Assembly: GCA_963719085.1 (NCBI GenBank)
Contig: CAVRAL010000004.1
Span: 672,001-736,000, forward strand
Reading direction: 5' to 3'
Length of the DNA stretch: 64,000 nucleotides
From: a candidate division FCPU426 bacterium
GTDB taxonomy: Bacteria > Oederibacteriota > Muellerivitia > Muellerivitales > Muellerivitaceae
The notes under the pieces were generated by a model. It was not told the DNA's origin, did no database searches, and saw only the letters and a program-made list of their open reading frames with translations. The stretch's first letter is position 1, and each line of letters starts with the position of its first letter. A program made the translations under genes and the position numbers. Shown here piece after piece: positions 1 through 64,000 of the stretch.

Positions 1-83
1 TCGAATGGCGCTATTTGGACGTTTAGCGGAAAAGTTTAGTTGCGGACAGAGTTCGCGGGATTGAAAGGAAATTTATCCGCCGT

Positions 84-935
84 TCAGAAGCCTTCGGCGA
101 CGATCTTGATGCTGATAGTGGGTTCGGACTTTTTACGCTTATAAACCACTTCCTCCACATCTTCCAAAACCGAGACCACATCGTTGCCGCTTCCGATCAA
201 GCTCAGATGGGCGGACTTGAGGGTGCCTGGGTAGCTATGCAGGCCGGCGAAATGCTTGGGGGACTGGTGCAAATAGGTATAGCCTTGCGGGTCGTAACGG
301 CAGGCCGACTCGATGACCGGCTTCTGGTCGTCCTTGTTCAAAGCCTTGGTCAACATCACTTCCAGGCTGTCCTCTTCTAATTTTCGGTCCGGGATATCAA
401 AAAAGACCGCCGACACGCAATAGTTCTCGTTCGGGGCCAGGCGCAGTTTCCGCGACGCCACTTCCACGGCCTTGAAAAGCTTATCGGGCTCTTCCTTCAA
501 GGCCATTTCTTTGCTGACAATCTCATGCAAGCTGACGCTTTTGCGCGGCTTGCCCAGGCGTTTATTGGTTTTTTCAAACATGATGGCCCCGTCTTTTTCG
601 GGGCTGCAGGTATAAAGCTCATCGATCAAACGCCGCTTGACCGGGTCATACATGAGCACCCGGTGCGATTCCGAGAGCATCCACGAATATTTCAGGATGT
701 CCTTTTCCCCCACCTGGCCCAGGCCGGGAAAGGGAACGCAATTCAGGATGATGAAATTATTATCCAAGAGGGTTTCGGTGCCCAATTCCATCAAGGCGGA
801 ACAGCGCTTTTTAACGTCCGCGGGGAAATCCACATTCTCGTAAACCGAGAAAAGGCCGGTTCCCTTGGCGTAGCGGGAATCGTCCATTACTTCAGGCGTG
901 GGCTTTCCGTTTGTGTGCAGCGCGCTGGTGGTCAT
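84..935 (-). CDS. Hypothetical protein (283 aa)
   Basis: Long ORF with ATG start and globular-protein composition, preceded by an AT-rich intergenic stretch; no family motif recognised. Confidence 0.7.
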   Translation of the reverse strand: MTTSALHTNGKPTPEVMDDSRYAKGTGLFSVYENVDFPADVKKRCSALMELGTETLLDNNFIILNCVPFPGLGQVGEKDILKYSWMLSESHRVLMYDPVKRRLIDELYTCSPEKDGAIMFEKTNKRLGKPRKSVSLHEIVSKEMALKEEPDKLFKAVEVASRKLRLAPNENYCVSAVFFDIPDRKLEEDSLEVMLTKALNKDDQKPVIESACRYDPQGYTYLHQSPKHFAGLHSYPGTLKSAHLSLIGSGNDVVSVLEDVEEVVYKRKKSEPTISIKIVAEGF

Positions 936-1020
936 AATTAGTTTTATTGTAGAAAAAGTTTGGAAAAAAAAGAAAAAAATCGTCGGAAAAAGTGTTTTTA
1001 TTTATCCCGGGAAGCGGGGT

Positions 1021-1215
1021 TTATTTTCCGTCCGGTAACGGGATAAACATCATTCCGTCATCTAAAAAGCTTTTCTTCACGTCCTTTTCGGCGCACTTTT
1101 CGTTTTTGCATTGATAAACGGCTTTGTAATTGGCGTGTCCCGCGGCCGCTTCTCCCTTAATGATTTTGCGCGAAAATTGGGTCATTTCGTCTCCACAGCC
1201 TAAACAAGAAGGCAT
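1021..1215 (-). CDS. Small putative zinc-ribbon protein (64 aa)
   Basis: CLGC near the N-terminus and CKNEKC later; GAGGTG RBS-like sequence just upstream of the ATG. Confidence 0.65.
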   Translation of the reverse strand: MPSCLGCGDEMTQFSRKIIKGEAAAGHANYKAVYQCKNEKCAEKDVKKSFLDDGMMFIPLPDGK

Positions 1216-1291
1216 AAAACACCTCAGCTTAATGATTTTATTTTGGTTTAGAAAAACTCTTTTTTTCTTTACCGGTTTTTATCCGCGTTCA

Positions 1292-1870
1292 TCATTGTTT
1301 CAATTTATTTTTATGCCGAAAACAATCCACCGTATGGTCATTGGCCATGCCGACCGCCTGCATGTGAGCGTAAACCACCGTGGGGCCCAGAAAGCGGAAC
1401 CCCCGCTTTTTTAAATCCTTGGCCCAAGCTTCGGCTTCCTCGATGACGGCCGGATATTCCTTCAAGCTTTTAAAACGGTGCTGGATCGGCTTTCCCTTGA
1501 CCCAACCCCACATGTATTTGGAAAAGGAGCCGAATTCTTTTTGAACTTCCATAAATTGTTTGGCGTTCTCAATGGCCGCGGCGATCTTCAACCGGTTTCG
1601 CACAATCCCCGCGTCCTTCATCAGCCGGGAGCGGTCCTTAGCCCCGAATTTGGCGATTTTCTGGTAATCGAAATTTTTGAACGCTTTGCGGAAATTCTCC
1701 CGTTTGTTCAAAATGATCCGCCAGGAAAGCCCCGCCTGGAAGGATTCCAGGATTAAAAACTCAAATAGTTTGCGGTCGTCCCGAACCGGCACGCCCCATT
1801 CCTTATCATGGTACTCGGTCATCAAAGCGTCGCCCAAGGACCAAGGGCAACGGGCTTTCGAGGTCTTCAT
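1292..1870 (-). CDS. tag: DNA-3-methyladenine glycosylase I
   Basis: RCPW, YHDKEWG, FEFLILESFQAGLSW, IVRNRLKI, GPT and NDHxxxC motifs. Confidence 0.96.
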   Translation of the reverse strand: MKTSKARCPWSLGDALMTEYHDKEWGVPVRDDRKLFEFLILESFQAGLSWRIILNKRENFRKAFKNFDYQKIAKFGAKDRSRLMKDAGIVRNRLKIAAAIENAKQFMEVQKEFGSFSKYMWGWVKGKPIQHRFKSLKEYPAVIEEAEAWAKDLKKRGFRFLGPTVVYAHMQAVGMANDHTVDCFRHKNKLKQ

Positions 1871-2169
1871 CGCGATCTTTCTTGATTGGCTTTTTCCAGC
1901 TCGGCCAGCCGTTCGACGGTGAGCTTCTCCACGGCCTGTTTACCCTGGTCGGTTAAGGCGGCCAACTTCATCTGATTGAAAGCCACCAGATCCTCTTCCT
2001 GCATTTGACGGAGGATCGTTTCCATCCGTTCTTTGTCTTCTTTGGGGAAGATGCCTTTTTGGAAACGGATTTCTTTAAGCAGACTTTCGGTGGTCAGGAA
2101 CCCGGTCTTGCGTTTTTGATAAGCCGCCAAGACGGCGTCCCGGAAGAGTCCGTAATTTTCAATGGCCAT
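1867..2169 (-). CDS. Hypothetical protein (100 aa), possibly winged-helix-like
   Basis: Stop overlaps the tag start (ATGA). Helical pattern ending in LTDQG resembles winged-helix ends (weak). Confidence 0.65.
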   Translation of the reverse strand: MAIENYGLFRDAVLAAYQKRKTGFLTTESLLKEIRFQKGIFPKEDKERMETILRQMQEEDLVAFNQMKLAALTDQGKQAVEKLTVERLAELEKANQERSR

Positions 2170-2228
2170 AGGTTCTTATTATAGTCTCAAGCGGCCGCTT
2201 TGCTTCCGGTTAAAAACTTCAGTCTCGC

Positions 2229-2603
2229 CTACCCTTCGGAAGCCGAAGTTTCCAAATAGGCCTTCAAGGCTTCCTGGTCTTCCACGGGCATGAGCATGAG
2301 TTTCAGTCCAACGTCGTTTTTGAAGAACATCTTCCCCTCCTTCACCCAAACCACCTCGGCGTAGGCGAAAAGCGAGCGGCGTTGATGGGGCAAAGGAATC
2401 TCCAGGCGGAAGACATCCCCCGGCTTGACGTCTTGGGCGGTCCTTAAAAAAAGACCCTCCAAACTAATGTCCTTGGTGATGCCTTTCACGTTTTGAAGCT
2501 TATCCATCGCTTCGCGTTTTTCCAAAATTTGAAATTGGATCGGCACCTTGACCGACACGCGCTGGTGCGCCCGGTGCTCTAGAAACGCTTGGGATTTGGT
2601 CAT
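2229..2603 (-). CDS. PilZ domain protein (putative c-di-GMP receptor)
   Basis: RxxxR (RAHQR) and DxSxxG (DISLEG) motifs, plus the AEVVW strand. Confidence 0.9.
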   Translation of the reverse strand: MTKSQAFLEHRAHQRVSVKVPIQFQILEKREAMDKLQNVKGITKDISLEGLFLRTAQDVKPGDVFRLEIPLPHQRRSLFAYAEVVWVKEGKMFFKNDVGLKLMLMPVEDQEALKAYLETSASEG

Positions 2604-2634
2604 CGTTCACATCCTCAATCGAAGAAGGCTGAAA

Positions 2635-2811
2635 TTACTTCTTTTTATAGACGTTTAAGCCGACTTTCTCGTCCCGGTCAGGAATGGAAATATTCCCCTC
2701 GGTCGAGGCCACAATGGTTGTCTTGCCCGAGGAAGAAGGCCCGAACTCTTTGGAAAGATCAACCTTGATCGTCAGGATATTTCCTTCCACTTTCATTTCA
2801 ACATTTTTCAC
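2635..2811 (-). CDS. Small protein (58 aa) missing from the supplied ORF track
   Basis: GTG start after AGGGAG. Translates to MKNVEMKVEGNILTIKVDLSKEFGPSSSGKTTIVASTEGNISIPDRDEKVGLNVYKKK and fills the gap between same-strand neighbours. Resembles a conserved hypothetical family (GPSxSGKTxxxASTxG) from memory. Confidence 0.85.
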   Translation of the reverse strand: MKNVEMKVEGNILTIKVDLSKEFGPSSSGKTTIVASTEGNISIPDRDEKVGLNVYKKK

Positions 2812-2829
2812 GATCGGCTCCCTGAACCT

Positions 2830-3117
2830 CTATTTGAACAAATCATCCCACTTCTTTTTCGCGTCATCCTGGGGCGGCGCGGGCCCGCCCATGGGCCGGT
2901 CCAAGAACTCAAACTCATCGCAAAAATTGCGCTTGTCCTTGTCCCGAACCGGCTCGGTGGTGGAACTGCGGCACTCATGATGCGCGCTCCGGTCATAAAA
3001 CCGGCAGTTAAGACACCGGTGTAAGTCGGCCCCGCATTTTGAGCAAGTCTCGTTTCGCCCCGGCTGGGTTCCGGGAGTTCCCTCCCAAGGCGCCCGACAA
3101 GCGTAACAGGCTTTCAT
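2830..3117 (-). CDS. Cys-rich conserved hypothetical protein (95 aa)
   Basis: Eight Cys: CxxC, CxxC, DLHxCxNC, C, NFCDxF; probably binds metal. Confidence 0.85.
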   Translation of the reverse strand: MKACYACRAPWEGTPGTQPGRNETCSKCGADLHRCLNCRFYDRSAHHECRSSTTEPVRDKDKRNFCDEFEFLDRPMGGPAPPQDDAKKKWDDLFK

Positions 3118-3175
3118 AAAATCTTACCCTTCGAGAGCCTCAGGGTCTCTTTAATCATTTTATTATTTTCAATCG

Positions 3176-3949
3176 TTAAAAGTAATACCGGGCGCCCAAA
3201 CTTCCGTATATTTGGAAAAGGGTCCCGGGAGTCACCCAAAAGGTCGGCTCGGCCTGGATATAAAGGTCGATGGGGATCTGGGACCTCTGGAAAAGATAGG
3301 TAATGCCCACCGGAGCCTCCACCGCCGCCGCCAAAACACCGTTGACCGCCGCGTCCCCGCCGATGCCGATGTAAAAAGCAAAAGCCCCGTTTTTGGCGTG
3401 GATCAGGTCGAAATCATGCCAAAGATAGGCCAGCTGGAAAAGCGCGCCGCCGTTGAGTTTGACCTCGCCCTGGAAAGCGCTTTGCTGGTCCAGCCAGTAC
3501 TTGCCGGTCGCGCCGTAGGTGCCGGGCTCTCCGAATTCCAATCCGATCCCAAAATTGCCGCCGCCCACCACGGGCCCCGGATTTTCGGCGCTTGCCCCAG
3601 CGGCACCGGCGCTTGTGGCTGCCGAAGGAAATGTCGGGGGCAGGGTGGAACCGCGCAGGTTGTCAGTGAAAGCTTGAAGCTGGGGATTGGCGTGCAGACT
3701 CAGGCTTTGGTCATAGGCGGCCAAAGCGTCGGTCTTGTCGCCTTCGGCGTAATAGGAACTTCCCAAGACTTGGTAAGCCTGCCAGTTGGAGGGATCGGTC
3801 TGGGTGGCGGCCTTCAGATAAAGGACGGCTTGGTTGTATTGCTTCTGGTTATAAAACCCCACACCGGCCGCGTAATACTGCGCCGAAGTGGCGGCGAAGG
3901 CCAGGCCAGCTAGCGAAAATGATAAAACCGTGAAAATGATTTTTTTCAT
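3176..3949 (-). CDS. Exported protein with TPR repeats fused to a small outer-membrane beta-barrel-like domain
   Basis: Signal peptide (MKK...AFA), TPR helices, Pro/Ala/Gly linker, alternating amphipathic strands and a C-terminal GARYYF barrel signature; GGAG RBS. Confidence 0.8.
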   Translation of the reverse strand: MKKIIFTVLSFSLAGLAFAATSAQYYAAGVGFYNQKQYNQAVLYLKAATQTDPSNWQAYQVLGSSYYAEGDKTDALAAYDQSLSLHANPQLQAFTDNLRGSTLPPTFPSAATSAGAAGASAENPGPVVGGGNFGIGLEFGEPGTYGATGKYWLDQQSAFQGEVKLNGGALFQLAYLWHDFDLIHAKNGAFAFYIGIGGDAAVNGVLAAAVEAPVGITYLFQRSQIPIDLYIQAEPTFWVTPGTLFQIYGSLGARYYF

Positions 3950-4031
3950 GGAGGCTCCTTGAGGTGGAACCAGATTACAGAAAATCCATGAAATTTTCGA
4001 CGATTTTGAGGCGGAAAACGCGTGAGCCGGC

Positions 4032-6791
4032 TTACTTTTTAACGAGCTTCGGTTCCTTGACCGCCTTCACTTCATCCAGTCTTGAAACCGCCGTTGTATA
4101 GGGCGCGTTTTTGAAGAGGTCCGGATTGGTTTCCATTTCTTGCCGGATCTTCAGCATGGCGTCCACAAACTCATCCAAGGTTTTTTTGGTTTCGGTCTCC
4201 GTGGGCTCAATCATGATGGACTCGGGCACCACCAGCGGGAAATAAATGGTGGGCGGATGGTAGTTAAAATCAATGATGCGCTTGGCGATGTCGAGGGCCG
4301 ACACGCCGTATTTCTTTTTCAAAGGCTCCGCGGTCAAGACGAACTCGTGTTTGCACAAGCGGTCATAGGCCACCGGATAAGCGCCTTTGAGCTTGGCCAA
4401 AAGGTAATTGGCGTTCAAGGTGGCGACGCGGCCCACCCGTTCCAACCCTTCCTTGCCGTTACGCTTGCAATAGGCCAGCGCCCGAAGCAACACGCCGAAA
4501 TTGCCCACATTGCCCTTCACCCGGCCGATGGATTGGGGGGAGCCGGTCTTTAAAAAATACCGGTTCCCTTCCCGCGCCACCCGCGGTTCGGGCAGATAAG
4601 GCTCCAAGACTTTCGTGCAGCCCACCGGACCCGAACCCGGCCCCCCGCCGCCGTGAGGCGTCGAGAAGGTTTTATGCAAATTCAGATGCACCAAGTCAAA
4701 CCCCATATCCGCCGGCCGGCAGATCCCCACAATGGCGTTCATATTGGCGCCGTCATAATAAAGAAGACCCCCCGCGTCATGCACCAGCTTGGCCACGTCC
4801 AAAATATGCTCCTCAAACAACCCGAGCGTGCTCGGGTTTGTCAGCATCAAGACCGCCGTGTCTTTTCCCAGTTTGGCCTTCAAGGCTTCCAAGTCCATAT
4901 TGCCCCGCGCGTCGGTGGGGATGGAGACCGTCTTCCAGCCCGCCATCGTGGCGGAGGCCGGGTTGGTGCCGTGGGCGGAATCGGGCACGATCACATTGAC
5001 CCTTTGGTGCTCGCCCCGGTCGGCGAAATAACGCTTGGCCATCAGAAGCGCCGTCAATTCTCCCTGGGCGCCCGCGGCGGGCTGCAGCGTCAAGGCGTGG
5101 CAGCCCGTGACTTCGGAAAGCCAATGTTCCAGTTCATACATGACTTGAAGCGCGCCTTGCACCTCGTCTTCCCGTTGGGCCGGATGAAGGTCCGCCCATT
5201 CGTCCCGGAACGCGATATCCTCGTGCACCTTCGGGTTGTATTTCATCGTGCAGGAACCCAAAGGATAAAAACCGTTATCGATGCAGAAATTTTTCCGGGC
5301 CAAGTCGGTGTAATAACGGACCAGCTCAATTTCCGCGTGGGATTCGATGGCCGGAAGCGCTCGCGGCTTGATCCAACTCGGAAGCGCCGCGGGCCTTTGA
5401 TGAACCACATGCCCGGAATGAGCGGAACCCATCGAAGGGCTTCCCGCCTTCGAATGGGCCGTGAATTCCTCGCAAGCCGAGATAAATGATTCCATGTCTT
5501 CCAGCGTGGTCAATTCGGTGCAGGCCACCAGCACGCAGTCTTTATATTCGGGATAGTCTTTGGATAAATCGTAAGGCGCCACCATGCCCCATTCGGCGAG
5601 AAAATTGGCGAAACCCGGGCTCGGGGGCCGAACGACGAACTCGTTGGCGTAATGGGCGCTTTCAATTTTAAATCCGGGAATCTTGGCGATCTCGGTCGCC
5701 AGCGCGAAAGCCGTGGCCGCGCCGTCCTGGGCCGCCTGCTGGGCGCCCGCGCCGCCTTTAAAGTAAAGCCAGGCGGAGGCGAAGTTGGCCATCAGCGATT
5801 GAGTGGTACAGACGTTGGAAACCGCGCGTTCCCGGCGGATATGTTGTTCCCGGGCCTGAAAGGTGAGGACCAAGCCTTCTTGACCGTTGCGGTCCGTCGT
5901 GCCGCCCACGATGCGGCCTGGCATTTGGCGGATATCGTCCATGCGGGCGGTCAGGAAGCCCGCGTGCGGGCCGCCGAACGAGAGAATATTCCCGAAGGAC
6001 TGGGCGGAGCCCGCGCAAACATCGGCGCCTAAGGAACCGGGCGATGGGAGCAGGGCCAAATTCATGGCTTCCGGCACGGCCACGACTAAGTAGCATTGTT
6101 TTTCTTTGCAAATTTTAGAAAGCGCGGCCAGATCCTCAATGGTCCCGAGGAAGTTCGGATATTGCACCACCACAACGGAATTGGGCCAAAGCGCGGTCTT
6201 AAGCGATTCCAGGTCCGTCTCGGTTCCTTTTAAGCCCACTTCCTGGATTTTAATCCCCAAGGGATTCAAATAGGTCTGAATGGTTTCCCGGTATTCGGGA
6301 TGGACGGCCTTGGAAACGAAAACCAGTGAGGCTTGTTTTTTAATTCGAAGGGCCAGAAGCGTGGCTTCCGCCACGGCGGTAGCGCCGTCATAAAGCGAGG
6401 CGTTGGAAACTTGAAGGCCGGTCAGTTCCACCATGTAGGTTTGGAAATCAAAAAGGACTTGGAGCGTGCCCTGGGCGATCTCGGGTTGGTAAGGCGTATA
6501 AGAGGTAAGAAATTCAGGCCGGGTCACGACCGCTTTCACCGCCGAGGGAACCTCGTGATAATAAAGCCCCGCGCCCAAAAAACAAGGACGACCCGAGACC
6601 GGCGAGTTGTTTTTGCCGATCAAGGTAAACCAGCGTTTCAGTTCGGGTTCGCTGAGGCCCTTGGGCAGGTTGAGGCCGTTTTTTAAAATTTGCGCGGGCG
6701 GAACGTCGGCGAAAAGATCATCGAGCTTGGAAACGCCGATGGCTTTGAGCATTTCCTTTTCGTCTTGGGGTGTAATCGGAATATAAGCCAA
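4032..6791 (-). CDS. gcvP: Glycine dehydrogenase (P protein), single-chain GcvPA-GcvPB fusion
   Basis: TTG start after GGAG. GcvPA motifs [33 protein letters not shown]; GcvPB motifs [21 protein letters not shown] and the PLP lysine in [16 protein letters not shown]. Confidence 0.95.
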
Positions 6792-6809
6792 GTTTCGCTC
6801 CGCGCGTGC

Positions 6810-6898
6810 TGAGTTTTAAGTTCTTAGTTTTGAGTTAAAATCTTTCTGCGAAGCAGAAAATTCCACAACTTAAACCTTAAAATTCAAAACTAAAAACT
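6810..6898. repeat. Palindromic element with 7-nt tandem-repeat arms and a central hairpin
   Basis: Left arm tgagttt-taagttc-ttagttt-tgagtt; right arm aacttaa-accttaa-aattcaa-aactaaa-aact; centre TTTCTGC-GAA-GCAGAAA at 6843-6859. Confidence 0.8.
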
Positions 6899-6902
6899 TG
6901 TT

Positions 6903-7271
6903 TTAATGAGATTCGATCGTCTTGAGATAATCGGCTTCCGAGAGGTATTCGTCCAGGGCCTTGGGGTTATCCATTTGAACGACCGCCAGCCATCCGGCCC
7001 CTTCGGGGTCTTGGGTCACCAGGCTGGCCTGGTCTTTGAGCTTTTCGTTGATCTCCACCACGGTACCCGCCGGGCTATAGGCGTCGGCCACGGCTTTGAC
7101 GGATTCCAGCACGCACAGGCTTTGCTTATCCGCCAGTTTTTTGCCCACATCGGGAAGTTCCACGAACACCACGTCGGAGAGCTCATGGGCGGCGTGTTTG
7201 GAAATGCCGATTTTGACTTTGCCGGCGCCGAGATCTTCGTACCATTCGTGGGTTTTGGCGAACTTGCGCAT
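6903..7271 (-). CDS. gcvH: Glycine cleavage system H protein
   Basis: HEW, GIS, VVFVELP and the lipoyl lysine motif ESVKA. Confidence 0.96.
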   Translation of the reverse strand: MRKFAKTHEWYEDLGAGKVKIGISKHAAHELSDVVFVELPDVGKKLADKQSLCVLESVKAVADAYSPAGTVVEINEKLKDQASLVTQDPEGAGWLAVVQMDNPKALDEYLSEADYLKTIESH

Positions 7272-7418
7272 GAAAGCTCCTGAATTGTGGGCTAGGCGGT
7301 CCCTTCGGGACCAAGTGTTGGAAGGGTGACGAAGGCCAAACTATAGCAAAAAGGAAAAACTTTTCCAGCGTTAATGCGTGAGGATTTTATTCGTTACATT
7401 TTTAAATAACCAATGGGC

Positions 7419-8507
7419 TTAGGCTTTTAACTTGGCCTTGGTCACATGGCGCACCCAAGGAAGCTTGGTCTTCGACGCGGGAACGGCCTTGCCGCGGATT
7501 TCCACTGTCAGGGGCTTCTCGACCGAGTCGGCTTTCACGTAAGCCAAAGCGATCCCCTTTTTAAGCGTGGGAGAAAAAACACCGCTGGTGACCTCACCCA
7601 CTTCTTGGCCTTCGGCGAAAACTTTGTAATGGGACCTAGGGATATTGTTCCCTTCCAAAGTTAAGCCGATCAGTTTCTTAGACGGCGCAGGATTCAAAGC
7701 TTCCCGGCCAAAAAAGCCGCCTTCTTTTTCCCGCTTTACGGCCCAGCCGAGCCCTGCCTCGTAAGGCTGGGTGTTTTCGTCTATATCGTTGCCGTGAAGC
7801 GGTAAGCCCGCCTCCAGGCGCAAGGAATCGCGCGCACCCAGGCCGCAGGCCGTTACTTCGGGCTGGGAAACTAAAAGCTCCCAAATCGCCGGGGCGTCTT
7901 TTACGTCGATCATCAATTCATAGCCATCCTCGCCCGTATAACCGGTCGCCATGAGAAAAACACCCTTGCCGTCCAGAGTGCCGCGGCCAAATCCGAAATA
8001 GGGGATGTTGTCCAAATTTACGTCTTTTACCAATCGCTTCAAAACGGCGTCAGCCTTCGGGCCTTGCAGAGCCAATAGCGCGGTCGTGTCCGAAAGCACC
8101 TCAATCGTCAGATCCTTTCCGGCGGCGAGGCGTTTCAGATGATCCACATCCGCTTCCCGCCCGCCCGCGTTAATGATCCAAAGAAAACGGTCATTGGCCT
8201 CTTTATAGACAATCACATCGTCCAAAATGCCGCCCTTGTCGTTGAGTAAAAACCCATAAAGCGCCGTCCCGATCGGCGCTTTGGAAAGATCATTGGTAAA
8301 GGCGTACTGGGAAAGTTTATAGGCCTGGGGGCCGTGGATCCGGAGGCGGCCCATGTGGGAAATATTAAAAAAACCCGCGCTGGTGCGGGTGGCCTCATGC
8401 TCAAACAAAATTCCCTTGGCGTAAGACACCGGCATGTTCCAGCCATGAAAGTCCACCAGCTTGGCGCCATGAGCCTCATCCCAGGCCAGGCAAAAAGTGT
8501 TACGCAT
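7419..8507 (-). CDS. gcvT: Glycine cleavage system aminomethyltransferase T
   Basis: FHGWNMPVSY, SHMG, ALQGP, TGYTGEDGYE, GLGARDSLRLEAG. Confidence 0.96.
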   Translation of the reverse strand: MRNTFCLAWDEAHGAKLVDFHGWNMPVSYAKGILFEHEATRTSAGFFNISHMGRLRIHGPQAYKLSQYAFTNDLSKAPIGTALYGFLLNDKGGILDDVIVYKEANDRFLWIINAGGREADVDHLKRLAAGKDLTIEVLSDTTALLALQGPKADAVLKRLVKDVNLDNIPYFGFGRGTLDGKGVFLMATGYTGEDGYELMIDVKDAPAIWELLVSQPEVTACGLGARDSLRLEAGLPLHGNDIDENTQPYEAGLGWAVKREKEGGFFGREALNPAPSKKLIGLTLEGNNIPRSHYKVFAEGQEVGEVTSGVFSPTLKKGIALAYVKADSVEKPLTVEIRGKAVPASKTKLPWVRHVTKAKLKA

Positions 8508-8549
8508 GTCTTTTCCTTTAATGATTTAACCCAACTATCCGACAGCAAG

Positions 8550-8655
8550 TTTCACCACCAAGACACCAAGTCACCAAAAAAGCCAAAACAAATAGTGTTT
8601 TTAAGATTCTCTTGAGATTAGGCTTCCTTGGTGTCTTGGCGCCTTGGCGGTGAAA
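8550..8655. repeat. Gene-less inverted-repeat element with 8-nt periodic arms (MITE/REP-like)
   Basis: Left arm tttcaccaccaagacaccaagtcaccaa (8550-8577) matches the reverse complement of 8628-8655 at 24 of 28 positions. Confidence 0.85.
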
Positions 8656-8673
8656 ACCTTCTTTTAAAAATTT

Positions 8674-10509
8674 TTACAGCAGGCCCATCCCGGTCACTTC
8701 GTAAACTTTCACGGGCTCGGTAAATCCTTTTAAGGCGATCGGCTCCAGCGGTTTCACGTCGATCAAACCTTTTAGTTTTCGGAAAGTCGATTCGGAAATG
8801 AGCGTCTGGCCCGGCGCGGCCTTGGAGCAAAGCCGGGAGGATAAATTCACCTCTTCGCCGATCACCGTGTAATCGGTCCGCTTGTCCGAACCCAGGTTGC
8901 CCGATACCACCACGCCCGTATTAATGCCAATGCCCATGGTCAGGGCCGGGCGGTTGTTTTGCAGCCGCACCTGGTTATACCGCGCCAAAACCGCCTGCAT
9001 GTCGAGCGCGCATTGAACCGCCCTCAGTTCCTTATCCTCAAACGGCACCGGTGCCCCCCAAACCGCCATGATGGCGTCGCCGATAAATTTATCCAGCGTG
9101 CCTTCGTATTTTAGGACCACGTCCACCATTAGGGAGAAATACTCGTTCAGGTCCGCGACCAGTTTTTCCGGCGCCATATTCTCGCTCATGGCGGTAAAGC
9201 CCCGGATATCGGTGAACATGATCACGCAGTCCCGCCGCTCCCCTTTCAAGGCCACGCCCTCACCCGATTCCAAAATTTTCTTGGCCACCTCGGGGGAAAC
9301 ATATTTGCCCAGGATATTGGTGACCCGTTCCTTTTCGCGCAATCCCACGATCATTTCATTGAAAGCGCGGGCCAAAAGGCCCAACTCATCCTTGGTTTGA
9401 ACCGGCACCTGAACGGAAAGATTGCCCTGGCCCACTTGCCGGACTCCCTTTAAAAGACTGTTCAAGGGCGCCGTGATGCGCTGGGAAATAAAAAGCGCGA
9501 TGCCAAAGGCGAAGACCACCCCGAGTACCCCGATGATGACGATGGAGTGCTGAAGATTTTTTTCCAACGCCAGCGCCTTATCCAGCGACCGCAAAATCGC
9601 GTAGTCCCCCAAAATCTGCCCCTGGGTGTCCCGAAGCGGCGCGAAAAGACAAAGGTAGTTCTCGCCGTTTAAAACCAACGGCAAGGGCTTGGATTGGGTG
9701 TCCGTCGCCCACCGGCTGTCCGGCGGCGCCAAAGGCGCCAAGGCTTGAGCCACCAAACTATTTTGACCCTCATTCCAAGTGGATCCAAAAACCTGCTTTT
9801 GGATTAAAAAAGCGATTTCACTGTCGGTCATGTTTTTCATTTTTTCGGCCAGGTCTTTGTCCAAGGCCGAGCCCAAAATCACCGCGCCCAAAGTATCGCC
9901 GCGGCTGGTGATGGGGAACGTCACGGTTTGATAAGCCAGCACCTTAGGTTTGTCGCCGCTGGAAGGCGGCGGGGTATAGGCATAAAGCAACCCGCCTTTG
10001 GAAAATTGCCCCGCGAGCGCCAGCTTCACATTCGGCCAGTCGGCGGCGGAGGAAGCCGGTTGGTCCTCCATTTTTTTGGGGTCCGGATCCCGGCCTTCCC
10101 TTAAAGCCAGGATATCCTCGGGCACATGATGGGAATCAAACAAGACGCGCCCGGTTTTGTCGGTCACGATAAAAAGCGGCGCCCGCACCACGCCGTTTAA
10201 ATCCAGGCACAACTCGCTCACGGTGGCCCGCAGCGCGTCAAATTTGGGCCGGCGCACATCCAGCGCCGCCGTCAACCGGGGAAGACCCGAAATCAGGAAC
10301 GCTTTATCGGATAAGTTAGCCGTATTGTCGTCCACAAAACTATTGAAGGTGGAAAGCGTGCGGTTTAAATCGGCGTTCAGGGCGCCCAGGCTTTCGGATT
10401 GAAGACGCTCATTGAGGCTGTAAAGAACCGCAGCGGTCAAGACCACCACCAAAAGGGTGACCGCGATGAGAAGCTTGTCGCGCAGGCGTAAAAAACGGGC
10501 GGGAGACAT
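8674..10509 (-). CDS. Membrane class III adenylate cyclase with extracytoplasmic sensor and HAMP domain
   Basis: Two TM segments; HAMP (P..DELGLLARAFNEM); FTDIRGFT, DKFIGDAIMA, GIGINTG, YTVIGEEVNLSSRL. Lys/Asp specificity residues point to ATP. Confidence 0.92.
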   Translation of the reverse strand: MSPARFLRLRDKLLIAVTLLVVVLTAAVLYSLNERLQSESLGALNADLNRTLSTFNSFVDDNTANLSDKAFLISGLPRLTAALDVRRPKFDALRATVSELCLDLNGVVRAPLFIVTDKTGRVLFDSHHVPEDILALREGRDPDPKKMEDQPASSAADWPNVKLALAGQFSKGGLLYAYTPPPSSGDKPKVLAYQTVTFPITSRGDTLGAVILGSALDKDLAEKMKNMTDSEIAFLIQKQVFGSTWNEGQNSLVAQALAPLAPPDSRWATDTQSKPLPLVLNGENYLCLFAPLRDTQGQILGDYAILRSLDKALALEKNLQHSIVIIGVLGVVFAFGIALFISQRITAPLNSLLKGVRQVGQGNLSVQVPVQTKDELGLLARAFNEMIVGLREKERVTNILGKYVSPEVAKKILESGEGVALKGERRDCVIMFTDIRGFTAMSENMAPEKLVADLNEYFSLMVDVVLKYEGTLDKFIGDAIMAVWGAPVPFEDKELRAVQCALDMQAVLARYNQVRLQNNRPALTMGIGINTGVVVSGNLGSDKRTDYTVIGEEVNLSSRLCSKAAPGQTLISESTFRKLKGLIDVKPLEPIALKGFTEPVKVYEVTGMGLL

Positions 10510-10510
10510 T

Positions 10511-11197
10511 TTAGTTTTGCGCCTTATCCAAGGTAATATCGGCTTGGGTGGCTTTTCCTTTTTTGACGGTAACGGTTTGGGTCACGGGGGCCCAGTAGTC
10601 ATGCCAAGCCACCAACTGATAATGGCCCGCAGGCACATGAGATAATTCATAATGACCGCCCGGCGCCACCACGGTGAAATAGGGGTTTTGAAGCACTAAA
10701 AGATGGGCCTTCATGGAAGCGTGGATCTCGCAATAAAGCTTCACGTCCTCCGGATACTTAAACTTCACCCGGGCGGTCTCGCCCTTTAATTTTTTGCCCA
10801 GGTCAAACTTGGGATTCACTTGGGAATTGGAAAAAATATTGTGGTACACCGCGTCCTGATTGGCGAATTCCACCGTGGTTCCCGCCAAGATCGGCAATAC
10901 CCGGTGGCTGAATTGAATGTATTTTTGTTCCAACAACACGGGTTCTTTCGGCGCCGCGAAGGTGCCGGGGACTTTTTTCAAATAAACCACGATTTCCTCG
11001 GGCAAAGCGTGGGAGGTGGCTGAAGACGGGGGCGCGCCGTAATTGCTTTTTCCATAATTGGAACCATAGGCTTGGGGTGGAGCCGGCCGGGGCGGGGCCG
11101 TAACGGTGATTGTTCCTTCCAAACTGCCCCGCGTCGTCCCCGCCCAAAGCGGATTGGAAAATAAAAGAAGGCACGCGGCGAGAATAAAGGAGGCCAT
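10511..11197 (-). CDS. Exported cupredoxin-like / carboxypeptidase-regulatory-like domain protein
   Basis: Start reassigned to the ATG of MASFILAACLLLF (signal peptide). GTTVEF.N.D...HNIFS and YCEIHASM motifs; C-terminal VPAGHYQLVAWH beta-sandwich. Confidence 0.8.
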   Translation of the reverse strand: MASFILAACLLLFSNPLWAGTTRGSLEGTITVTAPPRPAPPQAYGSNYGKSNYGAPPSSATSHALPEEIVVYLKKVPGTFAAPKEPVLLEQKYIQFSHRVLPILAGTTVEFANQDAVYHNIFSNSQVNPKFDLGKKLKGETARVKFKYPEDVKLYCEIHASMKAHLLVLQNPYFTVVAPGGHYELSHVPAGHYQLVAWHDYWAPVTQTVTVKKGKATQADITLDKAQN

Positions 11198-11374
11198 GGG
11201 ATATCCGGACCGAACCAGGATTGAAAACCCGCTTAGTTTAACGGCCTGCCGAAAGAAGGACAAGGGTCGTGGATTTTGGCGGCTTCCTTCAGGAATAGCC
11301 GCCGAAATCTGGTAGAATGCGCGGCTATGTGCCGCCAAGCGGTGCCATGCGCCACTCATTTAAGGAAAGTCGGT

Positions 11375-12976
11375 ATGCCGGACCCACTCTTAACCAACGA
11401 AATTAAAAACGCGGTCGCCAAACGGCGCACCTTCGCCATTATCAGCCATCCGGACGCGGGAAAAACCACGCTCACCGAAAAGCTTTTGCTTTATTCCGGC
11501 ATGATCCAAACCGCCGGCATGGTTCGGGGAAGAAAAGGCGGCAAAGTGGCCGTCTCCGACTGGATGGGCATGGAACAAGAGCGGGGTATCTCGATCACGG
11601 CCTCCGCCATGCAGTTTCCTTATAAGAGCGCCGTGATCAATGTTTTGGACACCCCGGGCCATCAGGACTTTTCCGAGGACACCTACCGAACCCTCACCGC
11701 CGCCGACTGCGCCATCATGGTCATTGACGCGGCCAAGGGCGTGGAAACCCAAACCCGAAAACTGTTCGAGGTCTGCCGCCTGCGGGGCATTCCAGTCATG
11801 ACCTTCATCAACAAGATGGACCTGCCCGGCCGCGACCCGCTGGATTTAATGCAGGAGGTCGAGGAAGTTTTAGGCATCCACGCTTCCCCGGTGAATTGGC
11901 CCGTGGGATCGGGCCGGGAATTCGTGGGCGTGGCCGACCGAAGAACGAAGGATCTTTTGCTCTTCGCCAAGGTTTCCATCGGCGGCGCGTCCAAAGCGGC
12001 CGTGGAGCGGGTGGCCTTGAGCGACCCGGAATTAAAGACCCATATGTCCGACGAGCTTTTTGAGAAGTTGAACCACGATTTGGAGCTTTTAGAAGTGGCC
12101 GGCAACCCCTACGATCATTCGGAATTTTTGCGGGGTAAAGTGACCCCGGTTTTTTTCGCCTCGGCCCTCACCAACTTCGGTGTGGAGCCTTTTTTTGACG
12201 CTTTCGTCGAGATGGCTCCGCCGCCCTCGGCCCGGATCGCGGATGAAGACGGCGGCGACGAGATTTTTATCGACCCCGTGGAAACGCCTTTTTCCGCTTA
12301 CGTGTTCAAACTGCAGGCCAATATGAATCCCAAACACCGGGACTCCACGGCCTTTCTTCGGATTTGCTCCGGGCGCTTTGAGAAAGATTTGGTGGTGAAG
12401 CACCACCGGCTGGACAAAGACCTTCGCCTGTCCCGGCCCCACACCATGCTGGCCGCGGACCGCAACAACTTGGATGTGGCTTATCCGGGCGACATCGTGG
12501 GCGTCATTAACCCGGGCGTTTTCGCCATCGGCGATACCATTTCCCTCACCGGCGGCTTCAGCTTTAAACCTTTGCCTTCCTTCCAACCTGAAATTTTCTC
12601 CCGAATCCGCCCCAAGGACGTGTTGAAACGAAAACCCTTCGACAAGGGCGTCCAACAAATGACGGACGAGGGCGCGATTCAGATGTTGAAAAGTTGGGAT
12701 GGGCTCGACTTTTACGTGGCGGCCGTGGGGCGGCTTCAGTTCGACGTTTTGCAGTATCGCTTAAAATCCGAGTATGGGGTCGAGACCGAACTCGATCTTC
12801 TCCCTTTCACTTGCAGCGCCTGGCTTCAAGGCAACGCCGATACGTTTGACCCGCCGGTCCAAGTCCTAAAAACGAGGGACCGGATGGACCGTCCGGTGAT
12901 TTTATTTCGAACGCCCTGGGACAAGGAATATACCGCGCGCAAGTGTCCCGATTTCCAATTCTTAGATATGGCCTAG
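11375..12976 (+). CDS. prfC: Peptide chain release factor 3
   Basis: RRTFAIISHPDAGKTT, SDWM..EQERGIS, DTPGHQDFSEDTYR, NKMD; start placed at MPDP after AAGGA. Confidence 0.96.
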   Translation: MPDPLLTNEIKNAVAKRRTFAIISHPDAGKTTLTEKLLLYSGMIQTAGMVRGRKGGKVAVSDWMGMEQERGISITASAMQFPYKSAVINVLDTPGHQDFSEDTYRTLTAADCAIMVIDAAKGVETQTRKLFEVCRLRGIPVMTFINKMDLPGRDPLDLMQEVEEVLGIHASPVNWPVGSGREFVGVADRRTKDLLLFAKVSIGGASKAAVERVALSDPELKTHMSDELFEKLNHDLELLEVAGNPYDHSEFLRGKVTPVFFASALTNFGVEPFFDAFVEMAPPPSARIADEDGGDEIFIDPVETPFSAYVFKLQANMNPKHRDSTAFLRICSGRFEKDLVVKHHRLDKDLRLSRPHTMLAADRNNLDVAYPGDIVGVINPGVFAIGDTISLTGGFSFKPLPSFQPEIFSRIRPKDVLKRKPFDKGVQQMTDEGAIQMLKSWDGLDFYVAAVGRLQFDVLQYRLKSEYGVETELDLLPFTCSAWLQGNADTFDPPVQVLKTRDRMDRPVILFRTPWDKEYTARKCPDFQFLDMA

Positions 12977-13133
12977 GAGGCTCGATCGGATTATCAAAAC
13001 GTCATAATAAACGGGAGATTTCAACGGCCCGCTTCCAGGACTCCGCCCCACCTCAACCTCATCCAAATTTTAACGCCTATCCGTTTTAAAATTCAGATTG
13101 ACCCTTTTTCTAAAGGCAATTAAGGTAAATCCA

Positions 13134-14060
13134 ATGCGAGACAATTTTAAATTCATCATGATTTCCGCGATGTACGAAAACGGCGGGAATACCACCCACC
13201 GTTTTTTTGACAACCATGAACAGATTTTTGTTTATCCTTTTGAATCCCAACTCGGAACCAAACTGGCCGGCGATTATTTGGACGGAGTTTTCCCCAAAAA
13301 ATACCGGTGGCCTTCTTTTGACCTAAGCGCTTCCGCCGCCGAGGATTACCACGCCATCATTGATGAAGAATGCAAGGTCCGCGTCCGGACCCCCCAATCC
13401 AGCAAATTCCGCGATACCCCCATGGAACTGGATGATGAGGAGCGAAAAAAAATATTTATCGCTTTGATGGCGGAGGGGCCGCGGACCCGGGGCAAAATCA
13501 TCGAGAATTTTTTCCGGGCGACCTTTGAGGCTTGGAAGGACTACCGCAAACCCAGCCAGCCTCTGGCGACGATGGGCTATAGCCCCATTATTATCGTGGA
13601 CGCGCCGAAAATTTTAGCCGACCTGCCGGAAGCCCACGTCCTTCATATTGTCCGCAACCCTTGGTCCGCTTACGCGGACACCAAGAAACGCGCGGTCCCC
13701 TTGTCTTTGGAGCATTACATGCTGGGTTGGTCGTTGTGCCAGTCCACGGCGCTTTATTGGAAAAAACGCGAACCCAAACGCGTCCATGTGCTTCGGATCG
13801 AGGACATACTAAAAGACCCGCGGGGAGTGCTGGGGGCCTTTTGCGAGACGATCGGATTGAACCCATCGGCCAGCCTCGCCTCGCCGTCTTGGAACGGCAC
13901 CCCGCTTAAGACCGTTTATCCTTGGGGCACCATTCGGACGCCCACGCCCGAAGCCAACCGCAAGACCGCTCAAGAGCTGGCCGAACAGGAACGGCAAGAA
14001 ATCACCGAGCGCGCCGCTCCCTGGATCAAACTTTTCGGATACGAAGATTTTGGCGGCTGA
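13134..14060 (+). CDS. Sulfotransferase-family protein
   Basis: P-loop-like ENGGNTT, HIVRNP..AYAD (3'-PB-like), LRIEDIL.DP and F...IGL motifs; start uncertain (13098 or 13134). Confidence 0.8.
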   Translation: MRDNFKFIMISAMYENGGNTTHRFFDNHEQIFVYPFESQLGTKLAGDYLDGVFPKKYRWPSFDLSASAAEDYHAIIDEECKVRVRTPQSSKFRDTPMELDDEERKKIFIALMAEGPRTRGKIIENFFRATFEAWKDYRKPSQPLATMGYSPIIIVDAPKILADLPEAHVLHIVRNPWSAYADTKKRAVPLSLEHYMLGWSLCQSTALYWKKREPKRVHVLRIEDILKDPRGVLGAFCETIGLNPSASLASPSWNGTPLKTVYPWGTIRTPTPEANRKTAQELAEQERQEITERAAPWIKLFGYEDFGG

Positions 14061-14086
14061 CATCTTCCGAAAACAAAGGTTTTCAG

Positions 14087-14779
14087 ATGAGACCTGAACT
14101 CTCGGTGGTTCTTCCCGTCCACAACCAAGCGGATCATATCGCCGCCGTGCTTCGCCAATATTATTTTCAATTTAAGAACCGGCCCTGGGAAATTATCCTC
14201 GTTCCCAACGCCTGCCGGGACGACTCGGTCCGGATCTGCCGGGAAATAGCTTCCCGCCACCGGAACACCCGGTTGGTGGAAAATCCAAAAGGCGGCTGGG
14301 GCCTTTCGGTGCGCGTGGGCCTGGAAAAAGCCAGGGGGCGTTACTTATGCTATACCAATTCAGCCCGAACCGATCCGGCCACCATCGTCGCGCTTTTTAA
14401 AAAGTTCAAGCGCGCTCCCCAATCTTTAGCCAAAGTAGACCGTCATTTCCGGGGGAACTGGTTTCGGGAAGGGGGTTCTTGGCTGTACAATCTGGAATGC
14501 CGATGGTTATTAGGGCTTCCAACTTGGGATGTGAACGGCACGCCTAAAATTTTTTCCGCGGCCACCTTCCGAAAGGTCTCGTTGAGATCAACCGGGGACC
14601 TGCTCGACGCCGAATTGCTGGCCCAATGCCGCGACTTAAAAATTCCACTGCTCGAGGCGCCGATCAAGGGCTGGGTCCGTCACGGCGGCAAGTCCTCCAT
14701 GAGCCTCAAAAGCGCGCTGCGTCTTTATGGGGGACCTTTCGGATTCTTCGGGCAAAAAAGACGAAAGGATCACGCGTGA
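14087..14779 (+). CDS. Glycosyltransferase family 2
   Basis: LSVVLPVHNQ, EIILVPN...D.S, GWG.SVR.GL; the usual DxD is replaced by TNS. Confidence 0.85.
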   Translation: MRPELSVVLPVHNQADHIAAVLRQYYFQFKNRPWEIILVPNACRDDSVRICREIASRHRNTRLVENPKGGWGLSVRVGLEKARGRYLCYTNSARTDPATIVALFKKFKRAPQSLAKVDRHFRGNWFREGGSWLYNLECRWLLGLPTWDVNGTPKIFSAATFRKVSLRSTGDLLDAELLAQCRDLKIPLLEAPIKGWVRHGGKSSMSLKSALRLYGGPFGFFGQKRRKDHA

Positions 14780-15822
14780 ACCCCCACTTGATGTTCCGAA
14801 ACCCGGCGCAGGTGGTCGGTCTTTGGAATGAGTCGACTTTCAACCCAAACCTTTTAGAGGCGAAGACCGATAAGGGTTGGACCGAAACCCTGGGCCGCTT
14901 GGGCGTGACGCTTTTGGTCAGCCGCGAGTATGAGCACTTGGTTCTGGCTTTGGAACCGAGGCTGACCACTTGGTTTTACATCCCGCATCCGTCCGGATTG
15001 TTGGTGGACCGCGCCCAGAACAGCCTTCATATCGCCTGCACCCGGAACCCCAATCTTTTGATGGAACTCAAGGGGGAAGTGCTGATGCCCACCCGGGCCC
15101 GGTTTTTCCCCGGCTCGTTGTACCTGCATGAACTGGCGCTCATTGGAAAAACCATTTATGGAAACGCCGTGGGTGAAAACACGATCGTGAGCTTGGACTA
15201 TAACAACGGCGCCAAACGGGTTTGGTGGCCGGCTTGTATCGGGCGAAAAAAGCCGGTTTTTCACAAGAACCATATTCAGTTGAACTCGATCGCGGCCGGA
15301 AAAACCTTAAAGGACTCCTTTTTCTCGGCGTCCAGCGATCAAATCCTTCGAAAGGTGCCGGGTGATTTGGATTTTCCAGTGGATCGAAAAGGGGTCATCT
15401 TTTCCGGCACCACAAGAGAGCCGGTTGCCCGGGGCCTGACGCGCCCTCATTCCGCCCGGCTTCATCGCTCCCAATTGTGGGTGGATAACAGCGGCTATGG
15501 CGAAGTGGGACAAATTGTCGGCGGGAAGTTTGAGCCTTTGGCCAAGCTTCAAGGTTGGACCCGCGGTTTGTGCTTTATTCAGGATGTTCTTTTTGTGGGA
15601 GTGTCAAAAGTGCTGCCGCGATTCAAAGCCTACGCACCCGGCCTCGATTTCAGGAAAAGTTGGTGCGGGATCGTCGCGTTGAACCCCAAAACCGGGCGGG
15701 TTTTGGGAAAAATCACCTGGCCCCGGGGAAATCAAATTTTCTCGATTGAATGGATGAAAAACGCCCGCTTCCCTTTCGGGAGCGGAGCCAACGCAGGTAA
15801 GATTTTTTACGGGCGGAATTAA
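14776..15822 (+). CDS. TIGR03032 / DUF4915 family protein
   Basis: GTGA overlap with the GT2 stop. LHELA, W.P, H..LNSIA, GL..PHSARLH...LWVDNSGYG, GWTRGL, FVGVSK. Confidence 0.85.
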   Translation: MNPHLMFRNPAQVVGLWNESTFNPNLLEAKTDKGWTETLGRLGVTLLVSREYEHLVLALEPRLTTWFYIPHPSGLLVDRAQNSLHIACTRNPNLLMELKGEVLMPTRARFFPGSLYLHELALIGKTIYGNAVGENTIVSLDYNNGAKRVWWPACIGRKKPVFHKNHIQLNSIAAGKTLKDSFFSASSDQILRKVPGDLDFPVDRKGVIFSGTTREPVARGLTRPHSARLHRSQLWVDNSGYGEVGQIVGGKFEPLAKLQGWTRGLCFIQDVLFVGVSKVLPRFKAYAPGLDFRKSWCGIVALNPKTGRVLGKITWPRGNQIFSIEWMKNARFPFGSGANAGKIFYGRN

Positions 15823-15850
15823 GCGGCCAGCTTAAAGACCGGATTAAAAA

Positions 15851-16033
15851 TTAAGCCGGTTTTAAGGACGGCGCGGCCGCGGCCTTGCGGCTGCGGTGAT
15901 TCAAGTCCGACAGGCAATTCCAGCAGTAGAAAACCCCGTTTTCCTCAACGATATGGATTTCCAACTCGCCCACGAATTGACAATGGTCGCACTGAAACAA
16001 AATACCTTCGGCGTATTGATCCAGTTTTAACAT
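15851..16033 (-). CDS. Small putative zinc-finger protein (60 aa)
   Basis: CDHC and CWNC pairs; AGGAGG RBS upstream. Confidence 0.7.
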   Translation of the reverse strand: MLKLDQYAEGILFQCDHCQFVGELEIHIVEENGVFYCWNCLSDLNHRSRKAAAAPSLKPA

Positions 16034-16181
16034 AAATCCTCCTTTCCAAGAAAACTCGCGTCGGGAGGCGTGGACGTCAGCGTGGGAGAGGTGAAGGGTG
16101 GGCGTTCGTCGTCAGCAGTCTCTAAAAAAAAGGTTACGTCTCAGTTACAAAAACAAGCTCGTCTTGTAACAACCGAACGTC

Positions 16182-16580
16182 TTAGCGGGCGTAAACCGGA
16201 TACAAATAAGCTCTTTCGCCCGGCTTAAAAAAATAACCCAAGGCCAGCGACTCCTTGATGTATTTATCATTTTGAAACTCAAAAGGCACCTTGCGGTCAT
16301 CCCAGCGCCGCACCCGGTAATGGCGGTAGGCCGTTCCGTAAGCGTGGCTGGTGGAATAGGTCAATTTCTCGTGGCGGGACGGCGGGACGTTGTCAAAATT
16401 AATCGTTCGCTGATAGCTATAACTGTTATCGGGGCTCCCGCCGTTAACGGTTCGGTTGATCCCGAAGTTTGAGGAACTGAAAGAAGCGCTTTGCGTGGAA
16501 GAGTAAACGGTCTTCATCGGAGGCGCAGCCAAAGCCAAACCCGGGAGCAGCGTTAAAAAAAGGACGGTTGTTTTGGTCAT
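16182..16580 (-). CDS. Exported hypothetical protein (132 aa)
   Basis: Signal peptide ending ALA; same strand as and downstream of lpdA. Confidence 0.7.
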   Translation of the reverse strand: MTKTTVLFLTLLPGLALAAPPMKTVYSSTQSASFSSSNFGINRTVNGGSPDNSYSYQRTINFDNVPPSRHEKLTYSTSHAYGTAYRHYRVRRWDDRKVPFEFQNDKYIKESLALGYFFKPGERAYLYPVYAR

Positions 16581-16601
16581 GAGCCCTTCCCAGGCGGGCC
16601 G

Positions 16602-17885
16602 TTAATGCCCGCTGAAAATCTCGTTCAGGGTGGGATGCGGATGGACCACCCGTGAAAGCTCCTCCATTGTAACCCCGCGCGTGACCAGCACACAAGCCTC
16701 GCCGATGAGGTCGGTCGCCTCGGGACCGGCCAAATGCGCCCCTAAAATACGCCCCGAATCGCCGTCATAAACTATTTTGCCAAACCCCTGGATTTCGCCC
16801 AAAATGCGGGCCTTGCTGTTGGCGGCGAAGTTGTTTTTTTGAACCTTCACGTTTTTAAACTTCAAAGCCGCTTCCTTTTCGGTAAGGCCTACGGAGGCGA
16901 TTTCGGGGGAGGTGAACACCACATGGGGCACCTTGGAATCGTCCATGGTTTCCGTGGAGCCCGCCAAATGGCCCGCGGCGATCCGGGCGTGCTCGTAAGC
17001 CGTGTGGGCATAGGGGAACCGCCCGGTCAAATCGCCCAGCGCGTAAACACCCGGCACCGAGCTTTCCATAAATCCGTTCGTCTCAATTTTTCCATTTTGG
17101 GTTTTTAATCCCAGTGACGGAATTCCGGCTAAATCCGAGTTGGGCGCGCGGCCGACGGCCACCAAGACCAACTCCTCGTCTTTGCGCTGGATTTGGGGCG
17201 CGCCCAGTTCCACCTCGACTCCCAATTTTCGAACCGAGTTTAAAATCAGTTGAGCCAGTTCCTCTTCCATCGCCGGCAAGAGGGACGGCATCACGTCGCC
17301 CATGCGGACCTTCACGCCCAGTTGGGCGTAAAGGCAGGCGAATTCCAAACCGATCACGCCCGCTCCCACGATGAGAAGGGACTTGGGCAAGCGGGGTTGG
17401 CTTAAAAGCTCATCGCTAGTCACCACCGTTTCGCTCAAGGGAAAAGCCGGAAGGCTTTTGGGCCTGGATCCGACGGCCAAAAAAAGTGTTTTGGCCTCGT
17501 AGGTTTCGCCGTTACAAGTGACCTGGGTGGGACTTTGGATTTGGGCTTCGCCTTGAACCACTTCGACCTTCGCCGCCGAAAGGAGCGATTGAATTCCCCG
17601 CTCTAAAACAGAAACGGTTTTCTGGGTGCGCTCCACCAGCGTGGGAAAATTCAAGCGGACGTTATCGGCTTCCAATCCCCAAGACTTTCCTTCGCGCGCC
17701 AGATTGAAATAGCGGGTCGCCGCCGATTGCAAAAGTTTGGTGGGAATGCAGCCCACTTGCAGGCAGGAGCCGCCGATTTTCTTTTTCTCAAATAAGGCGA
17801 CGGTTTTTCCCTGCCGGCCCAAAAGGGACGCCGCGGTATAACCGCCCGGACCCCCGCCGATGACCAACGCGTCGAATTTTTTCAT
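16602..17885 (-). CDS. lpdA: Dihydrolipoyl dehydrogenase
   Basis: GGGPGGY, redox GGSCLQVGCIPTK, GAGVIGLE, VVFTSPEIASVG, HPHPTLNE. Confidence 0.93.
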   Translation of the reverse strand: MKKFDALVIGGGPGGYTAASLLGRQGKTVALFEKKKIGGSCLQVGCIPTKLLQSAATRYFNLAREGKSWGLEADNVRLNFPTLVERTQKTVSVLERGIQSLLSAAKVEVVQGEAQIQSPTQVTCNGETYEAKTLFLAVGSRPKSLPAFPLSETVVTSDELLSQPRLPKSLLIVGAGVIGLEFACLYAQLGVKVRMGDVMPSLLPAMEEELAQLILNSVRKLGVEVELGAPQIQRKDEELVLVAVGRAPNSDLAGIPSLGLKTQNGKIETNGFMESSVPGVYALGDLTGRFPYAHTAYEHARIAAGHLAGSTETMDDSKVPHVVFTSPEIASVGLTEKEAALKFKNVKVQKNNFAANSKARILGEIQGFGKIVYDGDSGRILGAHLAGPEATDLIGEACVLVTRGVTMEELSRVVHPHPTLNEIFSGH

Positions 17886-17904
17886 GGTTGTGATCTCACT
17901 TAAA

Positions 17905-18621
17905 CTATAGCTTTACGGAAGCCGGGAACGGGGTCAAGATTTTTTCAAAAACAACTCCGGCCCGCTCAAAAGCGGCCACGACGGCGTCTTCCAACTGGGA
18001 GGCGGTCACGGCCGACCCCGCTTGGTCATTCAGCCCGGTCATGGCTTCCAAAGCTTCCGGACGGTAGGCCTTTCGCCAATCCTCCGACACCGAAAGCAGG
18101 ATAGCGCCTTGTTGTAAAAAAACGTCCGCTTCCCGGGCCTGAGCGCCGCCGGAAATTTTTCGCCCCCCCAAGGTCAACTCGCATTTGGAAGGCGCGGAAA
18201 AACAATGGCTCAGTCCTTGGGCCGGGGAGCGGCGAGGCGCTTGGGACAGTTCAACGGCTCGATTTAGCTTTTGAAAGGATTCTTTTAAAATCACGCTTAT
18301 TTTTTGATAGCTGGTCAAAAGGTCCCCCCCGACCAAGGGGTCCCGGGTGGAAGCGATGACGGAGTAACATAAATCTTCCCGGCCATGCAAAACCGTCCAG
18401 CCACCGGTCGGGCGGATTTCATAGGGGTGAGGCAGTTGATCCAGGGAGACCCGCCGGGATTCCAACCGGCCTAAGGTAAAAGTGGGTTTTGTGAATTGAA
18501 AAAAACGAAGCAGGGGTTTGTCCCCCCGTTGAAAGGCTTTAAAAACCTTCCGGTCCAGCTCCATCTGTCCCTCGTCGGGGACAAAGGAGGAAGAAAGAAG
18601 TTTCCAAGAAGACGGGGTCAC
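17905..18621 (-). CDS. Lipoate-protein ligase A family (LipM/LplA-like)
   Basis: M..D, LRFF....PT.TLG, RPTGG..VLH, CF....ELT..GRKISGGAQ.R, QQGAI. Confidence 0.88.
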   Translation of the reverse strand: MTPSSWKLLSSSFVPDEGQMELDRKVFKAFQRGDKPLLRFFQFTKPTFTLGRLESRRVSLDQLPHPYEIRPTGGWTVLHGREDLCYSVIASTRDPLVGGDLLTSYQKISVILKESFQKLNRAVELSQAPRRSPAQGLSHCFSAPSKCELTLGGRKISGGAQAREADVFLQQGAILLSVSEDWRKAYRPEALEAMTGLNDQAGSAVTASQLEDAVVAAFERAGVVFEKILTPFPASVKL

Positions 18622-18854
18622 CAGACCGGAATTTCTTTGCCGTCAAAAAGCTTGAAGGAAAGCCCTGCGGCCACGCCTTCGAGCTTATGTTGCAGCACCA
18701 TGACGGCCCAAGTCGGCGCGCAGCCCTTCACCACCACATGTTTTCCCCGATAGCTTTCCATATCCAGTTGGGGCAGTTTGGACTTGAGAGAATTTTCGCT
18801 TACCTTGCCGCTCATATCGGCCAACACATCCGTGTTCATCTCGATTTTTTCCAT
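18618..18854 (-). CDS. Small protein resembling one repeat of DUF2480 (78 aa)
   Basis: LD...Y.GKHVVVKGC.P.WA pattern; stop overlaps the ligase GTG start. Confidence 0.7.
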   Translation of the reverse strand: MEKIEMNTDVLADMSGKVSENSLKSKLPQLDMESYRGKHVVVKGCAPTWAVMVLQHKLEGVAAGLSFKLFDGKEIPVW

Positions 18855-18894
18855 GAAACAAACCCCTTTTCCCGCGAAAAACTTCGCGGATAAC

Positions 18895-18928
18895 AAAAAA
18901 GGCGGAGGGAAAAATCCCCCCGCCTTTT
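18895..18928 (-). terminator. Probable intrinsic terminator after erpA
   Basis: GC-rich stem ggcggaggga/tccccccgcc flanked by A/T tracts, giving U6 on the minus strand. Confidence 0.7.
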
Positions 18929-18940
18929 AGACCAACTCTT

Positions 18941-19264
18941 TTAGAAGCTGACCGAACTCCCGCAACCGCAGGTTCCGGTGGTGTTGGGGTTTTCAATGAC
19001 AAACCCCGCGCCTTTGAGGTCTTCCACATAGTCAATCTTGGCGCCGTTTAAATAACGGGCGCTTTGGGGATCCACCAGAATCTCCACGTCGCCGGCTTGG
19101 TTGATCTCGTCATCATCGCGCTTTTGATCAAAGGTAAAACCGTAGGAAAAGCCGCTGCAACCGCCGCCTTGGACGTATACCCGGAAATTCTTCCCTTGAT
19201 AGGAAGTGTTCTTCGTGGCGAAGTCCTTTACTTTTTGGACTGCCGAATCGGTCAATTGAACCAT
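18941..19264 (-). CDS. erpA: A-type Fe-S cluster carrier (ErpA/IscA family)
   Basis: RVYVQGGGCSGFSY, IDY, NPN...TCGCGSS. Confidence 0.92.
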   Translation of the reverse strand: MVQLTDSAVQKVKDFATKNTSYQGKNFRVYVQGGGCSGFSYGFTFDQKRDDDEINQAGDVEILVDPQSARYLNGAKIDYVEDLKGAGFVIENPNTTGTCGCGSSVSF

Positions 19265-19364
19265 GATGTCATCTCCTTCAGGATAAGCCTAAGGGTGTGG
19301 CTTTCGTCTATTATATGGGATATTTGGGCTGGAAGGTCAAGTATGCGGTTTAAAAGCCCTATTT

Positions 19365-19868
19365 CTAGCAAGGTATTCCGGGTTGACCATCCACTTTTAG
19401 GCCCTTCACGAATAATAATCCCACCCGCGGTACCCCCGGACCCCTTTGGCCTTCAGGAAGGCGTCCCGAAAAAGACCCGGGATTAAAAAAGAAAGTCCCT
19501 CCCACCTGCCGGGAAAAAGGCTCGAAGTTGCTCCCGTAGACGATCACCTGCGCGGGCCCTTCCTCGAACTGGGATAAAAGCCATTGTTTCAATCCATGGG
19601 GCTTTCCATAGCCGTGCATCAGCCCCATGGTCAAGGCACCTTGCTTCCAGGACTGGCGGATATAAAGTTCAGATCGAACCTGAGCGGATTCGGCGTTGCC
19701 GCAAACCACGCGGGTCGGGGCCAGTTGCCGCAATTGTTCGAAAACTTTTAAGTCTCCCACAGGCCCCGCGTGAAGGATCGCGTCCACGCCCTTAAACGCT
19801 TTTTTAAGGGAAGCGATTTGGCCCAGGGTCAGGGGCGCTTGGGTATCGGCCAAAACTCCAAAAACCAT
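19365..19868 (-). CDS. YfcE/MJ0936-type metallophosphoesterase fold protein with degenerate metal ligands
   Basis: Motif positions read DTQ, HAGP, GNAE, MHG, GSNF and NPGS. Confidence 0.8.
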   Translation of the reverse strand: MVFGVLADTQAPLTLGQIASLKKAFKGVDAILHAGPVGDLKVFEQLRQLAPTRVVCGNAESAQVRSELYIRQSWKQGALTMGLMHGYGKPHGLKQWLLSQFEEGPAQVIVYGSNFEPFSRQVGGTFFFNPGSFSGRLPEGQRGPGVPRVGLLFVKGLKVDGQPGIPC

Positions 19869-20028
19869 TCCTTTTTTTCTCCTTTTTGACTTCCCGCAAG
19901 AGGCGTCTTAAACTACCTGCCTTAACCGGGCCCGAAGATGGCTTTTTCAGGTCTTGGGATCGGGCCAAGCGTACCATTCCCGCTTCTTGAGTCCAAGTCG
20001 GCGGAAGCCTTAAAAAACCTGGAGTCTT

Positions 20029-21675
20029 ATGAAAATCGCCCTTTGCCAAATCAACACCACGGTCGGGGACTTTGACGCCAACGTGGCGAAAATTTTGGCG
20101 TCCCTCGAAAAAGCCAAAGCCGCCCAATGCGACATCGCGCTTTTCCCGGAACTGACCTTGACCGGCTATCCCCCAAGGGATCTTTTGGACCGGGCCTCTT
20201 TTTTGCGGGAAGCCCAAAAGGCGCTGGATCAGGTGGCCCAAGCGGCCCAAGGCATCCTGGCCGTCGTCGGAACGATCGCGGAAAACCGCGGGTCCGGCAA
20301 TCCGCTTTTTAATGTGGCCGTGGCCGTCCAGGACGGCAAAATTCTTTATACGCAGAAAAAAACGTTGCTGCCGAATTACGACGTATTCGACGAAGCCCGT
20401 TACTTTACTCCCGCCTCCGAGCCCGAGCCGCCTTTCGTTTATCAAGGGCTCAAGATCGGCATCACGATCTGCGAGGACATTTGGAACGTGGAAGGCATTT
20501 CCACCCACCGGCTTTACCGCCTGGATCCGGTCCAAGAGCTGGCCAAAAATAAACCCGATTTGGTTCTCAACCTATCGGCTTCTCCCTTTCACGCCGCCAA
20601 GCTGTCCACGCGCCAAGCGCTGTTGAAAGACCTGACCGACCGGGTCAAGGCCCCCATCCTTTATTGCAATTTGGTGGGCGGCAATGATGAGCTGGTTTTC
20701 GACGGCTGCAGCATGGTGATGGACGTGGGCGGCACTCTCTTCGCCGAAGGCAAAGCCTTTGAGGAGGATTTCCTCGTTTACGATATGGGAAACCCCGCCT
20801 TTCAAAAAACCACCCGGACCTTGCTCGAGACCGAGACCATTTATGAGGCGCTGGTGATCGGCACCCGGGACTATGTGCGCAAATGCGGTTTTGAAAAAGT
20901 ACTGCTGGGACTTTCAGGCGGCATTGATTCGGCCTTGGTGGCCTGCGTGGCCGCGGAAGCCTTGGGACCCGGGAATGTTTTAGGCGTGACCATGCCTTCG
21001 CCTTATTCGTCCAAAGGCAGCGTGGAAGACTCTAAGCAATTGGCGGCAGCCTTGGGCATCGAGCTTCAAGAAATTCCCATCACCCCGGTCTTTGAGCAAA
21101 CGGTCGCGGTCTTAAAGCCTTTTTTCGGGGAAAAGCCGGCGGACCTCACGGAAGAGAACCTGCAGGCCCGCATCCGGGGGCTTTACCTGATGGCGCTGTC
21201 CAATAAATTTCACCGGCTGGTTTTATCCACCGGCAACAAAAGCGAGTTGGCCGTGGGCTATTGCACCCTCTACGGCGACATGTGCGGCGGGCTGGCCGTC
21301 ATTTCCGATCTGCCCAAGGGAATGGTTTATGAGCTGTCCCGCTACGTGAACGAGCTGGCGGGCAAAACTATCATTCCGGACGCCATCTTTACCAAAGCCC
21401 CTTCCGCCGAGCTTCGGCCCAACCAGAAAGATCAGGACAGCCTGCCGCCTTATGAGACGCTGGACGCCATCCTGCACCTGTATATTGGGAAGAACCAATC
21501 CGCGGCCACGATCCAAAGGGCGGGCTTTGACGCGGCCCTGGTGAAGGATATTTTGCGCAAGGTGGATCAAAATGAGTACAAGCGCCGTCAAATGGCGCCG
21601 GGCCTCAAGGTGACCACCAAGGCCTTCGGCATGGGGCGCCGGATGCCGATCGCGCAAAAGTTTAAGGAAAATTGA
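20029..21675 (+). CDS. nadE: Glutamine-dependent NAD+ synthetase
   Basis: Nitrilase domain (FPEL, K..LPNYDVFDE, ICED) plus GLSGGIDS, ENLQARIR, TGNKSE, PSAEL, EYKRRQ. Confidence 0.96.
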   Translation: MKIALCQINTTVGDFDANVAKILASLEKAKAAQCDIALFPELTLTGYPPRDLLDRASFLREAQKALDQVAQAAQGILAVVGTIAENRGSGNPLFNVAVAVQDGKILYTQKKTLLPNYDVFDEARYFTPASEPEPPFVYQGLKIGITICEDIWNVEGISTHRLYRLDPVQELAKNKPDLVLNLSASPFHAAKLSTRQALLKDLTDRVKAPILYCNLVGGNDELVFDGCSMVMDVGGTLFAEGKAFEEDFLVYDMGNPAFQKTTRTLLETETIYEALVIGTRDYVRKCGFEKVLLGLSGGIDSALVACVAAEALGPGNVLGVTMPSPYSSKGSVEDSKQLAAALGIELQEIPITPVFEQTVAVLKPFFGEKPADLTEENLQARIRGLYLMALSNKFHRLVLSTGNKSELAVGYCTLYGDMCGGLAVISDLPKGMVYELSRYVNELAGKTIIPDAIFTKAPSAELRPNQKDQDSLPPYETLDAILHLYIGKNQSAATIQRAGFDAALVKDILRKVDQNEYKRRQMAPGLKVTTKAFGMGRRMPIAQKFKEN

Positions 21676-21683
21676 ACCCTATT

Positions 21684-22145
21684 CACCGCAAAGACGCTAA
21701 GACGCAAAGTGAACCATGAAAAATGATGTCGATCCAAAACTGAACGCGATCGCGAAAGAAGTAGTTGATGCGGCCTTTGAGATTCATACAAAATTGGGGC
21801 CCGGATTACTGGAAAGCCTTTATGAAAACTGCCTGATCCACGAAATAGGCTTGAGGAACCTGAAAGTTCGGCGACAAGTTTCAATTCCCGTCATTTATAA
21901 GAACATTAAGTTCGATGACGGTTTAAGGCTTGATCTGCTGGTTGAAAATTGTTTGATTGTTGAGCTCAAAGCCGTTGAAGCTTTGTTGCCGGTTCATCAG
22001 GCCCCATTGTTGACTTATTGAAAGCTGACCGGGAATTCCCTCGGGCTGTTGACCAATTTTAATGTTCCTTTGATTAAAGATGGCATTAAACGAATAGTTC
22101 ATTCTAAAGATTAAATCCTCCTTGGCGTCTTAGCGCCTTTGCGGT
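21684..22145. mobile_element. Putative GxxExxY cassette bounded by 8-nt-periodic inverted repeats
   Basis: accgcaaagacgctaagacgcaaag (21685-21709) matches the reverse complement of 22121-22145 at 23 of 25 positions; sits between nadE and queD; interior is AT-richer. Confidence 0.65.
21716..22114 (+). pseudogene. GxxExxY protein interrupted by an in-frame TGA
   Basis: LGPGLLESLYE, RLDLLVE, IVELKAVE. TGA at 22019-22021 replaces the Leu of LTYLKL; the frame continues KLTGNSLGLLTNFNVPLIKDGIKRIV to TAA at 22112-22114. Confidence 0.85.
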
Positions 22146-22156
22146 AAAAGAGGTTT

Positions 22157-22621
22157 ATGCCTAAATCATTCGCGCGGATCACCAAAGAGCTTACTTTTGA
22201 GGCGGCCCATTACCTGCATAATCCCCAATGGGACCGGGCAAAAAATTTGGAAATTTTCCGAAAATGCGCCGGCTTTCGCAAAGACAATCCCAAAGCCGCC
22301 GGGTTTCCCCACGGCCATTCTTACCGATTAGCCGTGACCGTCGAAGGTCCGATTCATGAGGACACGGGCTTTGTCATGGATTTCCGTCACTTGAAGGAAA
22401 TTCTGCACCGGGAAATTGAAAGCCGGTTGGACCACCGTTTCATCAACCAAGAAGTGGAGCTTTTTAAAAACGATCCCCAATTCCAGCCCACCGCCGAGAA
22501 CTTAGCGAGGGTCATTTGGAACTGGCTGGCCCCTTCGCTTAAAAAAGCCAAAGTCAAATTAGTGGAAGTCGCCCTTTGGGAGACCCCGGATAGTGGATGT
22601 GTTTATCAGGGCGGAAAATAA
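22157..22621 (+). CDS. queD: 6-carboxytetrahydropterin synthase / PTPS family
   Basis: FEAAH, KC, HGHSY, LDH, PTAENLA, WETP. Confidence 0.88.
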   Translation: MPKSFARITKELTFEAAHYLHNPQWDRAKNLEIFRKCAGFRKDNPKAAGFPHGHSYRLAVTVEGPIHEDTGFVMDFRHLKEILHREIESRLDHRFINQEVELFKNDPQFQPTAENLARVIWNWLAPSLKKAKVKLVEVALWETPDSGCVYQGGK

Positions 22622-22630
22622 AAGAAGAGT

Positions 22631-23320
22631 TTAAAAAGGAAGCGGCAGAGTTCCGGGGTTTTCAAACGGCTCCAGACACCGTGGGTCATCGTGCCTCGGG
22701 TCATTCACCCAAGTTTCCACTTCGTAGGCTTCCATCTGGTCGGATGGATAGGGCCTAAAAAGTTCCTGAATTTTTTCAAAATCCCGCATATCTTCCGAGT
22801 CCAGCCACAATTTAAAATTTTCAGGCGCCACAATCACCGGCATTCTTTCGTGGATGGCTTTTACCACGGTGTTGGGCGTGGTGGTGAGGATCGCGCAAGC
22901 GTCGGTGGTTTGGCCGTGCGCGGGCTGGGGCGCCCAAAGCCCGGCCAGGGCGAACGGTTTTCCGCTTTTCATCCGGATAAAAAAAGGTTTGGTTTCCCGG
23001 GCCTCGTGCCGCCATTCATAAAAACCATCCACCGGCATCAGGCACCGCCACTTTTCAAACGACTCCTGAAAGAGCGGTTTGTCCTGGAGGTCTTCCGATC
23101 GCGCGTTGACCAACAAACGGCCGCCCTGATGCCAGGTGGCGGCAAAACCCCAATGTAAAAGCTTGAGCTGCCGTTTTTTCTTGTCCAAGGGATGAATGAC
23201 CGCGGGGATCTTTTGGGAAGGCGCCACGTTGTAGCGGGGCTCCCAGGGAAGGGATTGTTCCAATCCCAAAAAGGCCGAAAGGTCGGCGGGCGGGCTTTTT
23301 AAGGCGAATCGTGAGCACAT
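22631..23320 (-). CDS. SOS response-associated peptidase (SRAP/YedK/HMCES)
   Basis: Catalytic Cys2 (MCSRF), RYNVAP, NARSE, GFYEW, IHERMPV. Confidence 0.93.
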   Translation of the reverse strand: MCSRFALKSPPADLSAFLGLEQSLPWEPRYNVAPSQKIPAVIHPLDKKKRQLKLLHWGFAATWHQGGRLLVNARSEDLQDKPLFQESFEKWRCLMPVDGFYEWRHEARETKPFFIRMKSGKPFALAGLWAPQPAHGQTTDACAILTTTPNTVVKAIHERMPVIVAPENFKLWLDSEDMRDFEKIQELFRPYPSDQMEAYEVETWVNDPRHDDPRCLEPFENPGTLPLPF

Positions 23321-23350
23321 GCCCCTATTCTATCAAAAACGCGGACCCAA

Positions 23351-23383
23351 AAATAAAAAGCCCCGCCCAGAATCGGGCGGGGC
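23351..23383 (-). terminator. Intrinsic terminator downstream of tRNA-Val
   Basis: Perfect 9-bp stem gccccgccc/gggcggggc followed by a U-rich tract on the minus strand. Confidence 0.85.
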
Positions 23384-23388
23384 ATGTT

Positions 23389-23465
23389 TGGTGGACATTA
23401 CTGGACTCGAACCAGTGACCTTCGCGATGTGAACGCGACGCTCTAACCAGCTGAGCTAAATGTCC
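23389..23465 (-). tRNA. tRNA-Val (anticodon CAC)
   Basis: 77-nt cloverleaf GGACATTTAGCTCAGCTGGTTAGAGCG TCGCG-TTCACAT-CGCGA ...GGTTCGAGTCC...ATGTCCACCA with encoded CCA. Confidence 0.96.
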
Positions 23466-23526
23466 GTCTTACCTGCTTGGAAGGGGTTGTAGTTTATTCG
23501 GAAAAAAAGCCTATTTCAAGGAACAT

Positions 23527-23655
23527 TCACTCTGGTTTAGGCGCCTCTCCGTCATCACAGCAAGACCCGGCGGACAGGGTAAATTCATCCTCAAAACCGC
23601 AAACCTCTTTTTCAAATTCAAAACCGGGTGTTTCGTGGGTAAAAGGCGGTTCCAT
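23527..23655 (-). CDS. Putative 42-aa acidic Cys-containing peptide
   Basis: TAAGGAGG 4 nt before the ATG; MEPPFTHETPGFEFEKEVCGFEDEFTLSAGSCCDDGEAPKPE. Confidence 0.5.
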   Translation of the reverse strand: MEPPFTHETPGFEFEKEVCGFEDEFTLSAGSCCDDGEAPKPE

Positions 23656-23846
23656 GTCGCCTCCTTAAGGCCCCGTTAGTTTATCTCAAAGAGGGTTGGA
23701 CGAAAAACAAAACCACTCTTTTAAAGAATAAAGAAGGTTTTTTAAACCTCCGGGCCTTCCTAAAACACATCTTCCGTTGAAAAAGCCCTTAGTCTAAAAC
23801 CCCGGTCCGCCTCTTATAATGGCTTCATCAGTCTAAGAGGAGCCTT

Positions 23847-24716
23847 GTGAAATTTTCAATTCCCAATGCCCTGGCGCCGGATTACGAAGAATGCCTGCGC
23901 CAAGCCAAAACCCATTACGAAAATTTTCCCGTGGCTTCCCTGCTTTTACCCAGTGAAAGCCGCGCGCCCATCGCGGCCCTTTACGCTTTTGCCCGGACCG
24001 CCGATGATTTCGCCGATGAGGCCGAGTACGAAGGACACCGGGAAAAAGAAATCAACCGCTGGGAAAAATCACTGAGGGACGCCCTCGCGGGAAAACCCGC
24101 GCCGCCGGTTCTTCGGGCCTTCGCCCACACGCTTCAAAACTTTAAAATTCCGGCGAAGCTTCCTTTAGCCCTTTTAAAAGCTTACCGGATGGATTTGAGG
24201 ATCCGCCGCTACTCAACTTGGAAAGACCTGCTTTTCTACTGCCGCCACAGCGCCAACCCGGTCGGCCGCATGGTGCTTTTGATCTCGGGAGTTCGGGATG
24301 AAAAACTTCACCGCTATTCCGATTTTATTTGTACCGGCCTTCAACTCATCAACTTCTGGCAGGACAGCGCCACCGACTTAAAGCGCGGCCGCGTCTATTA
24401 TCCCCAGGCGGCTTTAAAAAAAGCGGGCGTCTCTCCCAAAAACCTTTTCGCCTTGAAAGACTCGGTTTCAACGCGCCGGTTGGTGAGGGACGCGGTGGAT
24501 TATACTCAAACTTATTTCGTCCAGGGGCTTCCTCTATTGCGGTCGGTTTCCGGACGGCTCCGCTGGGAACTCAAGGCCACGGTCCTGGGCGGCCAGGGAA
24601 TCCTCAATAAAATCCGCAAGATGGATTACAATGTCCTTACGCAACGTCCGGCTTGGACAACGGTTGAAAAAGCGGCCTTGGCTTGGCGGGCTGTTTTTAA
24701 AAATCCCAAAGTTTAA
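23847..24716 (+). CDS. hpnC: Hydroxysqualene synthase
   Basis: HYENFPVAS, YAFARTADDFADE, YC..SANPVGR, LQLINFWQD...D..RGRVY.P. Confidence 0.93.
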   Translation: MKFSIPNALAPDYEECLRQAKTHYENFPVASLLLPSESRAPIAALYAFARTADDFADEAEYEGHREKEINRWEKSLRDALAGKPAPPVLRAFAHTLQNFKIPAKLPLALLKAYRMDLRIRRYSTWKDLLFYCRHSANPVGRMVLLISGVRDEKLHRYSDFICTGLQLINFWQDSATDLKRGRVYYPQAALKKAGVSPKNLFALKDSVSTRRLVRDAVDYTQTYFVQGLPLLRSVSGRLRWELKATVLGGQGILNKIRKMDYNVLTQRPAWTTVEKAALAWRAVFKNPKV

Positions 24717-24751
24717 ATTCCTGTTTTAATTCCACGGAAGGAAGAGACCGC

Positions 24752-25591
24752 TTGAAGCCCCACGAGGGATCGCTTAAGAAAAAAACCAGTTTTTATTATC
24801 CCCTTCTTTTGCTGCCCAAGGAAAAACGGGCGGCCATGGAAACCCTTTATCGCTTTTGCTGGGCGGCGGATGAAATCGCCGACGGCCCGGGCTCCCACGC
24901 GAAAAAAGAACGGGATCTGGCGGACTTCCGCAAGGCGTTGAAATCTTGCTTCAAAGGCCGGGCCCAAGATCCTTTGTTCCGGAATTTAAGGGAAGTCATT
25001 GAGCAATTTGGGCTTTCGCAAGAGCCCTTGGAGCGGATTCTTCAGGGCGTGGACCGCGATTTGAAGCCCCTGCGTTTTAAAACCTTTTCCGAGCTTCACC
25101 GCTACGCCTCGCAGGTCGCCGGAGGCCCGGGGCTTTCCAGCATGGAAATTTTCGGTTTTAAAGATCTCCCGCACCGCCATTACGCCGAAAACCTCGGTCT
25201 GTTCCTTCAAATCGTCAATATGGTCCGGGACTTCCGGGAAGACGCCCAAATGGGCCGTCAATATCTGCCCCAGGAAGACTTTCAAAGATTTAAGCTCAAC
25301 CCCGACGCCCTATCGCCCAGCGACTTATCTTGGAGGCACTTTGTGGACTTTCAGTTGACCCGGGCCGAGTCGTTCCTAGAAAAATCGAGAAAATCCCTGA
25401 CCCGCCTGGAGCGCTCCCAGCTTTCCACGGCCGAAGCCATCGCCGGGGTTTATGGACGCTTAAAAGAAAAATTAAGGGCCGCCCCGGAGCGGATTCTTCA
25501 AGGCAAGCTGTCCCTTTCGCCCCTCGAAAAAATTTCAGCCGCCGGCCTGGCCTTGGTCCGCTGCGCGGCCTGGAAAAGAATCTCAAAGTGA
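24752..25591 (+). CDS. hpnD: Presqualene diphosphate synthase
   Basis: SFYY...LLP.EKR.AM..LY.FC..ADEIAD, LQ.VN..RD..ED...GR.YLP; lies between hpnC and hpnE. Confidence 0.88.
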   Translation: MKPHEGSLKKKTSFYYPLLLLPKEKRAAMETLYRFCWAADEIADGPGSHAKKERDLADFRKALKSCFKGRAQDPLFRNLREVIEQFGLSQEPLERILQGVDRDLKPLRFKTFSELHRYASQVAGGPGLSSMEIFGFKDLPHRHYAENLGLFLQIVNMVRDFREDAQMGRQYLPQEDFQRFKLNPDALSPSDLSWRHFVDFQLTRAESFLEKSRKSLTRLERSQLSTAEAIAGVYGRLKEKLRAAPERILQGKLSLSPLEKISAAGLALVRCAAWKRISK

Positions 25592-26934
25592 ACCCCAAGG
25601 TTTTAGTGGTGGGGGGCGGTTACGCCGGCATCGCCGCGGCCACCGCCTTGGCCGAAGCCGGAATCACGGTCGATCTTTTGGAATCCCGGGGCTTTTTGGG
25701 CGGGCGGGTTTATTCCACGACCCCCACCGAAGCCTTTCCCGCTCCCGTGGACAACGGCCCCCACCTGCTGATGGGTTGTTATCGGGAAACCTTCAAGCTT
25801 TTCAATCGCTTAAAAGTCACCGGTGGATTTCATTGGATTGATCCCTTATCCCTGAGCTGGGTTTCCCCGGGCGGCTCAAAGACCACTTTGGATTGCGCCG
25901 CGCTTCCCGCGCCCTTTCATTTGGCCTGGGGACTTTTAAAATCCAGCGCTTTTCCCGGTGTTGAAAAATTGAAGTTGGCCTTGGCGCTGGCGCCTTTTGC
26001 CGGGCATCCTTTTTTAATCCCCAAAAGCGCGCGTACGGTGGCTGATTGGACCCGCCTCACCCGCCAAGGCGTAACCACGCGGGAGCGTTTTTGGGTTCCC
26101 TTTTGCCGTGCCGTCATGAACGTGCCGCCCGAGATTGCGCCCATCCGGGGCTTGGGCGAGGTGCTGAACCGCGTTTTTTTTAAAAGCCGCCGGGACAGCG
26201 CGCTGGTGGTGTCGGCCAAACCCTTGAGCGAAATCGCCTTCCCGGAAGCCTTGGACTATCTGCGCTCCAAAAGGGGGACGGTTCATTTTAGGGAAGGGGC
26301 CCAAGCTTTAAGTTTGGCCTCCGGACCCTTTCAAGTGGAGAGTGTTTCGGGGAAAAAATTCACCGCCGACGCGCTTATTTTGGCCTTGCCTGTCCGGTCT
26401 TTGGAAGCGCTTTGGAATTCTTGCGGCCTGCCAGCCCCCGCCGAAGAATCCCGTCTGGGGAAATCCCCCATCCTGTCCGTTCATTTGATCTTGGAAAAAC
26501 CCATCCTCACCGGCCACCTGGCGGGCCTGCCGGGGGCGAATTTCGACTGGGTTTTTAACCGCAACGCCAATTGGGGCTATTCGGGACCCGGCCAATATGT
26601 GAGTTTGGTGTGCAGCGGGGATTTGGATTTGGCGCGTAAACCCGAGCGGGAAATTTTGGTCAAGGCTTGGGAAGAGCTGCAAGATCGGTTTCCGGAGCTG
26701 TCCGGCACCCAGCCGCTTTATTCCAAGGTCACCAAGGAAATGTCGGCCACCTTTTTTTGGAGCGAGCAAGCCGGCGCGTTAAGACCTTCCGCCGCCACAC
26801 CCTTCGCCAATATTTTTTTGGCCGGGGATTGGACCGCCACCGGGCTTCCCGCCACCATCGAGGGGGCCTGCCTTTCGGGCCATCGGTCCGCCGCGCGGGC
26901 CTTGGCCTATTTCCGGGGCGCCGGTCTTAAATAA
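25588..26934 (+). CDS. hpnE: Hydroxysqualene dehydroxylase (FAD-dependent)
   Basis: GTG start overlapping the hpnD stop; GGGYAGIAAA, LGGR, DNGPHLLMGCY, LAGDWT.TGLPATIEGA..SG. Confidence 0.92.
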   Translation: MNPKVLVVGGGYAGIAAATALAEAGITVDLLESRGFLGGRVYSTTPTEAFPAPVDNGPHLLMGCYRETFKLFNRLKVTGGFHWIDPLSLSWVSPGGSKTTLDCAALPAPFHLAWGLLKSSAFPGVEKLKLALALAPFAGHPFLIPKSARTVADWTRLTRQGVTTRERFWVPFCRAVMNVPPEIAPIRGLGEVLNRVFFKSRRDSALVVSAKPLSEIAFPEALDYLRSKRGTVHFREGAQALSLASGPFQVESVSGKKFTADALILALPVRSLEALWNSCGLPAPAEESRLGKSPILSVHLILEKPILTGHLAGLPGANFDWVFNRNANWGYSGPGQYVSLVCSGDLDLARKPEREILVKAWEELQDRFPELSGTQPLYSKVTKEMSATFFWSEQAGALRPSAATPFANIFLAGDWTATGLPATIEGACLSGHRSAARALAYFRGAGLK

Positions 26935-26969
26935 GCCGGCGCCCGCGAGCGCCTTGTCTATTTTGAATT

Positions 26970-28100
26970 TCAACCCCGGAAGAAATCCAATACCTTTTGG
27001 ATGACCTCGGGCTGGCGCTCTTCCAATCCGACCCACAGCGGAAGACGGACCAACCGGGAACTTAACTCGTCAGTATGGGTCAAGGCTCCCGAAGCCCGTC
27101 CATAAACCCGTCCCGCGGGGGAGCTATGGAGCGGCACATAATGAAAAACCGCGTTAACGTCATTTTGATTCAACCATTTTAAACACCGATCCCGCTCGCC
27201 CAGGGACGGCAGCAATAAATAATACAAATGGCCGTTGGATTGACATTCCTCGGGAATCCGGGGGCGCCGCAGTTTCCCCGTTTTTTCCAAACCCTCAAAA
27301 GCCCGGTGATAGTTATCCCAAAGGGCGGTTCTTCTGCCTTGGATCACCTCCATTTGCTCCAATTGGGCCAATAAAAAAGCCGCGGATAATTCGCCGGGCA
27401 AAAAGGAGGAACCCACATCCACCCAAGTGTATTTATCCGTTTGGTTTTTAAGGAATTGGGCCCGGTTAGTTCCTTTTTGTCTTATGATTTCCGCTCGCTC
27501 AAAAAACCGATCCTCGTTAATTAAAAGGGCTCCACCCTCCCCTGAGTGGATATTTTTGGTCTCATGAAAACTCAAGGCGCCCAAGGCGCCCAGACTTCCC
27601 AACGGACGGTTCCGGTACCGGGCCCCGATCGATTGGGCCGCGTCCTCCACCACGGGTAAGCCGTGGCGGCGGGCGATTTCTAAAATTCGGTCCATCTCGC
27701 AAGCGACTCCCCCATAATGGACCACCACGATCGCTTTGGTCTTAGCCGTTATGGCCCGCTCAATCTGGTTCTCATCGAGGTTTAGGGTATCCGGTCGGAT
27801 ATCCACGAATACCGGTATGCCACCCCGTAAAACGAAGGCGCTGGCCGTGGAGACGAAGGTATAGGACGGCATGATCATTTCATCGCCCGGCTTTATCTCT
27901 AAAAGCAAGGCGGCCATTTCCAGCGCTCCCGTGCAAGAGTGCGTTAAAAGGGCTTGAGGACAGCCGATCGTTTTCTCAATCCAAGCGTGGCACTTCCGGG
28001 TAAAGGGGCCGTCGCCGGCAAGCTGGCCATGGACATGGGCCTGTCCGATATATTCCAATTCTTTGCCGGCCAAATAAGGTTTATTAAAAGGAATATGCAT
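26970..28100 (-). CDS. wecE: dTDP-4-amino-4,6-dideoxyhexose transaminase (WecE/RffA type)
   Basis: IPFNKP, GDGPFT, LTHSCT.ALE, EDAAQ, SFHETKN..SGEGG, DKYTW, FHYVPLH. Confidence 0.9.
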   Translation of the reverse strand: MHIPFNKPYLAGKELEYIGQAHVHGQLAGDGPFTRKCHAWIEKTIGCPQALLTHSCTGALEMAALLLEIKPGDEMIMPSYTFVSTASAFVLRGGIPVFVDIRPDTLNLDENQIERAITAKTKAIVVVHYGGVACEMDRILEIARRHGLPVVEDAAQSIGARYRNRPLGSLGALGALSFHETKNIHSGEGGALLINEDRFFERAEIIRQKGTNRAQFLKNQTDKYTWVDVGSSFLPGELSAAFLLAQLEQMEVIQGRRTALWDNYHRAFEGLEKTGKLRRPRIPEECQSNGHLYYLLLPSLGERDRCLKWLNQNDVNAVFHYVPLHSSPAGRVYGRASGALTHTDELSSRLVRLPLWVGLEERQPEVIQKVLDFFRG

Positions 28101-28106
28101 AAGGCG

Positions 28107-28976
28107 TCAGTCCTTTCGGGCGACTAATAGCAGGGATCCACCCCAAGGAAACCGCAGTCCCATTCGGATGAGAAAACGCTCCAAGGTTAAAACCTGTTCC
28201 AAGCCCCAACTGAGCGGGAGCGACAGCTTTAATTCGGCCGCGGGATCAAAATCGGCGCTTGGCTTTTGCTTGCGCCGCCTTGTGAGCCAAAGCACCGGCA
28301 AAAGCAGCCAAACAAAGCTGACCACCTCCACCACGCGAAAACCCGCGTTTTGGACTTTCTCGATCAATTCGTTTTTCTCATACCGGCGGAGATGGCCGCT
28401 GAATTCATCCACATAACTCCATAAAAAGGCGTGTTGCGGCACGGTGAGAAGAAGGCCGCCGCCTGGAATTAAAGCTTGGCGCGCCTCGGCCAAGACGGCT
28501 TCGTCCTGGGGGATGTGTTCCAGCGTGTCAAATAAGGCGATCATATCGAATTCATCCCGATAGGGAATATTTAAAGCGTCCATTTGAATGAGCGGTGAGC
28601 GGGCCAGGCGTTTGGCGGCGAATTCCAGGCCGCTGGCGTAAATTTCAGCGCCGCATAGTTCCATTTCGGGAAAATCTTTTTCGATTCGGGATAAAACGTA
28701 CCCGGTGCCGCATCCGATCTCCATCGATTTACCCTTGGAGGGGAACCACCGGCGCACCGCCCAAACGATCAGCTCGTTCCTGGCGCGGAACCAGAAATGT
28801 CCTTCTTCCAGGGGAGCCAAGCGTTGGAAACTGTCCGGCGGAAAATGCTCATTAAAGGCCGAGGATTCGGGAGCGAATGAAAGGATCCCGCCGATTCGGC
28901 CCGGCTGATAGCCGCAGGCGGGGCATTTCCACTCTTGTCCTGAAAAAGTCTGACGGCATGCCAGGCAAAATTTCAT
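28107..28976 (-). CDS. Class I SAM-dependent methyltransferase with an N-terminal Zn-ribbon
   Basis: CxxC...CxxC, HFWF..RN, EIGCGTG, DTLEHI, H.RRY. Confidence 0.88.
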   Translation of the reverse strand: MKFCLACRQTFSGQEWKCPACGYQPGRIGGILSFAPESSAFNEHFPPDSFQRLAPLEEGHFWFRARNELIVWAVRRWFPSKGKSMEIGCGTGYVLSRIEKDFPEMELCGAEIYASGLEFAAKRLARSPLIQMDALNIPYRDEFDMIALFDTLEHIPQDEAVLAEARQALIPGGGLLLTVPQHAFLWSYVDEFSGHLRRYEKNELIEKVQNAGFRVVEVVSFVWLLLPVLWLTRRRKQKPSADFDPAAELKLSLPLSWGLEQVLTLERFLIRMGLRFPWGGSLLLVARKD

Positions 28977-29141
28977 TTCGCACCCACCGCGGGAGTATGG
29001 GAAAACAAGCTTGGGAGAATCCTATATTCTCGTGAGTTTAACCCACCCTTGGGATCCCAGGATAGGCTCGAATTTTCTTCCCGACAAAATTCAAAAAAAC
29101 GCGAATTGCGGCGTTCTTCGTTCCTTCGCGTCGCCCAGGCG

Positions 29142-30611
29142 TTATCCATCCGCCTTCAGCTTTAGCCAAGTGGTTTTTTTCTCCGAATAAGCGTCGATCG
29201 CGTCCAAGGATTTTTCTTTACCGCCGTTCCCGGATTGCTTAAATCCCCCAAAAGGGGCCGTGAGATCATCCTCGCCATAGCAGTTCATATGGACGGTCCC
29301 GACCCGCAGATCCCTCGCCACCCGGTGCGCCCGGTTAATGTCATCGCACCAAACGGCGGCGGCCAGCCCGAAGAGGCTCGCGTTCGCCATTTCAACAGCC
29401 TCCCGTTCATCCTTCGCGGAAATAACGGACAGCACGGGGCCAAAGATTTCTTCTTGCGCGATCCGCATGTCATTTTTGACATCGGAAAAAATGGCCGGGG
29501 TCATATAAGCGCCCCCGGGAACCGGCTCCACGCTTTCGCCCCCGGCCAACAGGGAGGCCCCTTCTTTTCGGCCGAGGGAGACATAACCCAAGACTTTTTC
29601 CAATTGGGAATGATCCACCATCGCCCCGCTGGTCGTTGTTTCGTCCAAGGGGTCCGCCGGCTGATAAGCGGGGATCAAACTCAAGAGACGCCGGAGGACC
29701 TCTTCCCGAACGCCCGTTTCCACAATTAACCGCGAGGGTGCCGAACATATCTGGCCCTGATTGAAAAACATGTTCTTGGCCACCGCGCGCGCGGCGGCGT
29801 CAAGGTCGCCGCATTCCTTCAAAATAATGAAGGCGCTTTTACCTCCGCACTCCAGCGACACCCGCTTCATATTGGATTGGCCCGCGTCGATAAGGATTTC
29901 TTTCCCAACGCTGTTGGAGCCCGTAAAGAAAACACCATCCACCTCCGGATGCAGGGCCAGACATTTCCCCGTGACCTCGCCCCGGCCCGGAAGGATGCTC
30001 AACACGCCTTCCGGGATTCCCGCTTCCCGCGCCAAACGCCCGAGAAAAAGCGCGCTGAAAGTGGCCTGTTCGGCGGGCTTCAGGATTAACGAGTTTCCCG
30101 CGGCCAACGCGGGGCCGATCTTCCAAGCCACATTTTCCATCGGAAAATTCCATGGGGTGATGCCGGCCACTACCCCAATGGGTTCCCGGGTGATGGTAGC
30201 GATCGACTCGGGGCGGGGCGGGGCGCATTCGCCGTACAATTTATCCATGGCCTCCGCGTACCATCGGATGCATTTCACGGCCAGCGGGATATCGTTCGTG
30301 AGACAGTCCCGGATCGGTTTGCCCATGCTGAGCGTGTCCCGAAACGCCAACTCACGGGAATGGGCCTGGATGAGGTCGGCGAATTTGAAAAGAATCTCTT
30401 TTTTTTCGTCCGCCGTCTTGTCCCGCCAGATTTTGGACTCGAAAGCGCGGCGGGCCGCTTGAACCGCCTTTTCTATATCCCCCGGGGAGCAGGAGCGTAT
30501 CTCGGGCAGCGCCCTCCCATCCACCGGGCTGCGGCGGGCGACCACCTCGTCTCCGGAGGACTTGACGTAAGTTCCGCCCCAAAAAGCGAACGCGCCCTCG
30601 TCATCCTTCAT
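29142..30611 (-). CDS. Aldehyde dehydrogenase (PuuC-like subfamily)
   Basis: PWNFP, KPAEQ, FTGS, LECGGKS, NQGQIC (catalytic Cys), EEIFGP, PFGGFKQSG. Confidence 0.92.
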   Translation of the reverse strand: MKDDEGAFAFWGGTYVKSSGDEVVARRSPVDGRALPEIRSCSPGDIEKAVQAARRAFESKIWRDKTADEKKEILFKFADLIQAHSRELAFRDTLSMGKPIRDCLTNDIPLAVKCIRWYAEAMDKLYGECAPPRPESIATITREPIGVVAGITPWNFPMENVAWKIGPALAAGNSLILKPAEQATFSALFLGRLAREAGIPEGVLSILPGRGEVTGKCLALHPEVDGVFFTGSNSVGKEILIDAGQSNMKRVSLECGGKSAFIILKECGDLDAAARAVAKNMFFNQGQICSAPSRLIVETGVREEVLRRLLSLIPAYQPADPLDETTTSGAMVDHSQLEKVLGYVSLGRKEGASLLAGGESVEPVPGGAYMTPAIFSDVKNDMRIAQEEIFGPVLSVISAKDEREAVEMANASLFGLAAAVWCDDINRAHRVARDLRVGTVHMNCYGEDDLTAPFGGFKQSGNGGKEKSLDAIDAYSEKKTTWLKLKADG

Positions 30612-30621
30612 TGTGTGCGTG

Positions 30622-32076
30622 TTAATAGTCGCCTCCCTCGGGTTGGGACGATTCTAATTTTGAAATAACCGCCTGGCGAAGTTTTATCCTCTCGAGCTTT
30701 CCAACGAATGACCGGGGAAAATCCTTCATCATCACAATATGGTCGGGGCGCTCGTGCGGCGAAAGATTTTGCCGGCTGAAAATGGCCACCTGGGTGGACA
30801 CGTTGGACTGGCCCGCCGCCGGGATGACGCAGGCGACGATGGCCTCGCCCCAAAAGGGATGGGGAATCCCCACCACGGCCACCTCGTCCACTTCTTCCAT
30901 GACTTCCAGAACCGCTTCCACCCGGGCCGGCGAAATATTAACCCCGCCCCGAATGATAATGTCTTTTTTGCGGCCCGAGATCTGGATTTTTTCCTCGCTT
31001 CGCTTCGCCAAGTCGCCGGTGTCCATGTATCCCTTTTCATCAAAGGGGGAAATCAACCCGCCGTCTTGAAGGTAGCCTAGCATGGCAAAAGGCGACTTAA
31101 TCCACAAATCTTGGGCCGTTTCGCCCCGGAGGGATATCTCCAACCCGTCCAGCGGGACTCCCCAGTCGCTAAGATTTTCCGCGTCCTCTTTTTTTTGAAA
31201 AGTGAGCGGGCCGCCCAGTTCGGTCATGCCATAGCAATTCTGCAAAGGAAGCTGAAACAATTCCAAAAACTCTTCCTGCAAGGCCCTGGGAATGGGGGCC
31301 GAAGTGCACTGGACTTGCCCCACCCGCGAGCGGACCTCCTGGCGCGGGGAGCTCATTTTAGAGACCCGGCATAACGCCGCGGCGATGGTGGGGGTCAGGC
31401 TGAGCGTATTGATGCCCGTCTTGAGCGGCCGGGTTAAAAAATCGAGAATCGTGGCGGGGGAAAACATAGGACCCTCCACGATGGAGGCCCCGGCCATCAA
31501 AGGCGCGAAAAATGAATTGAGAATGCCGGCCATATAGGCCATGGGAAAAACGTGGTAAAGCCTGGTGCGCTCCGACATGTCCGTGAGATCGGCGAAAGCC
31601 TTGGCGCTTCCCAAGATGTTACGCAGACTGTGGCAAATCGCCTTCGGTTCGCCGGTCAGCCCTGAGGTAAACAAGATGAAAAACGGCTGGTTTGGGTCGA
31701 ACCCGAGGGAAAAATCCTCATCTGATCCGGAAGCCGGCGCGAAAAAAAGCGGGGGGACTTCTCGAACCACTAAGGCCGGCGAAACCAGGGACGAAAGTTT
31801 TCGGATAAGCTCCGGGTGGTGGCTGGGAGGAATGGGACAGGCGACAAACCCGCCGATGGCGCAGCTTAAATAACAGCAGGGAAGGGCGAAACTGTTCGGC
31901 AATAAAAAAACGATGACATCCCCCGGCTTGCAGCCCAAGCTTTTCCAATGGTCCGCCAGCGCTTTTGACATACGCCAGTAATCGGCATAGGTGAAGATTT
32001 TATCGTTGAGGTCGGTGAAAAGGGGGGCGTGCCGGCTGCGCGCGAAACGATCGGCGACCCACTGGATGGCGTTCAT
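30622..32076 (-). CDS. AMP-dependent acyl ligase (ANL superfamily)
   Basis: FTSGLTGEPK, YGMTE, TGDL, GRKKD.I.RGG.NI.P and a C-terminal GK. Confidence 0.9.
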   Translation of the reverse strand: MNAIQWVADRFARSRHAPLFTDLNDKIFTYADYWRMSKALADHWKSLGCKPGDVIVFLLPNSFALPCCYLSCAIGGFVACPIPPSHHPELIRKLSSLVSPALVVREVPPLFFAPASGSDEDFSLGFDPNQPFFILFTSGLTGEPKAICHSLRNILGSAKAFADLTDMSERTRLYHVFPMAYMAGILNSFFAPLMAGASIVEGPMFSPATILDFLTRPLKTGINTLSLTPTIAAALCRVSKMSSPRQEVRSRVGQVQCTSAPIPRALQEEFLELFQLPLQNCYGMTELGGPLTFQKKEDAENLSDWGVPLDGLEISLRGETAQDLWIKSPFAMLGYLQDGGLISPFDEKGYMDTGDLAKRSEEKIQISGRKKDIIIRGGVNISPARVEAVLEVMEEVDEVAVVGIPHPFWGEAIVACVIPAAGQSNVSTQVAIFSRQNLSPHERPDHIVMMKDFPRSFVGKLERIKLRQAVISKLESSQPEGGDY

Positions 32077-32315
32077 TTCTTTATCTTTTTGTCGATGATC
32101 CCGGCGAAGTCGTCAATGGTGCTGAAAGCGTTTTGGCGTAAATCGTGATCGTTAAAAGCGATCGAGAAATGTTTCTCGGTTTCCTCGACGAGCTCAATGA
32201 TTCCAAAGGAGTCGATGAGCCCATCGTCATAAAGCCTTGAGTCGGCCTTAATCGCCAAGCCCGGATTGCGCTTTTGAAGCCATCGAACCAGCCAACGCTT
32301 CGTTTCGTTTTCCAT
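32073..32315 (-). CDS. Acyl carrier protein
   Basis: 80-aa protein with the GLIDSFG phosphopantetheine site; ATGA-coupled to the ligase. Confidence 0.88.
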   Translation of the reverse strand: MENETKRWLVRWLQKRNPGLAIKADSRLYDDGLIDSFGIIELVEETEKHFSIAFNDHDLRQNAFSTIDDFAGIIDKKIKK

Positions 32316-32318
32316 CGT

Positions 32319-33491
32319 TCAAATAAAGAAATCGAAATCGTCGACCAAATCGGTCGGCATTTGCCCCTTGATCATTTCTTCCAGGGCCAAATTCGAGTCA
32401 TTGCGGATACAGTGCATTCGGCAATCCACCGAAGGATTGAGTTTTTCCATCACGCCGGCCCGGCTTTTTCCCGCCCACATGTCTTGGAAGGAAGAGTCCA
32501 TCACATCACCGATTTTTTTATCGGCTCTTCCCCTGAAATAAGGGCAGACATAAACGCCCGAGGGGGTCACCAAGGTGCGCAGTTGAGAAACGGCGCAGCG
32601 CGTGTAGCTTTTGGGTTCCACGTTCGGCTCTCCATTCAAAACCGCTTTCAGCTTGAGCGCCTGTAGGATCCGAAATTTTCCGTCCTCCAGCTCGAGGGCC
32701 TTGGTGATAAGCGTTTTGGCCTCTTCGACAAATTCCTGTTTTTGACCGATGGAATAGTGATTAATGTCATACATGGGTTTAATCTCAAAATAATCACAAC
32801 CGATCTCCTTGGCTAATTGGGCCGCGATGTAAACCTCGGAGATGTTTGAAAAGGGGGTTTGCGGGACTGGATTGGAGGGGTCAAATTTGCCTTCGGAATA
32901 AATCATGAAGGAATAGCCCAGCTTGCCCTTCTTGGCGGCTGCCAGAGCCCTCATGTTCTTGACCGCCCGGTCGAATTCGGATTTATTGGCGTGATTGGGC
33001 CGGATCCGCCTAAAGGTTTCCGAAGTTCCGGCGTCCATCGACACCCGGGTCCAATCCATATAGGGAGCGATAACATCCAAATGTTTATCGATCAAAAGGC
33101 CGTTCGTCGTCAGGCCCAGTTTCACGTTATTTTTCCCGAAATATTCGATCACCCAGCCGATTTCAGAATGGGCCAAAGGTTCCCCGCCGCCGATCAGGAC
33201 GACCGCCTTGACGCCCGCATCCACCATCTCACGGACTAAGTCCCGGACGCGGTCTTTTGAAAAGGACTTTTGGTTCAGTAAGTCGCGGCTGATGCAGTCC
33301 GGGCAGGCCAAGTTACAGGCGGTGGTAGGGTCAAATTCGACGACCCAGGGCGCCTCCGACCCTTTTTTCCAGTCAATATCCCGTAAATGCTTCACGATGG
33401 AACGCTGGTGGAGCTTGTACTTTAGGTTCAGTTGATGCGCCGAGAAGGCCGGAGACGCTTCCGTATGGCTTGGTGTGTTTTCGTGGGGCAT
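32319..33491 (-). CDS. Radical SAM enzyme with Twitch/SPASM-type C-terminus
   Basis: CNLACPDC, GGGEP, TTNG, RVSMDA; four C-terminal Cys (RC...VYVCP...DCRMHC). Confidence 0.9.
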   Translation of the reverse strand: MPHENTPSHTEASPAFSAHQLNLKYKLHQRSIVKHLRDIDWKKGSEAPWVVEFDPTTACNLACPDCISRDLLNQKSFSKDRVRDLVREMVDAGVKAVVLIGGGEPLAHSEIGWVIEYFGKNNVKLGLTTNGLLIDKHLDVIAPYMDWTRVSMDAGTSETFRRIRPNHANKSEFDRAVKNMRALAAAKKGKLGYSFMIYSEGKFDPSNPVPQTPFSNISEVYIAAQLAKEIGCDYFEIKPMYDINHYSIGQKQEFVEEAKTLITKALELEDGKFRILQALKLKAVLNGEPNVEPKSYTRCAVSQLRTLVTPSGVYVCPYFRGRADKKIGDVMDSSFQDMWAGKSRAGVMEKLNPSVDCRMHCIRNDSNLALEEMIKGQMPTDLVDDFDFFI

Positions 33492-33492
33492 T

Positions 33493-34431
33493 TCAGGAAT
33501 TCCTGTGGATCTGTTTTATAACAGTATAGGGCCGTTCGGTCACTTCCTCTAAAACTTTCTTAAGGTAAAGACCGATCACCCCCAGGGATAGCATGAGAAT
33601 GCCCCCCACCGCCCAAATCGACGCGATTAGGCTTGTCCAGCCGGGGGAAATCGACCTTACCCACCATTCATAAAGGACCCAAGTAAAAATACACGCGGAG
33701 AGCAAAAACACGCAGAGTCCGCACCAAAAAATCAAGGAAAGCGGCGCGGTCGAGAATGAAACCATTGAATTGATCACCAGCTGAAGTTTCCGGCGCAGGG
33801 TATAAGTCGTCTGTGAGTGACTTACTTTCGTCACAAGATAAGGGACTTGTCGGAACCCCACTTGTTCGTACAGCCCCCCCAAAAATAACGCCCGGTCTCG
33901 GTGCGCCAGCAGGGCGTTGACGTAGCGCCTGGTCATCAGCCTGGCGGTAACGTGGTTTTCAGGCATTTTGATTTGCGCGAAAAAATTAAAGACTTTATAA
34001 AAAAGCGCTCCCCCAAGACGTTCCAAAAAACCGCCTTTTCTGGTTTTCTGTACGCCATAGACAACGTCGATATCAGAATGAGCTTTCAATTCTTTATGGA
34101 AGTCGACCACCCATTCGGGCCCCTCTTCCAGATCCACTTCGATCAAAAAAACATAATCGCCCTTTGTCTGGTCCATGCCGGTCATCATGGCCTTGTGTTG
34201 GCCGAAATTTTTAGACAGGTCGATAATCACGATATGGGGGTTCTTCTGTTGGACCCTCACGGCCTTTTCAAGGGCATCGTCCGGAGAGCCGTCGTTCACC
34301 AAGATAATTTCATACCGATTGGTTATTTTTTTCGCGGCCCCGGCCATCCGGCGGCAGAACTCATCAATGTAGGGACCCGAGTGATAAAGCGATGTCACCA
34401 CGGAAAGAATGGGCTTTCGGGAAGGGATCAT
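33493..34431 (-). CDS. GT2 polyprenol-phosphate glycosyltransferase (GtrB/ArnC type)
   Basis: LVNDGSPD, LSKNFGQHKA..TG, EVDLEE, two C-terminal TM helices and RP.Y. Confidence 0.9.
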   Translation of the reverse strand: MIPSRKPILSVVTSLYHSGPYIDEFCRRMAGAAKKITNRYEIILVNDGSPDDALEKAVRVQQKNPHIVIIDLSKNFGQHKAMMTGMDQTKGDYVFLIEVDLEEGPEWVVDFHKELKAHSDIDVVYGVQKTRKGGFLERLGGALFYKVFNFFAQIKMPENHVTARLMTRRYVNALLAHRDRALFLGGLYEQVGFRQVPYLVTKVSHSQTTYTLRRKLQLVINSMVSFSTAPLSLIFWCGLCVFLLSACIFTWVLYEWWVRSISPGWTSLIASIWAVGGILMLSLGVIGLYLKKVLEEVTERPYTVIKQIHRNS

Positions 34432-34940
34432 CGGGATGGAGCCGTTCGTGTGGACAGGGTAATGAGCCCCATCCCCCGATTGACGATAATTGATCCCGCC
34501 TTGATGGATCCGTTGACCACGCTATTGCAGCCTAGGCTGACCTGTTTCCCAATTTTAGATCCCGGCATGAGGGTCGACCCCGAACCAACAATACTATGGT
34601 CTCCAATAGAAACATTTCCGGTCAATTTTAAATTTTCCCCAAGGGTTTGTTTTGAATAATCGGCGGATTTCGTAAAAACACTGACGTGGGTGGAAAGGCC
34701 TGAATGGGGGCCCATCCGAATGGTCCCGCCCGTGCCGCCTAAAAAACAAAAGGGGGAAATGTGAATGTTCCGCCCCAAAATAACGCGGCCGGTCAAGATA
34801 CTATAAGCGTCAATCCGGGCTCCCGAGCCCAATTCGCCCTTAATTGAGAAAAACCGCGCGTCCCTGGAAACGAGGACGCCTTTCCCAACGAACTTGAAAC
34901 CCAAATCCAAAAGCTCTTCCCTGCTATAAGTATCGAACAT
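34428..34940 (-). CDS. Hexapeptide-repeat (LbH) acyltransferase
   Basis: Y..EEL..LGFK.VG..V..SR.A N-terminus typical of sugar N/O-acyltransferases, followed by hexapeptide repeats. Confidence 0.85.
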   Translation of the reverse strand: MFDTYSREELLDLGFKFVGKGVLVSRDARFFSIKGELGSGARIDAYSILTGRVILGRNIHISPFCFLGGTGGTIRMGPHSGLSTHVSVFTKSADYSKQTLGENLKLTGNVSIGDHSIVGSGSTLMPGSKIGKQVSLGCNSVVNGSIKAGSIIVNRGMGLITLSTRTAPSR

Positions 34941-35096
34941 GAATCTCCGTTGATTGAGGATGCATAGGGACCTCTTTTTTGATTTCTCGTTGGTCCTCGA
35001 TTGGTAATTGGTTTAAATTATAACATGCTTCCGAAAGATCCCAAACAGAGGCGCTGAACCTCATTTCAAAAACGGGCGGATGGCGGCGTTTATTTT

Positions 35097-37178
35097 TTGT
35101 GGCCCCAAGCGGGTAACCTGGGTTTTCAAAGGGAGAACGGGATTATTTTGAAAAAGCCATCCCTGGGAAATGAGGAAAAAAAACTTCTCAAAACCCATCA
35201 CTATTTGATCCTTTTCCTTTCCTCAAATTTAATTTTAGACTACCTTCCCGTTTCAATCGCCGCGAAACTCTGGGTCTTGCTATTAGGGGTCTTGCTTCCT
35301 TTAGGCATCGGCCTATTTCAAAACCAATTTCGAGCCGCTTCCCGAATTCCCCTGGGCTCCGGGGAAATTTTTCCCGCTCCGTCTCGATGGGTTTGGTGGA
35401 TCCCCTGCCTTTTGGCCGTTTTAGTCCGCCTGGCCAATCTCGGAGGGGCTTGGGGCTGGCCCTCGGGCGACCAGTCCCTCACAGGGATGATCGCCGTGGA
35501 GCTAACCCAAAAATGGAATTGGAATCTCTTTCAAACTTTCGGCCAAATCCCGACTTTTTACAGCCGCTTCGTCTACGGACTGCTTCAAGTCACCCATCTT
35601 CCTCTTTTTAGTCTTTATTTCCCCAACGCCCTTTTTTCGATCCTGGCCTTAGGGATCGGCTGGAAAGCCGCGAGGCAATATTTTTCAACCTCGTTTAGCC
35701 TCTTATTAATTTTTTTATTTTTCTTCGACGCTCTTTCCTTACGGTTCAACCGATTGGCCTATCCCATCGGGCCTTTGATGCTTTGGGAGCTGGCCGTTCT
35801 TTATTCCTTGGGACGCTTATTGAAAACGGGCAAAACCGCCTCCCCGGTCCAAGCTTTCCTTTTGGGGGCCCTTTGTGGCTGCGGGCCCTACATGGGCCCC
35901 CAATGGCCGGTTTTATGGCTGTGGGTGTTGGGAGTTTTGGCGCTCACCAAAAAGAAAATCCCGCTTCGGGCCTGGCTCGCTTTAGGCCTATCCACTGTCC
36001 TTTTTCTTTCGCCTTTTATCTTCTCGATTCTCGGAAATACCTTCGGTGGTCATATCTCAAAAATCGCCGTCTGGAGCGGTTTTATCTCTTGGGCGGACCA
36101 ATGGCGGACCTGGGCGGCATACCTCCAAATACTTTTGGGCCCCGGATGCGGGGATTCTTATACTCCAAGTTCCCAGGGTTTTTACAACTTTATCCTTGTG
36201 GCTTTTTTTTATGTGGGCCTGCTGGAGGGTCTTCGTTGGATCCGCTTCCCCCTGATCTGGGCCATTGGGTTTGGGTTCTTTCTTGCGATGCTTCCAGGGC
36301 TTCTAACGATCAATGCGGAAGGCTTCCGGATGGCCCTGGTCGTTCCTTTTTTTATGGTATTCACCGGGTGGGGGATCCAAGCTTTTTTGGCCGAGTTTCC
36401 CAAGACCCAAAGGATTCGAGTTCTTTTTTTAGTTCTGGGTCTTTCGGCGCTTTTGAATGTGGACGATTTTTTTCAGCTTCACCAGAGACTTTTTCGGGTT
36501 CCGGGCGCCTGGATCCAAACTGAACAACAAATAAGCTATAAGCTTCTAAACCCCCTAGCGAAGGATCAAGGGCCGGGAAATGTTTTTTGGGGATGGGGTC
36601 CTGAAATCCGGGACTTTTCGCTGGCTTACGCCAGCTATCCTTTTAATGCCGCCGAAAATTCCCGATGGGATGGACAAAAAACCAGTTGGACGGCGCTGCT
36701 CACCCAATCTCACTATCTGCCCTGGCTGCAAAAAAGATTCCCACAAAGCCAATGGAATCAGATCATGATTCCAGGCAAAGGATGGGCCCCCCTTGCCATC
36801 GGCCTCTTTCCCGACCTTCCCGGCACCGAAGCCCAGATGGATCAATGGAAAGCCTTTAATTATTGGATGCAATCTCTCGATCTAAAAATCATGGATCAGT
36901 CGAACGGTGTTTCCCGGCGCGCCATCCTGGAAGAAATGCTCGCCTTTTATCCTCACGTCCCTTCCGATCCTTATCTACAATCTTGTTTTTTCGAGAAACT
37001 GGCCTTTAATTATTCCTGTGAGCAGGCTTTTCATCCCGAAGACACGTGGGTCTGTTGGGCGAATTTTTCCGATGTGTTTCAAAACTCATTTAACCGTGGA
37101 ATCCAAGACGCGGAATTAAAAGATCAGTTTTGGAAGCTAACCCAATCCGACGCGCCCCCTGCCCAGAAAGATCCTTAG
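35097..37178 (+). CDS. Multi-pass membrane protein, GT-C (ArnT/PMT-like) glycosyltransferase
   Basis: About 12 hydrophobic helices, an R...L......DQ early loop and a soluble C-terminal domain; start uncertain. Confidence 0.65.
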   Translation: MWPQAGNLGFQRENGIILKKPSLGNEEKKLLKTHHYLILFLSSNLILDYLPVSIAAKLWVLLLGVLLPLGIGLFQNQFRAASRIPLGSGEIFPAPSRWVWWIPCLLAVLVRLANLGGAWGWPSGDQSLTGMIAVELTQKWNWNLFQTFGQIPTFYSRFVYGLLQVTHLPLFSLYFPNALFSILALGIGWKAARQYFSTSFSLLLIFLFFFDALSLRFNRLAYPIGPLMLWELAVLYSLGRLLKTGKTASPVQAFLLGALCGCGPYMGPQWPVLWLWVLGVLALTKKKIPLRAWLALGLSTVLFLSPFIFSILGNTFGGHISKIAVWSGFISWADQWRTWAAYLQILLGPGCGDSYTPSSQGFYNFILVAFFYVGLLEGLRWIRFPLIWAIGFGFFLAMLPGLLTINAEGFRMALVVPFFMVFTGWGIQAFLAEFPKTQRIRVLFLVLGLSALLNVDDFFQLHQRLFRVPGAWIQTEQQISYKLLNPLAKDQGPGNVFWGWGPEIRDFSLAYASYPFNAAENSRWDGQKTSWTALLTQSHYLPWLQKRFPQSQWNQIMIPGKGWAPLAIGLFPDLPGTEAQMDQWKAFNYWMQSLDLKIMDQSNGVSRRAILEEMLAFYPHVPSDPYLQSCFFEKLAFNYSCEQAFHPEDTWVCWANFSDVFQNSFNRGIQDAELKDQFWKLTQSDAPPAQKDP

Positions 37179-37181
37179 CCT

Positions 37182-37532
37182 ATGCCCTCGGATTTTCTCA
37201 ATAATAACCTGGCCGCCCAATGCGAAAAGCTGGCGGGGGAAATCAATAAAGTTTATCAAAGACTGGAATGGGCTTTAAAAAATGAGGTCGTTCAGCGCTT
37301 GAAACGCCAGGTCCACCAATTGGCGCAAGCGGTCAGGGCCGCGCAGGACAGTTCCAGCCCCCAGGCCACGGGCAAAAATCTTGAAAATGCCCTGGGGCTG
37401 GTTCACGAATTGGTTCCGTTGCTCGATCTCGCCTTAAGAAAAAACCTGGTCTCGCCTGAGCTAAAAAAAAGATGGGTTTCTGAATTAAACCGGCTGGGCC
37501 CCCTGTTGGAGGAATGGAACAGGAGCTGTTAA
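37182..37532 (+). CDS. Divergent four-helix-bundle protein (IVP/Avd-like fold)
   Basis: 116-aa all-helical protein with spacing like the 23S rRNA IVP family (..A.G...E....L.LA....); the NIAEG signature is absent. Confidence 0.55.
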   Translation: MPSDFLNNNLAAQCEKLAGEINKVYQRLEWALKNEVVQRLKRQVHQLAQAVRAAQDSSSPQATGKNLENALGLVHELVPLLDLALRKNLVSPELKKRWVSELNRLGPLLEEWNRSC

Positions 37533-37544
37533 AAAAAACGCGGC

Positions 37545-38495
37545 TTAATCTTTGGGTTTCTCATTCAAGGCGATCCAGACCGGGGCTTTGACTTCCAATT
37601 GAAAAGTACTGTGGTCGATCTCCAATTCTTCCTTCAATAAATGCTGGGCTTGATTCAACAGGGAAACCCCGTCGCTGATTTTGCGGTCGTCCACCACCAA
37701 ATGGGCCGTTAAATAAACCTGCCCCGCCCCCACTTCCCACAAATGAACATGGTGCACCTCTTGAATCTCGGGAATTTTTTGCTTCAGCGTTTGGCTGATG
37801 GTCTCACCCGAAAGGCCGTGCGGGGTGGCCTCAAGCAGAATCCGAAGGGCCTTCCGGAAAAGCTTGATCGCGCTGGAGCCGATCAAAAGCGCGATGACAA
37901 GACTTAAGACCGGGTCCACCCAGGTCCACCCGGTTTGGGCGATGACGATGACGCCGATCAAAACCCCTAAGGACGACGCCAAGTCGCCCATCACATGCAC
38001 CCAGGCGCCTTGCAGGTTGATATCCTCGTGATCCGCCCCGTGCAAAAACCAGGCGCTGGAAGCGTTGGCCAAAAAGCCGATGCCGGCCACCAGTCCCATG
38101 GCTTTCCAATCTGGCAAGGACGGGCTGGAAAACCGCGTCCAAGCCTGCCAGCCGATGGCGGACACCATGAGAAAAAAGGTGAGCGAATTCCCCAGCGCCG
38201 CCAATACTTCCAAGCGCGCCAAGCCGAAGGTGTGGGTGCGGCTGGTGGGCCGCTCGGCCAAGATCATGGCGGTAAGGGAAATAAGAAGCGCCGCCAGGTC
38301 GGTCAACATGTGTCCGGCGTCCGATAGAAGCGCCAAGCTTCCGGAAAGCACGCCGCCCACCGCTTCCAATAAAAGGATGGCCGCCGTGATACCGACCGCC
38401 AGAACCATTTTGTTTTTGCGGTTTAATCCCCCGCCCATAGGAGCGCCATGGGAATGATCGGAATGATTATGTTCGTGAGAATGGTCGTGTTTCAT
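37545..38495 (-). CDS. Cation diffusion facilitator (CzcD/ZitB-like)
   Basis: His-rich N-terminus, SLALLSDAGHMLTD, TFG..RLE, HV.GD, H.VH.W, HSTFQ.E. Confidence 0.93.
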   Translation of the reverse strand: MKHDHSHEHNHSDHSHGAPMGGGLNRKNKMVLAVGITAAILLLEAVGGVLSGSLALLSDAGHMLTDLAALLISLTAMILAERPTSRTHTFGLARLEVLAALGNSLTFFLMVSAIGWQAWTRFSSPSLPDWKAMGLVAGIGFLANASSAWFLHGADHEDINLQGAWVHVMGDLASSLGVLIGVIVIAQTGWTWVDPVLSLVIALLIGSSAIKLFRKALRILLEATPHGLSGETISQTLKQKIPEIQEVHHVHLWEVGAGQVYLTAHLVVDDRKISDGVSLLNQAQHLLKEELEIDHSTFQLEVKAPVWIALNEKPKD

Positions 38496-38499
38496 GGGT

Positions 38500-41400
38500 T
38501 TATTTTATCCTGGTCCAGGCCTGCGGGCCATCCTGCCGCAGAAAATAAAGTCCGGCTTCCTTGACTGAAAACCCCGTGGCTTTTTTCAACAGCCTGGCGT
38601 AAAGGTCGATTTGTTTGCCATAGGCCTCCCGTTGGACCCCGGGGTCCCGGTCGGTTTTGTAATCCACGATAACCCAGCCTTCGGGCTCGAAAAAAACCAA
38701 GTCCATCGTGGCCTTGATGAAAATTCCGTTTTCCTGCTTTTGGGTCAGGGGCAATTCTTTAAAAAGAGTCGGGGATTGGCGGGCGCGCTGAAGCAAAGGA
38801 TGTTTTAGCGCGCGGGTAGCCAGCTGAGCCGCTTCCAGCGCCTGCTTCGGGTCCAATCCTTCCCGAGGCGCCCAGGCCAAGGCCGCCTTTTCCATTTGCG
38901 CCGCGCCCCAATCCCAGCCTTTTTCCAAAAGTTTATGGGTCAATACGCCAAGCGACTTGGCGTTCCCGGCGGAGGAATAATCCGGTTCCTCTTGCTCCTC
39001 CGTCACTTCCCAGGATTCTCCGGAACTTTTCTCATCCGCCACATGGGCCAACTCGGTTACGGTTTGGAATAAACCGGCGATCGGCCTCAACGCCTTTGCC
39101 CGAAAAGCCCTTCGGCTAGTTTCAAAAAATCGCGCGCTTTCCAAAACTTCCGTCGATTCTTTCTCTCTTTCATTTAAGTCCACCACAAGAGCCGACGGAT
39201 CTTGCAGTTCGATCGATTCCGAAGGCGTTTCGAAAACCGCGAAGGCTTTCCACGTCTCCCCGCGCTTCAATGGATCCAGGAAGCTTTCTTCCTCTCCATC
39301 CGTCAGGGGCAAAAGCAGCCCGTCCCGGGCCCGGGTACAGCCCACATAAAGCAGCCGCAGTTTTTCGGCTTCCTCTTGGGCCTCTTCTTCCTCGGCCGCC
39401 GCCTGATAGCCTAAGGTCTGCAATCCCAATTTCTGCTCGCCTGCCTTAAAGTGAAAGTTTCCCTGGCGCCGGTTCAAGAGGGGCGGTTTTTCCCTGGCAC
39501 CTTGCGAGGCGATTCCGGAAAGAATCACCAAAGGAAATTCCAGCCCCTTGGCCTTGTGCAAGGTCATTAAAGTGATGCGGTCACCGGCGGATTCGGGCCC
39601 GGGGGCTTCCCCTTCCATCGTTTCCTCGTTTTGTTGTTCCCTAAGCCACCGGGTAAAGGCCCCCGCGCTGAAATTTTGCGACGTTTCCAAATCCCGGGCT
39701 TGATCCACCACTTTTAAAAGATTAGCGACCCGCTGCTCGCCATGGGGCTGGGCCGCCACCAGGGGAATCAAGCTGGTGCGGTCGTAAAGGAGCCTTAATA
39801 CCTCTGAAGGCGCCAGGTCCCGGGTGTCCTGATACAAGCTCCGCAATAAACGGAAGGCCTCCTGGAAAGGTTTTTTTCCCGGGGTCAGGTATTGAAACTG
39901 TCCGCCTTCGGATCGGTAAAACAAAAGCTCCTCGTCGGTAAAACCAAAAAGAAAACTTCTTAAAAGCGCCACCAAGGACGCCTCGTCCGCGGGCGAGGCC
40001 AGGGCTGATAAAAGGGTTTGGAGCGCCGCGATTTCGGGCCGGTTGAAAAAGCGCTTCCCGCCCACCATTTGATAAGGAAGCGCCCGCTTGCGGAAGGCTT
40101 CCTCATAAGCAGTTTCCGAATTGGAAAGTTCCCTAAAAAGAATGGCCACGTCTCCGGGTCTTAAAGGACGGATGGCTTTTGTTTTGGAATCCTCGATTAA
40201 AAAGCCCCGGGGAAACAGGGTTTCTTTTAAAAAGGCCGCCACCGATTCGGCTTCCAAGCGGCGTTTCTGGGCCGCCGTGGCCTCCTCGGGAAAGGGATCC
40301 AGTTGAAGCTTCAAAAGCGGCGGAAGGTTTGGCTCGTGAGGGGCCAAGACACGATGGGCTTTTTGCGGCACGTAAGTCATGCCCCCTTGGGAAAGCAAAA
40401 CGTTGAATTTCTCGTTCACCCAATCCACCACCGGCTCCAGGGTGCGGAAATTTTGGGTCAGATCCTCGACCTGCCCCCCGGAAGCCTTAAGCTTTTGTTT
40501 GGCCTCCTCATAAATCTCAATATCCGCCCGCCGAAACCGGTAAATGCTTTGCTTGGGGTCCCCCACCAAAAAAAGCTTGCCCGCTTCCAGCTGGACGTCC
40601 TGCCACTTTTTAGCCCGGCCGCCTTCTTTTTCGCACAAGAAAAAAACCACTTCCACCTGGAGGGGATCCGTATCTTGAAACTCATCCACAAAAATTCGGT
40701 CAAACCGGCCTTTCAGTTCTTCGCGCAGCTCTCCCGGCATCCGCAACAGATCGCGGGTTTTAGACAATAGATCATCGAAGTCCAGAAATCCCTGGCGGTT
40801 CTTTTTTTCGGCGTAGTCGCCCAAATAGGCCCAAAGCCAATCCGCCAGCCGCCACAGGGCGCGGTCTTTCACTTGGGCGGCGAAAAGCTGATGGGCTTCC
40901 CCAACTTGGGCCGCTTCGTTTCGGGCTTTGGTCAGTACCTTTTCATCCCAATTTCCCTTCGTTCCAGCTTTGGGCTTGGGCAATTCCAACAAGCTTAAGC
41001 GCGCCCGGTCTTCGGATAAGGATGAATCGGCCAAAGCTTCCCATTGCTTTTTGAAGTAAACCAGCTGTTCAAAAAACTTATCTTCTGGATTTTTACAAGC
41101 CGTGAGAACCCCTGGAATCAACCGCGCGAATTTTTTAAGCTCCGTGATCAATGGAGCGGCCGAAGGCTCCTCGGGCACGGGGGGACGCGCGGCCAGGGCC
41201 CTGTGGCGCAAAAGAAAGTTTTTTACCCTTTCGACTTGAGACAAGCTTCCGCCCAGATTAAGAAAAAAAATCAAGCTTTCCACCGGATTCAGCAGGGCGT
41301 TTTTAAGCCAATCGTCCCAGGTTTGCGCCTCGAAAGCGTCGGTTTGGACCTGATCAAGCACTTTAAATTGGGGGTCAATCCCCGCCTCAATGGGGTATTC

Positions 41401-41745
41401 CCGCAGGATTGAGGAACAAAAAGAATGGATGGTGGAAACCGGCGCCTGCTCCAAATCTTTTAAAGCCCGCAAAACCAGTTTTTTTCGCTTCAAGCTTTCC
41501 GCCGGATCGCCTTCGGCCAGCGCTTTTTCCAATTTTTGCCGCAGACGCTCCACCAATTCGCCCGCGGCCTTATCCGTAAAAGTGATGGCCGCCACCCGGG
41601 AAAGGGGAATTTCGGCTTGGAGCAAAACCGCGGCCAGCCGGTCAATCAGAAGGGTGGTTTTCCCCGTGCCCGCTCCCGCGTCCACCGCGAAGGAGGTGCC
41701 CAGTTGTTCCACAATCCGTTGGCGCGCCGCTTGATCGGAGATCAT
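38500..41745 (-). CDS. addA: AddA-type UvrD helicase / RecB-like nuclease
   Basis: AGAGTGKT, TFT.KAA.E, TIHSFC, VDEFQDT, VGDPKQSIYRFR, TLHKAKGLEF, LYV..TRA and a C-terminal D...VDYKTD nuclease; start at MISD coupled to the addB stop. Confidence 0.9.
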   Translation of the reverse strand: MISDQAARQRIVEQLGTSFAVDAGAGTGKTTLLIDRLAAVLLQAEIPLSRVAAITFTDKAAGELVERLRQKLEKALAEGDPAESLKRKKLVLRALKDLEQAPVSTIHSFCSSILREYPIEAGIDPQFKVLDQVQTDAFEAQTWDDWLKNALLNPVESLIFFLNLGGSLSQVERVKNFLLRHRALAARPPVPEEPSAAPLITELKKFARLIPGVLTACKNPEDKFFEQLVYFKKQWEALADSSLSEDRARLSLLELPKPKAGTKGNWDEKVLTKARNEAAQVGEAHQLFAAQVKDRALWRLADWLWAYLGDYAEKKNRQGFLDFDDLLSKTRDLLRMPGELREELKGRFDRIFVDEFQDTDPLQVEVVFFLCEKEGGRAKKWQDVQLEAGKLFLVGDPKQSIYRFRRADIEIYEEAKQKLKASGGQVEDLTQNFRTLEPVVDWVNEKFNVLLSQGGMTYVPQKAHRVLAPHEPNLPPLLKLQLDPFPEEATAAQKRRLEAESVAAFLKETLFPRGFLIEDSKTKAIRPLRPGDVAILFRELSNSETAYEEAFRKRALPYQMVGGKRFFNRPEIAALQTLLSALASPADEASLVALLRSFLFGFTDEELLFYRSEGGQFQYLTPGKKPFQEAFRLLRSLYQDTRDLAPSEVLRLLYDRTSLIPLVAAQPHGEQRVANLLKVVDQARDLETSQNFSAGAFTRWLREQQNEETMEGEAPGPESAGDRITLMTLHKAKGLEFPLVILSGIASQGAREKPPLLNRRQGNFHFKAGEQKLGLQTLGYQAAAEEEEAQEEAEKLRLLYVGCTRARDGLLLPLTDGEEESFLDPLKRGETWKAFAVFETPSESIELQDPSALVVDLNEREKESTEVLESARFFETSRRAFRAKALRPIAGLFQTVTELAHVADEKSSGESWEVTEEQEEPDYSSAGNAKSLGVLTHKLLEKGWDWGAAQMEKAALAWAPREGLDPKQALEAAQLATRALKHPLLQRARQSPTLFKELPLTQKQENGIFIKATMDLVFFEPEGWVIVDYKTDRDPGVQREAYGKQIDLYARLLKKATGFSVKEAGLYFLRQDGPQAWTRIK

Positions 41746-44700
41746 TCGATTTCTTCCAGTTGGTAATAAGGGCGCATGGCGGGATCCTGCGCCTTGCGCT
41801 CCCCGCGCTCCGCCGCGCCCGGCCCGCAAAGGGAACGGTAATCACAACGCGCGCAATCTTTTCCCGCTGCCGGAAAAAGCCCCGTCTCCACGCTTTCCAC
41901 CACCGGCTGGATGACTTTCAAAAGGGTTTTTTGAAGCGCTTGGGGATTTTCGCTTTCATAAACCACCTGACGGTACTTGCCTTTGCGGGTGATGAAATCG
42001 TAGAGGGCGGTTTTGGCCGGTTTCTGGGGCCTCATTTGCTGCAGGGCCCAAAGATAAAAGGGAAGCTGTAGTTTGGTGCCGGCCTTTAGTTTTTGATCGC
42101 TAAAGCCCGTGTCCGAACCAGTTTTATAATCCACCACGCGAAACGCCGAACCATCCCGGGCTTCATCGACCCGGTCGATGAAGCCTTGCAGCTTAATCTC
42201 GCCGCCTTCCAAGGGAAACGAAACAGGCGTCCCGGCGTCTTTCGCCGCCGTCGAAGAGCCGAAAGCCGCCTCAAGTTCCACGGGTTTCCATTCGGGATCC
42301 TCTAAAATTTTTTCCAAAACTTCTTTTAAGTCTTCCTTGATTCGCCCTTGCTCCCAAATCCAAAGGGCGGGAGCGCCGGTGACGCCTTCTTTCGTGAAAC
42401 GCTCGAAATGTTTATCCCTAATCTCGTCCAGCGCCGACAAAGCCTCCGCTTGGGGGACTTTCTTTTTTTCAAACCATTTTTCTTTCAGGCCCCGCTCCAG
42501 GGTTTCTTCCAAAATACCGTGCATCAATTGGCCCCGGTCGGCCCCTTCCAATTGCAAAACCCGGTCCGGCTCGGGTATCACGGTGAGGCGCAGGACATAT
42601 TTGTAAAAATAACGCAGGGGACAGGCCGCGAAGGTTTCCAGCCTTGACGCGGAAACCGCCCTCAATCGGGGCGAGTCTTTTTCTCTCAAAATTTTGCGGG
42701 CGGCGGGGCCGCTGATTTTCCCGTCGTAAGCGGTGAAAACCGGGAAGGCCTGCCGCTGCTTCAAAAGCTTCGCGCCTTCAAAATAAAAGGGCCTCTCTTT
42801 GGCCAGCGCCAAAGCCGCGGCCGGGCTTCCGAAACGAGCCTGCTGAAAAGCCGTCAAAAGCCGCTCCAACTCGTCAGCGCAATGGGCGAGGTCGGGCTTC
42901 GCCCAATCCTGGACTGGTAATGTTTTGACAAACCCGCCGGCTTCTTCCAACCGGAAAAGTCTTTTTCCGGTTACCGCCTCAGCCGCCTCAAAAAGATACA
43001 AGGAAGGGGTGCGGGGGGATCCGGTCAGCGGATTGAGTGAGGGTGCCGTCAAAATGAGGGCTTTACGCGCGCTTCGCACCGCCAGCAGAAACAACAAACG
43101 CTCTTCAAGCGCGCCTTCTTTTTTTAAAGCCATCCGGTGGGAAGGTTCGGGCAGATGGGCGTCAAAATTGAAAGCTCCCTGCTTGGCTTTGGCCAAAGCT
43201 GAATTTTGAAGCGCCCGGGCTTGCCGGTTGATCTCTTCCCGTTCAATGTCCAATAAAAGCGGATCCTGCCGGACCAATCGGGGAATGGATTTTTCCACCA
43301 ACCCGGGCAAGGCCACCAGTTCAAAGGATACGCCGCGCGCCTGCATCAAATCGTAGAGGGGCACTCCGTTGGGCCCAGCCGGCTCCTGCGGATTTTTCGT
43401 TTCCTGAAGGAGCGCCGCCAACACCGCGCGAAATTCGTCGACGGGTAGCGCCTTGCTGAAAAAATGGCTAAAAAGGGCGAAGTTTTCCAGGAGGGCGACA
43501 ATTGCTTTCCGGCGGGAAGCGGCTGGTTCAGTGTCCGCTTTCATCACTTTTTGAACCATTTCCTTCAAGACACCGGCCTTGCCGCTCCAATCCTTCATTT
43601 TTCGAAAAGCGTCCCCGGCTTTGAAAAGACTCTCCAAAACCTTTTGAAAAGATTCGGCCGCTTCTAATCCCGCCGGGAATTCCTCTTTTTCCCGGAGCAT
43701 TTCCCTTCGCTTGTTTTTTTTCCAAGCCAAAAGACGGCGGCGCCATTCCACCCGGCCTTCCACCACCTTGGCTTCGCGGCTAATCCCGTCCCAGGCCGAA
43801 GGGTTCCAGTCCTCCTCGCGGACCTCAAAAGCGTCCGACACTAGGTTTGGCATGGAAAGAAAATTCAAGGTTTCTTCCCGGGGAAAACCCCGCAAGTAAC
43901 AGTCCAGAAGCGATAATAAAGCCTTGCCTTCCAGCGTTTCTAAAAGCGGGCCCGGCAGAGGCTTGGCCAATGGGATCTTTTGGTCCTCAAAGGCCTGCGG
44001 CAAAATTTTCCGGTAAGACTCGGGATCGCGCAAAAGAACCGCGCCCTCGTTTAAAGCCAGGGACCCGGCCTCAGCCTGGGATAAGATGCCCCGAGCGATT
44101 TCCTTTCCCTCCCGAGACTCGCCCGGGCACAGAAAAATTTTGAAATCGGAAACGTCAAAAGGCTCTTCGATGTCGGGATTTTCGGAAGCTAAAGAGGATT
44201 CTCGAAACAGGTGGTTTTTTAACCGGGACAGGGGACTAGGGGTTTCCGGCGCAAAATGACCTTCTTCAATGACCCGGCCCAAATCTTTGGCCCATTCCAC
44301 GAAAGGCTTGGCGTATTCGAACGCCGGATGATCCTCATAGGGCACGAACCAGCGGCTGGAAGGTGAATGGGCCAAATGCAGCAATACTTTTTTTTGCAGG
44401 GGAGTGGCGTCATAAAAACCATAAATAAACACGGCGCCCGCGCCCGCCGGGGCCACTTCCAAGGCCTTAAAATAAAGATCTTCCCGGTCGAGGAATTGTC
44501 CCTTAGCCTTGAGGCCCTGGTAGCTCTCCAAAAGCGCCGCCAACTCGGCGGCTTTGCGGGAAAAACGCCGAAGCTTGCGGTCTCCCGTTTTTTTCCCGAA
44601 AGCCGCCAGACTTTTCAAGCTTTCGGAATTAAACAACCCTTCCCGGATTTCGGCCAAGGTTTTTCGAAGCGCCCGGTAAAAGCCGGGTGTCTCGCGGACA

Positions 44701-45032
44701 GCTTGAAAAACGGACCCTGTCTTAAGCGTTCGGCCGGCGGCTTCCTTTAAAACCCAGGGCGTCAAAACCTCGGGCAAAACTTGCGATCCTTCGGCCAGAA
44801 TTTTTTCCTGGGTGAAGTCCCCTAAGTAATGGTGCAAGGTATGGACTTGGGTATTGAATACGGATTCCTGTTTTTCGGCCAACACCCGTTTTAAATGGCC
44901 GACCAAAAGAACGTTGGGTACCAGAATGAGCAAGGGTCCCAGGGGATCTTGGGCGCGGTGCGCCGCGTAAGCTTGCGCCAGTTTTTCCTCGAGAAAGGGC
45001 TGATAGGGTCCGAGATAAAGGGAAAAACTCAT
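41742..45032 (-). CDS. addB: AddB-type inactive helicase / PD-(D/E)XK nuclease with Fe-S staple
   Basis: SASRLE....CP, GFIDRVD, VDYKTG, LQL..Y, CARCDY..LC. Confidence 0.88.
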   Translation of the reverse strand: MSFSLYLGPYQPFLEEKLAQAYAAHRAQDPLGPLLILVPNVLLVGHLKRVLAEKQESVFNTQVHTLHHYLGDFTQEKILAEGSQVLPEVLTPWVLKEAAGRTLKTGSVFQAVRETPGFYRALRKTLAEIREGLFNSESLKSLAAFGKKTGDRKLRRFSRKAAELAALLESYQGLKAKGQFLDREDLYFKALEVAPAGAGAVFIYGFYDATPLQKKVLLHLAHSPSSRWFVPYEDHPAFEYAKPFVEWAKDLGRVIEEGHFAPETPSPLSRLKNHLFRESSLASENPDIEEPFDVSDFKIFLCPGESREGKEIARGILSQAEAGSLALNEGAVLLRDPESYRKILPQAFEDQKIPLAKPLPGPLLETLEGKALLSLLDCYLRGFPREETLNFLSMPNLVSDAFEVREEDWNPSAWDGISREAKVVEGRVEWRRRLLAWKKNKRREMLREKEEFPAGLEAAESFQKVLESLFKAGDAFRKMKDWSGKAGVLKEMVQKVMKADTEPAASRRKAIVALLENFALFSHFFSKALPVDEFRAVLAALLQETKNPQEPAGPNGVPLYDLMQARGVSFELVALPGLVEKSIPRLVRQDPLLLDIEREEINRQARALQNSALAKAKQGAFNFDAHLPEPSHRMALKKEGALEERLLFLLAVRSARKALILTAPSLNPLTGSPRTPSLYLFEAAEAVTGKRLFRLEEAGGFVKTLPVQDWAKPDLAHCADELERLLTAFQQARFGSPAAALALAKERPFYFEGAKLLKQRQAFPVFTAYDGKISGPAARKILREKDSPRLRAVSASRLETFAACPLRYFYKYVLRLTVIPEPDRVLQLEGADRGQLMHGILEETLERGLKEKWFEKKKVPQAEALSALDEIRDKHFERFTKEGVTGAPALWIWEQGRIKEDLKEVLEKILEDPEWKPVELEAAFGSSTAAKDAGTPVSFPLEGGEIKLQGFIDRVDEARDGSAFRVVDYKTGSDTGFSDQKLKAGTKLQLPFYLWALQQMRPQKPAKTALYDFITRKGKYRQVVYESENPQALQKTLLKVIQPVVESVETGLFPAAGKDCARCDYRSLCGPGAAERGERKAQDPAMRPYYQLEEIE

Positions 45033-45186
45033 TCAAAATCCTCAGATTACTTGAAGTTAACCCGCAAAAGGGGCCTTTGCGAGCGGGTACGGTTCACTCT
45101 TACGGGCTCATTATATATAATCCTTCTTCCCAAAGGCTTTTGGCTTTGATTGAAGCTGGCCCGAATTGATTCAAAAGGAATTTTTT

Positions 45187-46029
45187 ATGCCCCGTGAAAT
45201 CCTCATCGCCGACGCCGCCGGTTTTTGTTTCGGCGTCAAACGCGCCATTGAGAAGGCCGAAACCATGGACAAGGCCTATATCTTCGGCTCGCTCATCCAT
45301 AACCCCCAGGAAGTGGCCAGGCTCGCCTCGTTGAATAAAAAAATCGTTCATTCACTGGAAGAGGTGCAGGACAACCGGGTGGTCATCACCGCCCACGGCC
45401 TGGATATTAACGTGATTGGGACCATGAAAGAAAAAGGTTTGGAAATCGTCGACACCACCTGCCCCTTGGTCACCAAAATCTATAAAGAGGGCGAGAAACT
45501 GCAAGGCCAGGGCTTGCGCATCGTCATTATCGGCGATCCCAAGCATGTCGAGGTCAAAGGCATCGCTAGCCGCATGAAAGACGCCCTTATCGTTTATTAC
45601 GAGGAAGATATCCAAAAGGTCCCGGCCGACGCCCGCATCGGCGTGGTTTGCCAAAGCACGCTCTTGATGGAAAAATTCGATAAGTTCGTGACATTGCTGA
45701 AAGCCCATTGCGCCGAGGTCACCGTCAGCAATACTATTTGCAAGCCCACCAAGGACCGCCAAACCGCCGCCGCCGCCCTTTCCAAAAACGTGGAAATTAT
45801 GGTGGTCATCGGGGGGCGCAACTCGTCCAATACCCACAAGTTGGCGGATACCTGCAAAATGAACCTGCCGGACGCCACGCATCATATTGAGACCGCCCAA
45901 GAGCTGGAATCCAAATGGTTCGAGGGAAAACAGCGGGTGGGGATCACCGCCGGGGCCTCGACGCCGGATTATTTGATTGAGGAAGTTATCGCGAAAATCA
46001 GGTCTTACGATTCTTTAATTCCCGCCTGA
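45187..46029 (+). CDS. ispH: 4-hydroxy-3-methylbut-2-enyl diphosphate reductase
   Basis: GFCFGVKRA, IHN, AHG, DTTCPLV, H.EV.G, TIC..T..RQ, SSN, TAGASTP. Confidence 0.96.
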   Translation: MPREILIADAAGFCFGVKRAIEKAETMDKAYIFGSLIHNPQEVARLASLNKKIVHSLEEVQDNRVVITAHGLDINVIGTMKEKGLEIVDTTCPLVTKIYKEGEKLQGQGLRIVIIGDPKHVEVKGIASRMKDALIVYYEEDIQKVPADARIGVVCQSTLLMEKFDKFVTLLKAHCAEVTVSNTICKPTKDRQTAAAALSKNVEIMVVIGGRNSSNTHKLADTCKMNLPDATHHIETAQELESKWFEGKQRVGITAGASTPDYLIEEVIAKIRSYDSLIPA

Positions 46030-46085
46030 TCCTTACGGTTTACTCAGTCGAAGGCGCCCCTCCTTCTAAAACGAGGAATCCCTCC

Positions 46086-46451
46086 ATGGACAGCCCAACC
46101 GCCGAAAAATTCGCCGCCGAGTGGATCACCGCTTGGAACCGGCACGATCTAGCCGCCATTCTACAGCATTACGCCGACAACGTGGTCTTTACGTCCCCCT
46201 TCGTGGTGAAGCTGATGGGAGACGCGGCGGGAACCTTGCGGGGAAAAGAAGCTTTGCGGTTTTACTTCGCGAAGGGCTTGGCGGCTTACCCTGATTTAAA
46301 ATTCAAACCCCTGGGCGTTTTAGCCGGCGTGAATAGTTTGGTGGTTTATTACGAAAGCGTGGGCGGAAGATTGTCGGCGGAATTTATGGAATTGGACGCT
46401 CAAGGAAAAGTCTCGCGGGTTCAAGCCCATTACCAGAATCCCCGCGCTTAA
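46086..46451 (+). CDS. SnoaL/NTF2-like protein
   Basis: W..AWN.HDL..IL.HY...V.F.SP, G.NS.V.YY.S. Confidence 0.88.
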   Translation: MDSPTAEKFAAEWITAWNRHDLAAILQHYADNVVFTSPFVVKLMGDAAGTLRGKEALRFYFAKGLAAYPDLKFKPLGVLAGVNSLVVYYESVGGRLSAEFMELDAQGKVSRVQAHYQNPRA

Positions 46452-46453
46452 AA

Positions 46454-47467
46454 TTAAAGTCCCACGGCCCGCATCCAAGCGTCCAACACTTGGGCGTTGC
46501 CCAAACTATCTTTCCAAGTCATAAAAGGCGATTCTTGCAAACCTCGTTGAAGCGCGGACCCCACCGCGTCCACCTCGAGCGAGTAAAGGCTTTGGCGCGA
46601 CCGAAGGGTAATAACTTGGGGACGGGCGCCGGCGCGGTAAACCTGAATTTTAGCGGCCGCCGGGTCAAACCGATCCGCGTGCCAGGGCGACGGTACGTGG
46701 ATCCAACCCTTGGATCCAAAAAGCGAGACTCCCACCGGGCGTCGGACCCGGTTGGCGCAGGAAAGTTCGGCTAGGATGCCGTTGGGAAATTTCAAGGACG
46801 CCAACGCAAACTCATCCACCCGGCTTTGGCTTCCCACCACGCCCAGCCCCTTGACTTCCAAAGGCTCGGCGAAAGCTTTGCCCAAGGCCGCGCCGGCTAA
46901 AAGCCGGGCCATGGAAACGGGATAACAGCCCACATCCCAAATCGCGCCCCCACCCAGGGCTCGGTTAAATAAACGGCCTTTCAAATCCACCGGACGCTCA
47001 AAACAAAAAGACGCCTGGATCAGCTTCAATTCCCCGATGGCTTTGTTCCTTATGAGTTCCACCAACTTGGCGGTCTGGGGATGACAGCGGTACATGAAGG
47101 CTTCCATGAAAAAAACTTTGTGGCTTTTGGCGGCCTGGATGACCCGCCGGGCCGCCGGATAATGAAGGGTCAGGGGTTTTTCACAAAGGATATGTTTTCC
47201 CGCGCGGGCGGCTTGAAGCGCCCATTCGGCGTGAAAAGCGTGGGGAGTGGCGATATAGAGGACGTCCACAAAGGGATCATGCAAAAGCTTCTTATAACTG
47301 CCGTAGGCCATGGGGATTTTGTGGCGCCGGGCGAAGCTTTCCGCCTTCGCCGGGGACCGGCTGGCCACGGCTCCCAAAATGCCCATTTTGGACTCCAAAA
47401 CCGCCTTGGCGAAAAGATCGGCGATATGGCCGGTGGACAATATTCCCCAATTGATTTTCTGTTTCAT
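46454..47467 (-). CDS. Gfo/Idh/MocA family oxidoreductase
   Basis: WGILSTGHIA, YIATPH..H, GKHILCEKP, MEAFMYR.HP, GGGA.WDVGCY. Confidence 0.92.
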   Translation of the reverse strand: MKQKINWGILSTGHIADLFAKAVLESKMGILGAVASRSPAKAESFARRHKIPMAYGSYKKLLHDPFVDVLYIATPHAFHAEWALQAARAGKHILCEKPLTLHYPAARRVIQAAKSHKVFFMEAFMYRCHPQTAKLVELIRNKAIGELKLIQASFCFERPVDLKGRLFNRALGGGAIWDVGCYPVSMARLLAGAALGKAFAEPLEVKGLGVVGSQSRVDEFALASLKFPNGILAELSCANRVRRPVGVSLFGSKGWIHVPSPWHADRFDPAAAKIQVYRAGARPQVITLRSRQSLYSLEVDAVGSALQRGLQESPFMTWKDSLGNAQVLDAWMRAVGL

Positions 47468-47758
47468 CGGCTTCCTTGAACGCCCCTTCATAGGCCTTAA
47501 CCTCAGGGAGCGGGGCCACATTGTACCAACGCCGGGGCGCCGCGCAACAAGAGGCCTTTATTTTTAGTTCAAGTGAAACTTGAGGCTCGTTCAATTTTTG
47601 CCAACCGAGGGAAAACGACCTTCCCACTTTTAACCGCTTTGGGGTTCAAGCCGGGCTCCCAAGAGGCCTATGCTAAAGACAGGTCAAAAGAGTTTCTTCA
47701 TCGACATTTCAACCGCTTGAAATACGGTTGCATGCCCAAATCCCGCAAGGAGTGGTAA

Positions 47759-49924
47759 ATGCAACAAATTCAAGTCGCCCTCGTTCCCCCGGTTCAACAA
47801 TCTTTCTTGGTGCAGCTGGCCCGTGATTTCCGCTCGGCCTTGAGCTATCTTTCGTTTTATTCCAGCGACAGCCCCTTTGTGGTGGGCGCCATCCGCAAGC
47901 TTCACAAAGATTTACAACGGCTCCTCAATACGGTGAATCCATTGGTGCTTTACCGGCAGGATGGATCGCTTTTCGCCAACGGTTCGGCGCTCAATGAAAC
48001 CGGGGATCTGTTGAAAATTTTCGAGGAAAAAAAATGGGATGCGGTGCTTATTGAAAACGGCCTGGCTTACAACGAATGGGTCTCCTGGCTGCGCCATATG
48101 GCTTTTCCCTTCGAGGAAAATCAAAGTCAAAGTGTTCCTTGGGAGCACTTGCGCCAAATTGAGTTGACCGATTTTATTTTGGAAGAAGCGCCGGCGGCCG
48201 CCTTCGTGGAAGTGCCCGAGGTCACGGCCGTGAACGCGGTGGACATCGCGTTGGAAGCCATCGCCGCCGAATTGCCCGCCGCGCCGACCGAAGAGGACAA
48301 TATTAAAGTCGAGGAGGCCTTCTCGCCCGAATCGCTTCAACCCAATTTATCCGGGGCCCAAATGGAAGAAGTCCCCGCCGCCGCCGAATCCATCCCGGCG
48401 CCGGCGGCCGAAAATCAACCCGCTCAATCCAGCGAAGCGCTTGGCGCGGCCCTTTTGGCCACCGTGGCCGAGGCCTGGCACTTTTCCCGCCTCCTCAAAA
48501 AAACGCCGCGGGAAACCGATGAAAAACTCGCTTTGGATAAAGCGAATTCCCAATTTTTCAACCATCTGTTGGATCGGTTGGATACCGCTTCTCCGGACTT
48601 GAAGGGCATTGTCCAATGGTTCCGCACGTCCCAAGGCGATGTGGTGGACAACGACGCGGTCTTGGCCATGGTGCCTTTGATGGAAATCGCGATTCATCAC
48701 CAGTGGACCGTGGTTCTTTTTGATCCGGCCACCGAAGGCCTGGTGAATGACTGCTTGGGCTTGTGGGGCGCCCAAGGCAATCAGGAACTGGTGGAAAAAA
48801 CCGTGACCGCCTTAGCCGAGGGGCTCAACCGCACCGAATCCGAACGGCGCATCGCCTTGACCCATTTGATGGATGCCCGGCCCTGGGTGCATGATCCGGC
48901 CCTTTTGGGAAAAGTTTTGGAGCAGCTTTGCCATTTACTCAGCGCTGAAAAAAATCCGGGCGTCTACCAAAGCGCCCTGCTTTCGGCTTGGGACTTGGTG
49001 GAACCCGCCCTCGAGACCAACAACGAAAACTCGGCCCTGAGCCTTTTATCCACCCTTCATTTTCACGCGGATGACGATGAGCCCTCGTCCGAGTTCCCGG
49101 AAAGGGCTTCCATCGCCCGGCATTGGCTTTTTGAGCGCTCCAATCCCGATCTCATTCGCCGCATGGCCGCTTGCGCCTATCAAGCCGGCCGGCTGGATCA
49201 TTTCCCCCTTTTAGGCGAGATGGCCGCGCCGCTTTTGCTCGAGGACTATCAAAACGCCGAACCGGACGAAAAGGGGATGCTTTTGGAACTTTTCGCCGAG
49301 ATGAGCGATCCCTTGCGCTCGGTCTTGACTGAGCGGGTCGCCGATCTGGAGACGCCCGAGGATCTGCGTTTGCTGATGCCGGTTTTAAAAACCGCCGGCA
49401 TGGACGCCGTTCTGTCCTTCCAGCTGTCCCCCTGGTTTTCCAGGGGCGACCGGGAATTTAAACTGAACCTGATCGGTTTGATTGAGCAGATCGGAAACTC
49501 CGAGGGAGGTCCCGCCCTTCGTCTGGCGCTTTTTGACGATTCGGAGGAGATTGCCTCGGAAGCCGCCAAGGTCCTGGGCAAGATCGGCTTCACGCCCGCC
49601 GGGCCGGTTCTCATTAAGGCTTTGAAGCTTCGGCAAAGCCGCGGACCTGACCATGAGCAATTTTCCATCGAGGTTTGCCGGGCGCTGGGCCATTTGGGAC
49701 AGCCGGAGAATATTTCCTTTTTAGAGGAGATGGCCAAGAAAAAATCCCTCTTCCGGGGAGCCAACGCGCCCTTGCCGGTGAGGCTGGCCGCCATCGAGGC
49801 TTTAGGGGAGATCAATCAACCCGCGGTCTGGGAATTTTTTGAGTCTTTGGCCGCCGAAAAAAATCCGGAACTTCAACAAACTTTGGACAAGATCATCCAC
49901 TCCAAGGCCGCTCAAGCGGTTTAA
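47759..49924 (+). CDS. HEAT-repeat protein (721 aa)
   Basis: C-terminal PBS/HEAT repeats (AAKVLGKIG, CRALGHLG, AIEALGEI), an acidic Ala/Glu/Pro linker, and a GGAG RBS. Confidence 0.8.
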   Translation: MQQIQVALVPPVQQSFLVQLARDFRSALSYLSFYSSDSPFVVGAIRKLHKDLQRLLNTVNPLVLYRQDGSLFANGSALNETGDLLKIFEEKKWDAVLIENGLAYNEWVSWLRHMAFPFEENQSQSVPWEHLRQIELTDFILEEAPAAAFVEVPEVTAVNAVDIALEAIAAELPAAPTEEDNIKVEEAFSPESLQPNLSGAQMEEVPAAAESIPAPAAENQPAQSSEALGAALLATVAEAWHFSRLLKKTPRETDEKLALDKANSQFFNHLLDRLDTASPDLKGIVQWFRTSQGDVVDNDAVLAMVPLMEIAIHHQWTVVLFDPATEGLVNDCLGLWGAQGNQELVEKTVTALAEGLNRTESERRIALTHLMDARPWVHDPALLGKVLEQLCHLLSAEKNPGVYQSALLSAWDLVEPALETNNENSALSLLSTLHFHADDDEPSSEFPERASIARHWLFERSNPDLIRRMAACAYQAGRLDHFPLLGEMAAPLLLEDYQNAEPDEKGMLLELFAEMSDPLRSVLTERVADLETPEDLRLLMPVLKTAGMDAVLSFQLSPWFSRGDREFKLNLIGLIEQIGNSEGGPALRLALFDDSEEIASEAAKVLGKIGFTPAGPVLIKALKLRQSRGPDHEQFSIEVCRALGHLGQPENISFLEEMAKKKSLFRGANAPLPVRLAAIEALGEINQPAVWEFFESLAAEKNPELQQTLDKIIHSKAAQAV

Positions 49925-49970
49925 CCAAAAAACCGCGACGGGAGACCGCGCTTCTCTCCCCACGCGGCCC

Positions 49971-50008
49971 AAACCCCTTTCGTCCCAAGACGAAAGGGGT
50001 TTATTTTT
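49971..50008. terminator. Hairpin between convergent genes (probable terminator)
   Basis: Perfect 14-bp stem aaacccctttcgtc/gacgaaaggggttt with a ccaa loop, followed by attttt. Confidence 0.8.
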
Positions 50009-51276
50009 TAGTTTTCGGCCAACAACCTTTCCCACATATTTTCGTTCAATAAAATCCGATGAAGAAAATCCTGGTCCCCCGCGGACGGAGGATGGGAAAG
50101 CGGATTGGCCGGAATCCGAAGGGTAAAAATCGTTCCGCGCCCGGGTTCGGGGCCGGTTGAGGCCTCAATTTTTCCGCCGTGGTGATAAACGATGAAAAAG
50201 CAAGTCATCAAGTGAAGCCCGAAATCCTGGGGATTATGGCTGCGGACAAAAAACGGGTCAAAGACCGACTGCAGGGCCTCCGAGGACAATCCGGGACCAT
50301 TGTCGGACAATTGAATCTCGATTTCCGCCGGGCCCTGCGCCGGGCCTACCGCTTTGGCTGAAATTTTAACCTCTCCCCCTTCGGGCAGGTTCGCGGACTC
50401 ATCCTCCAAAAGAAGCTCGAAGAGACGATGAAACTTGGCGCCGTCCACTTTCATGAGGGGCAACTGGGCCGAAACCAAATTCTCGACTTTAATTTTTCGT
50501 TTGGCGAGGGAAGATTCGAGTTTTTTCAAGCTCTCATTCACCACGTCCTGGAGCTTCACTTCATCCGGAAAATCATATTTCGGTTTCTCGGAGGCTTCCC
50601 ATAAATCGCTCAGAAGGAACGCCATCTTGTCCATTTGGCTTTGAACTTTTTTATAATAATCCTTCCAAAAGTCGGGATTACGCAACTGTTCCAAGTCAAT
50701 GTTCTCTTCTTTTAGTTTCTTCGGCGCCAGATCCAAGAATGTCTTCACCGCCACCATGGAGTTGCGGATATGGTGGCTTAAGCCGGTGGCCAAAATCCCC
50801 AAACTTAAAATACGGTCCGTCATCATCGTGTTGTGAAGCACGGACATTTTTTCACGCAATAACTGGTCCCGCTCGTTTTGAACGATGAAAAATTCAATGC
50901 CGCGACGCAGGGTATTCTCCAATTGGGGAATATCCCAAGGTTTGGTCACGTATTTATAGATCGCGCCCGTGTTGACCGCCTCAATGGCAGTTTCCAGGTC
51001 CGAATAGGCGGTCACCAATATCCGCAAGATCCGGGGATTGAGCTGACGGGCTTTTTCCAGAAACTGAATTCCCTTTTCCCCCGGCATACGCTGGTCCGTC
51101 ATCAGGACCGCTGTTTTATCCAAGTTCTCTTTAAGAATCCGAAATCCCTCATCGGCGCTGGGCGCCGTCAGGATGGGAAACTTATCCCCGAAGGTTTGGC
51201 GGAAATATTTGAGGGACTTTTCCTCATCATCCACGTAAAGCACATAATATTTTTTGTAATCGTAAAACGCGTCCAT
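50008..51276 (-). CDS. Receiver + degenerate histidine-kinase protein (PhcQ-like)
   Basis: REC domain (VDDE, TDQRMP, KPW), H-box SHHIRN, DNGPG and FDPF retained; N and G2 boxes degenerate; start MDAF after AAGGAG. Confidence 0.85.
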   Translation of the reverse strand: MDAFYDYKKYYVLYVDDEEKSLKYFRQTFGDKFPILTAPSADEGFRILKENLDKTAVLMTDQRMPGEKGIQFLEKARQLNPRILRILVTAYSDLETAIEAVNTGAIYKYVTKPWDIPQLENTLRRGIEFFIVQNERDQLLREKMSVLHNTMMTDRILSLGILATGLSHHIRNSMVAVKTFLDLAPKKLKEENIDLEQLRNPDFWKDYYKKVQSQMDKMAFLLSDLWEASEKPKYDFPDEVKLQDVVNESLKKLESSLAKRKIKVENLVSAQLPLMKVDGAKFHRLFELLLEDESANLPEGGEVKISAKAVGPAQGPAEIEIQLSDNGPGLSSEALQSVFDPFFVRSHNPQDFGLHLMTCFFIVYHHGGKIEASTGPEPGRGTIFTLRIPANPLSHPPSAGDQDFLHRILLNENMWERLLAEN

Positions 51277-51292
51277 GATCGTCTCCTTCAAG

Positions 51293-53962
51293 CTAGGCTG
51301 TTTTTTCTTCCGCCCGCGCGGGCAAATCGAGCGTAAATTCCGCCCCATTTCCCTTTTCACTTCTGACCGAAATCCGGCCTTCTTGTTCCTGCAAGATCCT
51401 AAAACAAAGGCTCAGCCCCAATCCCATTCCTTGCCCGACGTCTTTGGTGGTAAAAAAAGGATCAAAAATCTTATCCATGACTTGCGGGTCGATCCCCGCC
51501 CCGTTGTCCCGGACTTTAATGAGAACCCGGTTGTTTTCTTCCCGGCTTTCAATGAAAAGCCGGGCTTCATCCTTCTCGAATTTCTTTTCTTTTAAGGCGT
51601 CGCCGGCGTTCTGGATCAAGTTGATGAAAACCTGCACCATTTTATTACTGTCCGCCAGCATGGTTTGTTCTTCCGGAATATTCACTTCCACTTTCACGTG
51701 GTCTTTTAACTCATGGCTTAAAAAACGTAAGGCCGTGTCCACAACCCCCTTCACCTCGATTAAATCCTTGCCCCCCCCCATGTGGGGATGGGTGAACGTC
51801 CGAAGGTCGGTGACGATCCGCTTCACCCTTTGGACACCGTCTTCGATATCGTCCAACACTTCCGTGTAAACCGGGCGTTCGGCTTCGGGCAGTTGGTCTT
51901 TTTTTGTTCTTAGAACATACAGGGCCTGGGCCGCATAGTTAAGCGGATTATTAATTTCATGGATAAGCCCGGCGCTTAAGCGGCCGAGTGAGGCCATTTT
52001 TTCATTTTGAACCAACTGTCCTTCGGTTTCTTTCAATTGTTCGAGTGTCGATTCCAGTGCATTTTTCTCGCGCGCCAAATCACGCTGATAATGGTGGGAT
52101 TCGACCAAATTTTTCACGCGAACGTGCAATTCGGTCGTGGAAAAAGGCTTTGACAAAAAATCGCTGGCTCCCGACTCAAGCGCCCGCATTTTGGTCTCAT
52201 CATCCGCGCGGGCCGTGAGCAAAATAATGGGGATTCCCTGGGTGGAAACCTGATTTTTGAGCTCCCGGCACACTTCAATACCGTCTTTTTCGGGCATCAT
52301 CATGTCGAGCAGGATTAAATCCGGGAGAAATTGACGGGATTTTTCCAAGGCTTGCTGCCCGTCCACGGCTTCAATGACCTCGTATTGTTTTTGAAGTTGG
52401 GTTTTTAAAAATCCCAGCATGTCCGGCTCATCATCGGCGATGAGCAATTTCGGCTTGCGGCCCAAGGCGTAAGAATCCGGCCGCAGGGTATCGGCCAAGG
52501 AGGCCATCGTGGGAAAAAGTTCGGCCCTTCGATAAAGTTTTGACAGCCATTCATCCGGTTCCGGGGCGCTGCCGGCCTGACCGGAGGCCTCCTTTTTAAT
52601 TTCCCGGGTTTCGCCTCCCGCGGCCGGCGCCGGAGCGGCTTCATAGGGCAGTTTCACGCTCATCACCGTGCCCTTTCCACTCTCGCTTTGAACGCTCACT
52701 TCGCCGCCTTGGACCTCGGTGAGTTCTTTGACCAACGCCAATCCGATTCCCGTTCCCTGGTATTTGCGGTTGGACGCAGAGTCCGCCTGCCAAAAACGGT
52801 CAAAAATAAACGGAAGATTTTGCGCGGCAATGCCCATACCCGTATCCCGAACTTGCAAAAGAAGAAATGCCTCCTTCTTCTCGGCCTTTAATTCCACCCG
52901 CCCGCCCGCGGGGGTAAACTTCAAGGCGTTAAAGGTGAGATTGAGCACAATTTTTTCCAGTTTATCCCGGTCCAAAAGAACCGTTTCCACTTCCGGAGCG
53001 ACCGTCGTGGTTAAGGCCACCCGCTTATCCCGGGCCACGGCGGATACGGATTGGGTTAGGCCCCGCAAAAACTCGGCTATCGCTACCGGCTCTTTTTTAA
53101 CTTCCATACGCCCGGATTCCAATTTCACTAAATCCAGTAAGTCATTGATCAATTTCAAAAGCCGCAAAGCGTTGCCATGCATAATCTTCAAGGTTCCCCG
53201 GGTTTCCTCGTCCATCCAATTGGCTTTGAGCTGCTGCAGGCTTTCCAAGGGGGCGATCAAAAGCGTTAAGGGCGTCCGCAGTTCGTGGCTGATATTGGCG
53301 AAAAATTGGCTTTTCATCCGGTCAAGCTCGACAAGTTTGCGGTTGTTTTCTTCCAAGGCTTTTTTGTTTTGATCCAACTCAAACCGCAGAACGAACTCCC
53401 GAATGCGCAGCCGATTCGTGAAATAAGTTCCGATGACCGCGAAAGTCGCGGTGAGAGACAAAAAATAAAGATTATTGAAAAAAATGCCGCCGAAATACTC
53501 GTTTCCGTGGCCCACACAAGCGGCCACGTAAATCATCAGGGTGGCGACACAAACAATTAAGGTTTCCTGGTAAGTCCAGGGAACCAGCAGGCAAAAAGCC
53601 ACCAAAACCACGTTTAAGCCGGCGTAGTAGGGAGACACCGCCCCTTCGGTCGAGTAAATCATCCAGGTGATCGCCCCCAGCGGCAACATGGGTAAAATCA
53701 GGAATAAAAGACGGTCATGCCGCAAACCCCAACGGCTGTAAAAAAGCCCGAAAAGCAATCCCACCAAAGCCGAACACATCAACCGAAGTTCCAAGAAATA
53801 ATGAACCTGCTTGGGATAAACCTGCATATCCAGCGAGATGCCCGCGGGCATGGCGATAATGGCGACCCAGCAGATGATCTTAAACAGGCGCCTTCGCTCG
53901 AGTTTGTTGTAGTCCTCGAACGCCTTTTTAACCTCGGGCTGATGGATCAGATCGTTGCTCAT
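51293..53962 (-). CDS. Membrane hybrid sensor TM-HisKA-HATPase-REC-HisKA-HATPase (PhcS-PhcR fusion-like)
   Basis: 5-6 N-terminal TM helices including PYYAGL; first kinase SHELRTPL...GTGIGL; REC ADDE/LDMMMP/KP; second kinase HEINNPL...GMGLGL. Confidence 0.9.
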   Translation of the reverse strand: MSNDLIHQPEVKKAFEDYNKLERRRLFKIICWVAIIAMPAGISLDMQVYPKQVHYFLELRLMCSALVGLLFGLFYSRWGLRHDRLLFLILPMLPLGAITWMIYSTEGAVSPYYAGLNVVLVAFCLLVPWTYQETLIVCVATLMIYVAACVGHGNEYFGGIFFNNLYFLSLTATFAVIGTYFTNRLRIREFVLRFELDQNKKALEENNRKLVELDRMKSQFFANISHELRTPLTLLIAPLESLQQLKANWMDEETRGTLKIMHGNALRLLKLINDLLDLVKLESGRMEVKKEPVAIAEFLRGLTQSVSAVARDKRVALTTTVAPEVETVLLDRDKLEKIVLNLTFNALKFTPAGGRVELKAEKKEAFLLLQVRDTGMGIAAQNLPFIFDRFWQADSASNRKYQGTGIGLALVKELTEVQGGEVSVQSESGKGTVMSVKLPYEAAPAPAAGGETREIKKEASGQAGSAPEPDEWLSKLYRRAELFPTMASLADTLRPDSYALGRKPKLLIADDEPDMLGFLKTQLQKQYEVIEAVDGQQALEKSRQFLPDLILLDMMMPEKDGIEVCRELKNQVSTQGIPIILLTARADDETKMRALESGASDFLSKPFSTTELHVRVKNLVESHHYQRDLAREKNALESTLEQLKETEGQLVQNEKMASLGRLSAGLIHEINNPLNYAAQALYVLRTKKDQLPEAERPVYTEVLDDIEDGVQRVKRIVTDLRTFTHPHMGGGKDLIEVKGVVDTALRFLSHELKDHVKVEVNIPEEQTMLADSNKMVQVFINLIQNAGDALKEKKFEKDEARLFIESREENNRVLIKVRDNGAGIDPQVMDKIFDPFFTTKDVGQGMGLGLSLCFRILQEQEGRISVRSEKGNGAEFTLDLPARAEEKTA

Positions 53963-55374
53963 TTTGGTTTTCTTATTTCAAGGAAAACATTAATGCCCGT
54001 AACATCCAAATTCACGGTCCAGGAACCCTCCGGAGCCGCTTCGGGTTTGACCAGTTTCATTTGCGCCGCGTCCCGGTAAATCAAATGCCATTCCATAAAA
54101 CTTTCCATGACATTTTGGAAAGGGTTCGAGGGGGTCACATTGGTGGCCAACAAAAGGCCTCCCGGCGCCAATAGACTGTAAAAATAATCCATCAACTTTT
54201 TGCAAATCCGATCCTCCAAATAATCGAACAAACCGGCGCAATAGATAAAATCGTAGGTTTTTTCCGGCGGCCCCGTGACAGGCTTGAAGGATTCTTTCAA
54301 AATGTGGTTGACGGACTTTTTGACCATCTTGATGGGGGTTCTTCGAAGATGGCGCCTTTTTATTTCTTCCAATGTTTTTCCGGTAAACGCCAAAGTCTCG
54401 TCGTTAAAATCCATTAATTCAAACTCGGCCTTGTCGCAAATCTCGTCTTGGATCAGAAAATTTTGAACTTCCTGCGCGGGGCCGCAAGCCATATTTAAAA
54501 ACGAGGCGACCCGTTTTTCCCGGGCGGCCCGCTCCGTTTCCTCGCTCAACTTCCGCACTAAATGCTTGATTCGATTTCGGTGGGCCTCGCAAGGCGGGGC
54601 GTTGACGAACCAAAAGTTGACGATTTTGGCGAACAGCGAACTGCCCTGAAGCGGATCGCCGAGCATCATGTTGACCATCTCATAATCACCGGCGTATCCC
54701 AGTGGCTTTTGAAAACTCCGGTAGACAAAGGGAGAACAAAGGACGATGGGGTGAATCTGCCGCCGGCTGTAGGAGCGGTGGGTGGACCGCACGTCGCTGG
54801 GTAAACTGGAAATGGTTTCCTCGAACCTTTCAAACAAAGAGCCGACGGCCGGGGTAATGGGGTTTTTTAATTCTTGGATCGAATCCCTCTCCATTTGGAT
54901 CCGGTCCCCCGAAGGCTCCGAGCGGATGCTTAATTCCACTTGTTCCAGCCAACGCCTCATGTCCAACAGGAAAGTTTGCATATCGGCGATGACAACCTTT
55001 AACTCATTGGAAATGAGATGGATTTTCTCCCATTCCTTCAAGAATTCGGCGAATTCGTTTTGAAGTTTGTCTTTTTGGTGGATGGAAGTGAAAATATCCA
55101 CATCCAGCCAGTTTTCTTCCAAGGTGCATTCGCAAACCAACAGGATGCCGGTGTTGACTAGATTGCTGACGACCGCCCGACCGGAATAAACCATCCGGTC
55201 ATTCATGATCATTCTAAAATCGGTTAAAACTTCAGATAATTGGAGAATGCTGTAAGGGTTGTAAACCTCAAAAACCACCGTGTAACGCGTGAGCCTGAGC
55301 AAGGTCGCTCGAAATTCCGTGCCTTGGCTGTTACGGCATACAATGAAAGTGTCTTTACCCGTTGAGATCGACAT
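53959..55374 (-). CDS. phcB: PhcB-like SAM-dependent methyltransferase (3-hydroxy fatty acid methyl ester synthase family)
   Basis: KPLGYAGDYEM, AHRNR, SAM motif ACGPAQE, DFIYCAGLFDYL, EWHLIYR; 471 aa; ATGA-coupled to a sensor kinase as in Ralstonia phcBSR. Confidence 0.8.
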   Translation of the reverse strand: MSISTGKDTFIVCRNSQGTEFRATLLRLTRYTVVFEVYNPYSILQLSEVLTDFRMIMNDRMVYSGRAVVSNLVNTGILLVCECTLEENWLDVDIFTSIHQKDKLQNEFAEFLKEWEKIHLISNELKVVIADMQTFLLDMRRWLEQVELSIRSEPSGDRIQMERDSIQELKNPITPAVGSLFERFEETISSLPSDVRSTHRSYSRRQIHPIVLCSPFVYRSFQKPLGYAGDYEMVNMMLGDPLQGSSLFAKIVNFWFVNAPPCEAHRNRIKHLVRKLSEETERAAREKRVASFLNMACGPAQEVQNFLIQDEICDKAEFELMDFNDETLAFTGKTLEEIKRRHLRRTPIKMVKKSVNHILKESFKPVTGPPEKTYDFIYCAGLFDYLEDRICKKLMDYFYSLLAPGGLLLATNVTPSNPFQNVMESFMEWHLIYRDAAQMKLVKPEAAPEGSWTVNLDVTGINVFLEIRKPK

Positions 55375-55442
55375 GGATCCCTTTCCCCAAGGCTTAAAAT
55401 CGACTTATCTTACACGACTCTTAAAAAAAAAATCCCGAAGGC

Positions 55443-56990
55443 TCAGTTCCCCTTGAAAACCCGCAGCAAGGTTCCCAACCCATGTTGCGCGCTCACTCCC
55501 AATAGACCGCCCATCATGGCGCCGGCGATCCCCAATCCCCCCACATCCGCCCCCACCAAGGACAAACCCTTCAAGGGAGTCTTGGCTTTAAGGCTTTTAA
55601 GCCCGTATCGGCGGGGGGTTCCGGGATAACCATAAATGGCCCCTTTTCGGTGGCTGGTGAAATGTTCCACCGAAAGCGGAGTGGACAATTCGGCGAAAGC
55701 GATTTGGGCTCGAAAACCGGGAATACGGCTTTCCACAAAATCCAAAAGGGTTTCGGTGATTTTTTCCTTCAACCTTTGGTATTCGGGCCCCCGCCCCATC
55801 CACTTTTTCCCGCTCCAATCCTGAAAAACGGAATAATCCAGGGGCGCGATAATTTCCGCGGTCGGTCTCATCGCGGCCGGATCCTTCAGCCCCGGAAAAG
55901 AAAGATAACAAGACGAAGCCGTTCCCTGGGCCAATTGGTTTCGGTTTTCCCAAATAACATCGTGGTCAAAGCTGTTATAAATCCAAAAATTTTGACCGTG
56001 GATGCCCAAATGCTCACAACGGGATTTTAGCCCCAGATAAAGGGTCACAACGCCATAGGGAGAAACGGAGGAGATTTCCCTCATTTCATCCTCGTCGATC
56101 AACCCCGGCGGCAAAAGTTCTCCGTAAGTGGCTTGCGCTCCCGCGTCCGAATAGATCTCGGAGGCCTTTACCGTTCGGGGCCCCCGGGAATCTTCCAGCT
56201 CCACCCCGATGGCTTTTGTTCCTTCCATCAAAATCCGCCGTACCCGGCTTCTGACTTTCAGCTCGCCGCCGGCCTCTTGAACCACCTTGGCGATGGCCAA
56301 GCCTAAAGAGGCGCCCGAACCCACCGGATAATAACCCCCTTCGAGATAATGATGGGCGATGACCGCGTGGGTCCCCAGACTCGCCGATTGCGGAGGCAAA
56401 CCGTAGTCCCCCCATTGGGAGGCCACCACGCCTTTCAATCGTTGATCTTGAAACCGGTGATCCAGGTATTTCTTTAAAGGTTGAAGGGCCATTTCCCGGC
56501 ATCGTTGAAAATAATCTTTCTGTCTTTGGCTGCGGCCCGGTCCGGCGAACTGGCCCGGAAGATGGCGCGTCACTAAATCCAAATCACGGAAATAACGCCG
56601 AAGATTCGCTTTCTCCGCCGGAAAAACGCCGGCGAGTTTTTTTAAATAAGCTTCCCGGCCCGAGGGAACCTCAAATTTAAAACCCGGGTAGAGGAATGTT
56701 TCAAAAGGATCTTTCATTTGGACCCAATCGACGCCGCCGCCGGTAATGAAATCCATGGCCCGCCTTAAGGGATTGTTGAGATTCATCTCGCCGACATAAT
56801 GCAATCCCACGTCCCAATGGTAGCCGCCGGGACGTTGGAAGGTATGCGTAAAACCTCCCAGCTTGAAATGCTGTTCAAGCACTAAAACCCGGTAGCCTTT
56901 TATCCGGGCGAGAGCGGCGGCGGCCGCCAATCCGCCGATGCCCGAACCAATAACGATCGCGTCGTAGGAGTCCTCTTTTTCCATCGTCAC
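55443..56990 (-). CDS. FAD-dependent oxidoreductase, phytoene desaturase / retinol saturase family
   Basis: IGSGIGGL, LEQH...GG.TH.F, WDVGLHYVG, GG.YP.G, STPLS..HF.....GAIYG. Confidence 0.88.
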   Translation of the reverse strand: MTMEKEDSYDAIVIGSGIGGLAAAAALARIKGYRVLVLEQHFKLGGFTHTFQRPGGYHWDVGLHYVGEMNLNNPLRRAMDFITGGGVDWVQMKDPFETFLYPGFKFEVPSGREAYLKKLAGVFPAEKANLRRYFRDLDLVTRHLPGQFAGPGRSQRQKDYFQRCREMALQPLKKYLDHRFQDQRLKGVVASQWGDYGLPPQSASLGTHAVIAHHYLEGGYYPVGSGASLGLAIAKVVQEAGGELKVRSRVRRILMEGTKAIGVELEDSRGPRTVKASEIYSDAGAQATYGELLPPGLIDEDEMREISSVSPYGVVTLYLGLKSRCEHLGIHGQNFWIYNSFDHDVIWENRNQLAQGTASSCYLSFPGLKDPAAMRPTAEIIAPLDYSVFQDWSGKKWMGRGPEYQRLKEKITETLLDFVESRIPGFRAQIAFAELSTPLSVEHFTSHRKGAIYGYPGTPRRYGLKSLKAKTPLKGLSLVGADVGGLGIAGAMMGGLLGVSAQHGLGTLLRVFKGN

Positions 56991-57763
56991 CCGGCAGCCG
57001 CCGGCAAGGGGCTTAAATCCCGGGCACGATCATGACTCCTCGAATTCGAAAAAGAGATCAAGGATTCCGGATCCCAATCGTAAATTTGATATTGGCCGGG
57101 CGCGTCATTCTTATTTTTCGTGACCTGGGCCAAACAATAAACACCGCCTTCCAATGTCCGGGTGAAATATTCCCAGCCGCCCGATGAGGCGCGCTCGGGC
57201 GGGGGTAAAGGAACCGTAAATCCACTTAAAGAAAAACAAAGACCTTGCCCAAGGGCTTTGACCATCGCCTCTTTCATGGTGAATAACTGGAAAAAAAGGG
57301 GCCCTTGGGACTCAAGCGGTTGAGAACGAAGAAAGTCGATCTCCCGCGGGGAAAAATAGCGCTCGGCCAACCGCCGGCCCCGCTGAAAGGCTTCGGGGCT
57401 TAAATCAACTTTTTCAACATCAATACCCACTTCACACCAAGAAAATGAACAGGCGATCAATCCTTGGGTATGGGATAAATTAAACCGCAATCGGGTTTTC
57501 TCAAGAACCGGCTTTCCGCCTTCTTGAAAACCAAATCGGATCCGATGGGGGTCGCTTTTTAAGTAAAAGGCGGCGAGCTGCCGCAGGAGCAGACGGGACC
57601 ATAAATATTCCCGGCGCCGGCTTTCCAAGCCGAAATCGCCCATTCGCGACTGTTCGTCTTCCGATAAAAAAGAGGGACGATCGAGAACTGTTTCCTTTAT
57701 CCGAAACAGGTGGATATGAACCGCTTGGGGTTCCAAGGGGGCCGTTTCCCGTTCCAGTGTCAT
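56987..57763 (-). CDS. 4'-phosphopantetheinyl transferase (Sfp type)
   Basis: LS.DE..R, GKP, FNLSH, GIDVE, FT.KEA..KA.G.G; start placed at MTLE (57796 is the alternative). Confidence 0.9.
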   Translation of the reverse strand: MTLERETAPLEPQAVHIHLFRIKETVLDRPSFLSEDEQSRMGDFGLESRRREYLWSRLLLRQLAAFYLKSDPHRIRFGFQEGGKPVLEKTRLRFNLSHTQGLIACSFSWCEVGIDVEKVDLSPEAFQRGRRLAERYFSPREIDFLRSQPLESQGPLFFQLFTMKEAMVKALGQGLCFSLSGFTVPLPPPERASSGGWEYFTRTLEGGVYCLAQVTKNKNDAPGQYQIYDWDPESLISFSNSRSHDRARDLSPLPAAAG

Positions 57764-57779
57764 AAATCCTTCCTTGATT

Positions 57780-58499
57780 TCAACCCATTCCCCCATCCAA
57801 AACGATCACGCTGCCAGTGAGATAATCCGGGGAGGACTCCGCCAGGAAAAAAACTATCTTGGAAACTTCTTCCACCTCGCAAAACCGGCGCAAGGGAACG
57901 GTTTGAAGAATGGCTTCCTTCGCCTGGGGTGATAACTTTTCAATCATGGGAGTGACAACTCCCCCCGGCGCCACCACATTGGCGATGACGCCGTAAGGCC
58001 CCGCTTCTTTGGCTAAGGCCTTGGTAAATCCGATAATGCCGGCTTTGGAAGCCGAATAATTGGCTTGGCCGGGAAGGCCGTGAATCCCGGAGATCGACGA
58101 GAGATTGATGACCCTCCCCTTTTTCTTTTTCAACATGTCGAAAACAAACCTGCGGGTGAGGTAAAAAACGCCGAAAAGATTCGTGTACAGCACATCCGTC
58201 CAATCCGAATCTTGCATGGAAAACAAAGGTTTGTCCCGGGTGATGCCGGCGTTGTTGACCAAAACGTCCACGCTTCCTTCTTCTTGAAGCACGGCCTTGC
58301 AAAATTGGTCGCAGGCTTCCCGATCCGCCACATCCAGGGCGTGGGCCTTTATTTTCCCCGCGAAACGGTTTTCCATTTCCCGCGCGGAGGCCTCATTGGA
58401 ATGAAAGGTAAAATGGACCTTCCATCCGGCGCCGGCGAATGTTTCAACCAAATTTTTGCCGATCCCCGAGGAGCCGCCCGAAATCACGATTTTTTTCAT
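57780..58499 (-). CDS. fabG: 3-oxoacyl-ACP reductase (FabG-like SDR)
   Basis: GGSSGIG, VNNAGITRD, SS, GQANYSASK, N.VAPG; ATGA-coupled to the dehydratase. Confidence 0.9.
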   Translation of the reverse strand: MKKIVISGGSSGIGKNLVETFAGAGWKVHFTFHSNEASAREMENRFAGKIKAHALDVADREACDQFCKAVLQEEGSVDVLVNNAGITRDKPLFSMQDSDWTDVLYTNLFGVFYLTRRFVFDMLKKKKGRVINLSSISGIHGLPGQANYSASKAGIIGFTKALAKEAGPYGVIANVVAPGGVVTPMIEKLSPQAKEAILQTVPLRRFCEVEEVSKIVFFLAESSPDYLTGSVIVLDGGMG

Positions 58500-58948
58500 G
58501 GCGTTTTCAGCTTCCCGAATAAAAATTTCCCGGTTGCCACCACTTCGCCGTTCACCGTTCCTCTTCCCTCGATGATCCGGTTCGATCCGACGGCTTTGGT
58601 AATGGTCATATGAATCTCCAGTTGATCTCCCGGAACCAGGGGTTTCATAAATCGAAAGTCCGTCACCGCCCCGATCACGTCCACCACTCCCGGAAGCTCC
58701 CCTTCCTCGGTGATCCGGATCAAAATAGCCGCGGTTTGGGCGAAACATTCAATGGTGAGAACCCCCGGGAAAATCGGATTCCCGGGAAAATGACCGGGAA
58801 AATAGATTTCATTGACCGAGATATTTTTAATCGCCCGTAAGTCTTTTCCTTTTTCGAACGAAAGAACCCGATCCACCATCAAGACGGGAAAGCGTTGTTT
58901 TAAAAAAGATAGAACCGGAATTGGGCCCGATTCGTTTTCATTTGGCAC
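58496..58948 (-). CDS. fabZ: 3-hydroxyacyl-ACP dehydratase (FabZ-like)
   Basis: QRFP.LMVD, F.GHFPG.PI.PGVL.IE..AQ (catalytic His/Glu), F..P..PGD.L. Confidence 0.9.
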   Translation of the reverse strand: MPNENESGPIPVLSFLKQRFPVLMVDRVLSFEKGKDLRAIKNISVNEIYFPGHFPGNPIFPGVLTIECFAQTAAILIRITEEGELPGVVDVIGAVTDFRFMKPLVPGDQLEIHMTITKAVGSNRIIEGRGTVNGEVVATGKFLFGKLKTP

Positions 58949-59186
58949 GAAGCTGCTCTTCGATCATTTTGGCGGAGGAGTCAACCGTGGACATCTGGAC
59001 CAGTTGATCCGGGTCAATCGTGAGATTAAACTCGTTTTCCAATTTGGATAAAAACTCAAGGGCCCGCATGGAATCGTATTTCGCCATTTCGGTGAAGGAT
59101 TTGGACCCCGAAATATCCTCCGGCTGAAGGTCGAACATGCCGGCGATAATTCCCTTTATTTTCGATTGAATTTCAGTTAATTGCAT
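58938..59186 (-). CDS. Acyl carrier protein
   Basis: 82-aa acidic protein with a DSM site and LE.EF; AAGGAG RBS. Confidence 0.9.
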   Translation of the reverse strand: MQLTEIQSKIKGIIAGMFDLQPEDISGSKSFTEMAKYDSMRALEFLSKLENEFNLTIDPDQLVQMSTVDSSAKMIEEQLRAK

Positions 59187-59197
59187 TTTTTCTCCTT

Positions 59198-60097
59198 TTA
59201 TTTTTTGATTTTGATAAAAGATATTTTCCGTTCCGTTTTTGAGACGGCGGCGACCACTCCGCAAGAATAAGCGCTCGATAAAAAGTGATCCAACGAATCC
59301 GACCCGCCCAATCCCAGTTCTAAAACGGCGGGATTGGGTGAATGGCGGATCAGGCCTCTTGGAAAGCCGGATTCAAGAAAATGCTCTTCCGGAGCGCCCA
59401 ACCATTGCACGCCATTCCATAAAAGCTCAAACCGTTTTTGAAAACCGAGGGGTAGGCTTAAATCCCCCTTCAATTGCAGTGTGAAATAATCCACGACTTC
59501 AAATGAAGCGCCTTGGCTTGCGTCGCCGGAAGCTAATAAAAAGGTCGCGCCTTCCTTAAAAATCATCGCCGAATCGGGCGGCGCCGCCATGGATTTTAGA
59601 AAAGCCGGCGCCTTTTCCACCGCGCCCGCCAAACAAGTTTGAAAAAGCCCGCTGTTATAACCTTCCCAGGCAAAGCCAATGGCGTCCACGAACGAGGTGC
59701 TCCCATTAGTCAGGGTCACGTTCGGGCCTTTTAACTGAAACCATATTCCAATCCGGCTTCCGGCCGCGTTGGCCACGGTGTTGGGGAAATCCATGGGATT
59801 AACCGTATTCGGGCCGTTTAAAAGGGCTTGCGAGTCGAAATCCACCACGCTTTCCATCGAGGCAAAAGCGCTTCCGGCGATCACGGCGAAATTCCGGCGG
59901 GCGGCCTCTTCCAATCCCGCCGCCATTCCATTTAAAGCCCGTGCGGCGGCGATTCCCGCCAACAAGGACAAAGCGTCAATATATTTTGGGGAAACATCAG
60001 GAAAAGATTTTTGAAATTCGGCGGGCAAAGTCTCGATGGTTAACCCATTATTTCCCAGAAACGCGTTGCCTTGGCGGTGAATGATGAGCGGTTTCAA
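59198..60097 (-). CDS. Non-catalytic ketosynthase-like protein (chain-length-factor-like)
   Basis: TTG start overlapping the KS stop with GGAGG upstream. KS N-domain motif NPMDFPNTVANAAG...LKGPN.T; the catalytic Cys site reads TNGSTS; C-domain short, lacking the KS His motifs. Confidence 0.82.
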   Translation of the reverse strand: MKPLIIHRQGNAFLGNNGLTIETLPAEFQKSFPDVSPKYIDALSLLAGIAAARALNGMAAGLEEAARRNFAVIAGSAFASMESVVDFDSQALLNGPNTVNPMDFPNTVANAAGSRIGIWFQLKGPNVTLTNGSTSFVDAIGFAWEGYNSGLFQTCLAGAVEKAPAFLKSMAAPPDSAMIFKEGATFLLASGDASQGASFEVVDYFTLQLKGDLSLPLGFQKRFELLWNGVQWLGAPEEHFLESGFPRGLIRHSPNPAVLELGLGGSDSLDHFLSSAYSCGVVAAVSKTERKISFIKIKK

Positions 60098-61314
60098 GAA
60101 GCGGCCTCCCGCTTCAATAAAACCAAACACGACGTATTCCCCCCAAAAGCGAAAGAATTCGAAAGGGCGACTTTTCCCTGAAAGGCACGGGATTGATTGG
60201 GCACACAGTCGGACACACAATTTTCATCCTGAATTTCCCAATTCATGGTCGGTAATAATCGGCCGCGATCCAAAGATAAACAAGTCATGACCGCTTCGAT
60301 GGCGCTGGCGGCTCCCATGGTATGGCCGATCATGGACTTGATGGAGTTCACGGGAATTTTACAATCGGTCCCGAATACTTTTTTAATGGCGAAAGATTCA
60401 GTTTTATCGTTCGCCGGGGTTCCGGTGCCGTGGGCCGAGATAAAATCAATTTTTTCGGGCGCGAGTTGAGCCTGAGCCAAAGCCTTGAGGATGCTTTCGT
60501 AAGCGCCGACTCCCTCGGGATGGGGCGAGGTCATATGAAAGGCGTCCATGCCCAATCCATAACCGCCAATTTCACAATAAATGTGCGCGCCGCGGGCCTT
60601 CGCCGTTTCTAAGTTTTCAAGCAAGAGAACTCCCACCCCCTCGCTTACCACCAATCCTTTTCGGTTGGCGGAAAAGGGCCGGCATTTATCCGGCGTCAGG
60701 GAAAGAAGGCGGTTGAATCCGGTAAAGGCCACGCGGGAAAAAACATCCACTCCCCCGCAAATGGCTAAGTCTAAATTGCCCTGGCGGATTTGCTCAAATC
60801 CCCAGCCAATCGCGTAATTGCCGGAAGCGCAGGCGTTGGAAAAAACCATGGCTTGTCCGCCCACGCCCAAAAAATCAAGGACGGAAAAAGCGATCCGGGA
60901 ACTTTGGACTTTATCAAAGCTATCCGGTTTTATTTCGGCTTGGCGGTTTTTGACATTGAATTCGGACATGCGTTCAGCCAATTGGACTTCGCCCATCGTG
61001 GTTCCAAAATAACTGCCGACCCGAAGGGAATCGATCTGCGCAGCGGTGAGCCCGGCGTCTCGGAGCGCTTCTTGCGTGGCCAGGATGGAGAAAGCCGCGG
61101 CGCCTTCATAGCGGCCCGGGTTTTCTTTTTCAAAAAGATCCAAACGTTGCCGCTGTTTAATTTCACCGCCCACCTTTACTCGATAAGGCGCCGGATCCAA
61201 GGATTGAAGCGGCTCAATCCCGATATCACCGCGAACCATGGCTTCCCAGCTCGTCGCCACGTCTTCCCCCAGAGGACAAATCACGCCGAGGCCTGTGACA
61301 GCGACTTTTTTCAT
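60094..61314 (-). CDS. Beta-ketoacyl-ACP synthase (FabF-like KS)
   Basis: VAVTGLG, catalytic triad SNACASG / AHGTGT / GHTMGA, SNSFAFGG; AAGGAG RBS. Confidence 0.93.
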   Translation of the reverse strand: MKKVAVTGLGVICPLGEDVATSWEAMVRGDIGIEPLQSLDPAPYRVKVGGEIKQRQRLDLFEKENPGRYEGAAAFSILATQEALRDAGLTAAQIDSLRVGSYFGTTMGEVQLAERMSEFNVKNRQAEIKPDSFDKVQSSRIAFSVLDFLGVGGQAMVFSNACASGNYAIGWGFEQIRQGNLDLAICGGVDVFSRVAFTGFNRLLSLTPDKCRPFSANRKGLVVSEGVGVLLLENLETAKARGAHIYCEIGGYGLGMDAFHMTSPHPEGVGAYESILKALAQAQLAPEKIDFISAHGTGTPANDKTESFAIKKVFGTDCKIPVNSIKSMIGHTMGAASAIEAVMTCLSLDRGRLLPTMNWEIQDENCVSDCVPNQSRAFQGKVALSNSFAFGGNTSCLVLLKREAAS

Positions 61315-61583
61315 CCCGGGCTCCTTGCCAAACGCTTGAATCATTCGGGCCAAATTCGCTGATAATTTTCGCGATCAGTCAAAATTAGTTTCACGCTCAT
61401 CTTGCTTTCCCCGTCGGCTTTTAGCGCCATGACTCTTTCGTTGTTTTTCTGTCACTTTTAAGCGGGTTCGAAGTCCACGCCGCAGGTTTGTCTTCTAGAA
61501 ATGATAACTTGGTTTTCTTTTAAATTACAAAAAAAGGTTGAAATGGGTATTTTTTACACAGAAGTTGTTTATCGCTATTTTTT

Positions 61584-61642
61584 TGTCAAAACTTGACTAA
61601 AAAATTGATAAAACAATTTTAATTTTGCATGTTTACTGTCAA
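61584..61642 (-). promoter_or_regulatory. AT-rich candidate promoter/operator for the KS-phc operon
   Basis: Minus-strand TTGACA at 61637-61642 and 61584-61589; palindromes GTCAA-N3-TTGAC (61585-61597) and AAAATTG-N6-CAATTTT (61601-61620). Confidence 0.4.
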
Positions 61643-61644
61643 AA

Positions 61645-62664
61645 CTAGAAAAGAGAAAGTTGGTCGGTTGAGGAAACCGGTTTCATTTTTTTCCGCCCGA
61701 TTTTTAGGCCCGGGGCTCCAAAAACCATGGGAGCCGCGGACTGAACCACCGAAGGCTGCGCGGGCCCTTCGCTTTCAACAAGAACCGGCGCAAGAATGGG
61801 AATCTCGGAGACGATTGGCGTCGATGAAGCCTCAACTTTTTTGCCTTTGCTTTCCAAATAAGCTTTTCCGCCGGCGCACACCGAAAGATACTCGCACCAC
61901 CCGCAAAGACGGCTGGGCTTGACCGGAAAGGCCTTCGCCTTCTCAATTTCCTGGATTTTGGAGACGTATTTTTTTTTCAACCACTCCACTTCTTTGGCGT
62001 TGCGCTCGCTGACCACCAAGTCCTTGTCAAAAGCCACAAAATGCCAAGCCAGCTTCACCTTGGCGCTGGAGCCGATCTTCGGGTTCTGGGAAAGCCCGAT
62101 CTGGTAAAGCGCCAATTGATCCTCGTACTTGGCGTCTTCCTCGCTCATTCGGCGGGAGCTGGTTTTATAGTCGTGGATCCAAAAGGTCCCCTCGCTGTCT
62201 TTTCCCAATCGATCGATGAAGCCCTGCATTTTATATCGGCCGTCCGGGTCCAAATTAAAAAGCACCTTCATCTCAATGCCTTGGGTTTGATCTTGGTCAA
62301 ACGGCTGATATTTATGGTAATAATTTTCAACAAAAAGCTGGCCCTTCTCGTAATAGTCTTCCAGGGTCTGGCCTTCGTGCACAATCCGGATGGGCGTGGG
62401 AAAGCCGCGATCCCGCTGTTTTTTCAGGGCTTCCTGCCATTTATGTTCCCAATGGTTTTTAAAATAATTCAACAGCTCGTTGACGGTGGGAACGCGCTCG
62501 GGAATTTGTTGATAAAGATATTCCATGCACTCATGGAAACGGGATCCCAAAAAAAGCTCAATGCCTTCCGCCACCGGCGGCGGTGTTTTATGGATATAGC
62601 GGAACTCAAATTGGGCGGGGCAGGTGAAGTAGGTATTGACGCGGGAGTAAGAATAAATCGTCAT
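61645..62664 (-). CDS. Stand-alone RecB-family PD-(D/E)XK nuclease with Fe-S cysteines
   Basis: SYSR...Y..CP, G..FH, GFIDRL, IHDYKT, QL.LY, CGWCEY..VC; low-complexity tail ending QLSLF. Confidence 0.88.
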   Translation of the reverse strand: MTIYSYSRVNTYFTCPAQFEFRYIHKTPPPVAEGIELFLGSRFHECMEYLYQQIPERVPTVNELLNYFKNHWEHKWQEALKKQRDRGFPTPIRIVHEGQTLEDYYEKGQLFVENYYHKYQPFDQDQTQGIEMKVLFNLDPDGRYKMQGFIDRLGKDSEGTFWIHDYKTSSRRMSEEDAKYEDQLALYQIGLSQNPKIGSSAKVKLAWHFVAFDKDLVVSERNAKEVEWLKKKYVSKIQEIEKAKAFPVKPSRLCGWCEYLSVCAGGKAYLESKGKKVEASSTPIVSEIPILAPVLVESEGPAQPSVVQSAAPMVFGAPGLKIGRKKMKPVSSTDQLSLF

Positions 62665-62750
62665 GGGCGGATTATAGCCACTCGCCCCTTAAATGTCGAA
62701 CCTCCCGCATCCGGCTTTTTTTTGGCCGGACCTTTTGCTACATTGGAGCC

Positions 62751-64000
62751 ATGCCCCTTCTGGACAATCAAAAACTTCCTCATGAGTTTCCCCGCCGCTA
62801 TGTGCCTCCCGGCGTCGATTTGGGAGAGTGGTCTTCCCTGATACCGTTTTTTGAGGAACTGGAAAATCGCTCCCTGACTTCGGTTTCGGATTTAGAAAAG
62901 TGGTTGGAGAATTGGCAGGAGTTAGAAGAGGTCCTGGATGAGGAAGGCTCGGCCCGTTACGTGCGGATGACCTGCAAAACCGACGATCCCCCCGTCGAGA
63001 AAAAATACTTGGAATTCTTGGAAGGGGTCTCCGAGCCCAGCAAACGCCGTTTTTTCGCCTTGATGAAAAAATATTGGGAAAACCCTTTCAGGCCGGATCT
63101 TCCAAAATCCACTTATGCTCTTTTTAACCGCAGCGTGGAAAACCAGCTGGCCCTTTATCGCCCCGAAAACATCCCCTTAGAAACCCAAGTGGAGAAATTA
63201 TCCCAGCAATACCAAAAACTGAGCGGCTCCCTGACCGTCATTTATGAAGGCCGGGAACAAACCCTTCAACAGATGGGCCGTTATCAAGAATCCACCGACC
63301 GCGCCCAGCGGGAAGAAACCTGGCGGAAAGTGGCGGAGCGTCGTTTGAAGGATCGGGAAGCGTTCGACGATCTTTATGACCAAATGCTGAAAATTCGCGT
63401 CCAGATCGCCCAAAAAGCCGGGTTTGCCAATTACCGGGACTATATTTTCCCCCGTAAGGAACGCTTCGACTATGGACCCAAGGATTGTGAGAATTTTCAC
63501 GAAAGCGCCGAAAAGGCCATCCGACCGCTGGTTTTAGAAATCCAAAAAAAACGGGCCAAAAAAATGGGTCTGGAAAAGCTTCGGCCCTGGGACCTGTCGG
63601 TCGATCCGGAGGGACTGGCACCCCTGAAGCCCTTCACGACAACCGATCAATTAGTGGAAGGCTGTCATCAAATTTTGAGCCAGGTCGATCCTGAATTCGG
63701 CCGAAATTTCCAAAAGATGCGGGACTTGGGGCTGCTGGATTTGGAAAGCCGCAAAGGAAAAGCCCCCGGAGGCTACAACACCACGCTTTCGGAGACCCGG
63801 CTGCCTTTCATTTTCATGAATTCGGTAGGCCTGGACGGAGACGTGCGCACCCTTTTGCACGAAGGCGGGCATGCCATGCATAGTTTCGCCTCCCGCGGCA
63901 TTCCCTTTTCTTCCTATCGCCACGCGCCCATGGAATTTTGCGAGGTGGCTTCCATGAGCATGGAATTATTGGCGGACCCTTATCTGAAGGCTTTTTATTT
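62751..64000 (+). CDS. M3 family oligoendopeptidase (truncated by the window end)
   Basis: Frame open from MPLLDNQ to the edge; RKGKAPGGY, PFIFMN, HEGGH zinc motif near 63858, PMEFCEVASMSME. Confidence 0.92.
   Translation, partial: MPLLDNQKLPHEFPRRYVPPGVDLGEWSSLIPFFEELENRSLTSVSDLEKWLENWQELEEVLDEEGSARYVRMTCKTDDPPVEKKYLEFLEGVSEPSKRRFFALMKKYWENPFRPDLPKSTYALFNRSVENQLALYRPENIPLETQVEKLSQQYQKLSGSLTVIYEGREQTLQQMGRYQESTDRAQREETWRKVAERRLKDREAFDDLYDQMLKIRVQIAQKAGFANYRDYIFPRKERFDYGPKDCENFHESAEKAIRPLVLEIQKKRAKKMGLEKLRPWDLSVDPEGLAPLKPFTTTDQLVEGCHQILSQVDPEFGRNFQKMRDLGLLDLESRKGKAPGGYNTTLSETRLPFIFMNSVGLDGDVRTLLHEGGHAMHSFASRGIPFSSYRHAPMEFCEVASMSMELLADPYLKAFY

Follow-up and report, generated by a model that had tools for sequence, protein, structure and literature searches.

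A predicted KS/CLF-type synthase gene set beside a Phc-like signalling trio in a candidate division FCPU426 bacterium

The ten-gene block and its synthase genes

Ten intact genes, all on the (-) strand, form a block at 50008..61314 of the window, the 64,000-nt stretch of DNA analysed here. The initial annotation had proposed ten co-oriented genes in the order ketosynthase (KS), CLF-like protein, ACP, FabZ, FabG, PPTase, FAD oxidoreductase, methyltransferase, membrane hybrid kinase and REC-kinase, and Pfam and NCBIfam domains together with the translations bear this order out. The KS gene is preceded by an AT-rich non-coding stretch (61315..61644, (-) strand), which, judged from its sequence, is likely to serve the block as its promoter and control region. 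Upstream of the KS gene, AGTTTTGACA occurs in two exact copies, at 61584-61593 and 61637-61646, and the whole 64-kb window holds 3 copies against 0.10 expected. Locus L002, which has the same ten-gene order and a different upstream flank, carries about 600 nt of non-coding DNA before the KS gene, and AGTTTTGACA is absent there. At its other end, the block is closed by a two-way terminator hairpin with a 14-bp stem (49971..50002, strand (.)). The strong closing hairpin reported earlier is thus confirmed by RNA folding (-37.8 kcal/mol, z = -3.93, 0 of 200 shuffles folding as well). Simple scanning of the region for promoters and terminators is uninformative, with 8 and 26 sites in the real sequence against 9.0 and 24.2 in shuffles.

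The junctions had been described as overlaps or gaps of 11-16 nt, except for 68 nt before the methyltransferase gene, and re-reading the sequence gives the same picture. The CLF-like gene overlaps the KS stop by 4 nt, and an 11-nt gap separates it from the ACP gene, which overlaps FabZ by 11 nt. FabZ and FabG overlap by 4 nt; FabG and the PPTase gene share a 17-nt overlap if the latter starts at 57796, or are separated by a 16-nt gap if it starts at 57763; and the PPTase and FAD oxidoreductase genes overlap by 4 nt. The 68-nt gap that follows (55375..55442, (-) strand) contains a run of ten T and forms no stable hairpin or terminator-like fold (z = +1.40, with 188 of 200 shuffles folding at least as well). 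The matching gap of L002 is 108 nt long, unlike that of the window in sequence, and also unstructured (z = -0.18). Further downstream, the methyltransferase stop is overlapped by the hybrid kinase gene through a 4-nt ATGA, and 16 nt separate the two kinase genes.

The KS (60094..61314, (-)) is FabF-like but divergent. It matches the Pfam ketoacyl-synt N and C domains, and its translation displays the catalytic Cys (within NACASG) together with the two His motifs, while its scores with the NCBIfam fabF models stay below the cut-offs (368.7 against 493.75). Its best solved relative is 9s5h_B (356 bits, residues 2-401). The CLF-like partner (59198..60097, (-), 299 aa, TTG start) has Phe in place of the catalytic Cys and matches the N-terminal KS domain of Pfam alone. 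Its best solved relative is 9s5h_C, a chain of the same PDB entry, and the best folds for its predicted structure (pLDDT 82.6) are the second subunit of AntDE, then FabF, then the ishigamide KS/CLF. A private ACP follows (58938..59186, (-)), with a Pfam PP-binding domain and a DSM serine motif in the translation, and scores below the NCBIfam ACP cut-offs. The FabZ-type 3-hydroxyacyl-ACP dehydratase (58496..58948, (-); Pfam FabA-like) passes the FabZ model NF000582 with 127.4 bits against a cut-off of 113, and the FabG-type 3-oxoacyl-ACP reductase (57780..58499, (-); adh_short and KR domains, YSASK motif in the translation) passes NF009466 with 232.3 bits against 222. The Sfp/HetI-type PPTase (56987..57796, or start 57763, (-); Pfam ACPS and AASDHPPT_N) exceeds the cut-off of the domain model TIGR00556 (47.4 against 45.35 bits). 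The last of the seven genes encodes a FAD oxidoreductase of the phytoene desaturase/carotenoid isomerase/retinol saturase family (55443..56990, (-); Pfam NAD_binding_8 and Amino_oxidase). Its PDB matches include gamma-carotene desaturase and phytoene dehydrogenase, and its Atlas clusters (score 0.99) carry the names phytoene desaturase and all-trans-retinol 13,14-reductase; none of the NCBIfam models crtI_fam, carotenoid isomerase and CrtD reaches its cut-off.

Searches of the ten proteins with Pfam and NCBIfam matched no thioesterase, acyltransferase or enoyl reductase family and no FabD/FabH family, which upholds the earlier statement that the cluster holds no thioesterase. A full type II fatty acid synthase cycle is not encoded: enoyl reductase and FabD/FabH are missing, and the KS and ACP score under the FabF and ACP cut-offs. 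The earlier label of a fatty acid synthase is sound for FabZ and FabG; the genes as a whole are better described as a polyketide-type KS/CLF set lacking an enoyl reductase. With a catalytic KS, a Cys-less partner predicted to pair with it and a dedicated ACP, the seven upstream genes are a predicted KS/CLF type II PKS-like set.

The methyltransferase and the two kinases

The eighth gene (53959..55374, (-)) encodes a SAM methyltransferase of PhcB type, 471 aa in length; PhcB itself has 464-468 aa in the excerpted text of PMC8578825. Its assignment to the PhcB kind, made in the initial annotation, is supported by the name that its relatives carry in one source, 'extracellular factor (EF) 3-hydroxypalmitic acid methyl ester biosynthesis protein', and by 39% identity over 469 aligned residues, that is, over the full length, to the 468-aa homologue in a phc-like operon on a Paraburkholderia graminis plasmid. 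The predicted structure (pLDDT 89.2, pTM 0.87) comprises a beta-barrel (9-85), a helical bundle (102-285) and a Rossmann domain (290-470). Among solved structures, its fold is closest to 3ocj, an uncharacterised Bordetella protein, with small-molecule methyltransferases ranking next, and neither the model nor the fold search contains a hydrolase domain. A comparison of 22 synthase-linked with 79 other rows yields just two group-specific positions in the catalytic core, 139 and 387, so re-shaping of the pocket is not apparent.

The membrane hybrid sensor kinase (51293..53962, (-)) consists of a PhcS-like multi-pass domain, a kinase core, a receiver and a second kinase core. Residues 25 to 154 include five or six hydrophobic segments, and the Pfam domain order HisKA-HATPase-REC-HisKA-HATPase reveals two kinase cores, a feature that the initial annotation did not mention. 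Residues 19-190, the membrane domain, align with residues 11-186 of the PhcS-like kinase of Paraburkholderia, and the second core is 37% identical to the core of that kinase; the membrane domains of both kinases have sub-threshold matches alone to MASE8. This homology and the 4-nt overlap agree with the earlier proposal of a PhcS-like sensor directly after the methyltransferase. The best NCBIfam match of the hybrid kinase is the LvrA model NF047465 (residues 193-881), which at 325.8 bits against a cut-off of 1200 does not place the protein in the LvrA family.

The final gene (50008..51276, (-)) encodes a Rec-controlled histidine kinase of 422 aa with a build of the PhcR/LvrB type (Response_reg, HisKA and HATPase_c). 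Its domains follow the order REC-DHp-CA, and the translation contains the phospho-acceptor residues, Asp within TDQRMPG and His within SHHIRNS. Its receiver shares 38% identity with the 344-aa Paraburkholderia regulator, and LvrB is among the PDB matches (E 4.6e-11). Excerpts describe PhcR as a protein of 368-374 aa with receiver and kinase domains (PMC8578825) and call it a Rec-HK (PMC13269768). The likeness to PhcR drawn earlier therefore agrees with the build of the protein, as a match in architecture only. The PhcQ-like component that had also been proposed is not there: the block ends at 50008, and the stretch from the Rec-kinase gene to the terminator holds no receiver-only regulator of the PhcQ type (336-337 aa). 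The domain scan found no DNA-binding output gene in the block and no LysR-type (PhcA-like) domain among 51 window ORFs; because the PhcA gene is unlinked in Ralstonia, its absence from 64 kb tells little.

Taken together, the three downstream genes are well supported as a predicted Phc-type lipid-ester signalling module. The assignment is based on the Paraburkholderia phc-like operon and on published descriptions of the Ralstonia proteins.

Conservation of the trio and its linkage to the synthase

The comparison set comprises 80 related genomes or loci, mostly from Verrucomicrobiota. A membrane-domain match directly follows the methyltransferase in 79 of the 80 loci; of the 67 loci whose downstream sequence extends far enough, 61 have a long hybrid as the kinase, and a Rec-kinase is found in 64 of 66. 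Methyltransferase, hybrid kinase and Rec-kinase form a conserved unit. By comparison, among 55 related loci for which 6.2 kb or more of upstream sequence is available, 1 has KS, CLF and ACP genes there, so that the trio needs no private synthase. The more usual adjoining gene, present in 43 of 80 loci at no more than 700 nt upstream of the methyltransferase, encodes a FadL/TodX-type outer-membrane channel; such a gene is missing from the whole window. A FabA-like dehydratase gene lies directly upstream of the methyltransferase in two loci (L065 and L074), and a short-chain dehydrogenase gene upstream of FadL in two others (L021 and L044); a lipid theme surrounds the methyltransferase in relatives.

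The synthase and the trio also occur together beyond the window. Besides L002, 20 methyltransferase clusters and 20 CLF clusters have longest contigs of exactly equal size, a match from which co-location is inferred; four of these 20 contigs measure 5.8-8.8 kb. The matches reach down to 64% methyltransferase and 52% CLF identity. Counted by eye, such a size match is present for 15 of 20 methyltransferase matches with at least 66% identity on contigs of at least 14 kb, and for 1 of 20 with at most 65%. The cluster search with the CLF-like protein returned 65 close clusters, after which the next match lies at E 1.5e-8, and the synthase is accordingly not seen outside this clade. Gene order and contig sizes show that the linkage is kept within one clade. 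In a quick tree, the window groups with L002 alone, and this two-row clade sits among FadL-linked ones. The link is absent from a close relative, whose 240,205-nt contig encodes an RF3 83% identical and a methyltransferase 64% identical to those of the window, with no CLF match. The architecture put forward in the initial annotation is therefore co-conserved in the clade of the window, as L002 and the 20 size-matched pairs attest, but is not a feature of the family.

Proposed route and comparison with known systems

The reading that fits best, offered tentatively and at a little under even confidence, is that the synthase supplies a custom acyl chain for a methyl-ester signal. The methyltransferase would make a fatty-acid methyl ester, which the multi-pass membrane domain of the hybrid kinase would sense; phosphate would then be relayed by way of the receiver and second core of the hybrid kinase to the Rec-controlled kinase, and from there to a partner whose gene lies elsewhere. 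This Phc-type module is widespread and would normally draw on primary fatty-acid synthesis, usually beside a FadL-type channel. In the clade of the window, a KS/CLF synthase with its own ACP and PPTase occupies the upstream place and may build a non-standard acyl chain on that ACP. As the block lacks an enoyl reductase, this chain would probably be unsaturated or polyene-like, and the CrtI/RetSat-type flavoenzyme may edit it. The last 3-hydroxyacyl or acyl intermediate would be passed to the methyltransferase to give a clade-specific methyl-ester signal. PhcB is thought to use 3-hydroxyacyl-ACP, according to an excerpt of PMC4549310. The handover from the private ACP is the part that we infer, and no gene in the block appears to explain release from the ACP. 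Thioester cleavage is beyond a SAM methyltransferase. If the proposal is right, a small lineage has coupled a signalling system of the Ralstonia ester type to a mini polyketide/fatty-acid synthase of its own, which builds a custom signal.

The custom-chain reading is favoured by the Phc-like trio, the linkage within the clade, the lack of a terminator in the 68-nt gap and the lack of a release enzyme in the block. Against it stand the operation of the family at large without a private synthase, the near-unchanged methyltransferase core, the close relative without CLF and the unaccounted thioester step. The main rival, which we consider unlikely though a serious contender, is a purely regulatory link, in which the trio uses an acyl chain of primary fatty-acid synthesis and the KS/CLF cluster, co-expressed with the trio or under its control, yields a product unconnected with the signal, for instance a polyene lipid or a pigment. 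The self-sufficiency of the module in the family and the almost identical methyltransferase core of the synthase-linked clade suit such a link. Moreover, quorum-sensing genes are often embedded in biosynthetic clusters, and signalling genes beside the clusters that they control would likewise yield clade-wide linkage; the conserved linkage suits a regulatory tie equally well. However, the cluster itself encodes no enzyme for release or transfer, and the methyltransferase is the sole remaining tailoring enzyme in the block; no terminator parts synthase and trio, the FadL gene usual at that place is gone, and this CLF type is confined to the clade.

Another possibility, which we judge improbable, is that the trio senses or handles outside or membrane fatty acids with no cell-to-cell signal: FadL would import these acids for esterification by the methyltransferase, the kinases would report on lipid status, and the synthase would be a lipid-remodelling add-on. 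FadL-type channels import hydrophobic compounds, and their frequent place beside the methyltransferase accords with this view, as do the want of a DNA-binding output gene in the block and a literature search that found no signal for any trio member outside Ralstonia. Yet an enzyme coupled to a multi-pass kinase is the Ralstonia pattern, in which, according to excerpts of PMC7694676, the synthase-like enzyme is translationally coupled to the multi-pass sensor kinase, the ester is a diffusible signal, and PhcB and PhcS co-vary with signal type. Least probable is that synthase and trio are chance neighbours without a functional tie: the 68-nt gap is the sole sizeable one in the block, its sequence is unlike that of L002 and the promoter scan is uninformative, but L002 keeps the order despite its differing flank, the 20 exact size matches persist at low identities, the two parts lie on one strand with no terminator between them, and GC3 is similarly low in both (0.53-0.63 against 0.654 +/- 0.045 elsewhere in the window). 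The interpretation first offered is thus partly supported: homology upholds a Phc-like trio, whereas the single synthase-bearing locus among 55 speaks against the synthase link as a family trait.

Among the closest known counterparts of the trio is the Phc system of Ralstonia, in which a methyltransferase of about 470 aa likewise comes first, followed by a membrane sensor kinase and a protein with REC and kinase domains. The window differs in its hybrid kinase with a receiver and second kinase core, in the lack of a PhcQ-type gene, in the private KS/CLF synthase upstream and in its host, which belongs to an uncultured lineage. Plasmid pPHS1_P of Paraburkholderia graminis (locus L001) carries a phcBSRQ-like operon in the order methyltransferase-kinase-regulator-regulator, of which the methyltransferase, the kinase membrane domain and the receiver are homologous to the window trio. 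Its kinase, unlike that of the window, is a simple one of 445 aa; two regulators, 134 and 344 aa long, come after it, and the operon sits on a conjugative plasmid with no synthase genes within 12 kb. The FadL-methyltransferase-hybrid kinase-Rec-kinase cassette of Verrucomicrobiota (L003-L081), of which a literature search found no published description, shares the trio, its order and its overlaps with the window (methyltransferases 48-62%, most kinases 39-57% and most Rec-kinases 31-61% identical) and has a FadL channel or other genes upstream instead of a synthase.

The LvrA/LvrB pair of Leptospira is likewise a two-step kinase chain that ends in a REC-DHp-CA kinase, as an excerpt of PMC13269768 describes. 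The window kinases score far below the cut-offs of the Lvr family models (325.8 against 1200 and 56.5 against 500). In the alpha-hydroxyketone systems CqsA/CqsS and LqsA/LqsS, a multi-pass membrane kinase detects a hydrophobic signal made from acyl carriers. The Photorhabdus systems DarABC/PauR and PpyS/PluR use signals from ketosynthase-type enzymes, with LuxR solos rather than kinases as receptors. The Cqs, Lqs, Dar and Ppy synthases are unrelated to the PhcB type. For the synthase part, AntDE of Photorhabdus, ishigamide Iga11/12 and the 9s5h KS pair likewise join a catalytic KS to a Cys-less partner, of 347-412 aa compared with 299 aa in the window. Type II KS/CLF systems such as AntDE and Iga11/12 also share the ACP, ketoreductase and dehydratase and have no enoyl reductase. 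In contrast to type II PKSs, the block of the window has no cyclase, aromatase, adenylating enzyme or thioesterase, and its synthase is attached to signalling genes.

Composition of the block and its flanking DNA

On the minus strand of the window, ten genes follow one another in the same orientation from 61314 to 50008, as judged from their translations. They encode first a ketosynthase (KS), then a KS-like partner of which the N-terminal half alone was matched, and third an acyl carrier protein, followed by a FabZ dehydratase and a FabG reductase (each over a curated NCBIfam cut-off), a phosphopantetheinyl transferase of the Sfp/HetI type and an FAD enzyme of the phytoene desaturase/carotenoid isomerase family, which falls under all cut-offs. 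This seven-gene synthase is followed by a signalling trio comprising a 471-aa methyltransferase, an 889-aa kinase whose receiver is flanked by two kinase cores (Pfam) and, tenth, a REC plus kinase protein (Rec-kinase); assignments without a stated cut-off come from Pfam and NCBIfam. Neighbouring genes overlap by 4-17 nt or lie 11-16 nt apart, with the exception of 68 nt before the methyltransferase, and a 14-bp hairpin that was matched by no shuffle in RNA folding closes the block. The gene order, junctions and hairpin of the initial annotation were thereby borne out by Pfam, NCBIfam, translation and folding, as was the absence of a thioesterase from the cluster: thioesterase, acyltransferase and enoyl reductase families found no match among the ten block proteins (Pfam, NCBIfam). 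Third-position GC content (GC3) is alike in the synthase and signalling parts, at 0.53-0.63 across the ten genes versus an average of 0.654 +/- 0.045 for 26 other measured window genes. Composition was considered as a mark of transfer and rejected, since the block is somewhat low yet within the spread of the window.

The KS matches chain B of PDB entry 9s5h (356 bits), and the best match of its partner is chain C of the same entry, with a GPN-VNPMDFPNTV stretch common to both matches. The partner (299 aa) begins at a TTG that overlaps the KS stop and carries Phe at the KS cysteine position; in a fold comparison, its model (pLDDT 82.6) comes nearest the second subunit of AntDE, with FabF enzymes and the ishigamide KS/CLF next. 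The two kinase cores and these features of the partner add to the initial annotation. In such systems, a cycle with a ketoreductase and a dehydratase and without an enoyl reductase leaves double bonds, so the product should keep them. The families nearest to the flavoenzyme act on polyene chains by desaturation, isomerisation or saturation.

Ahead of the KS lies a non-coding, AT-rich stretch of about 330 nt, with two exact copies of AGTTTTGACA, 53 nt apart (61584-61593 and 61637-61646, minus strand). The kinase gene contains a third copy, giving three in the window versus 0.10 expected; the element is absent from the DNA before the KS of L002, the closest related locus. An Rfam scan of the window revealed no riboswitch before the block, and a promoter and terminator consensus scan performed no better than shuffles. 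The 68-nt gap contains a T-run and no stable hairpin (RNA fold z = +1.40), which would allow transcription to continue from the synthase genes; the methyltransferase may also have a promoter of its own. The corresponding gap in L002 is 108 nt long, of other sequence and equally unstructured.

Other window genes form distinct groups. On the plus strand, genes for a squalene/phytoene synthase (23847-24716) and for a second flavoenzyme of the amine-oxidase type (25330-26934) lie near each other and resemble an independent squalene or carotenoid pair. A minus-strand run at 26970-34940 resembles a cluster for modifying sugars or lipids and encodes a DegT-type aminotransferase, a methyltransferase, an aldehyde dehydrogenase, an AMP-binding enzyme, a radical SAM protein, a family-2 glycosyltransferase and a hexapeptide transferase. 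A helicase-nuclease pair resembling AddA/AddB (UvrD helicase and PD-(D/E)XK; 1109 and 1096 aa) lies at 38500-45032 on the minus strand, and a third PD-(D/E)XK/Cas4-like gene (61645-62664) adjoins the block. The minus strand also encodes a stand-alone PilZ protein (2229-2603), a membrane adenylate/guanylate cyclase carrying dCache and HAMP domains (8674-10509) and a tRNA-Val (anticodon CAC; 23389-23465), the sole RNA family match in the window.

The signalling trio and its relatives

Judged by sequence, the three downstream genes very probably belong to a large Phc-like family, the comparison being with a Burkholderiaceae plasmid operon. Among 8000 scored candidates, 5780 relatives of the methyltransferase were found at E <= 0.001, and an index-free search returned 4540 representative clusters at the same threshold, 581 of them at E <= 1e-30 and mostly matched end to end. 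Where one source gives these relatives a name, it is 'extracellular factor (EF) 3-hydroxypalmitic acid methyl ester biosynthesis protein'. In a plasmid collection, one of 143 matching records covers the whole methyltransferase, a Paraburkholderia graminis plasmid (L001) typed as conjugative. Its operon encodes a methyltransferase (468 aa), a kinase (445 aa) and two regulators (134 and 344 aa). The window methyltransferase is 39% identical to its counterpart over 469 residues, the membrane domain of the window kinase aligns with that of the Paraburkholderia kinase, the second kinase core is 37% identical to the Paraburkholderia core, and the receiver of the Rec-kinase is 38% identical to the 344-aa regulator. 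A co-oriented gene of the cyclopropane-fatty-acyl-phospholipid synthase family (L001:9934-10956) lies about 1 kb upstream of that operon.

The methyltransferase model (pLDDT 89.2, pTM 0.87) combines a small beta-barrel with a long bundle of helices and a Rossmann domain. The best solved fold is 3ocj, an uncharacterised Bordetella protein that covers the helical and Rossmann parts, with small-molecule methyltransferases next. A PilZ identity for the N-terminal barrel was a weak lead (Atlas scores 0.85 and 0.84; PilZ on 21% of one cluster) and was rejected; Pfam gave no match even at E = 1.

A one-genome-per-species scan with an alignment of 50 family members matched at least 595 stretches, at least 592 of them confirmed relatives; the best 80 of these, nearly all labelled Verrucomicrobiota, were compared with the ten window proteins by tblastn. 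Among these best 80 of at least 592 relatives, the kinase membrane domain follows straight after the methyltransferase in 79 of 80 loci, a long hybrid kinase is present in 61 of the 67 with enough downstream sequence (the remaining six having shorter or split forms), and the Rec-kinase is found in 64 of 66. Shorter or split kinases occur in L058, L065, L066 and L074, and also in L069 and L077; the kinase there has a membrane domain and a single core, and the Rec-kinase comes next, some 2.8-3.0 kb from where the methyltransferase begins, an arrangement nearer the simple PhcS build.

The genes upstream of the cassette vary. Pfam was run on 97 upstream ORFs from 63 loci, and a profile was then built from 26 matches. 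By this survey, 43 of the best 80 of at least 592 relatives have a FadL/TodX outer-membrane channel gene no more than 700 nt upstream of the methyltransferase (co-oriented in 22, divergent in 21), 29 loci have other upstream genes and seven have too little upstream sequence; the 64-kb window contains no FadL-like ORF by Pfam or the FadL profile. In L065 and L074 the gene next upstream of the methyltransferase encodes a FabA-like dehydratase, and a short-chain dehydrogenase gene is upstream of FadL in L021 and L044. In a clade of Opitutaceae, Chthoniobacterales and others, an extra co-oriented REC plus kinase gene adjoins the methyltransferase upstream, at the place taken elsewhere by FadL (L051:8761-9903, L053:7687-8814, L056:8892-9974, L062:8763-9908 and L073:8840-9937). 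Three Prosthecobacter-like loci carry a LuxR-type response regulator (receiver and GerE) just upstream of FadL (L011:5936-6583, L013:7869-8516 and L022:7824-8567), a candidate DNA-binding output of the cassette; the window has no such gene.

When 82 methyltransferases were placed in a quick tree with the Paraburkholderia protein as root, the window and L002 paired (SH-aLRT 100) inside a radiation of FadL-linked clades. The records of L026, L061, L064, L045, L030, L029 and L040 are labelled Akkermansia muciniphila, Bifidobacteriaceae, Blastochloridaceae, Limnocylindria or Binatia, and their methyltransferases nest among Verrucomicrobiota rows, that of L026 beside a Brevifollis row; the mismatch may reflect mis-binned contigs or gene transfer. 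By its RF3 protein the host lineage is unplaced: the nearest relatives, 73-98% identical, bear no label beyond 'bacterium', and those that come next, at about 70%, are from Nitrospira, Planctomycetota and chlamydiae.

Linkage of the synthase to the trio

The initial annotation had proposed a synthase wired to a Phc-like circuit and named conservation of their synteny as a check. This synteny is not general in the family; within one clade it holds. Among the best 80 of at least 592 relatives, KS, partner (CLF) and acyl carrier protein genes lie upstream in one of the 55 loci with at least 6.2 kb of upstream sequence. That locus is L002, whose methyltransferase is 79% identical to that of the window and whose order is KS, partner, acyl carrier protein, FabZ, FabG, phosphopantetheinyl transferase, flavoenzyme, methyltransferase and the start of the kinase. 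The upstream neighbours differ, being a divergent REC-PAS kinase gene in L002 and a PD-(D/E)XK nuclease gene in the window.

With the KS partner as query, 91 proteins were retrieved. Including the window's own, 65 clusters (P0271-P0335) match at 51-100% identity and E <= 2.3e-54, and no match falls between E 2.3e-54 and E 1.5e-8. For 20 of these clusters, the longest contig is exactly equal in size to that of a methyltransferase cluster; pairs were matched by eye, and a shared contig is inferred from size alone. The pairs, methyltransferase first, are P0002/P0311 (36517 nt), P0003/P0295 (85414 nt), P0004/P0285 (6585 nt), P0005/P0297 (779338 nt), P0008/P0287 (23572 nt), P0009/P0283 (19341 nt), P0010/P0308 (30878 nt), P0012/P0281 (8778 nt), P0015/P0326 (97046 nt), P0019/P0299 (5812 nt), P0021/P0300 (842592 nt), P0022/P0316 (14181 nt), P0024/P0319 (198836 nt), P0025/P0331 (6714 nt), P0027/P0303 (23003 nt), P0028/P0306 (25444 nt), P0032/P0282 (20287 nt), P0035/P0321 (24060 nt), P0038/P0294 (205927 nt) and P0045/P0298 (485784 nt). 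Among the matches listed, on contigs of at least 14 kb, a KS-partner match exists for 15 of 20 methyltransferases at >=66% identity and for one of 20 at <=65%. Size matching agrees with a readable locus, L005, which has FadL and no synthase and whose 18,207-nt contig equals that of P0115. However, a close relative (RF3 83% identical) points in the opposite direction: its 240,205-nt contig has the same size as that of methyltransferase P0057 (64%), and no KS-partner match has this size.

The reading we place first, and still rate a little below an even chance, is that the synthase supplies a custom acyl chain to the methyltransferase. It is favoured by the clade-wide linkage, the restricted range of the KS-partner protein, the lack of a release enzyme in the block and of a terminator between its parts, and lipid-tailoring genes at the same spot in other lineages; the view published for PhcB, namely action on 3-hydroxyacyl-ACP (PMC4549310), also favours it. 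Against it, the family is independent of any synthase, and the methyltransferase core is almost unchanged: between 22 synthase-linked and 79 other rows, two positions alone are group-specific, 139 (M for L) and, directly after the invariant YCAGLFDYL motif, 387 (E for S). Thioester cleavage is also unexplained, and the methyltransferase model contains no hydrolase-like domain. That the tie between synthase and trio is instead regulatory seems unlikely, though worth keeping in mind; the same independence of the family and near-constancy of the methyltransferase fit it, and the absence of a release enzyme counts against it. It is decidedly improbable that the trio serves lipid sensing and not cell-to-cell signalling, a reading with which the frequent FadL neighbours sit easily. 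Adjacency by chance, against which the clade-wide linkage speaks, is the least credible of all.

Implications and comparison with known systems

Phc-type quorum sensing has so far been known from one plant-pathogen group. Tentatively, and with some doubt about the picture as a whole, Phc-type lipid-ester signalling may be a large undescribed family across Verrucomicrobiota and unplaced relatives (at least 592 species-level genomes), usually FadL-gated, in which one clade captured a private KS/CLF synthase to give an orthogonal unsaturated or polyene 3-hydroxy methyl ester, the first kinase-sensed autoinducer made on its own carrier protein. Should the trio signal in the Ralstonia manner, a plant-pathogen type of quorum sensing would become a common language of abundant, hard-to-culture soil and freshwater bacteria. 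A methyltransferase, a multi-pass kinase and a Rec-kinase, often with FadL, would then provide a ready marker of it. The synthase-linked clade offers a natural experiment in how a private channel might arise through a changed acyl supply with synthase and receptor kept, and the locus gives a defined carrier for asking by what route a PhcB-type methyltransferase obtains its substrate from an acyl carrier. Were the tie regulatory only, the block would still offer a polyketide cluster that is small, tractable and controlled by a lipid signal.

Literature searches found no description of a Phc-like family outside Burkholderiales and nothing on quorum sensing with 3-OH PAME in Verrucomicrobia; for a cluster of PhcB, ketosynthase and acyl carrier protein, they gave a general review only. 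The papers listed for the code 9s5h are unrelated to that entry; literature on KS/CLF polyenes pointed to flavoaffinin, and the available part of the flavoaffinin preprint deals with another cluster. According to one paper, PhcB has 464-468 aa, PhcR (368-374 aa) combines a receiver with a kinase domain, and PhcQ (336-337 aa) has just a receiver (PMC8578825). Another treats PhcR as the prototypical Rec-controlled kinase and shows that the catalytic domain of LvrB is freed by phosphorylation of the receiver (PMC13269768).

Follow-up and report, generated by a model that had tools for sequence, protein, structure and literature searches.

Phc signalling and the layout of a ten-gene operon

In the Ralstonia solanacearum complex, phcBSRQ and PhcA underlie a quorum-sensing system whose signals are methyl 3-hydroxymyristate and methyl 3-hydroxypalmitate. 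In the literature searched, Phc signalling is described for Ralstonia, homologues are noted in Cupriavidus and Paraburkholderia, and both signals come from ordinary fatty acids. Within Ralstonia, PhcB and PhcS group by signal type, whereas PhcR and PhcQ group by phylotype (PMC8578825). A quorum signal from a dedicated pathway has a precedent in the dialkylresorcinol (DarABC/PauR) and photopyrone systems of Photorhabdus (PMC13220807). An acyl-synthase gene set of a different kind is the ladderane "cluster I" of anammox bacteria, which comprises amxACP, amxFabZ, amxFabF2/amxFabFmut, a phytoene-dehydrogenase-like gene and a B12 radical SAM gene (bioRxiv 10.64898/2026.05.19.726425), and whose heterodimer stopped elongation at acetoacetyl-ACP in vitro.

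The window analysed here, a stretch of 64,000 nucleotides from an uncultured bacterium, holds a run of ten minus-strand genes (50008..61314) that the preliminary description had read as KS, CLF-like protein, ACP, FabZ, FabG, PPTase, FAD oxidoreductase, PhcB-like methyltransferase, hybrid kinase and REC-kinase. Every open reading frame is present, and Pfam/NCBIfam-type searches return the same order and families. The ten-gene arrangement lies far beyond chance, and the cassette adjoins phcB in 12 further genomes of the family. The spacing is as tight as had been proposed: from the start codons chosen in this analysis, the junctions measure -4, 11, -11, -4, 16, -4, 68, -4 and 16 nt. On balance, we favour the reading that the locus would produce a private methyl ester as a signal, to be sensed by the neighbouring kinase, in a Phc-type operon with a privatised substrate supply.

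The hairpin thought to end the run is real (49971..50002, 14 bp, unstranded; z -3.4 on the minus and -4.7 on the plus strand), but it lies between the operon and a convergent HEAT-repeat gene (47759-49924); since the T-run comes after it on the plus strand, while just three U follow on the operon strand, it is oriented as the terminator of the HEAT-repeat gene. The 68-nt gap upstream of phcB has no significant fold (z +0.87). Because it carries a T-run, and because the gap between cassette and phcB is 108-292 nt in three relatives, an internal promoter before phcB is possible. Promoter and terminator scans stayed at background (9 against 9.5 and 33 against 26.5 expected). Upstream of the run, part of the intergenic region (61315..61644, minus strand), positions 61500-61592, is homologous to the DNA immediately 5' of phcB in a genome of the same genus that lacks the cassette (blastn against L127: 72.6% over 95 bp, E 8e-8). 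It is probably the ancestral phcB control region, with a putative promoter function; the cassette is thus located between phcB and its ancestral upstream DNA. The next gene, for a PD-(D/E)XK nuclease (61645..62664, minus strand), is a conserved upstream flank and a landmark outside the system, directly adjoining phcB in 7 of 13 cassette-less relatives. A gene of about 340 codons 5' of phcB in cassette-less relatives, considered as a tailoring enzyme, was rejected as such, being this same flank.

The acyl synthase and the release of its chain

All operon genes below are on the minus strand. The ketosynthase (60094..61314, 406 aa, Pfam) has an intact Cys162-His295-His331 triad, finds its best PDB match in 9S5H_B (356 bits, the next scoring 277) and is sister to the anammox cluster-I-type FabF2 (tree support 99). 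Alignment, PDB search and AlphaFold identify the product of the following gene (59198..60097, 299 aa, TTG start) as a shortened, catalytically dead, chain-length-factor-like partner: its best PDB match is 9S5H_C (E 9e-21), its tunnel motif NPMDFPNTVAN is invariant in the alignment, and the leading fold matches of its model (pLDDT 82) are AntDE and the ishigamide KS/CLF. A dedicated ACP (58938..59186, 82 aa, Ser39 invariant), matched best in the PDB by the ACP from 6KXF (ishigamide KS/CLF), precedes genes that family searches assign to a FabZ-type dehydratase (58496..58948, 150 aa), a FabG-type ketoreductase (57780..58499, 239 aa) and an Sfp/HetI-type phosphopantetheinyl transferase (56987..57763, 258 aa). 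Judged by family and motif, these six proteins are a dedicated iterative type II synthase; no enoyl reductase was found among the cluster's genes by Pfam and family searches, although primary metabolism might lend one. The notion of a private synthase holds, since the cassette is distinct from the primary plsX-fabH-fabD-fabG-acpP-fabF operon found in the genome. That of a self-contained locus holds in part: it has its own synthase together with a sensor, but neither a malonyl transacylase nor a DNA-binding output.

Tailoring genes are optional and differ by allele. The phytoene-desaturase/retinol-saturase-like FAD oxidoreductase (55443..56990, 515 aa, by family searches) is present in 6 of the 13 cassette genomes and stands between phcB and the sensor gene in one cassette genome (G006) and one metagenome locus (L140). 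Four cassette genomes carry an extra SDR, and in the relative G022 a PF00975 thioesterase occupies the place of FabG. The staphylococcal agr system has diversifying, swapped synthase-sensor pairs that are typical of kin-specific extracellular signals. It is conceivable, if rather doubtful, that this locus encodes agr-like lipid dialects, in which a ladderane-type KS/CLF would make a conjugated polyunsaturated chain that is modified by interchangeable tailoring enzymes, capped by PhcB and read by a sensor matched to each variant. The tailoring set of such dialects would comprise FAD reductase, SDR and a thioesterase replacing the ketoreductase.

The anammox cluster-I heterodimer is the closest match of the KS and its partner, and both clusters contain a phytoene-desaturase-like gene. 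In view of this, the locus could also be a cluster for a ladderane-like or otherwise unusual membrane lipid, with the methyltransferase modifying the chain and the kinases confined to regulation. This appears very improbable. In the cluster-I-like locus L151 the FAD gene is followed by a cobalamin-dependent radical SAM gene; the ten genes include none, and in relatives the stretch between KS and phcB leaves no room for one. The FAD enzyme is not only optional but also just 26-28% identical to its counterpart in ladderane-type clusters, the methyltransferase is of the PhcB family and older than the cassette at this site, and patchy presence within genera ill suits a core lipid.

The methyltransferase itself (53959..55374, 471 aa), encoded by a single-copy gene, consists of an N-terminal all-beta domain, a helical middle and a Rossmann domain for SAM-dependent methylation. 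Its proposed PhcB-family identity is borne out by full-length identities of 36-40% to Burkholderiales proteins named "3-hydroxypalmitic acid methyl ester biosynthesis protein", the Phc comparisons being made through Paraburkholderia, Cupriavidus and Massilia proteins rather than Ralstonia's own. Relatives at 59-82% bear the same name from JGI, homologues number at least 5,634, and Arg22 corresponds to the conserved R22 of PMC6989110. Among solved structures there is no useful sequence match; the best fold match, the uncharacterised Bordetella protein 3OCJ (Z 19.6, rmsd 3.2, 257 aligned), is silent on substrate, and the comparison barely probed the N-terminal beta domain. A link of that domain to PilZ (0.84, PilZ on 27% of members) is only a lead. 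A complex prediction for PhcB with the ACP reached 0.18 against a mark of 0.32 and was weighed for neither side.

By family assignment, PhcB is the cluster's only enzyme able to cap the chain. The cluster has no thioesterase, as had been noted, PF00975 was not found in the genome, and three hotdog thioesterases are encoded elsewhere in it. The literature differs on whether PhcB uses acyl-ACP or free acid, and a 2021 review gives its substrates as cognate fatty acids. Given the reported use of free fatty acids, the cassette thioesterase of G022 and the three hotdog enzymes, it is unproven that PhcB itself frees the chain from ACP.

In the pathway that we favour, the ACP would be primed by the PPTase and loaded with malonyl units by the housekeeping FabD. 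The KS/CLF-like heterodimer would start and extend a medium chain, C8-C16 by analogy with the anammox enzyme and probably unsaturated, in which the optional FAD enzyme may saturate or shift a double bond; that the anammox pair did not go past acetoacetyl-ACP in vitro speaks against this. Hydrolysis, a thioesterase encoded at another locus or PhcB itself would then free the chain, whose carboxyl group PhcB would methylate with SAM, yielding a diffusible methyl ester. Binding of the ester by the PhcS-type membrane domain could switch the flow of phosphate from the hybrid kinase to the PhcQ-like receiver, with the final output, perhaps a sigma-54 activator, located elsewhere. As a specificity block, cassette, PhcB and sensor domain would be traded between lineages.

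Sensor, distribution and exchange of the cassette

The membrane hybrid kinase (51293..53962, 889 aa) is composed of a PhcS-type membrane sensor with 5-6 helices, a kinase (His226), a receiver (Asp553) and a second, PhcS-type kinase (His668). That the sensor is of the PhcS type is sustained by a membrane-domain profile that matches the Paraburkholderia PhcS-position protein with 147 bits over positions 11-193, and the second kinase is 37% identical to the same protein. The idea of a PhcS-PhcR fusion fares less well, as the protein resembles a PhcS-type sensor into which a further kinase-receiver module has been inserted, a verdict that is not final because the comparison protein in the PhcR position has only 134 aa. 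The top NCBIfam match is of the LvrA/LvrB type, an identity that we rejected, as 326 bits fall far below the cut-off of 1200 and LvrA is listed as cytoplasmic. The last gene (50008..51276) encodes a PhcQ-related receiver protein of 422 aa that retains Asp61 and His168-His169 but lacks the Asn of the ATP-binding N-box and has a degenerate G2; it is probably a pseudokinase relay. Identity with the PhcQ-position protein is 38% (206 aa compared), and with the receiver in the PhcR position it is 35% (116 aa). There is only one such gene, where Phc has both PhcR (receiver and kinase) and PhcQ (receiver and tail).

The three-gene phc core is common. The six-gene acyl cassette occurs in 13 of the 32 genomes of the class (13 of 99 in the phylum), and wherever it was found phcB is next to it, as the anticipated co-conservation would have it: on one contig in 12 genomes, and with a split inside the PPTase gene in one. 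Of 13 close metagenome loci, all four that extend to the phcB position have phcB. The gene preceding phcB overlaps it in two genomes and in two additional metagenome loci, and in another three genomes the gap is at most 37 nt; the cassette keeps phcB company whether it sits at the ancestral site or in a different gene context. In G029, where the cassette sits on a 6.5-kb contig and a second phcB fragment is found at the ancestral site, it may be a second copy or misbinned. The PhcB profile found no match near 64 distant CLF-like loci, so no independent pairing of PhcB with a synthase appears outside this family.

The reverse does not hold: PhcB occurs without the cassette in 13 of 26 PhcB-bearing relatives and at all 50 loci of other lineages with at least 8 kb upstream. 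This would fit a cassette that the phc operon carries as a passenger or has as its output: the cassette product, made under quorum control, would be a polyene, pigment or membrane lipid, and PhcB would still methylate a fatty acid from primary metabolism. The nearest characterised KS/CLF systems do make lipids or polyenes. We nevertheless consider this unlikely, as an acyltransferase, ligase, exporter or glycosyltransferase that could make use of the chain is lacking from the cluster, the cassette is always accompanied by phcB, and the FAD gene may stand between phcB and the sensor gene.

Phylogeny bears on the same question. Cassette-bearing PhcBs form a clade (13 of the 26 rows, 100/99), as do, separately, cassette-bearing sensor domains (11 of 24 rows, SH-aLRT 97, quick tree), the latter grouping speaking against the passenger reading. 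For the receiver-kinase half and the last gene, AU tests run without the long branches G001 and G015 reject a cassette clade (p 3e-49 and 5e-75), the trees of these cytoplasmic parts being quick trees. Compared with G027, a cassette-less genome of the same genus, identity is 61% for PhcB and 43% for the sensor, against 87% for the receiver-kinase half and 88% for the last gene. The PhcB and sensor trees unite the four genomes with the extra SDR, whereas the KS and CLF trees do not. These patterns suggest that cassette, PhcB and sensor domain have been exchanged jointly between relatives, as a swapped signal-specificity block would be. Linkage alone could cause part of this co-transfer, because the three lie between a conserved upstream flank and a conserved kinase core, and such hitchhiking also suits the passenger reading. 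So does the finding that, among the cassette genomes, KS distances do not follow those of PhcB or sensor (Spearman -0.01 and 0.11); for CLF identity the coefficients are 0.32 and 0.22. Sensor divergence is not specific to the cassette, since the domain is hypervariable within genera in cassette-bearing (41-52% identity) and in two cassette-less pairs (41-44%) alike.

The cassette might also feed PhcB and the sensor read the ester, yet as an intracellular or membrane-state cue or an interspecies cue rather than for quorum sensing. Neither a FadL over the cut-off nor an exporter was found in this genome, its one LysR substrate domain (LysR being the family of the Phc output regulator PhcA) is unlinked to the locus, and the extra kinase-receiver module suggests a more complex integration. 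We give this a small chance: diversifying, swapped synthase-sensor pairs typify kin-specific extracellular signals, as in Ralstonia (PMC8578825), and in other phyla, where 18 of the 36 genes scanned upstream of phcB encode FadL lipid channels, the neighbourhood points to a signal that crosses the outer membrane.

Significance and comparison with known systems

If a private ester is made and sensed here, as we favour, the locus suggests that placing a dedicated synthase ahead of PhcB and exchanging the sensor domain along with it can alter a Phc signal, which would open a way to private chemical dialects. Were such dialects real, they would represent a new autoinducer class; an anammox-type ketosynthase pair would for the first time have a released product, and this would bear on the ladderane precursor question. 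What the anammox-type pair makes may be revealed by this version, in which a capping enzyme ends the pathway and the radical SAM step is missing, and the locus could help to decide between acyl-ACP and free acid as the substrate of PhcB. The eight biosynthetic genes span one 7.4-kb construct, and nothing marks the source organism as a pathogen, so the chemistry is testable in E. coli.

No description of this architecture was found in the open-access literature. Aryl polyene and flexirubin clusters are marked by an aromatic starter ligase, acyl- and glycosyltransferases and transporters, none of which is among the ten genes. In Photorhabdus, DarB and PpyS are ketosynthase-like and the receptor is of the LuxR type; unlike this locus, these systems have an unrelated receptor, different chemistry, no methyltransferase and no KS/CLF pair. 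The kinase-receiver-kinase followed by a receiver-kinase recalls Leptospira LvrA/LvrB, but the likeness is generic, and the part of the source available lists LvrA as cytoplasmic and mentions no linked methyltransferase, whereas here a membrane kinase lies beside PhcB.

The ishigamide highly reducing type II PKS uses an Iga KS/CLF, ACP, KR and DH to make polyene acyl chains. The locus shares with such systems KS, CLF, ACP, KR and DH in a cluster without enoyl reductase, and its CLF fold and ACP match 6KXD/6KXF; in place of an NRPS or amide-forming step, however, it ends in a methyltransferase and sensor, and its KS scores 253 bits against Iga11 but 356 against the anammox enzyme. With anammox cluster I it has in common a FabF2-type KS (Cys-His-His) and a dead FabFmut-type partner, best matched by the two chains of 9S5H, which we infer to be the preprint's Brocadia proteins (residue numbers fit with offsets of +5 and -1), as well as the Phe/Thr/Val tunnel motif, an ACP, FabZ and, at the level of the superfamily, a desaturase-like FAD enzyme. 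It differs in the length of the partner (299 versus 412 aa), in the Met replacing tunnel Ala110, in having its own FabG and PPTase, and in being tied to PhcB and a sensor.

As in Phc, a full-length PhcB-family methyltransferase is adjacent to a PhcS-type membrane sensor and a PhcQ-related receiver without DNA-binding domain, and synthase and sensor vary together while downstream parts track lineage. Unlike in Phc, the sensor combines two kinase modules with an internal receiver, a single protein lies downstream where Phc has PhcR plus PhcQ, and the operon adds a six-gene acyl synthase with optional tailoring genes.

The synthase cassette and its position at phcB

The ten minus-strand reading frames of 50008..61314 all have the order and families assigned to them in the preliminary description, and its junction distances hold as well (-4, 11, -11, -4, 16, -4, 68, -4 and 16 nt). 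The hairpin at the end of the run (49971-50002) is as strong as had been claimed, but its T-run lies on the plus strand, towards a convergent HEAT-repeat gene. The host, an uncultured bacterium with a 3.04-Mb genome that is 99% complete, carries a complete primary operon (plsX-fabH-fabD-fabG-acpP-fabF) elsewhere, every gene of which exceeds an NCBIfam cut-off, and the KS, ACP and FabG of the locus score under the FabF, AcpP and FabG equivalog cut-offs. The six-gene cassette (KS, dead CLF-like partner, ACP, FabZ, FabG and PPTase) is hence a spare, dedicated synthase. The genome also holds a FabF-like frame that spans profile positions 141-406 only and is probably frameshifted or truncated (G000:C4:233255-234151; L214:7255-8151), and a second spare FabG-FabF pair (G000:C5; L213:4738-8285), whose neighbour is BioF-like and which may serve to make a biotin precursor.

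Among 32 genomes of the class, 26 have phcB and 13 a dedicated KS with its partner; a profile of the partner recovered the same 13 plus three weak partial matches from 99 genomes of the phylum, and a single strong full-length match from 1.84 billion representatives. The expected synteny is borne out, as the cassette lies beside phcB on one contig in 12 of the 13, the other (G007) being split by a contig end inside the PPTase gene. In 13 close metagenome loci, at least one of which duplicates a genome already counted, phcB is present in all four that reach its position. Cassette-less genomes have other genes directly upstream of phcB (12 of 13; the contig of G024 ends there). Of 574 genome loci, the top 80 are mainly from Verrucomicrobiota (68) and mostly read methyltransferase-sensor-receiver, contig permitting; only two carry the cassette, both apparently duplicates of genomes in this bacterium's family, and it was not found in the other 50 of the 52 with at least 8 kb upstream. 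Of 36 upstream genes scanned, 18 encode a FadL/TodX outer-membrane channel and directly precede phcB; most of these are from related Verrucomicrobiota (L011, L012, L018 and 15 more).

A PD-(D/E)XK gene adjoins phcB in seven cassette-less relatives and KS in this genome, and the stretch 61500-61592 matches the region preceding phcB in G027, a cassette-less genome of the same genus, with 72.6% identity over 95 bp. The cassette thus sits between the ancestral upstream region of phcB and phcB itself. In G029, a phcB fragment occupies the ancestral site without a cassette (L110:1-200) and a full cassette lies on a separate 6.5-kb contig (L109), reflecting either two alleles or a binning error; the cassette copy may be misbinned. 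The gene preceding phcB overlaps it in G023, G026, L143 and L145, and elsewhere, leaving out the SDR junction of G021, the gap is 17-37 nt in three genomes, 53-73 nt in four loci and 108-292 nt in three. Co-transcription of cassette and phcB is likely on this spacing.

Relatives of the synthase and its tailoring genes

The best PDB matches of KS and dead partner are chains B (356 bits versus 277 for the next) and C (E 9e-21 versus 3e-8) of PDB 9S5H, which we infer to be the Brocadia amxFabF2/amxFabFmut heterodimer, since its residue positions agree with the numbering in a preprint (bioRxiv 10.64898/2026.05.19.726425) whose main text lacks the entry identifiers. As far as that main text goes, the anammox heterodimer self-initiates to acetoacetyl-ACP and prefers a C8 probe, and its tunnels fit C12 and C16; elongation past acetoacetyl-ACP was not seen in vitro. 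The predicted structure of the cassette's partner matches CLF folds, and the tunnel Phe/Thr/Val are invariant in an alignment of cassette partners. Cassette KSs are sister to those of loci resembling ladderane cluster I (support 99, with few outgroups and a long-branch warning). It is nevertheless scarcely credible that this is a membrane-lipid cluster, and a ladderane identity is ruled out because the B12 radical SAM gene of cluster I-like loci is absent. Many metagenome loci (L148-L202) follow the anammox order of ACP, FabZ, KS, dead KS, FAD enzyme and a 485-aa gene, which in L151 encodes a B12 radical SAM protein; the FAD gene occurs in 50 of 64 distant loci. Another KS/dead-KS cluster (L203, L204) adds an HMG-CoA-reductase-like gene, FabG, an FAD enzyme, an acyltransferase and an FG-GAP protein.

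Tailoring genes vary between alleles. The FAD enzyme, which falls among phytoene-desaturase and retinol-saturase-like clusters, occurs in six of the 13 cassette genomes. Four, from three genera, have an extra SDR between PPTase and either phcB or the FAD gene (L117:7580-8395, L119:8272-9027, L123:9268-10032, L125:9018-9782) and cluster in the PhcB (97) and sensor (100) trees, not in those of KS or CLF. One has a PF00975 thioesterase in place of the ketoreductase FabG (L113:9186-9977, G022), the sole release enzyme seen among the 13 cassettes; in this genome, PF00975 gave no hit and hotdog thioesterase families gave three. Two cassette-less relatives have a cytochrome P450 gene after the last phc gene (L127:16491-17831, G027; L120:12466-13848, G030), and a family-2 glycosyltransferase adjoins the operon in G015, G028 and, by sequence, G019; these are possibly allele-specific tailoring or degrading enzymes.

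The Phc proteins and a possible specificity block

The 8,000 candidates scored include at least 5,634 relatives of the methyltransferase (53959..55374), and the JGI name '3-hydroxypalmitic acid methyl ester biosynthesis protein' is attached to many of the top 120. Over its full length the enzyme is 36-40% identical to proteins of Paraburkholderia, Cupriavidus and Massilia, and it keeps Arg22, described as conserved and functionally important in the available text of PMC6989110, so that its assignment to the PhcB family stands. Its AlphaFold model (pLDDT 87.6; beta domain, helical region, Rossmann fold) is uninformative on substrate.

The phcBSRQ-like operon of a conjugative Paraburkholderia graminis plasmid (L081:12934-19364) served as proxy for the Ralstonia proteins; it lies next to genes for a cyclopropane fatty acid synthase and for pel polysaccharide, and its PhcR-position gene is receiver-only. 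The membrane-domain profile of the 889-aa kinase matches the proxy PhcS (147 bits), whose own kinase best matches the second kinase module (37%). The supposed PhcS-PhcR fusion is not borne out: the proxy PhcR is nearer the last gene (35%) than the internal receiver (24%). The sensor rather looks like PhcS with an inserted kinase-receiver module, a reading that is provisional because the proxy PhcR is short. The last gene is 38% identical to the proxy PhcQ over 206 aa and keeps the receiver Asp and H-box; since all 18 covering rows are without the N-box Asn and have no normal G2 box, it is probably a pseudokinase relay. LvrAB, as presented in part of PMC8638967, was considered for the kinase pair and dropped.

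Trees of these parts are incongruent. Cassette-associated PhcBs form one clade (13 of 26 rows; support 100/99 in a careful tree), as do the sensor domains (11 of 24; SH-aLRT 97 in a quick tree), with the cassette spanning seven genera, three of which include cassette-less genomes. The cytoplasmic parts require five to seven changes of cassette label, and AU tests omitting two long-branch rows reject a cassette clade (p 3e-49 and 5e-75). Against G027, identity is 61% for PhcB, 43% for the sensor, 87% for the receiver-kinase half and 88% for the last gene; congeners sharing an allele have sensors 93-94% identical. Cassette, PhcB and sensor may thus move as a block, bearing in mind that contiguous genes hitchhike, that sensors are hypervariable in cassette-less pairs as well (41-44%) and that the relatives compared are kin, not independent. 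The cassette could instead be a co-regulated passenger, which we find rather unlikely; KS identity was not seen to track PhcB or sensor identity among cassette genomes.

A putative private signal and known systems

Gene content, catalytic residues, linkage, the insertion site and the incongruence of the trees are established from sequence. A fairly probable scenario is that the cassette would build a private acyl chain that PhcB would convert to a methyl ester, which the matched adjacent kinase would bind and sense in a density-dependent manner, the PhcQ-like protein relaying the signal to an output elsewhere. That the same chemistry serves something other than quorum sensing is a distinctly unlikely alternative. 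A candidate output is a sigma-54 NtrC-type regulator. Such genes flank the operon in relatives (L118:14589-16001, L123:3220-4632, L133:16518-17963, L128:1047-2378), and this genome's best match to that of G009 is 58% identical (G000:C1:236884-238293).

Titles and abstract openings of the open-access literature yielded no case in which a phcB operon carries a synthase of its own; signals made by dedicated pathways have precedent in DarABC (PMC13220807, in part). With KR and DH and without an enoyl reductase, the cassette resembles highly reducing type II PKSs, and a polyunsaturated product is plausible. In Ralstonia, according to the accessible portions of PMC8578825 and PMC11960443, PhcB and PhcS cluster according to signal type and PhcR and PhcQ according to phylotype, the same split between PhcB/sensor and downstream proteins as at this locus. 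The locus is real and would work like Phc signalling.
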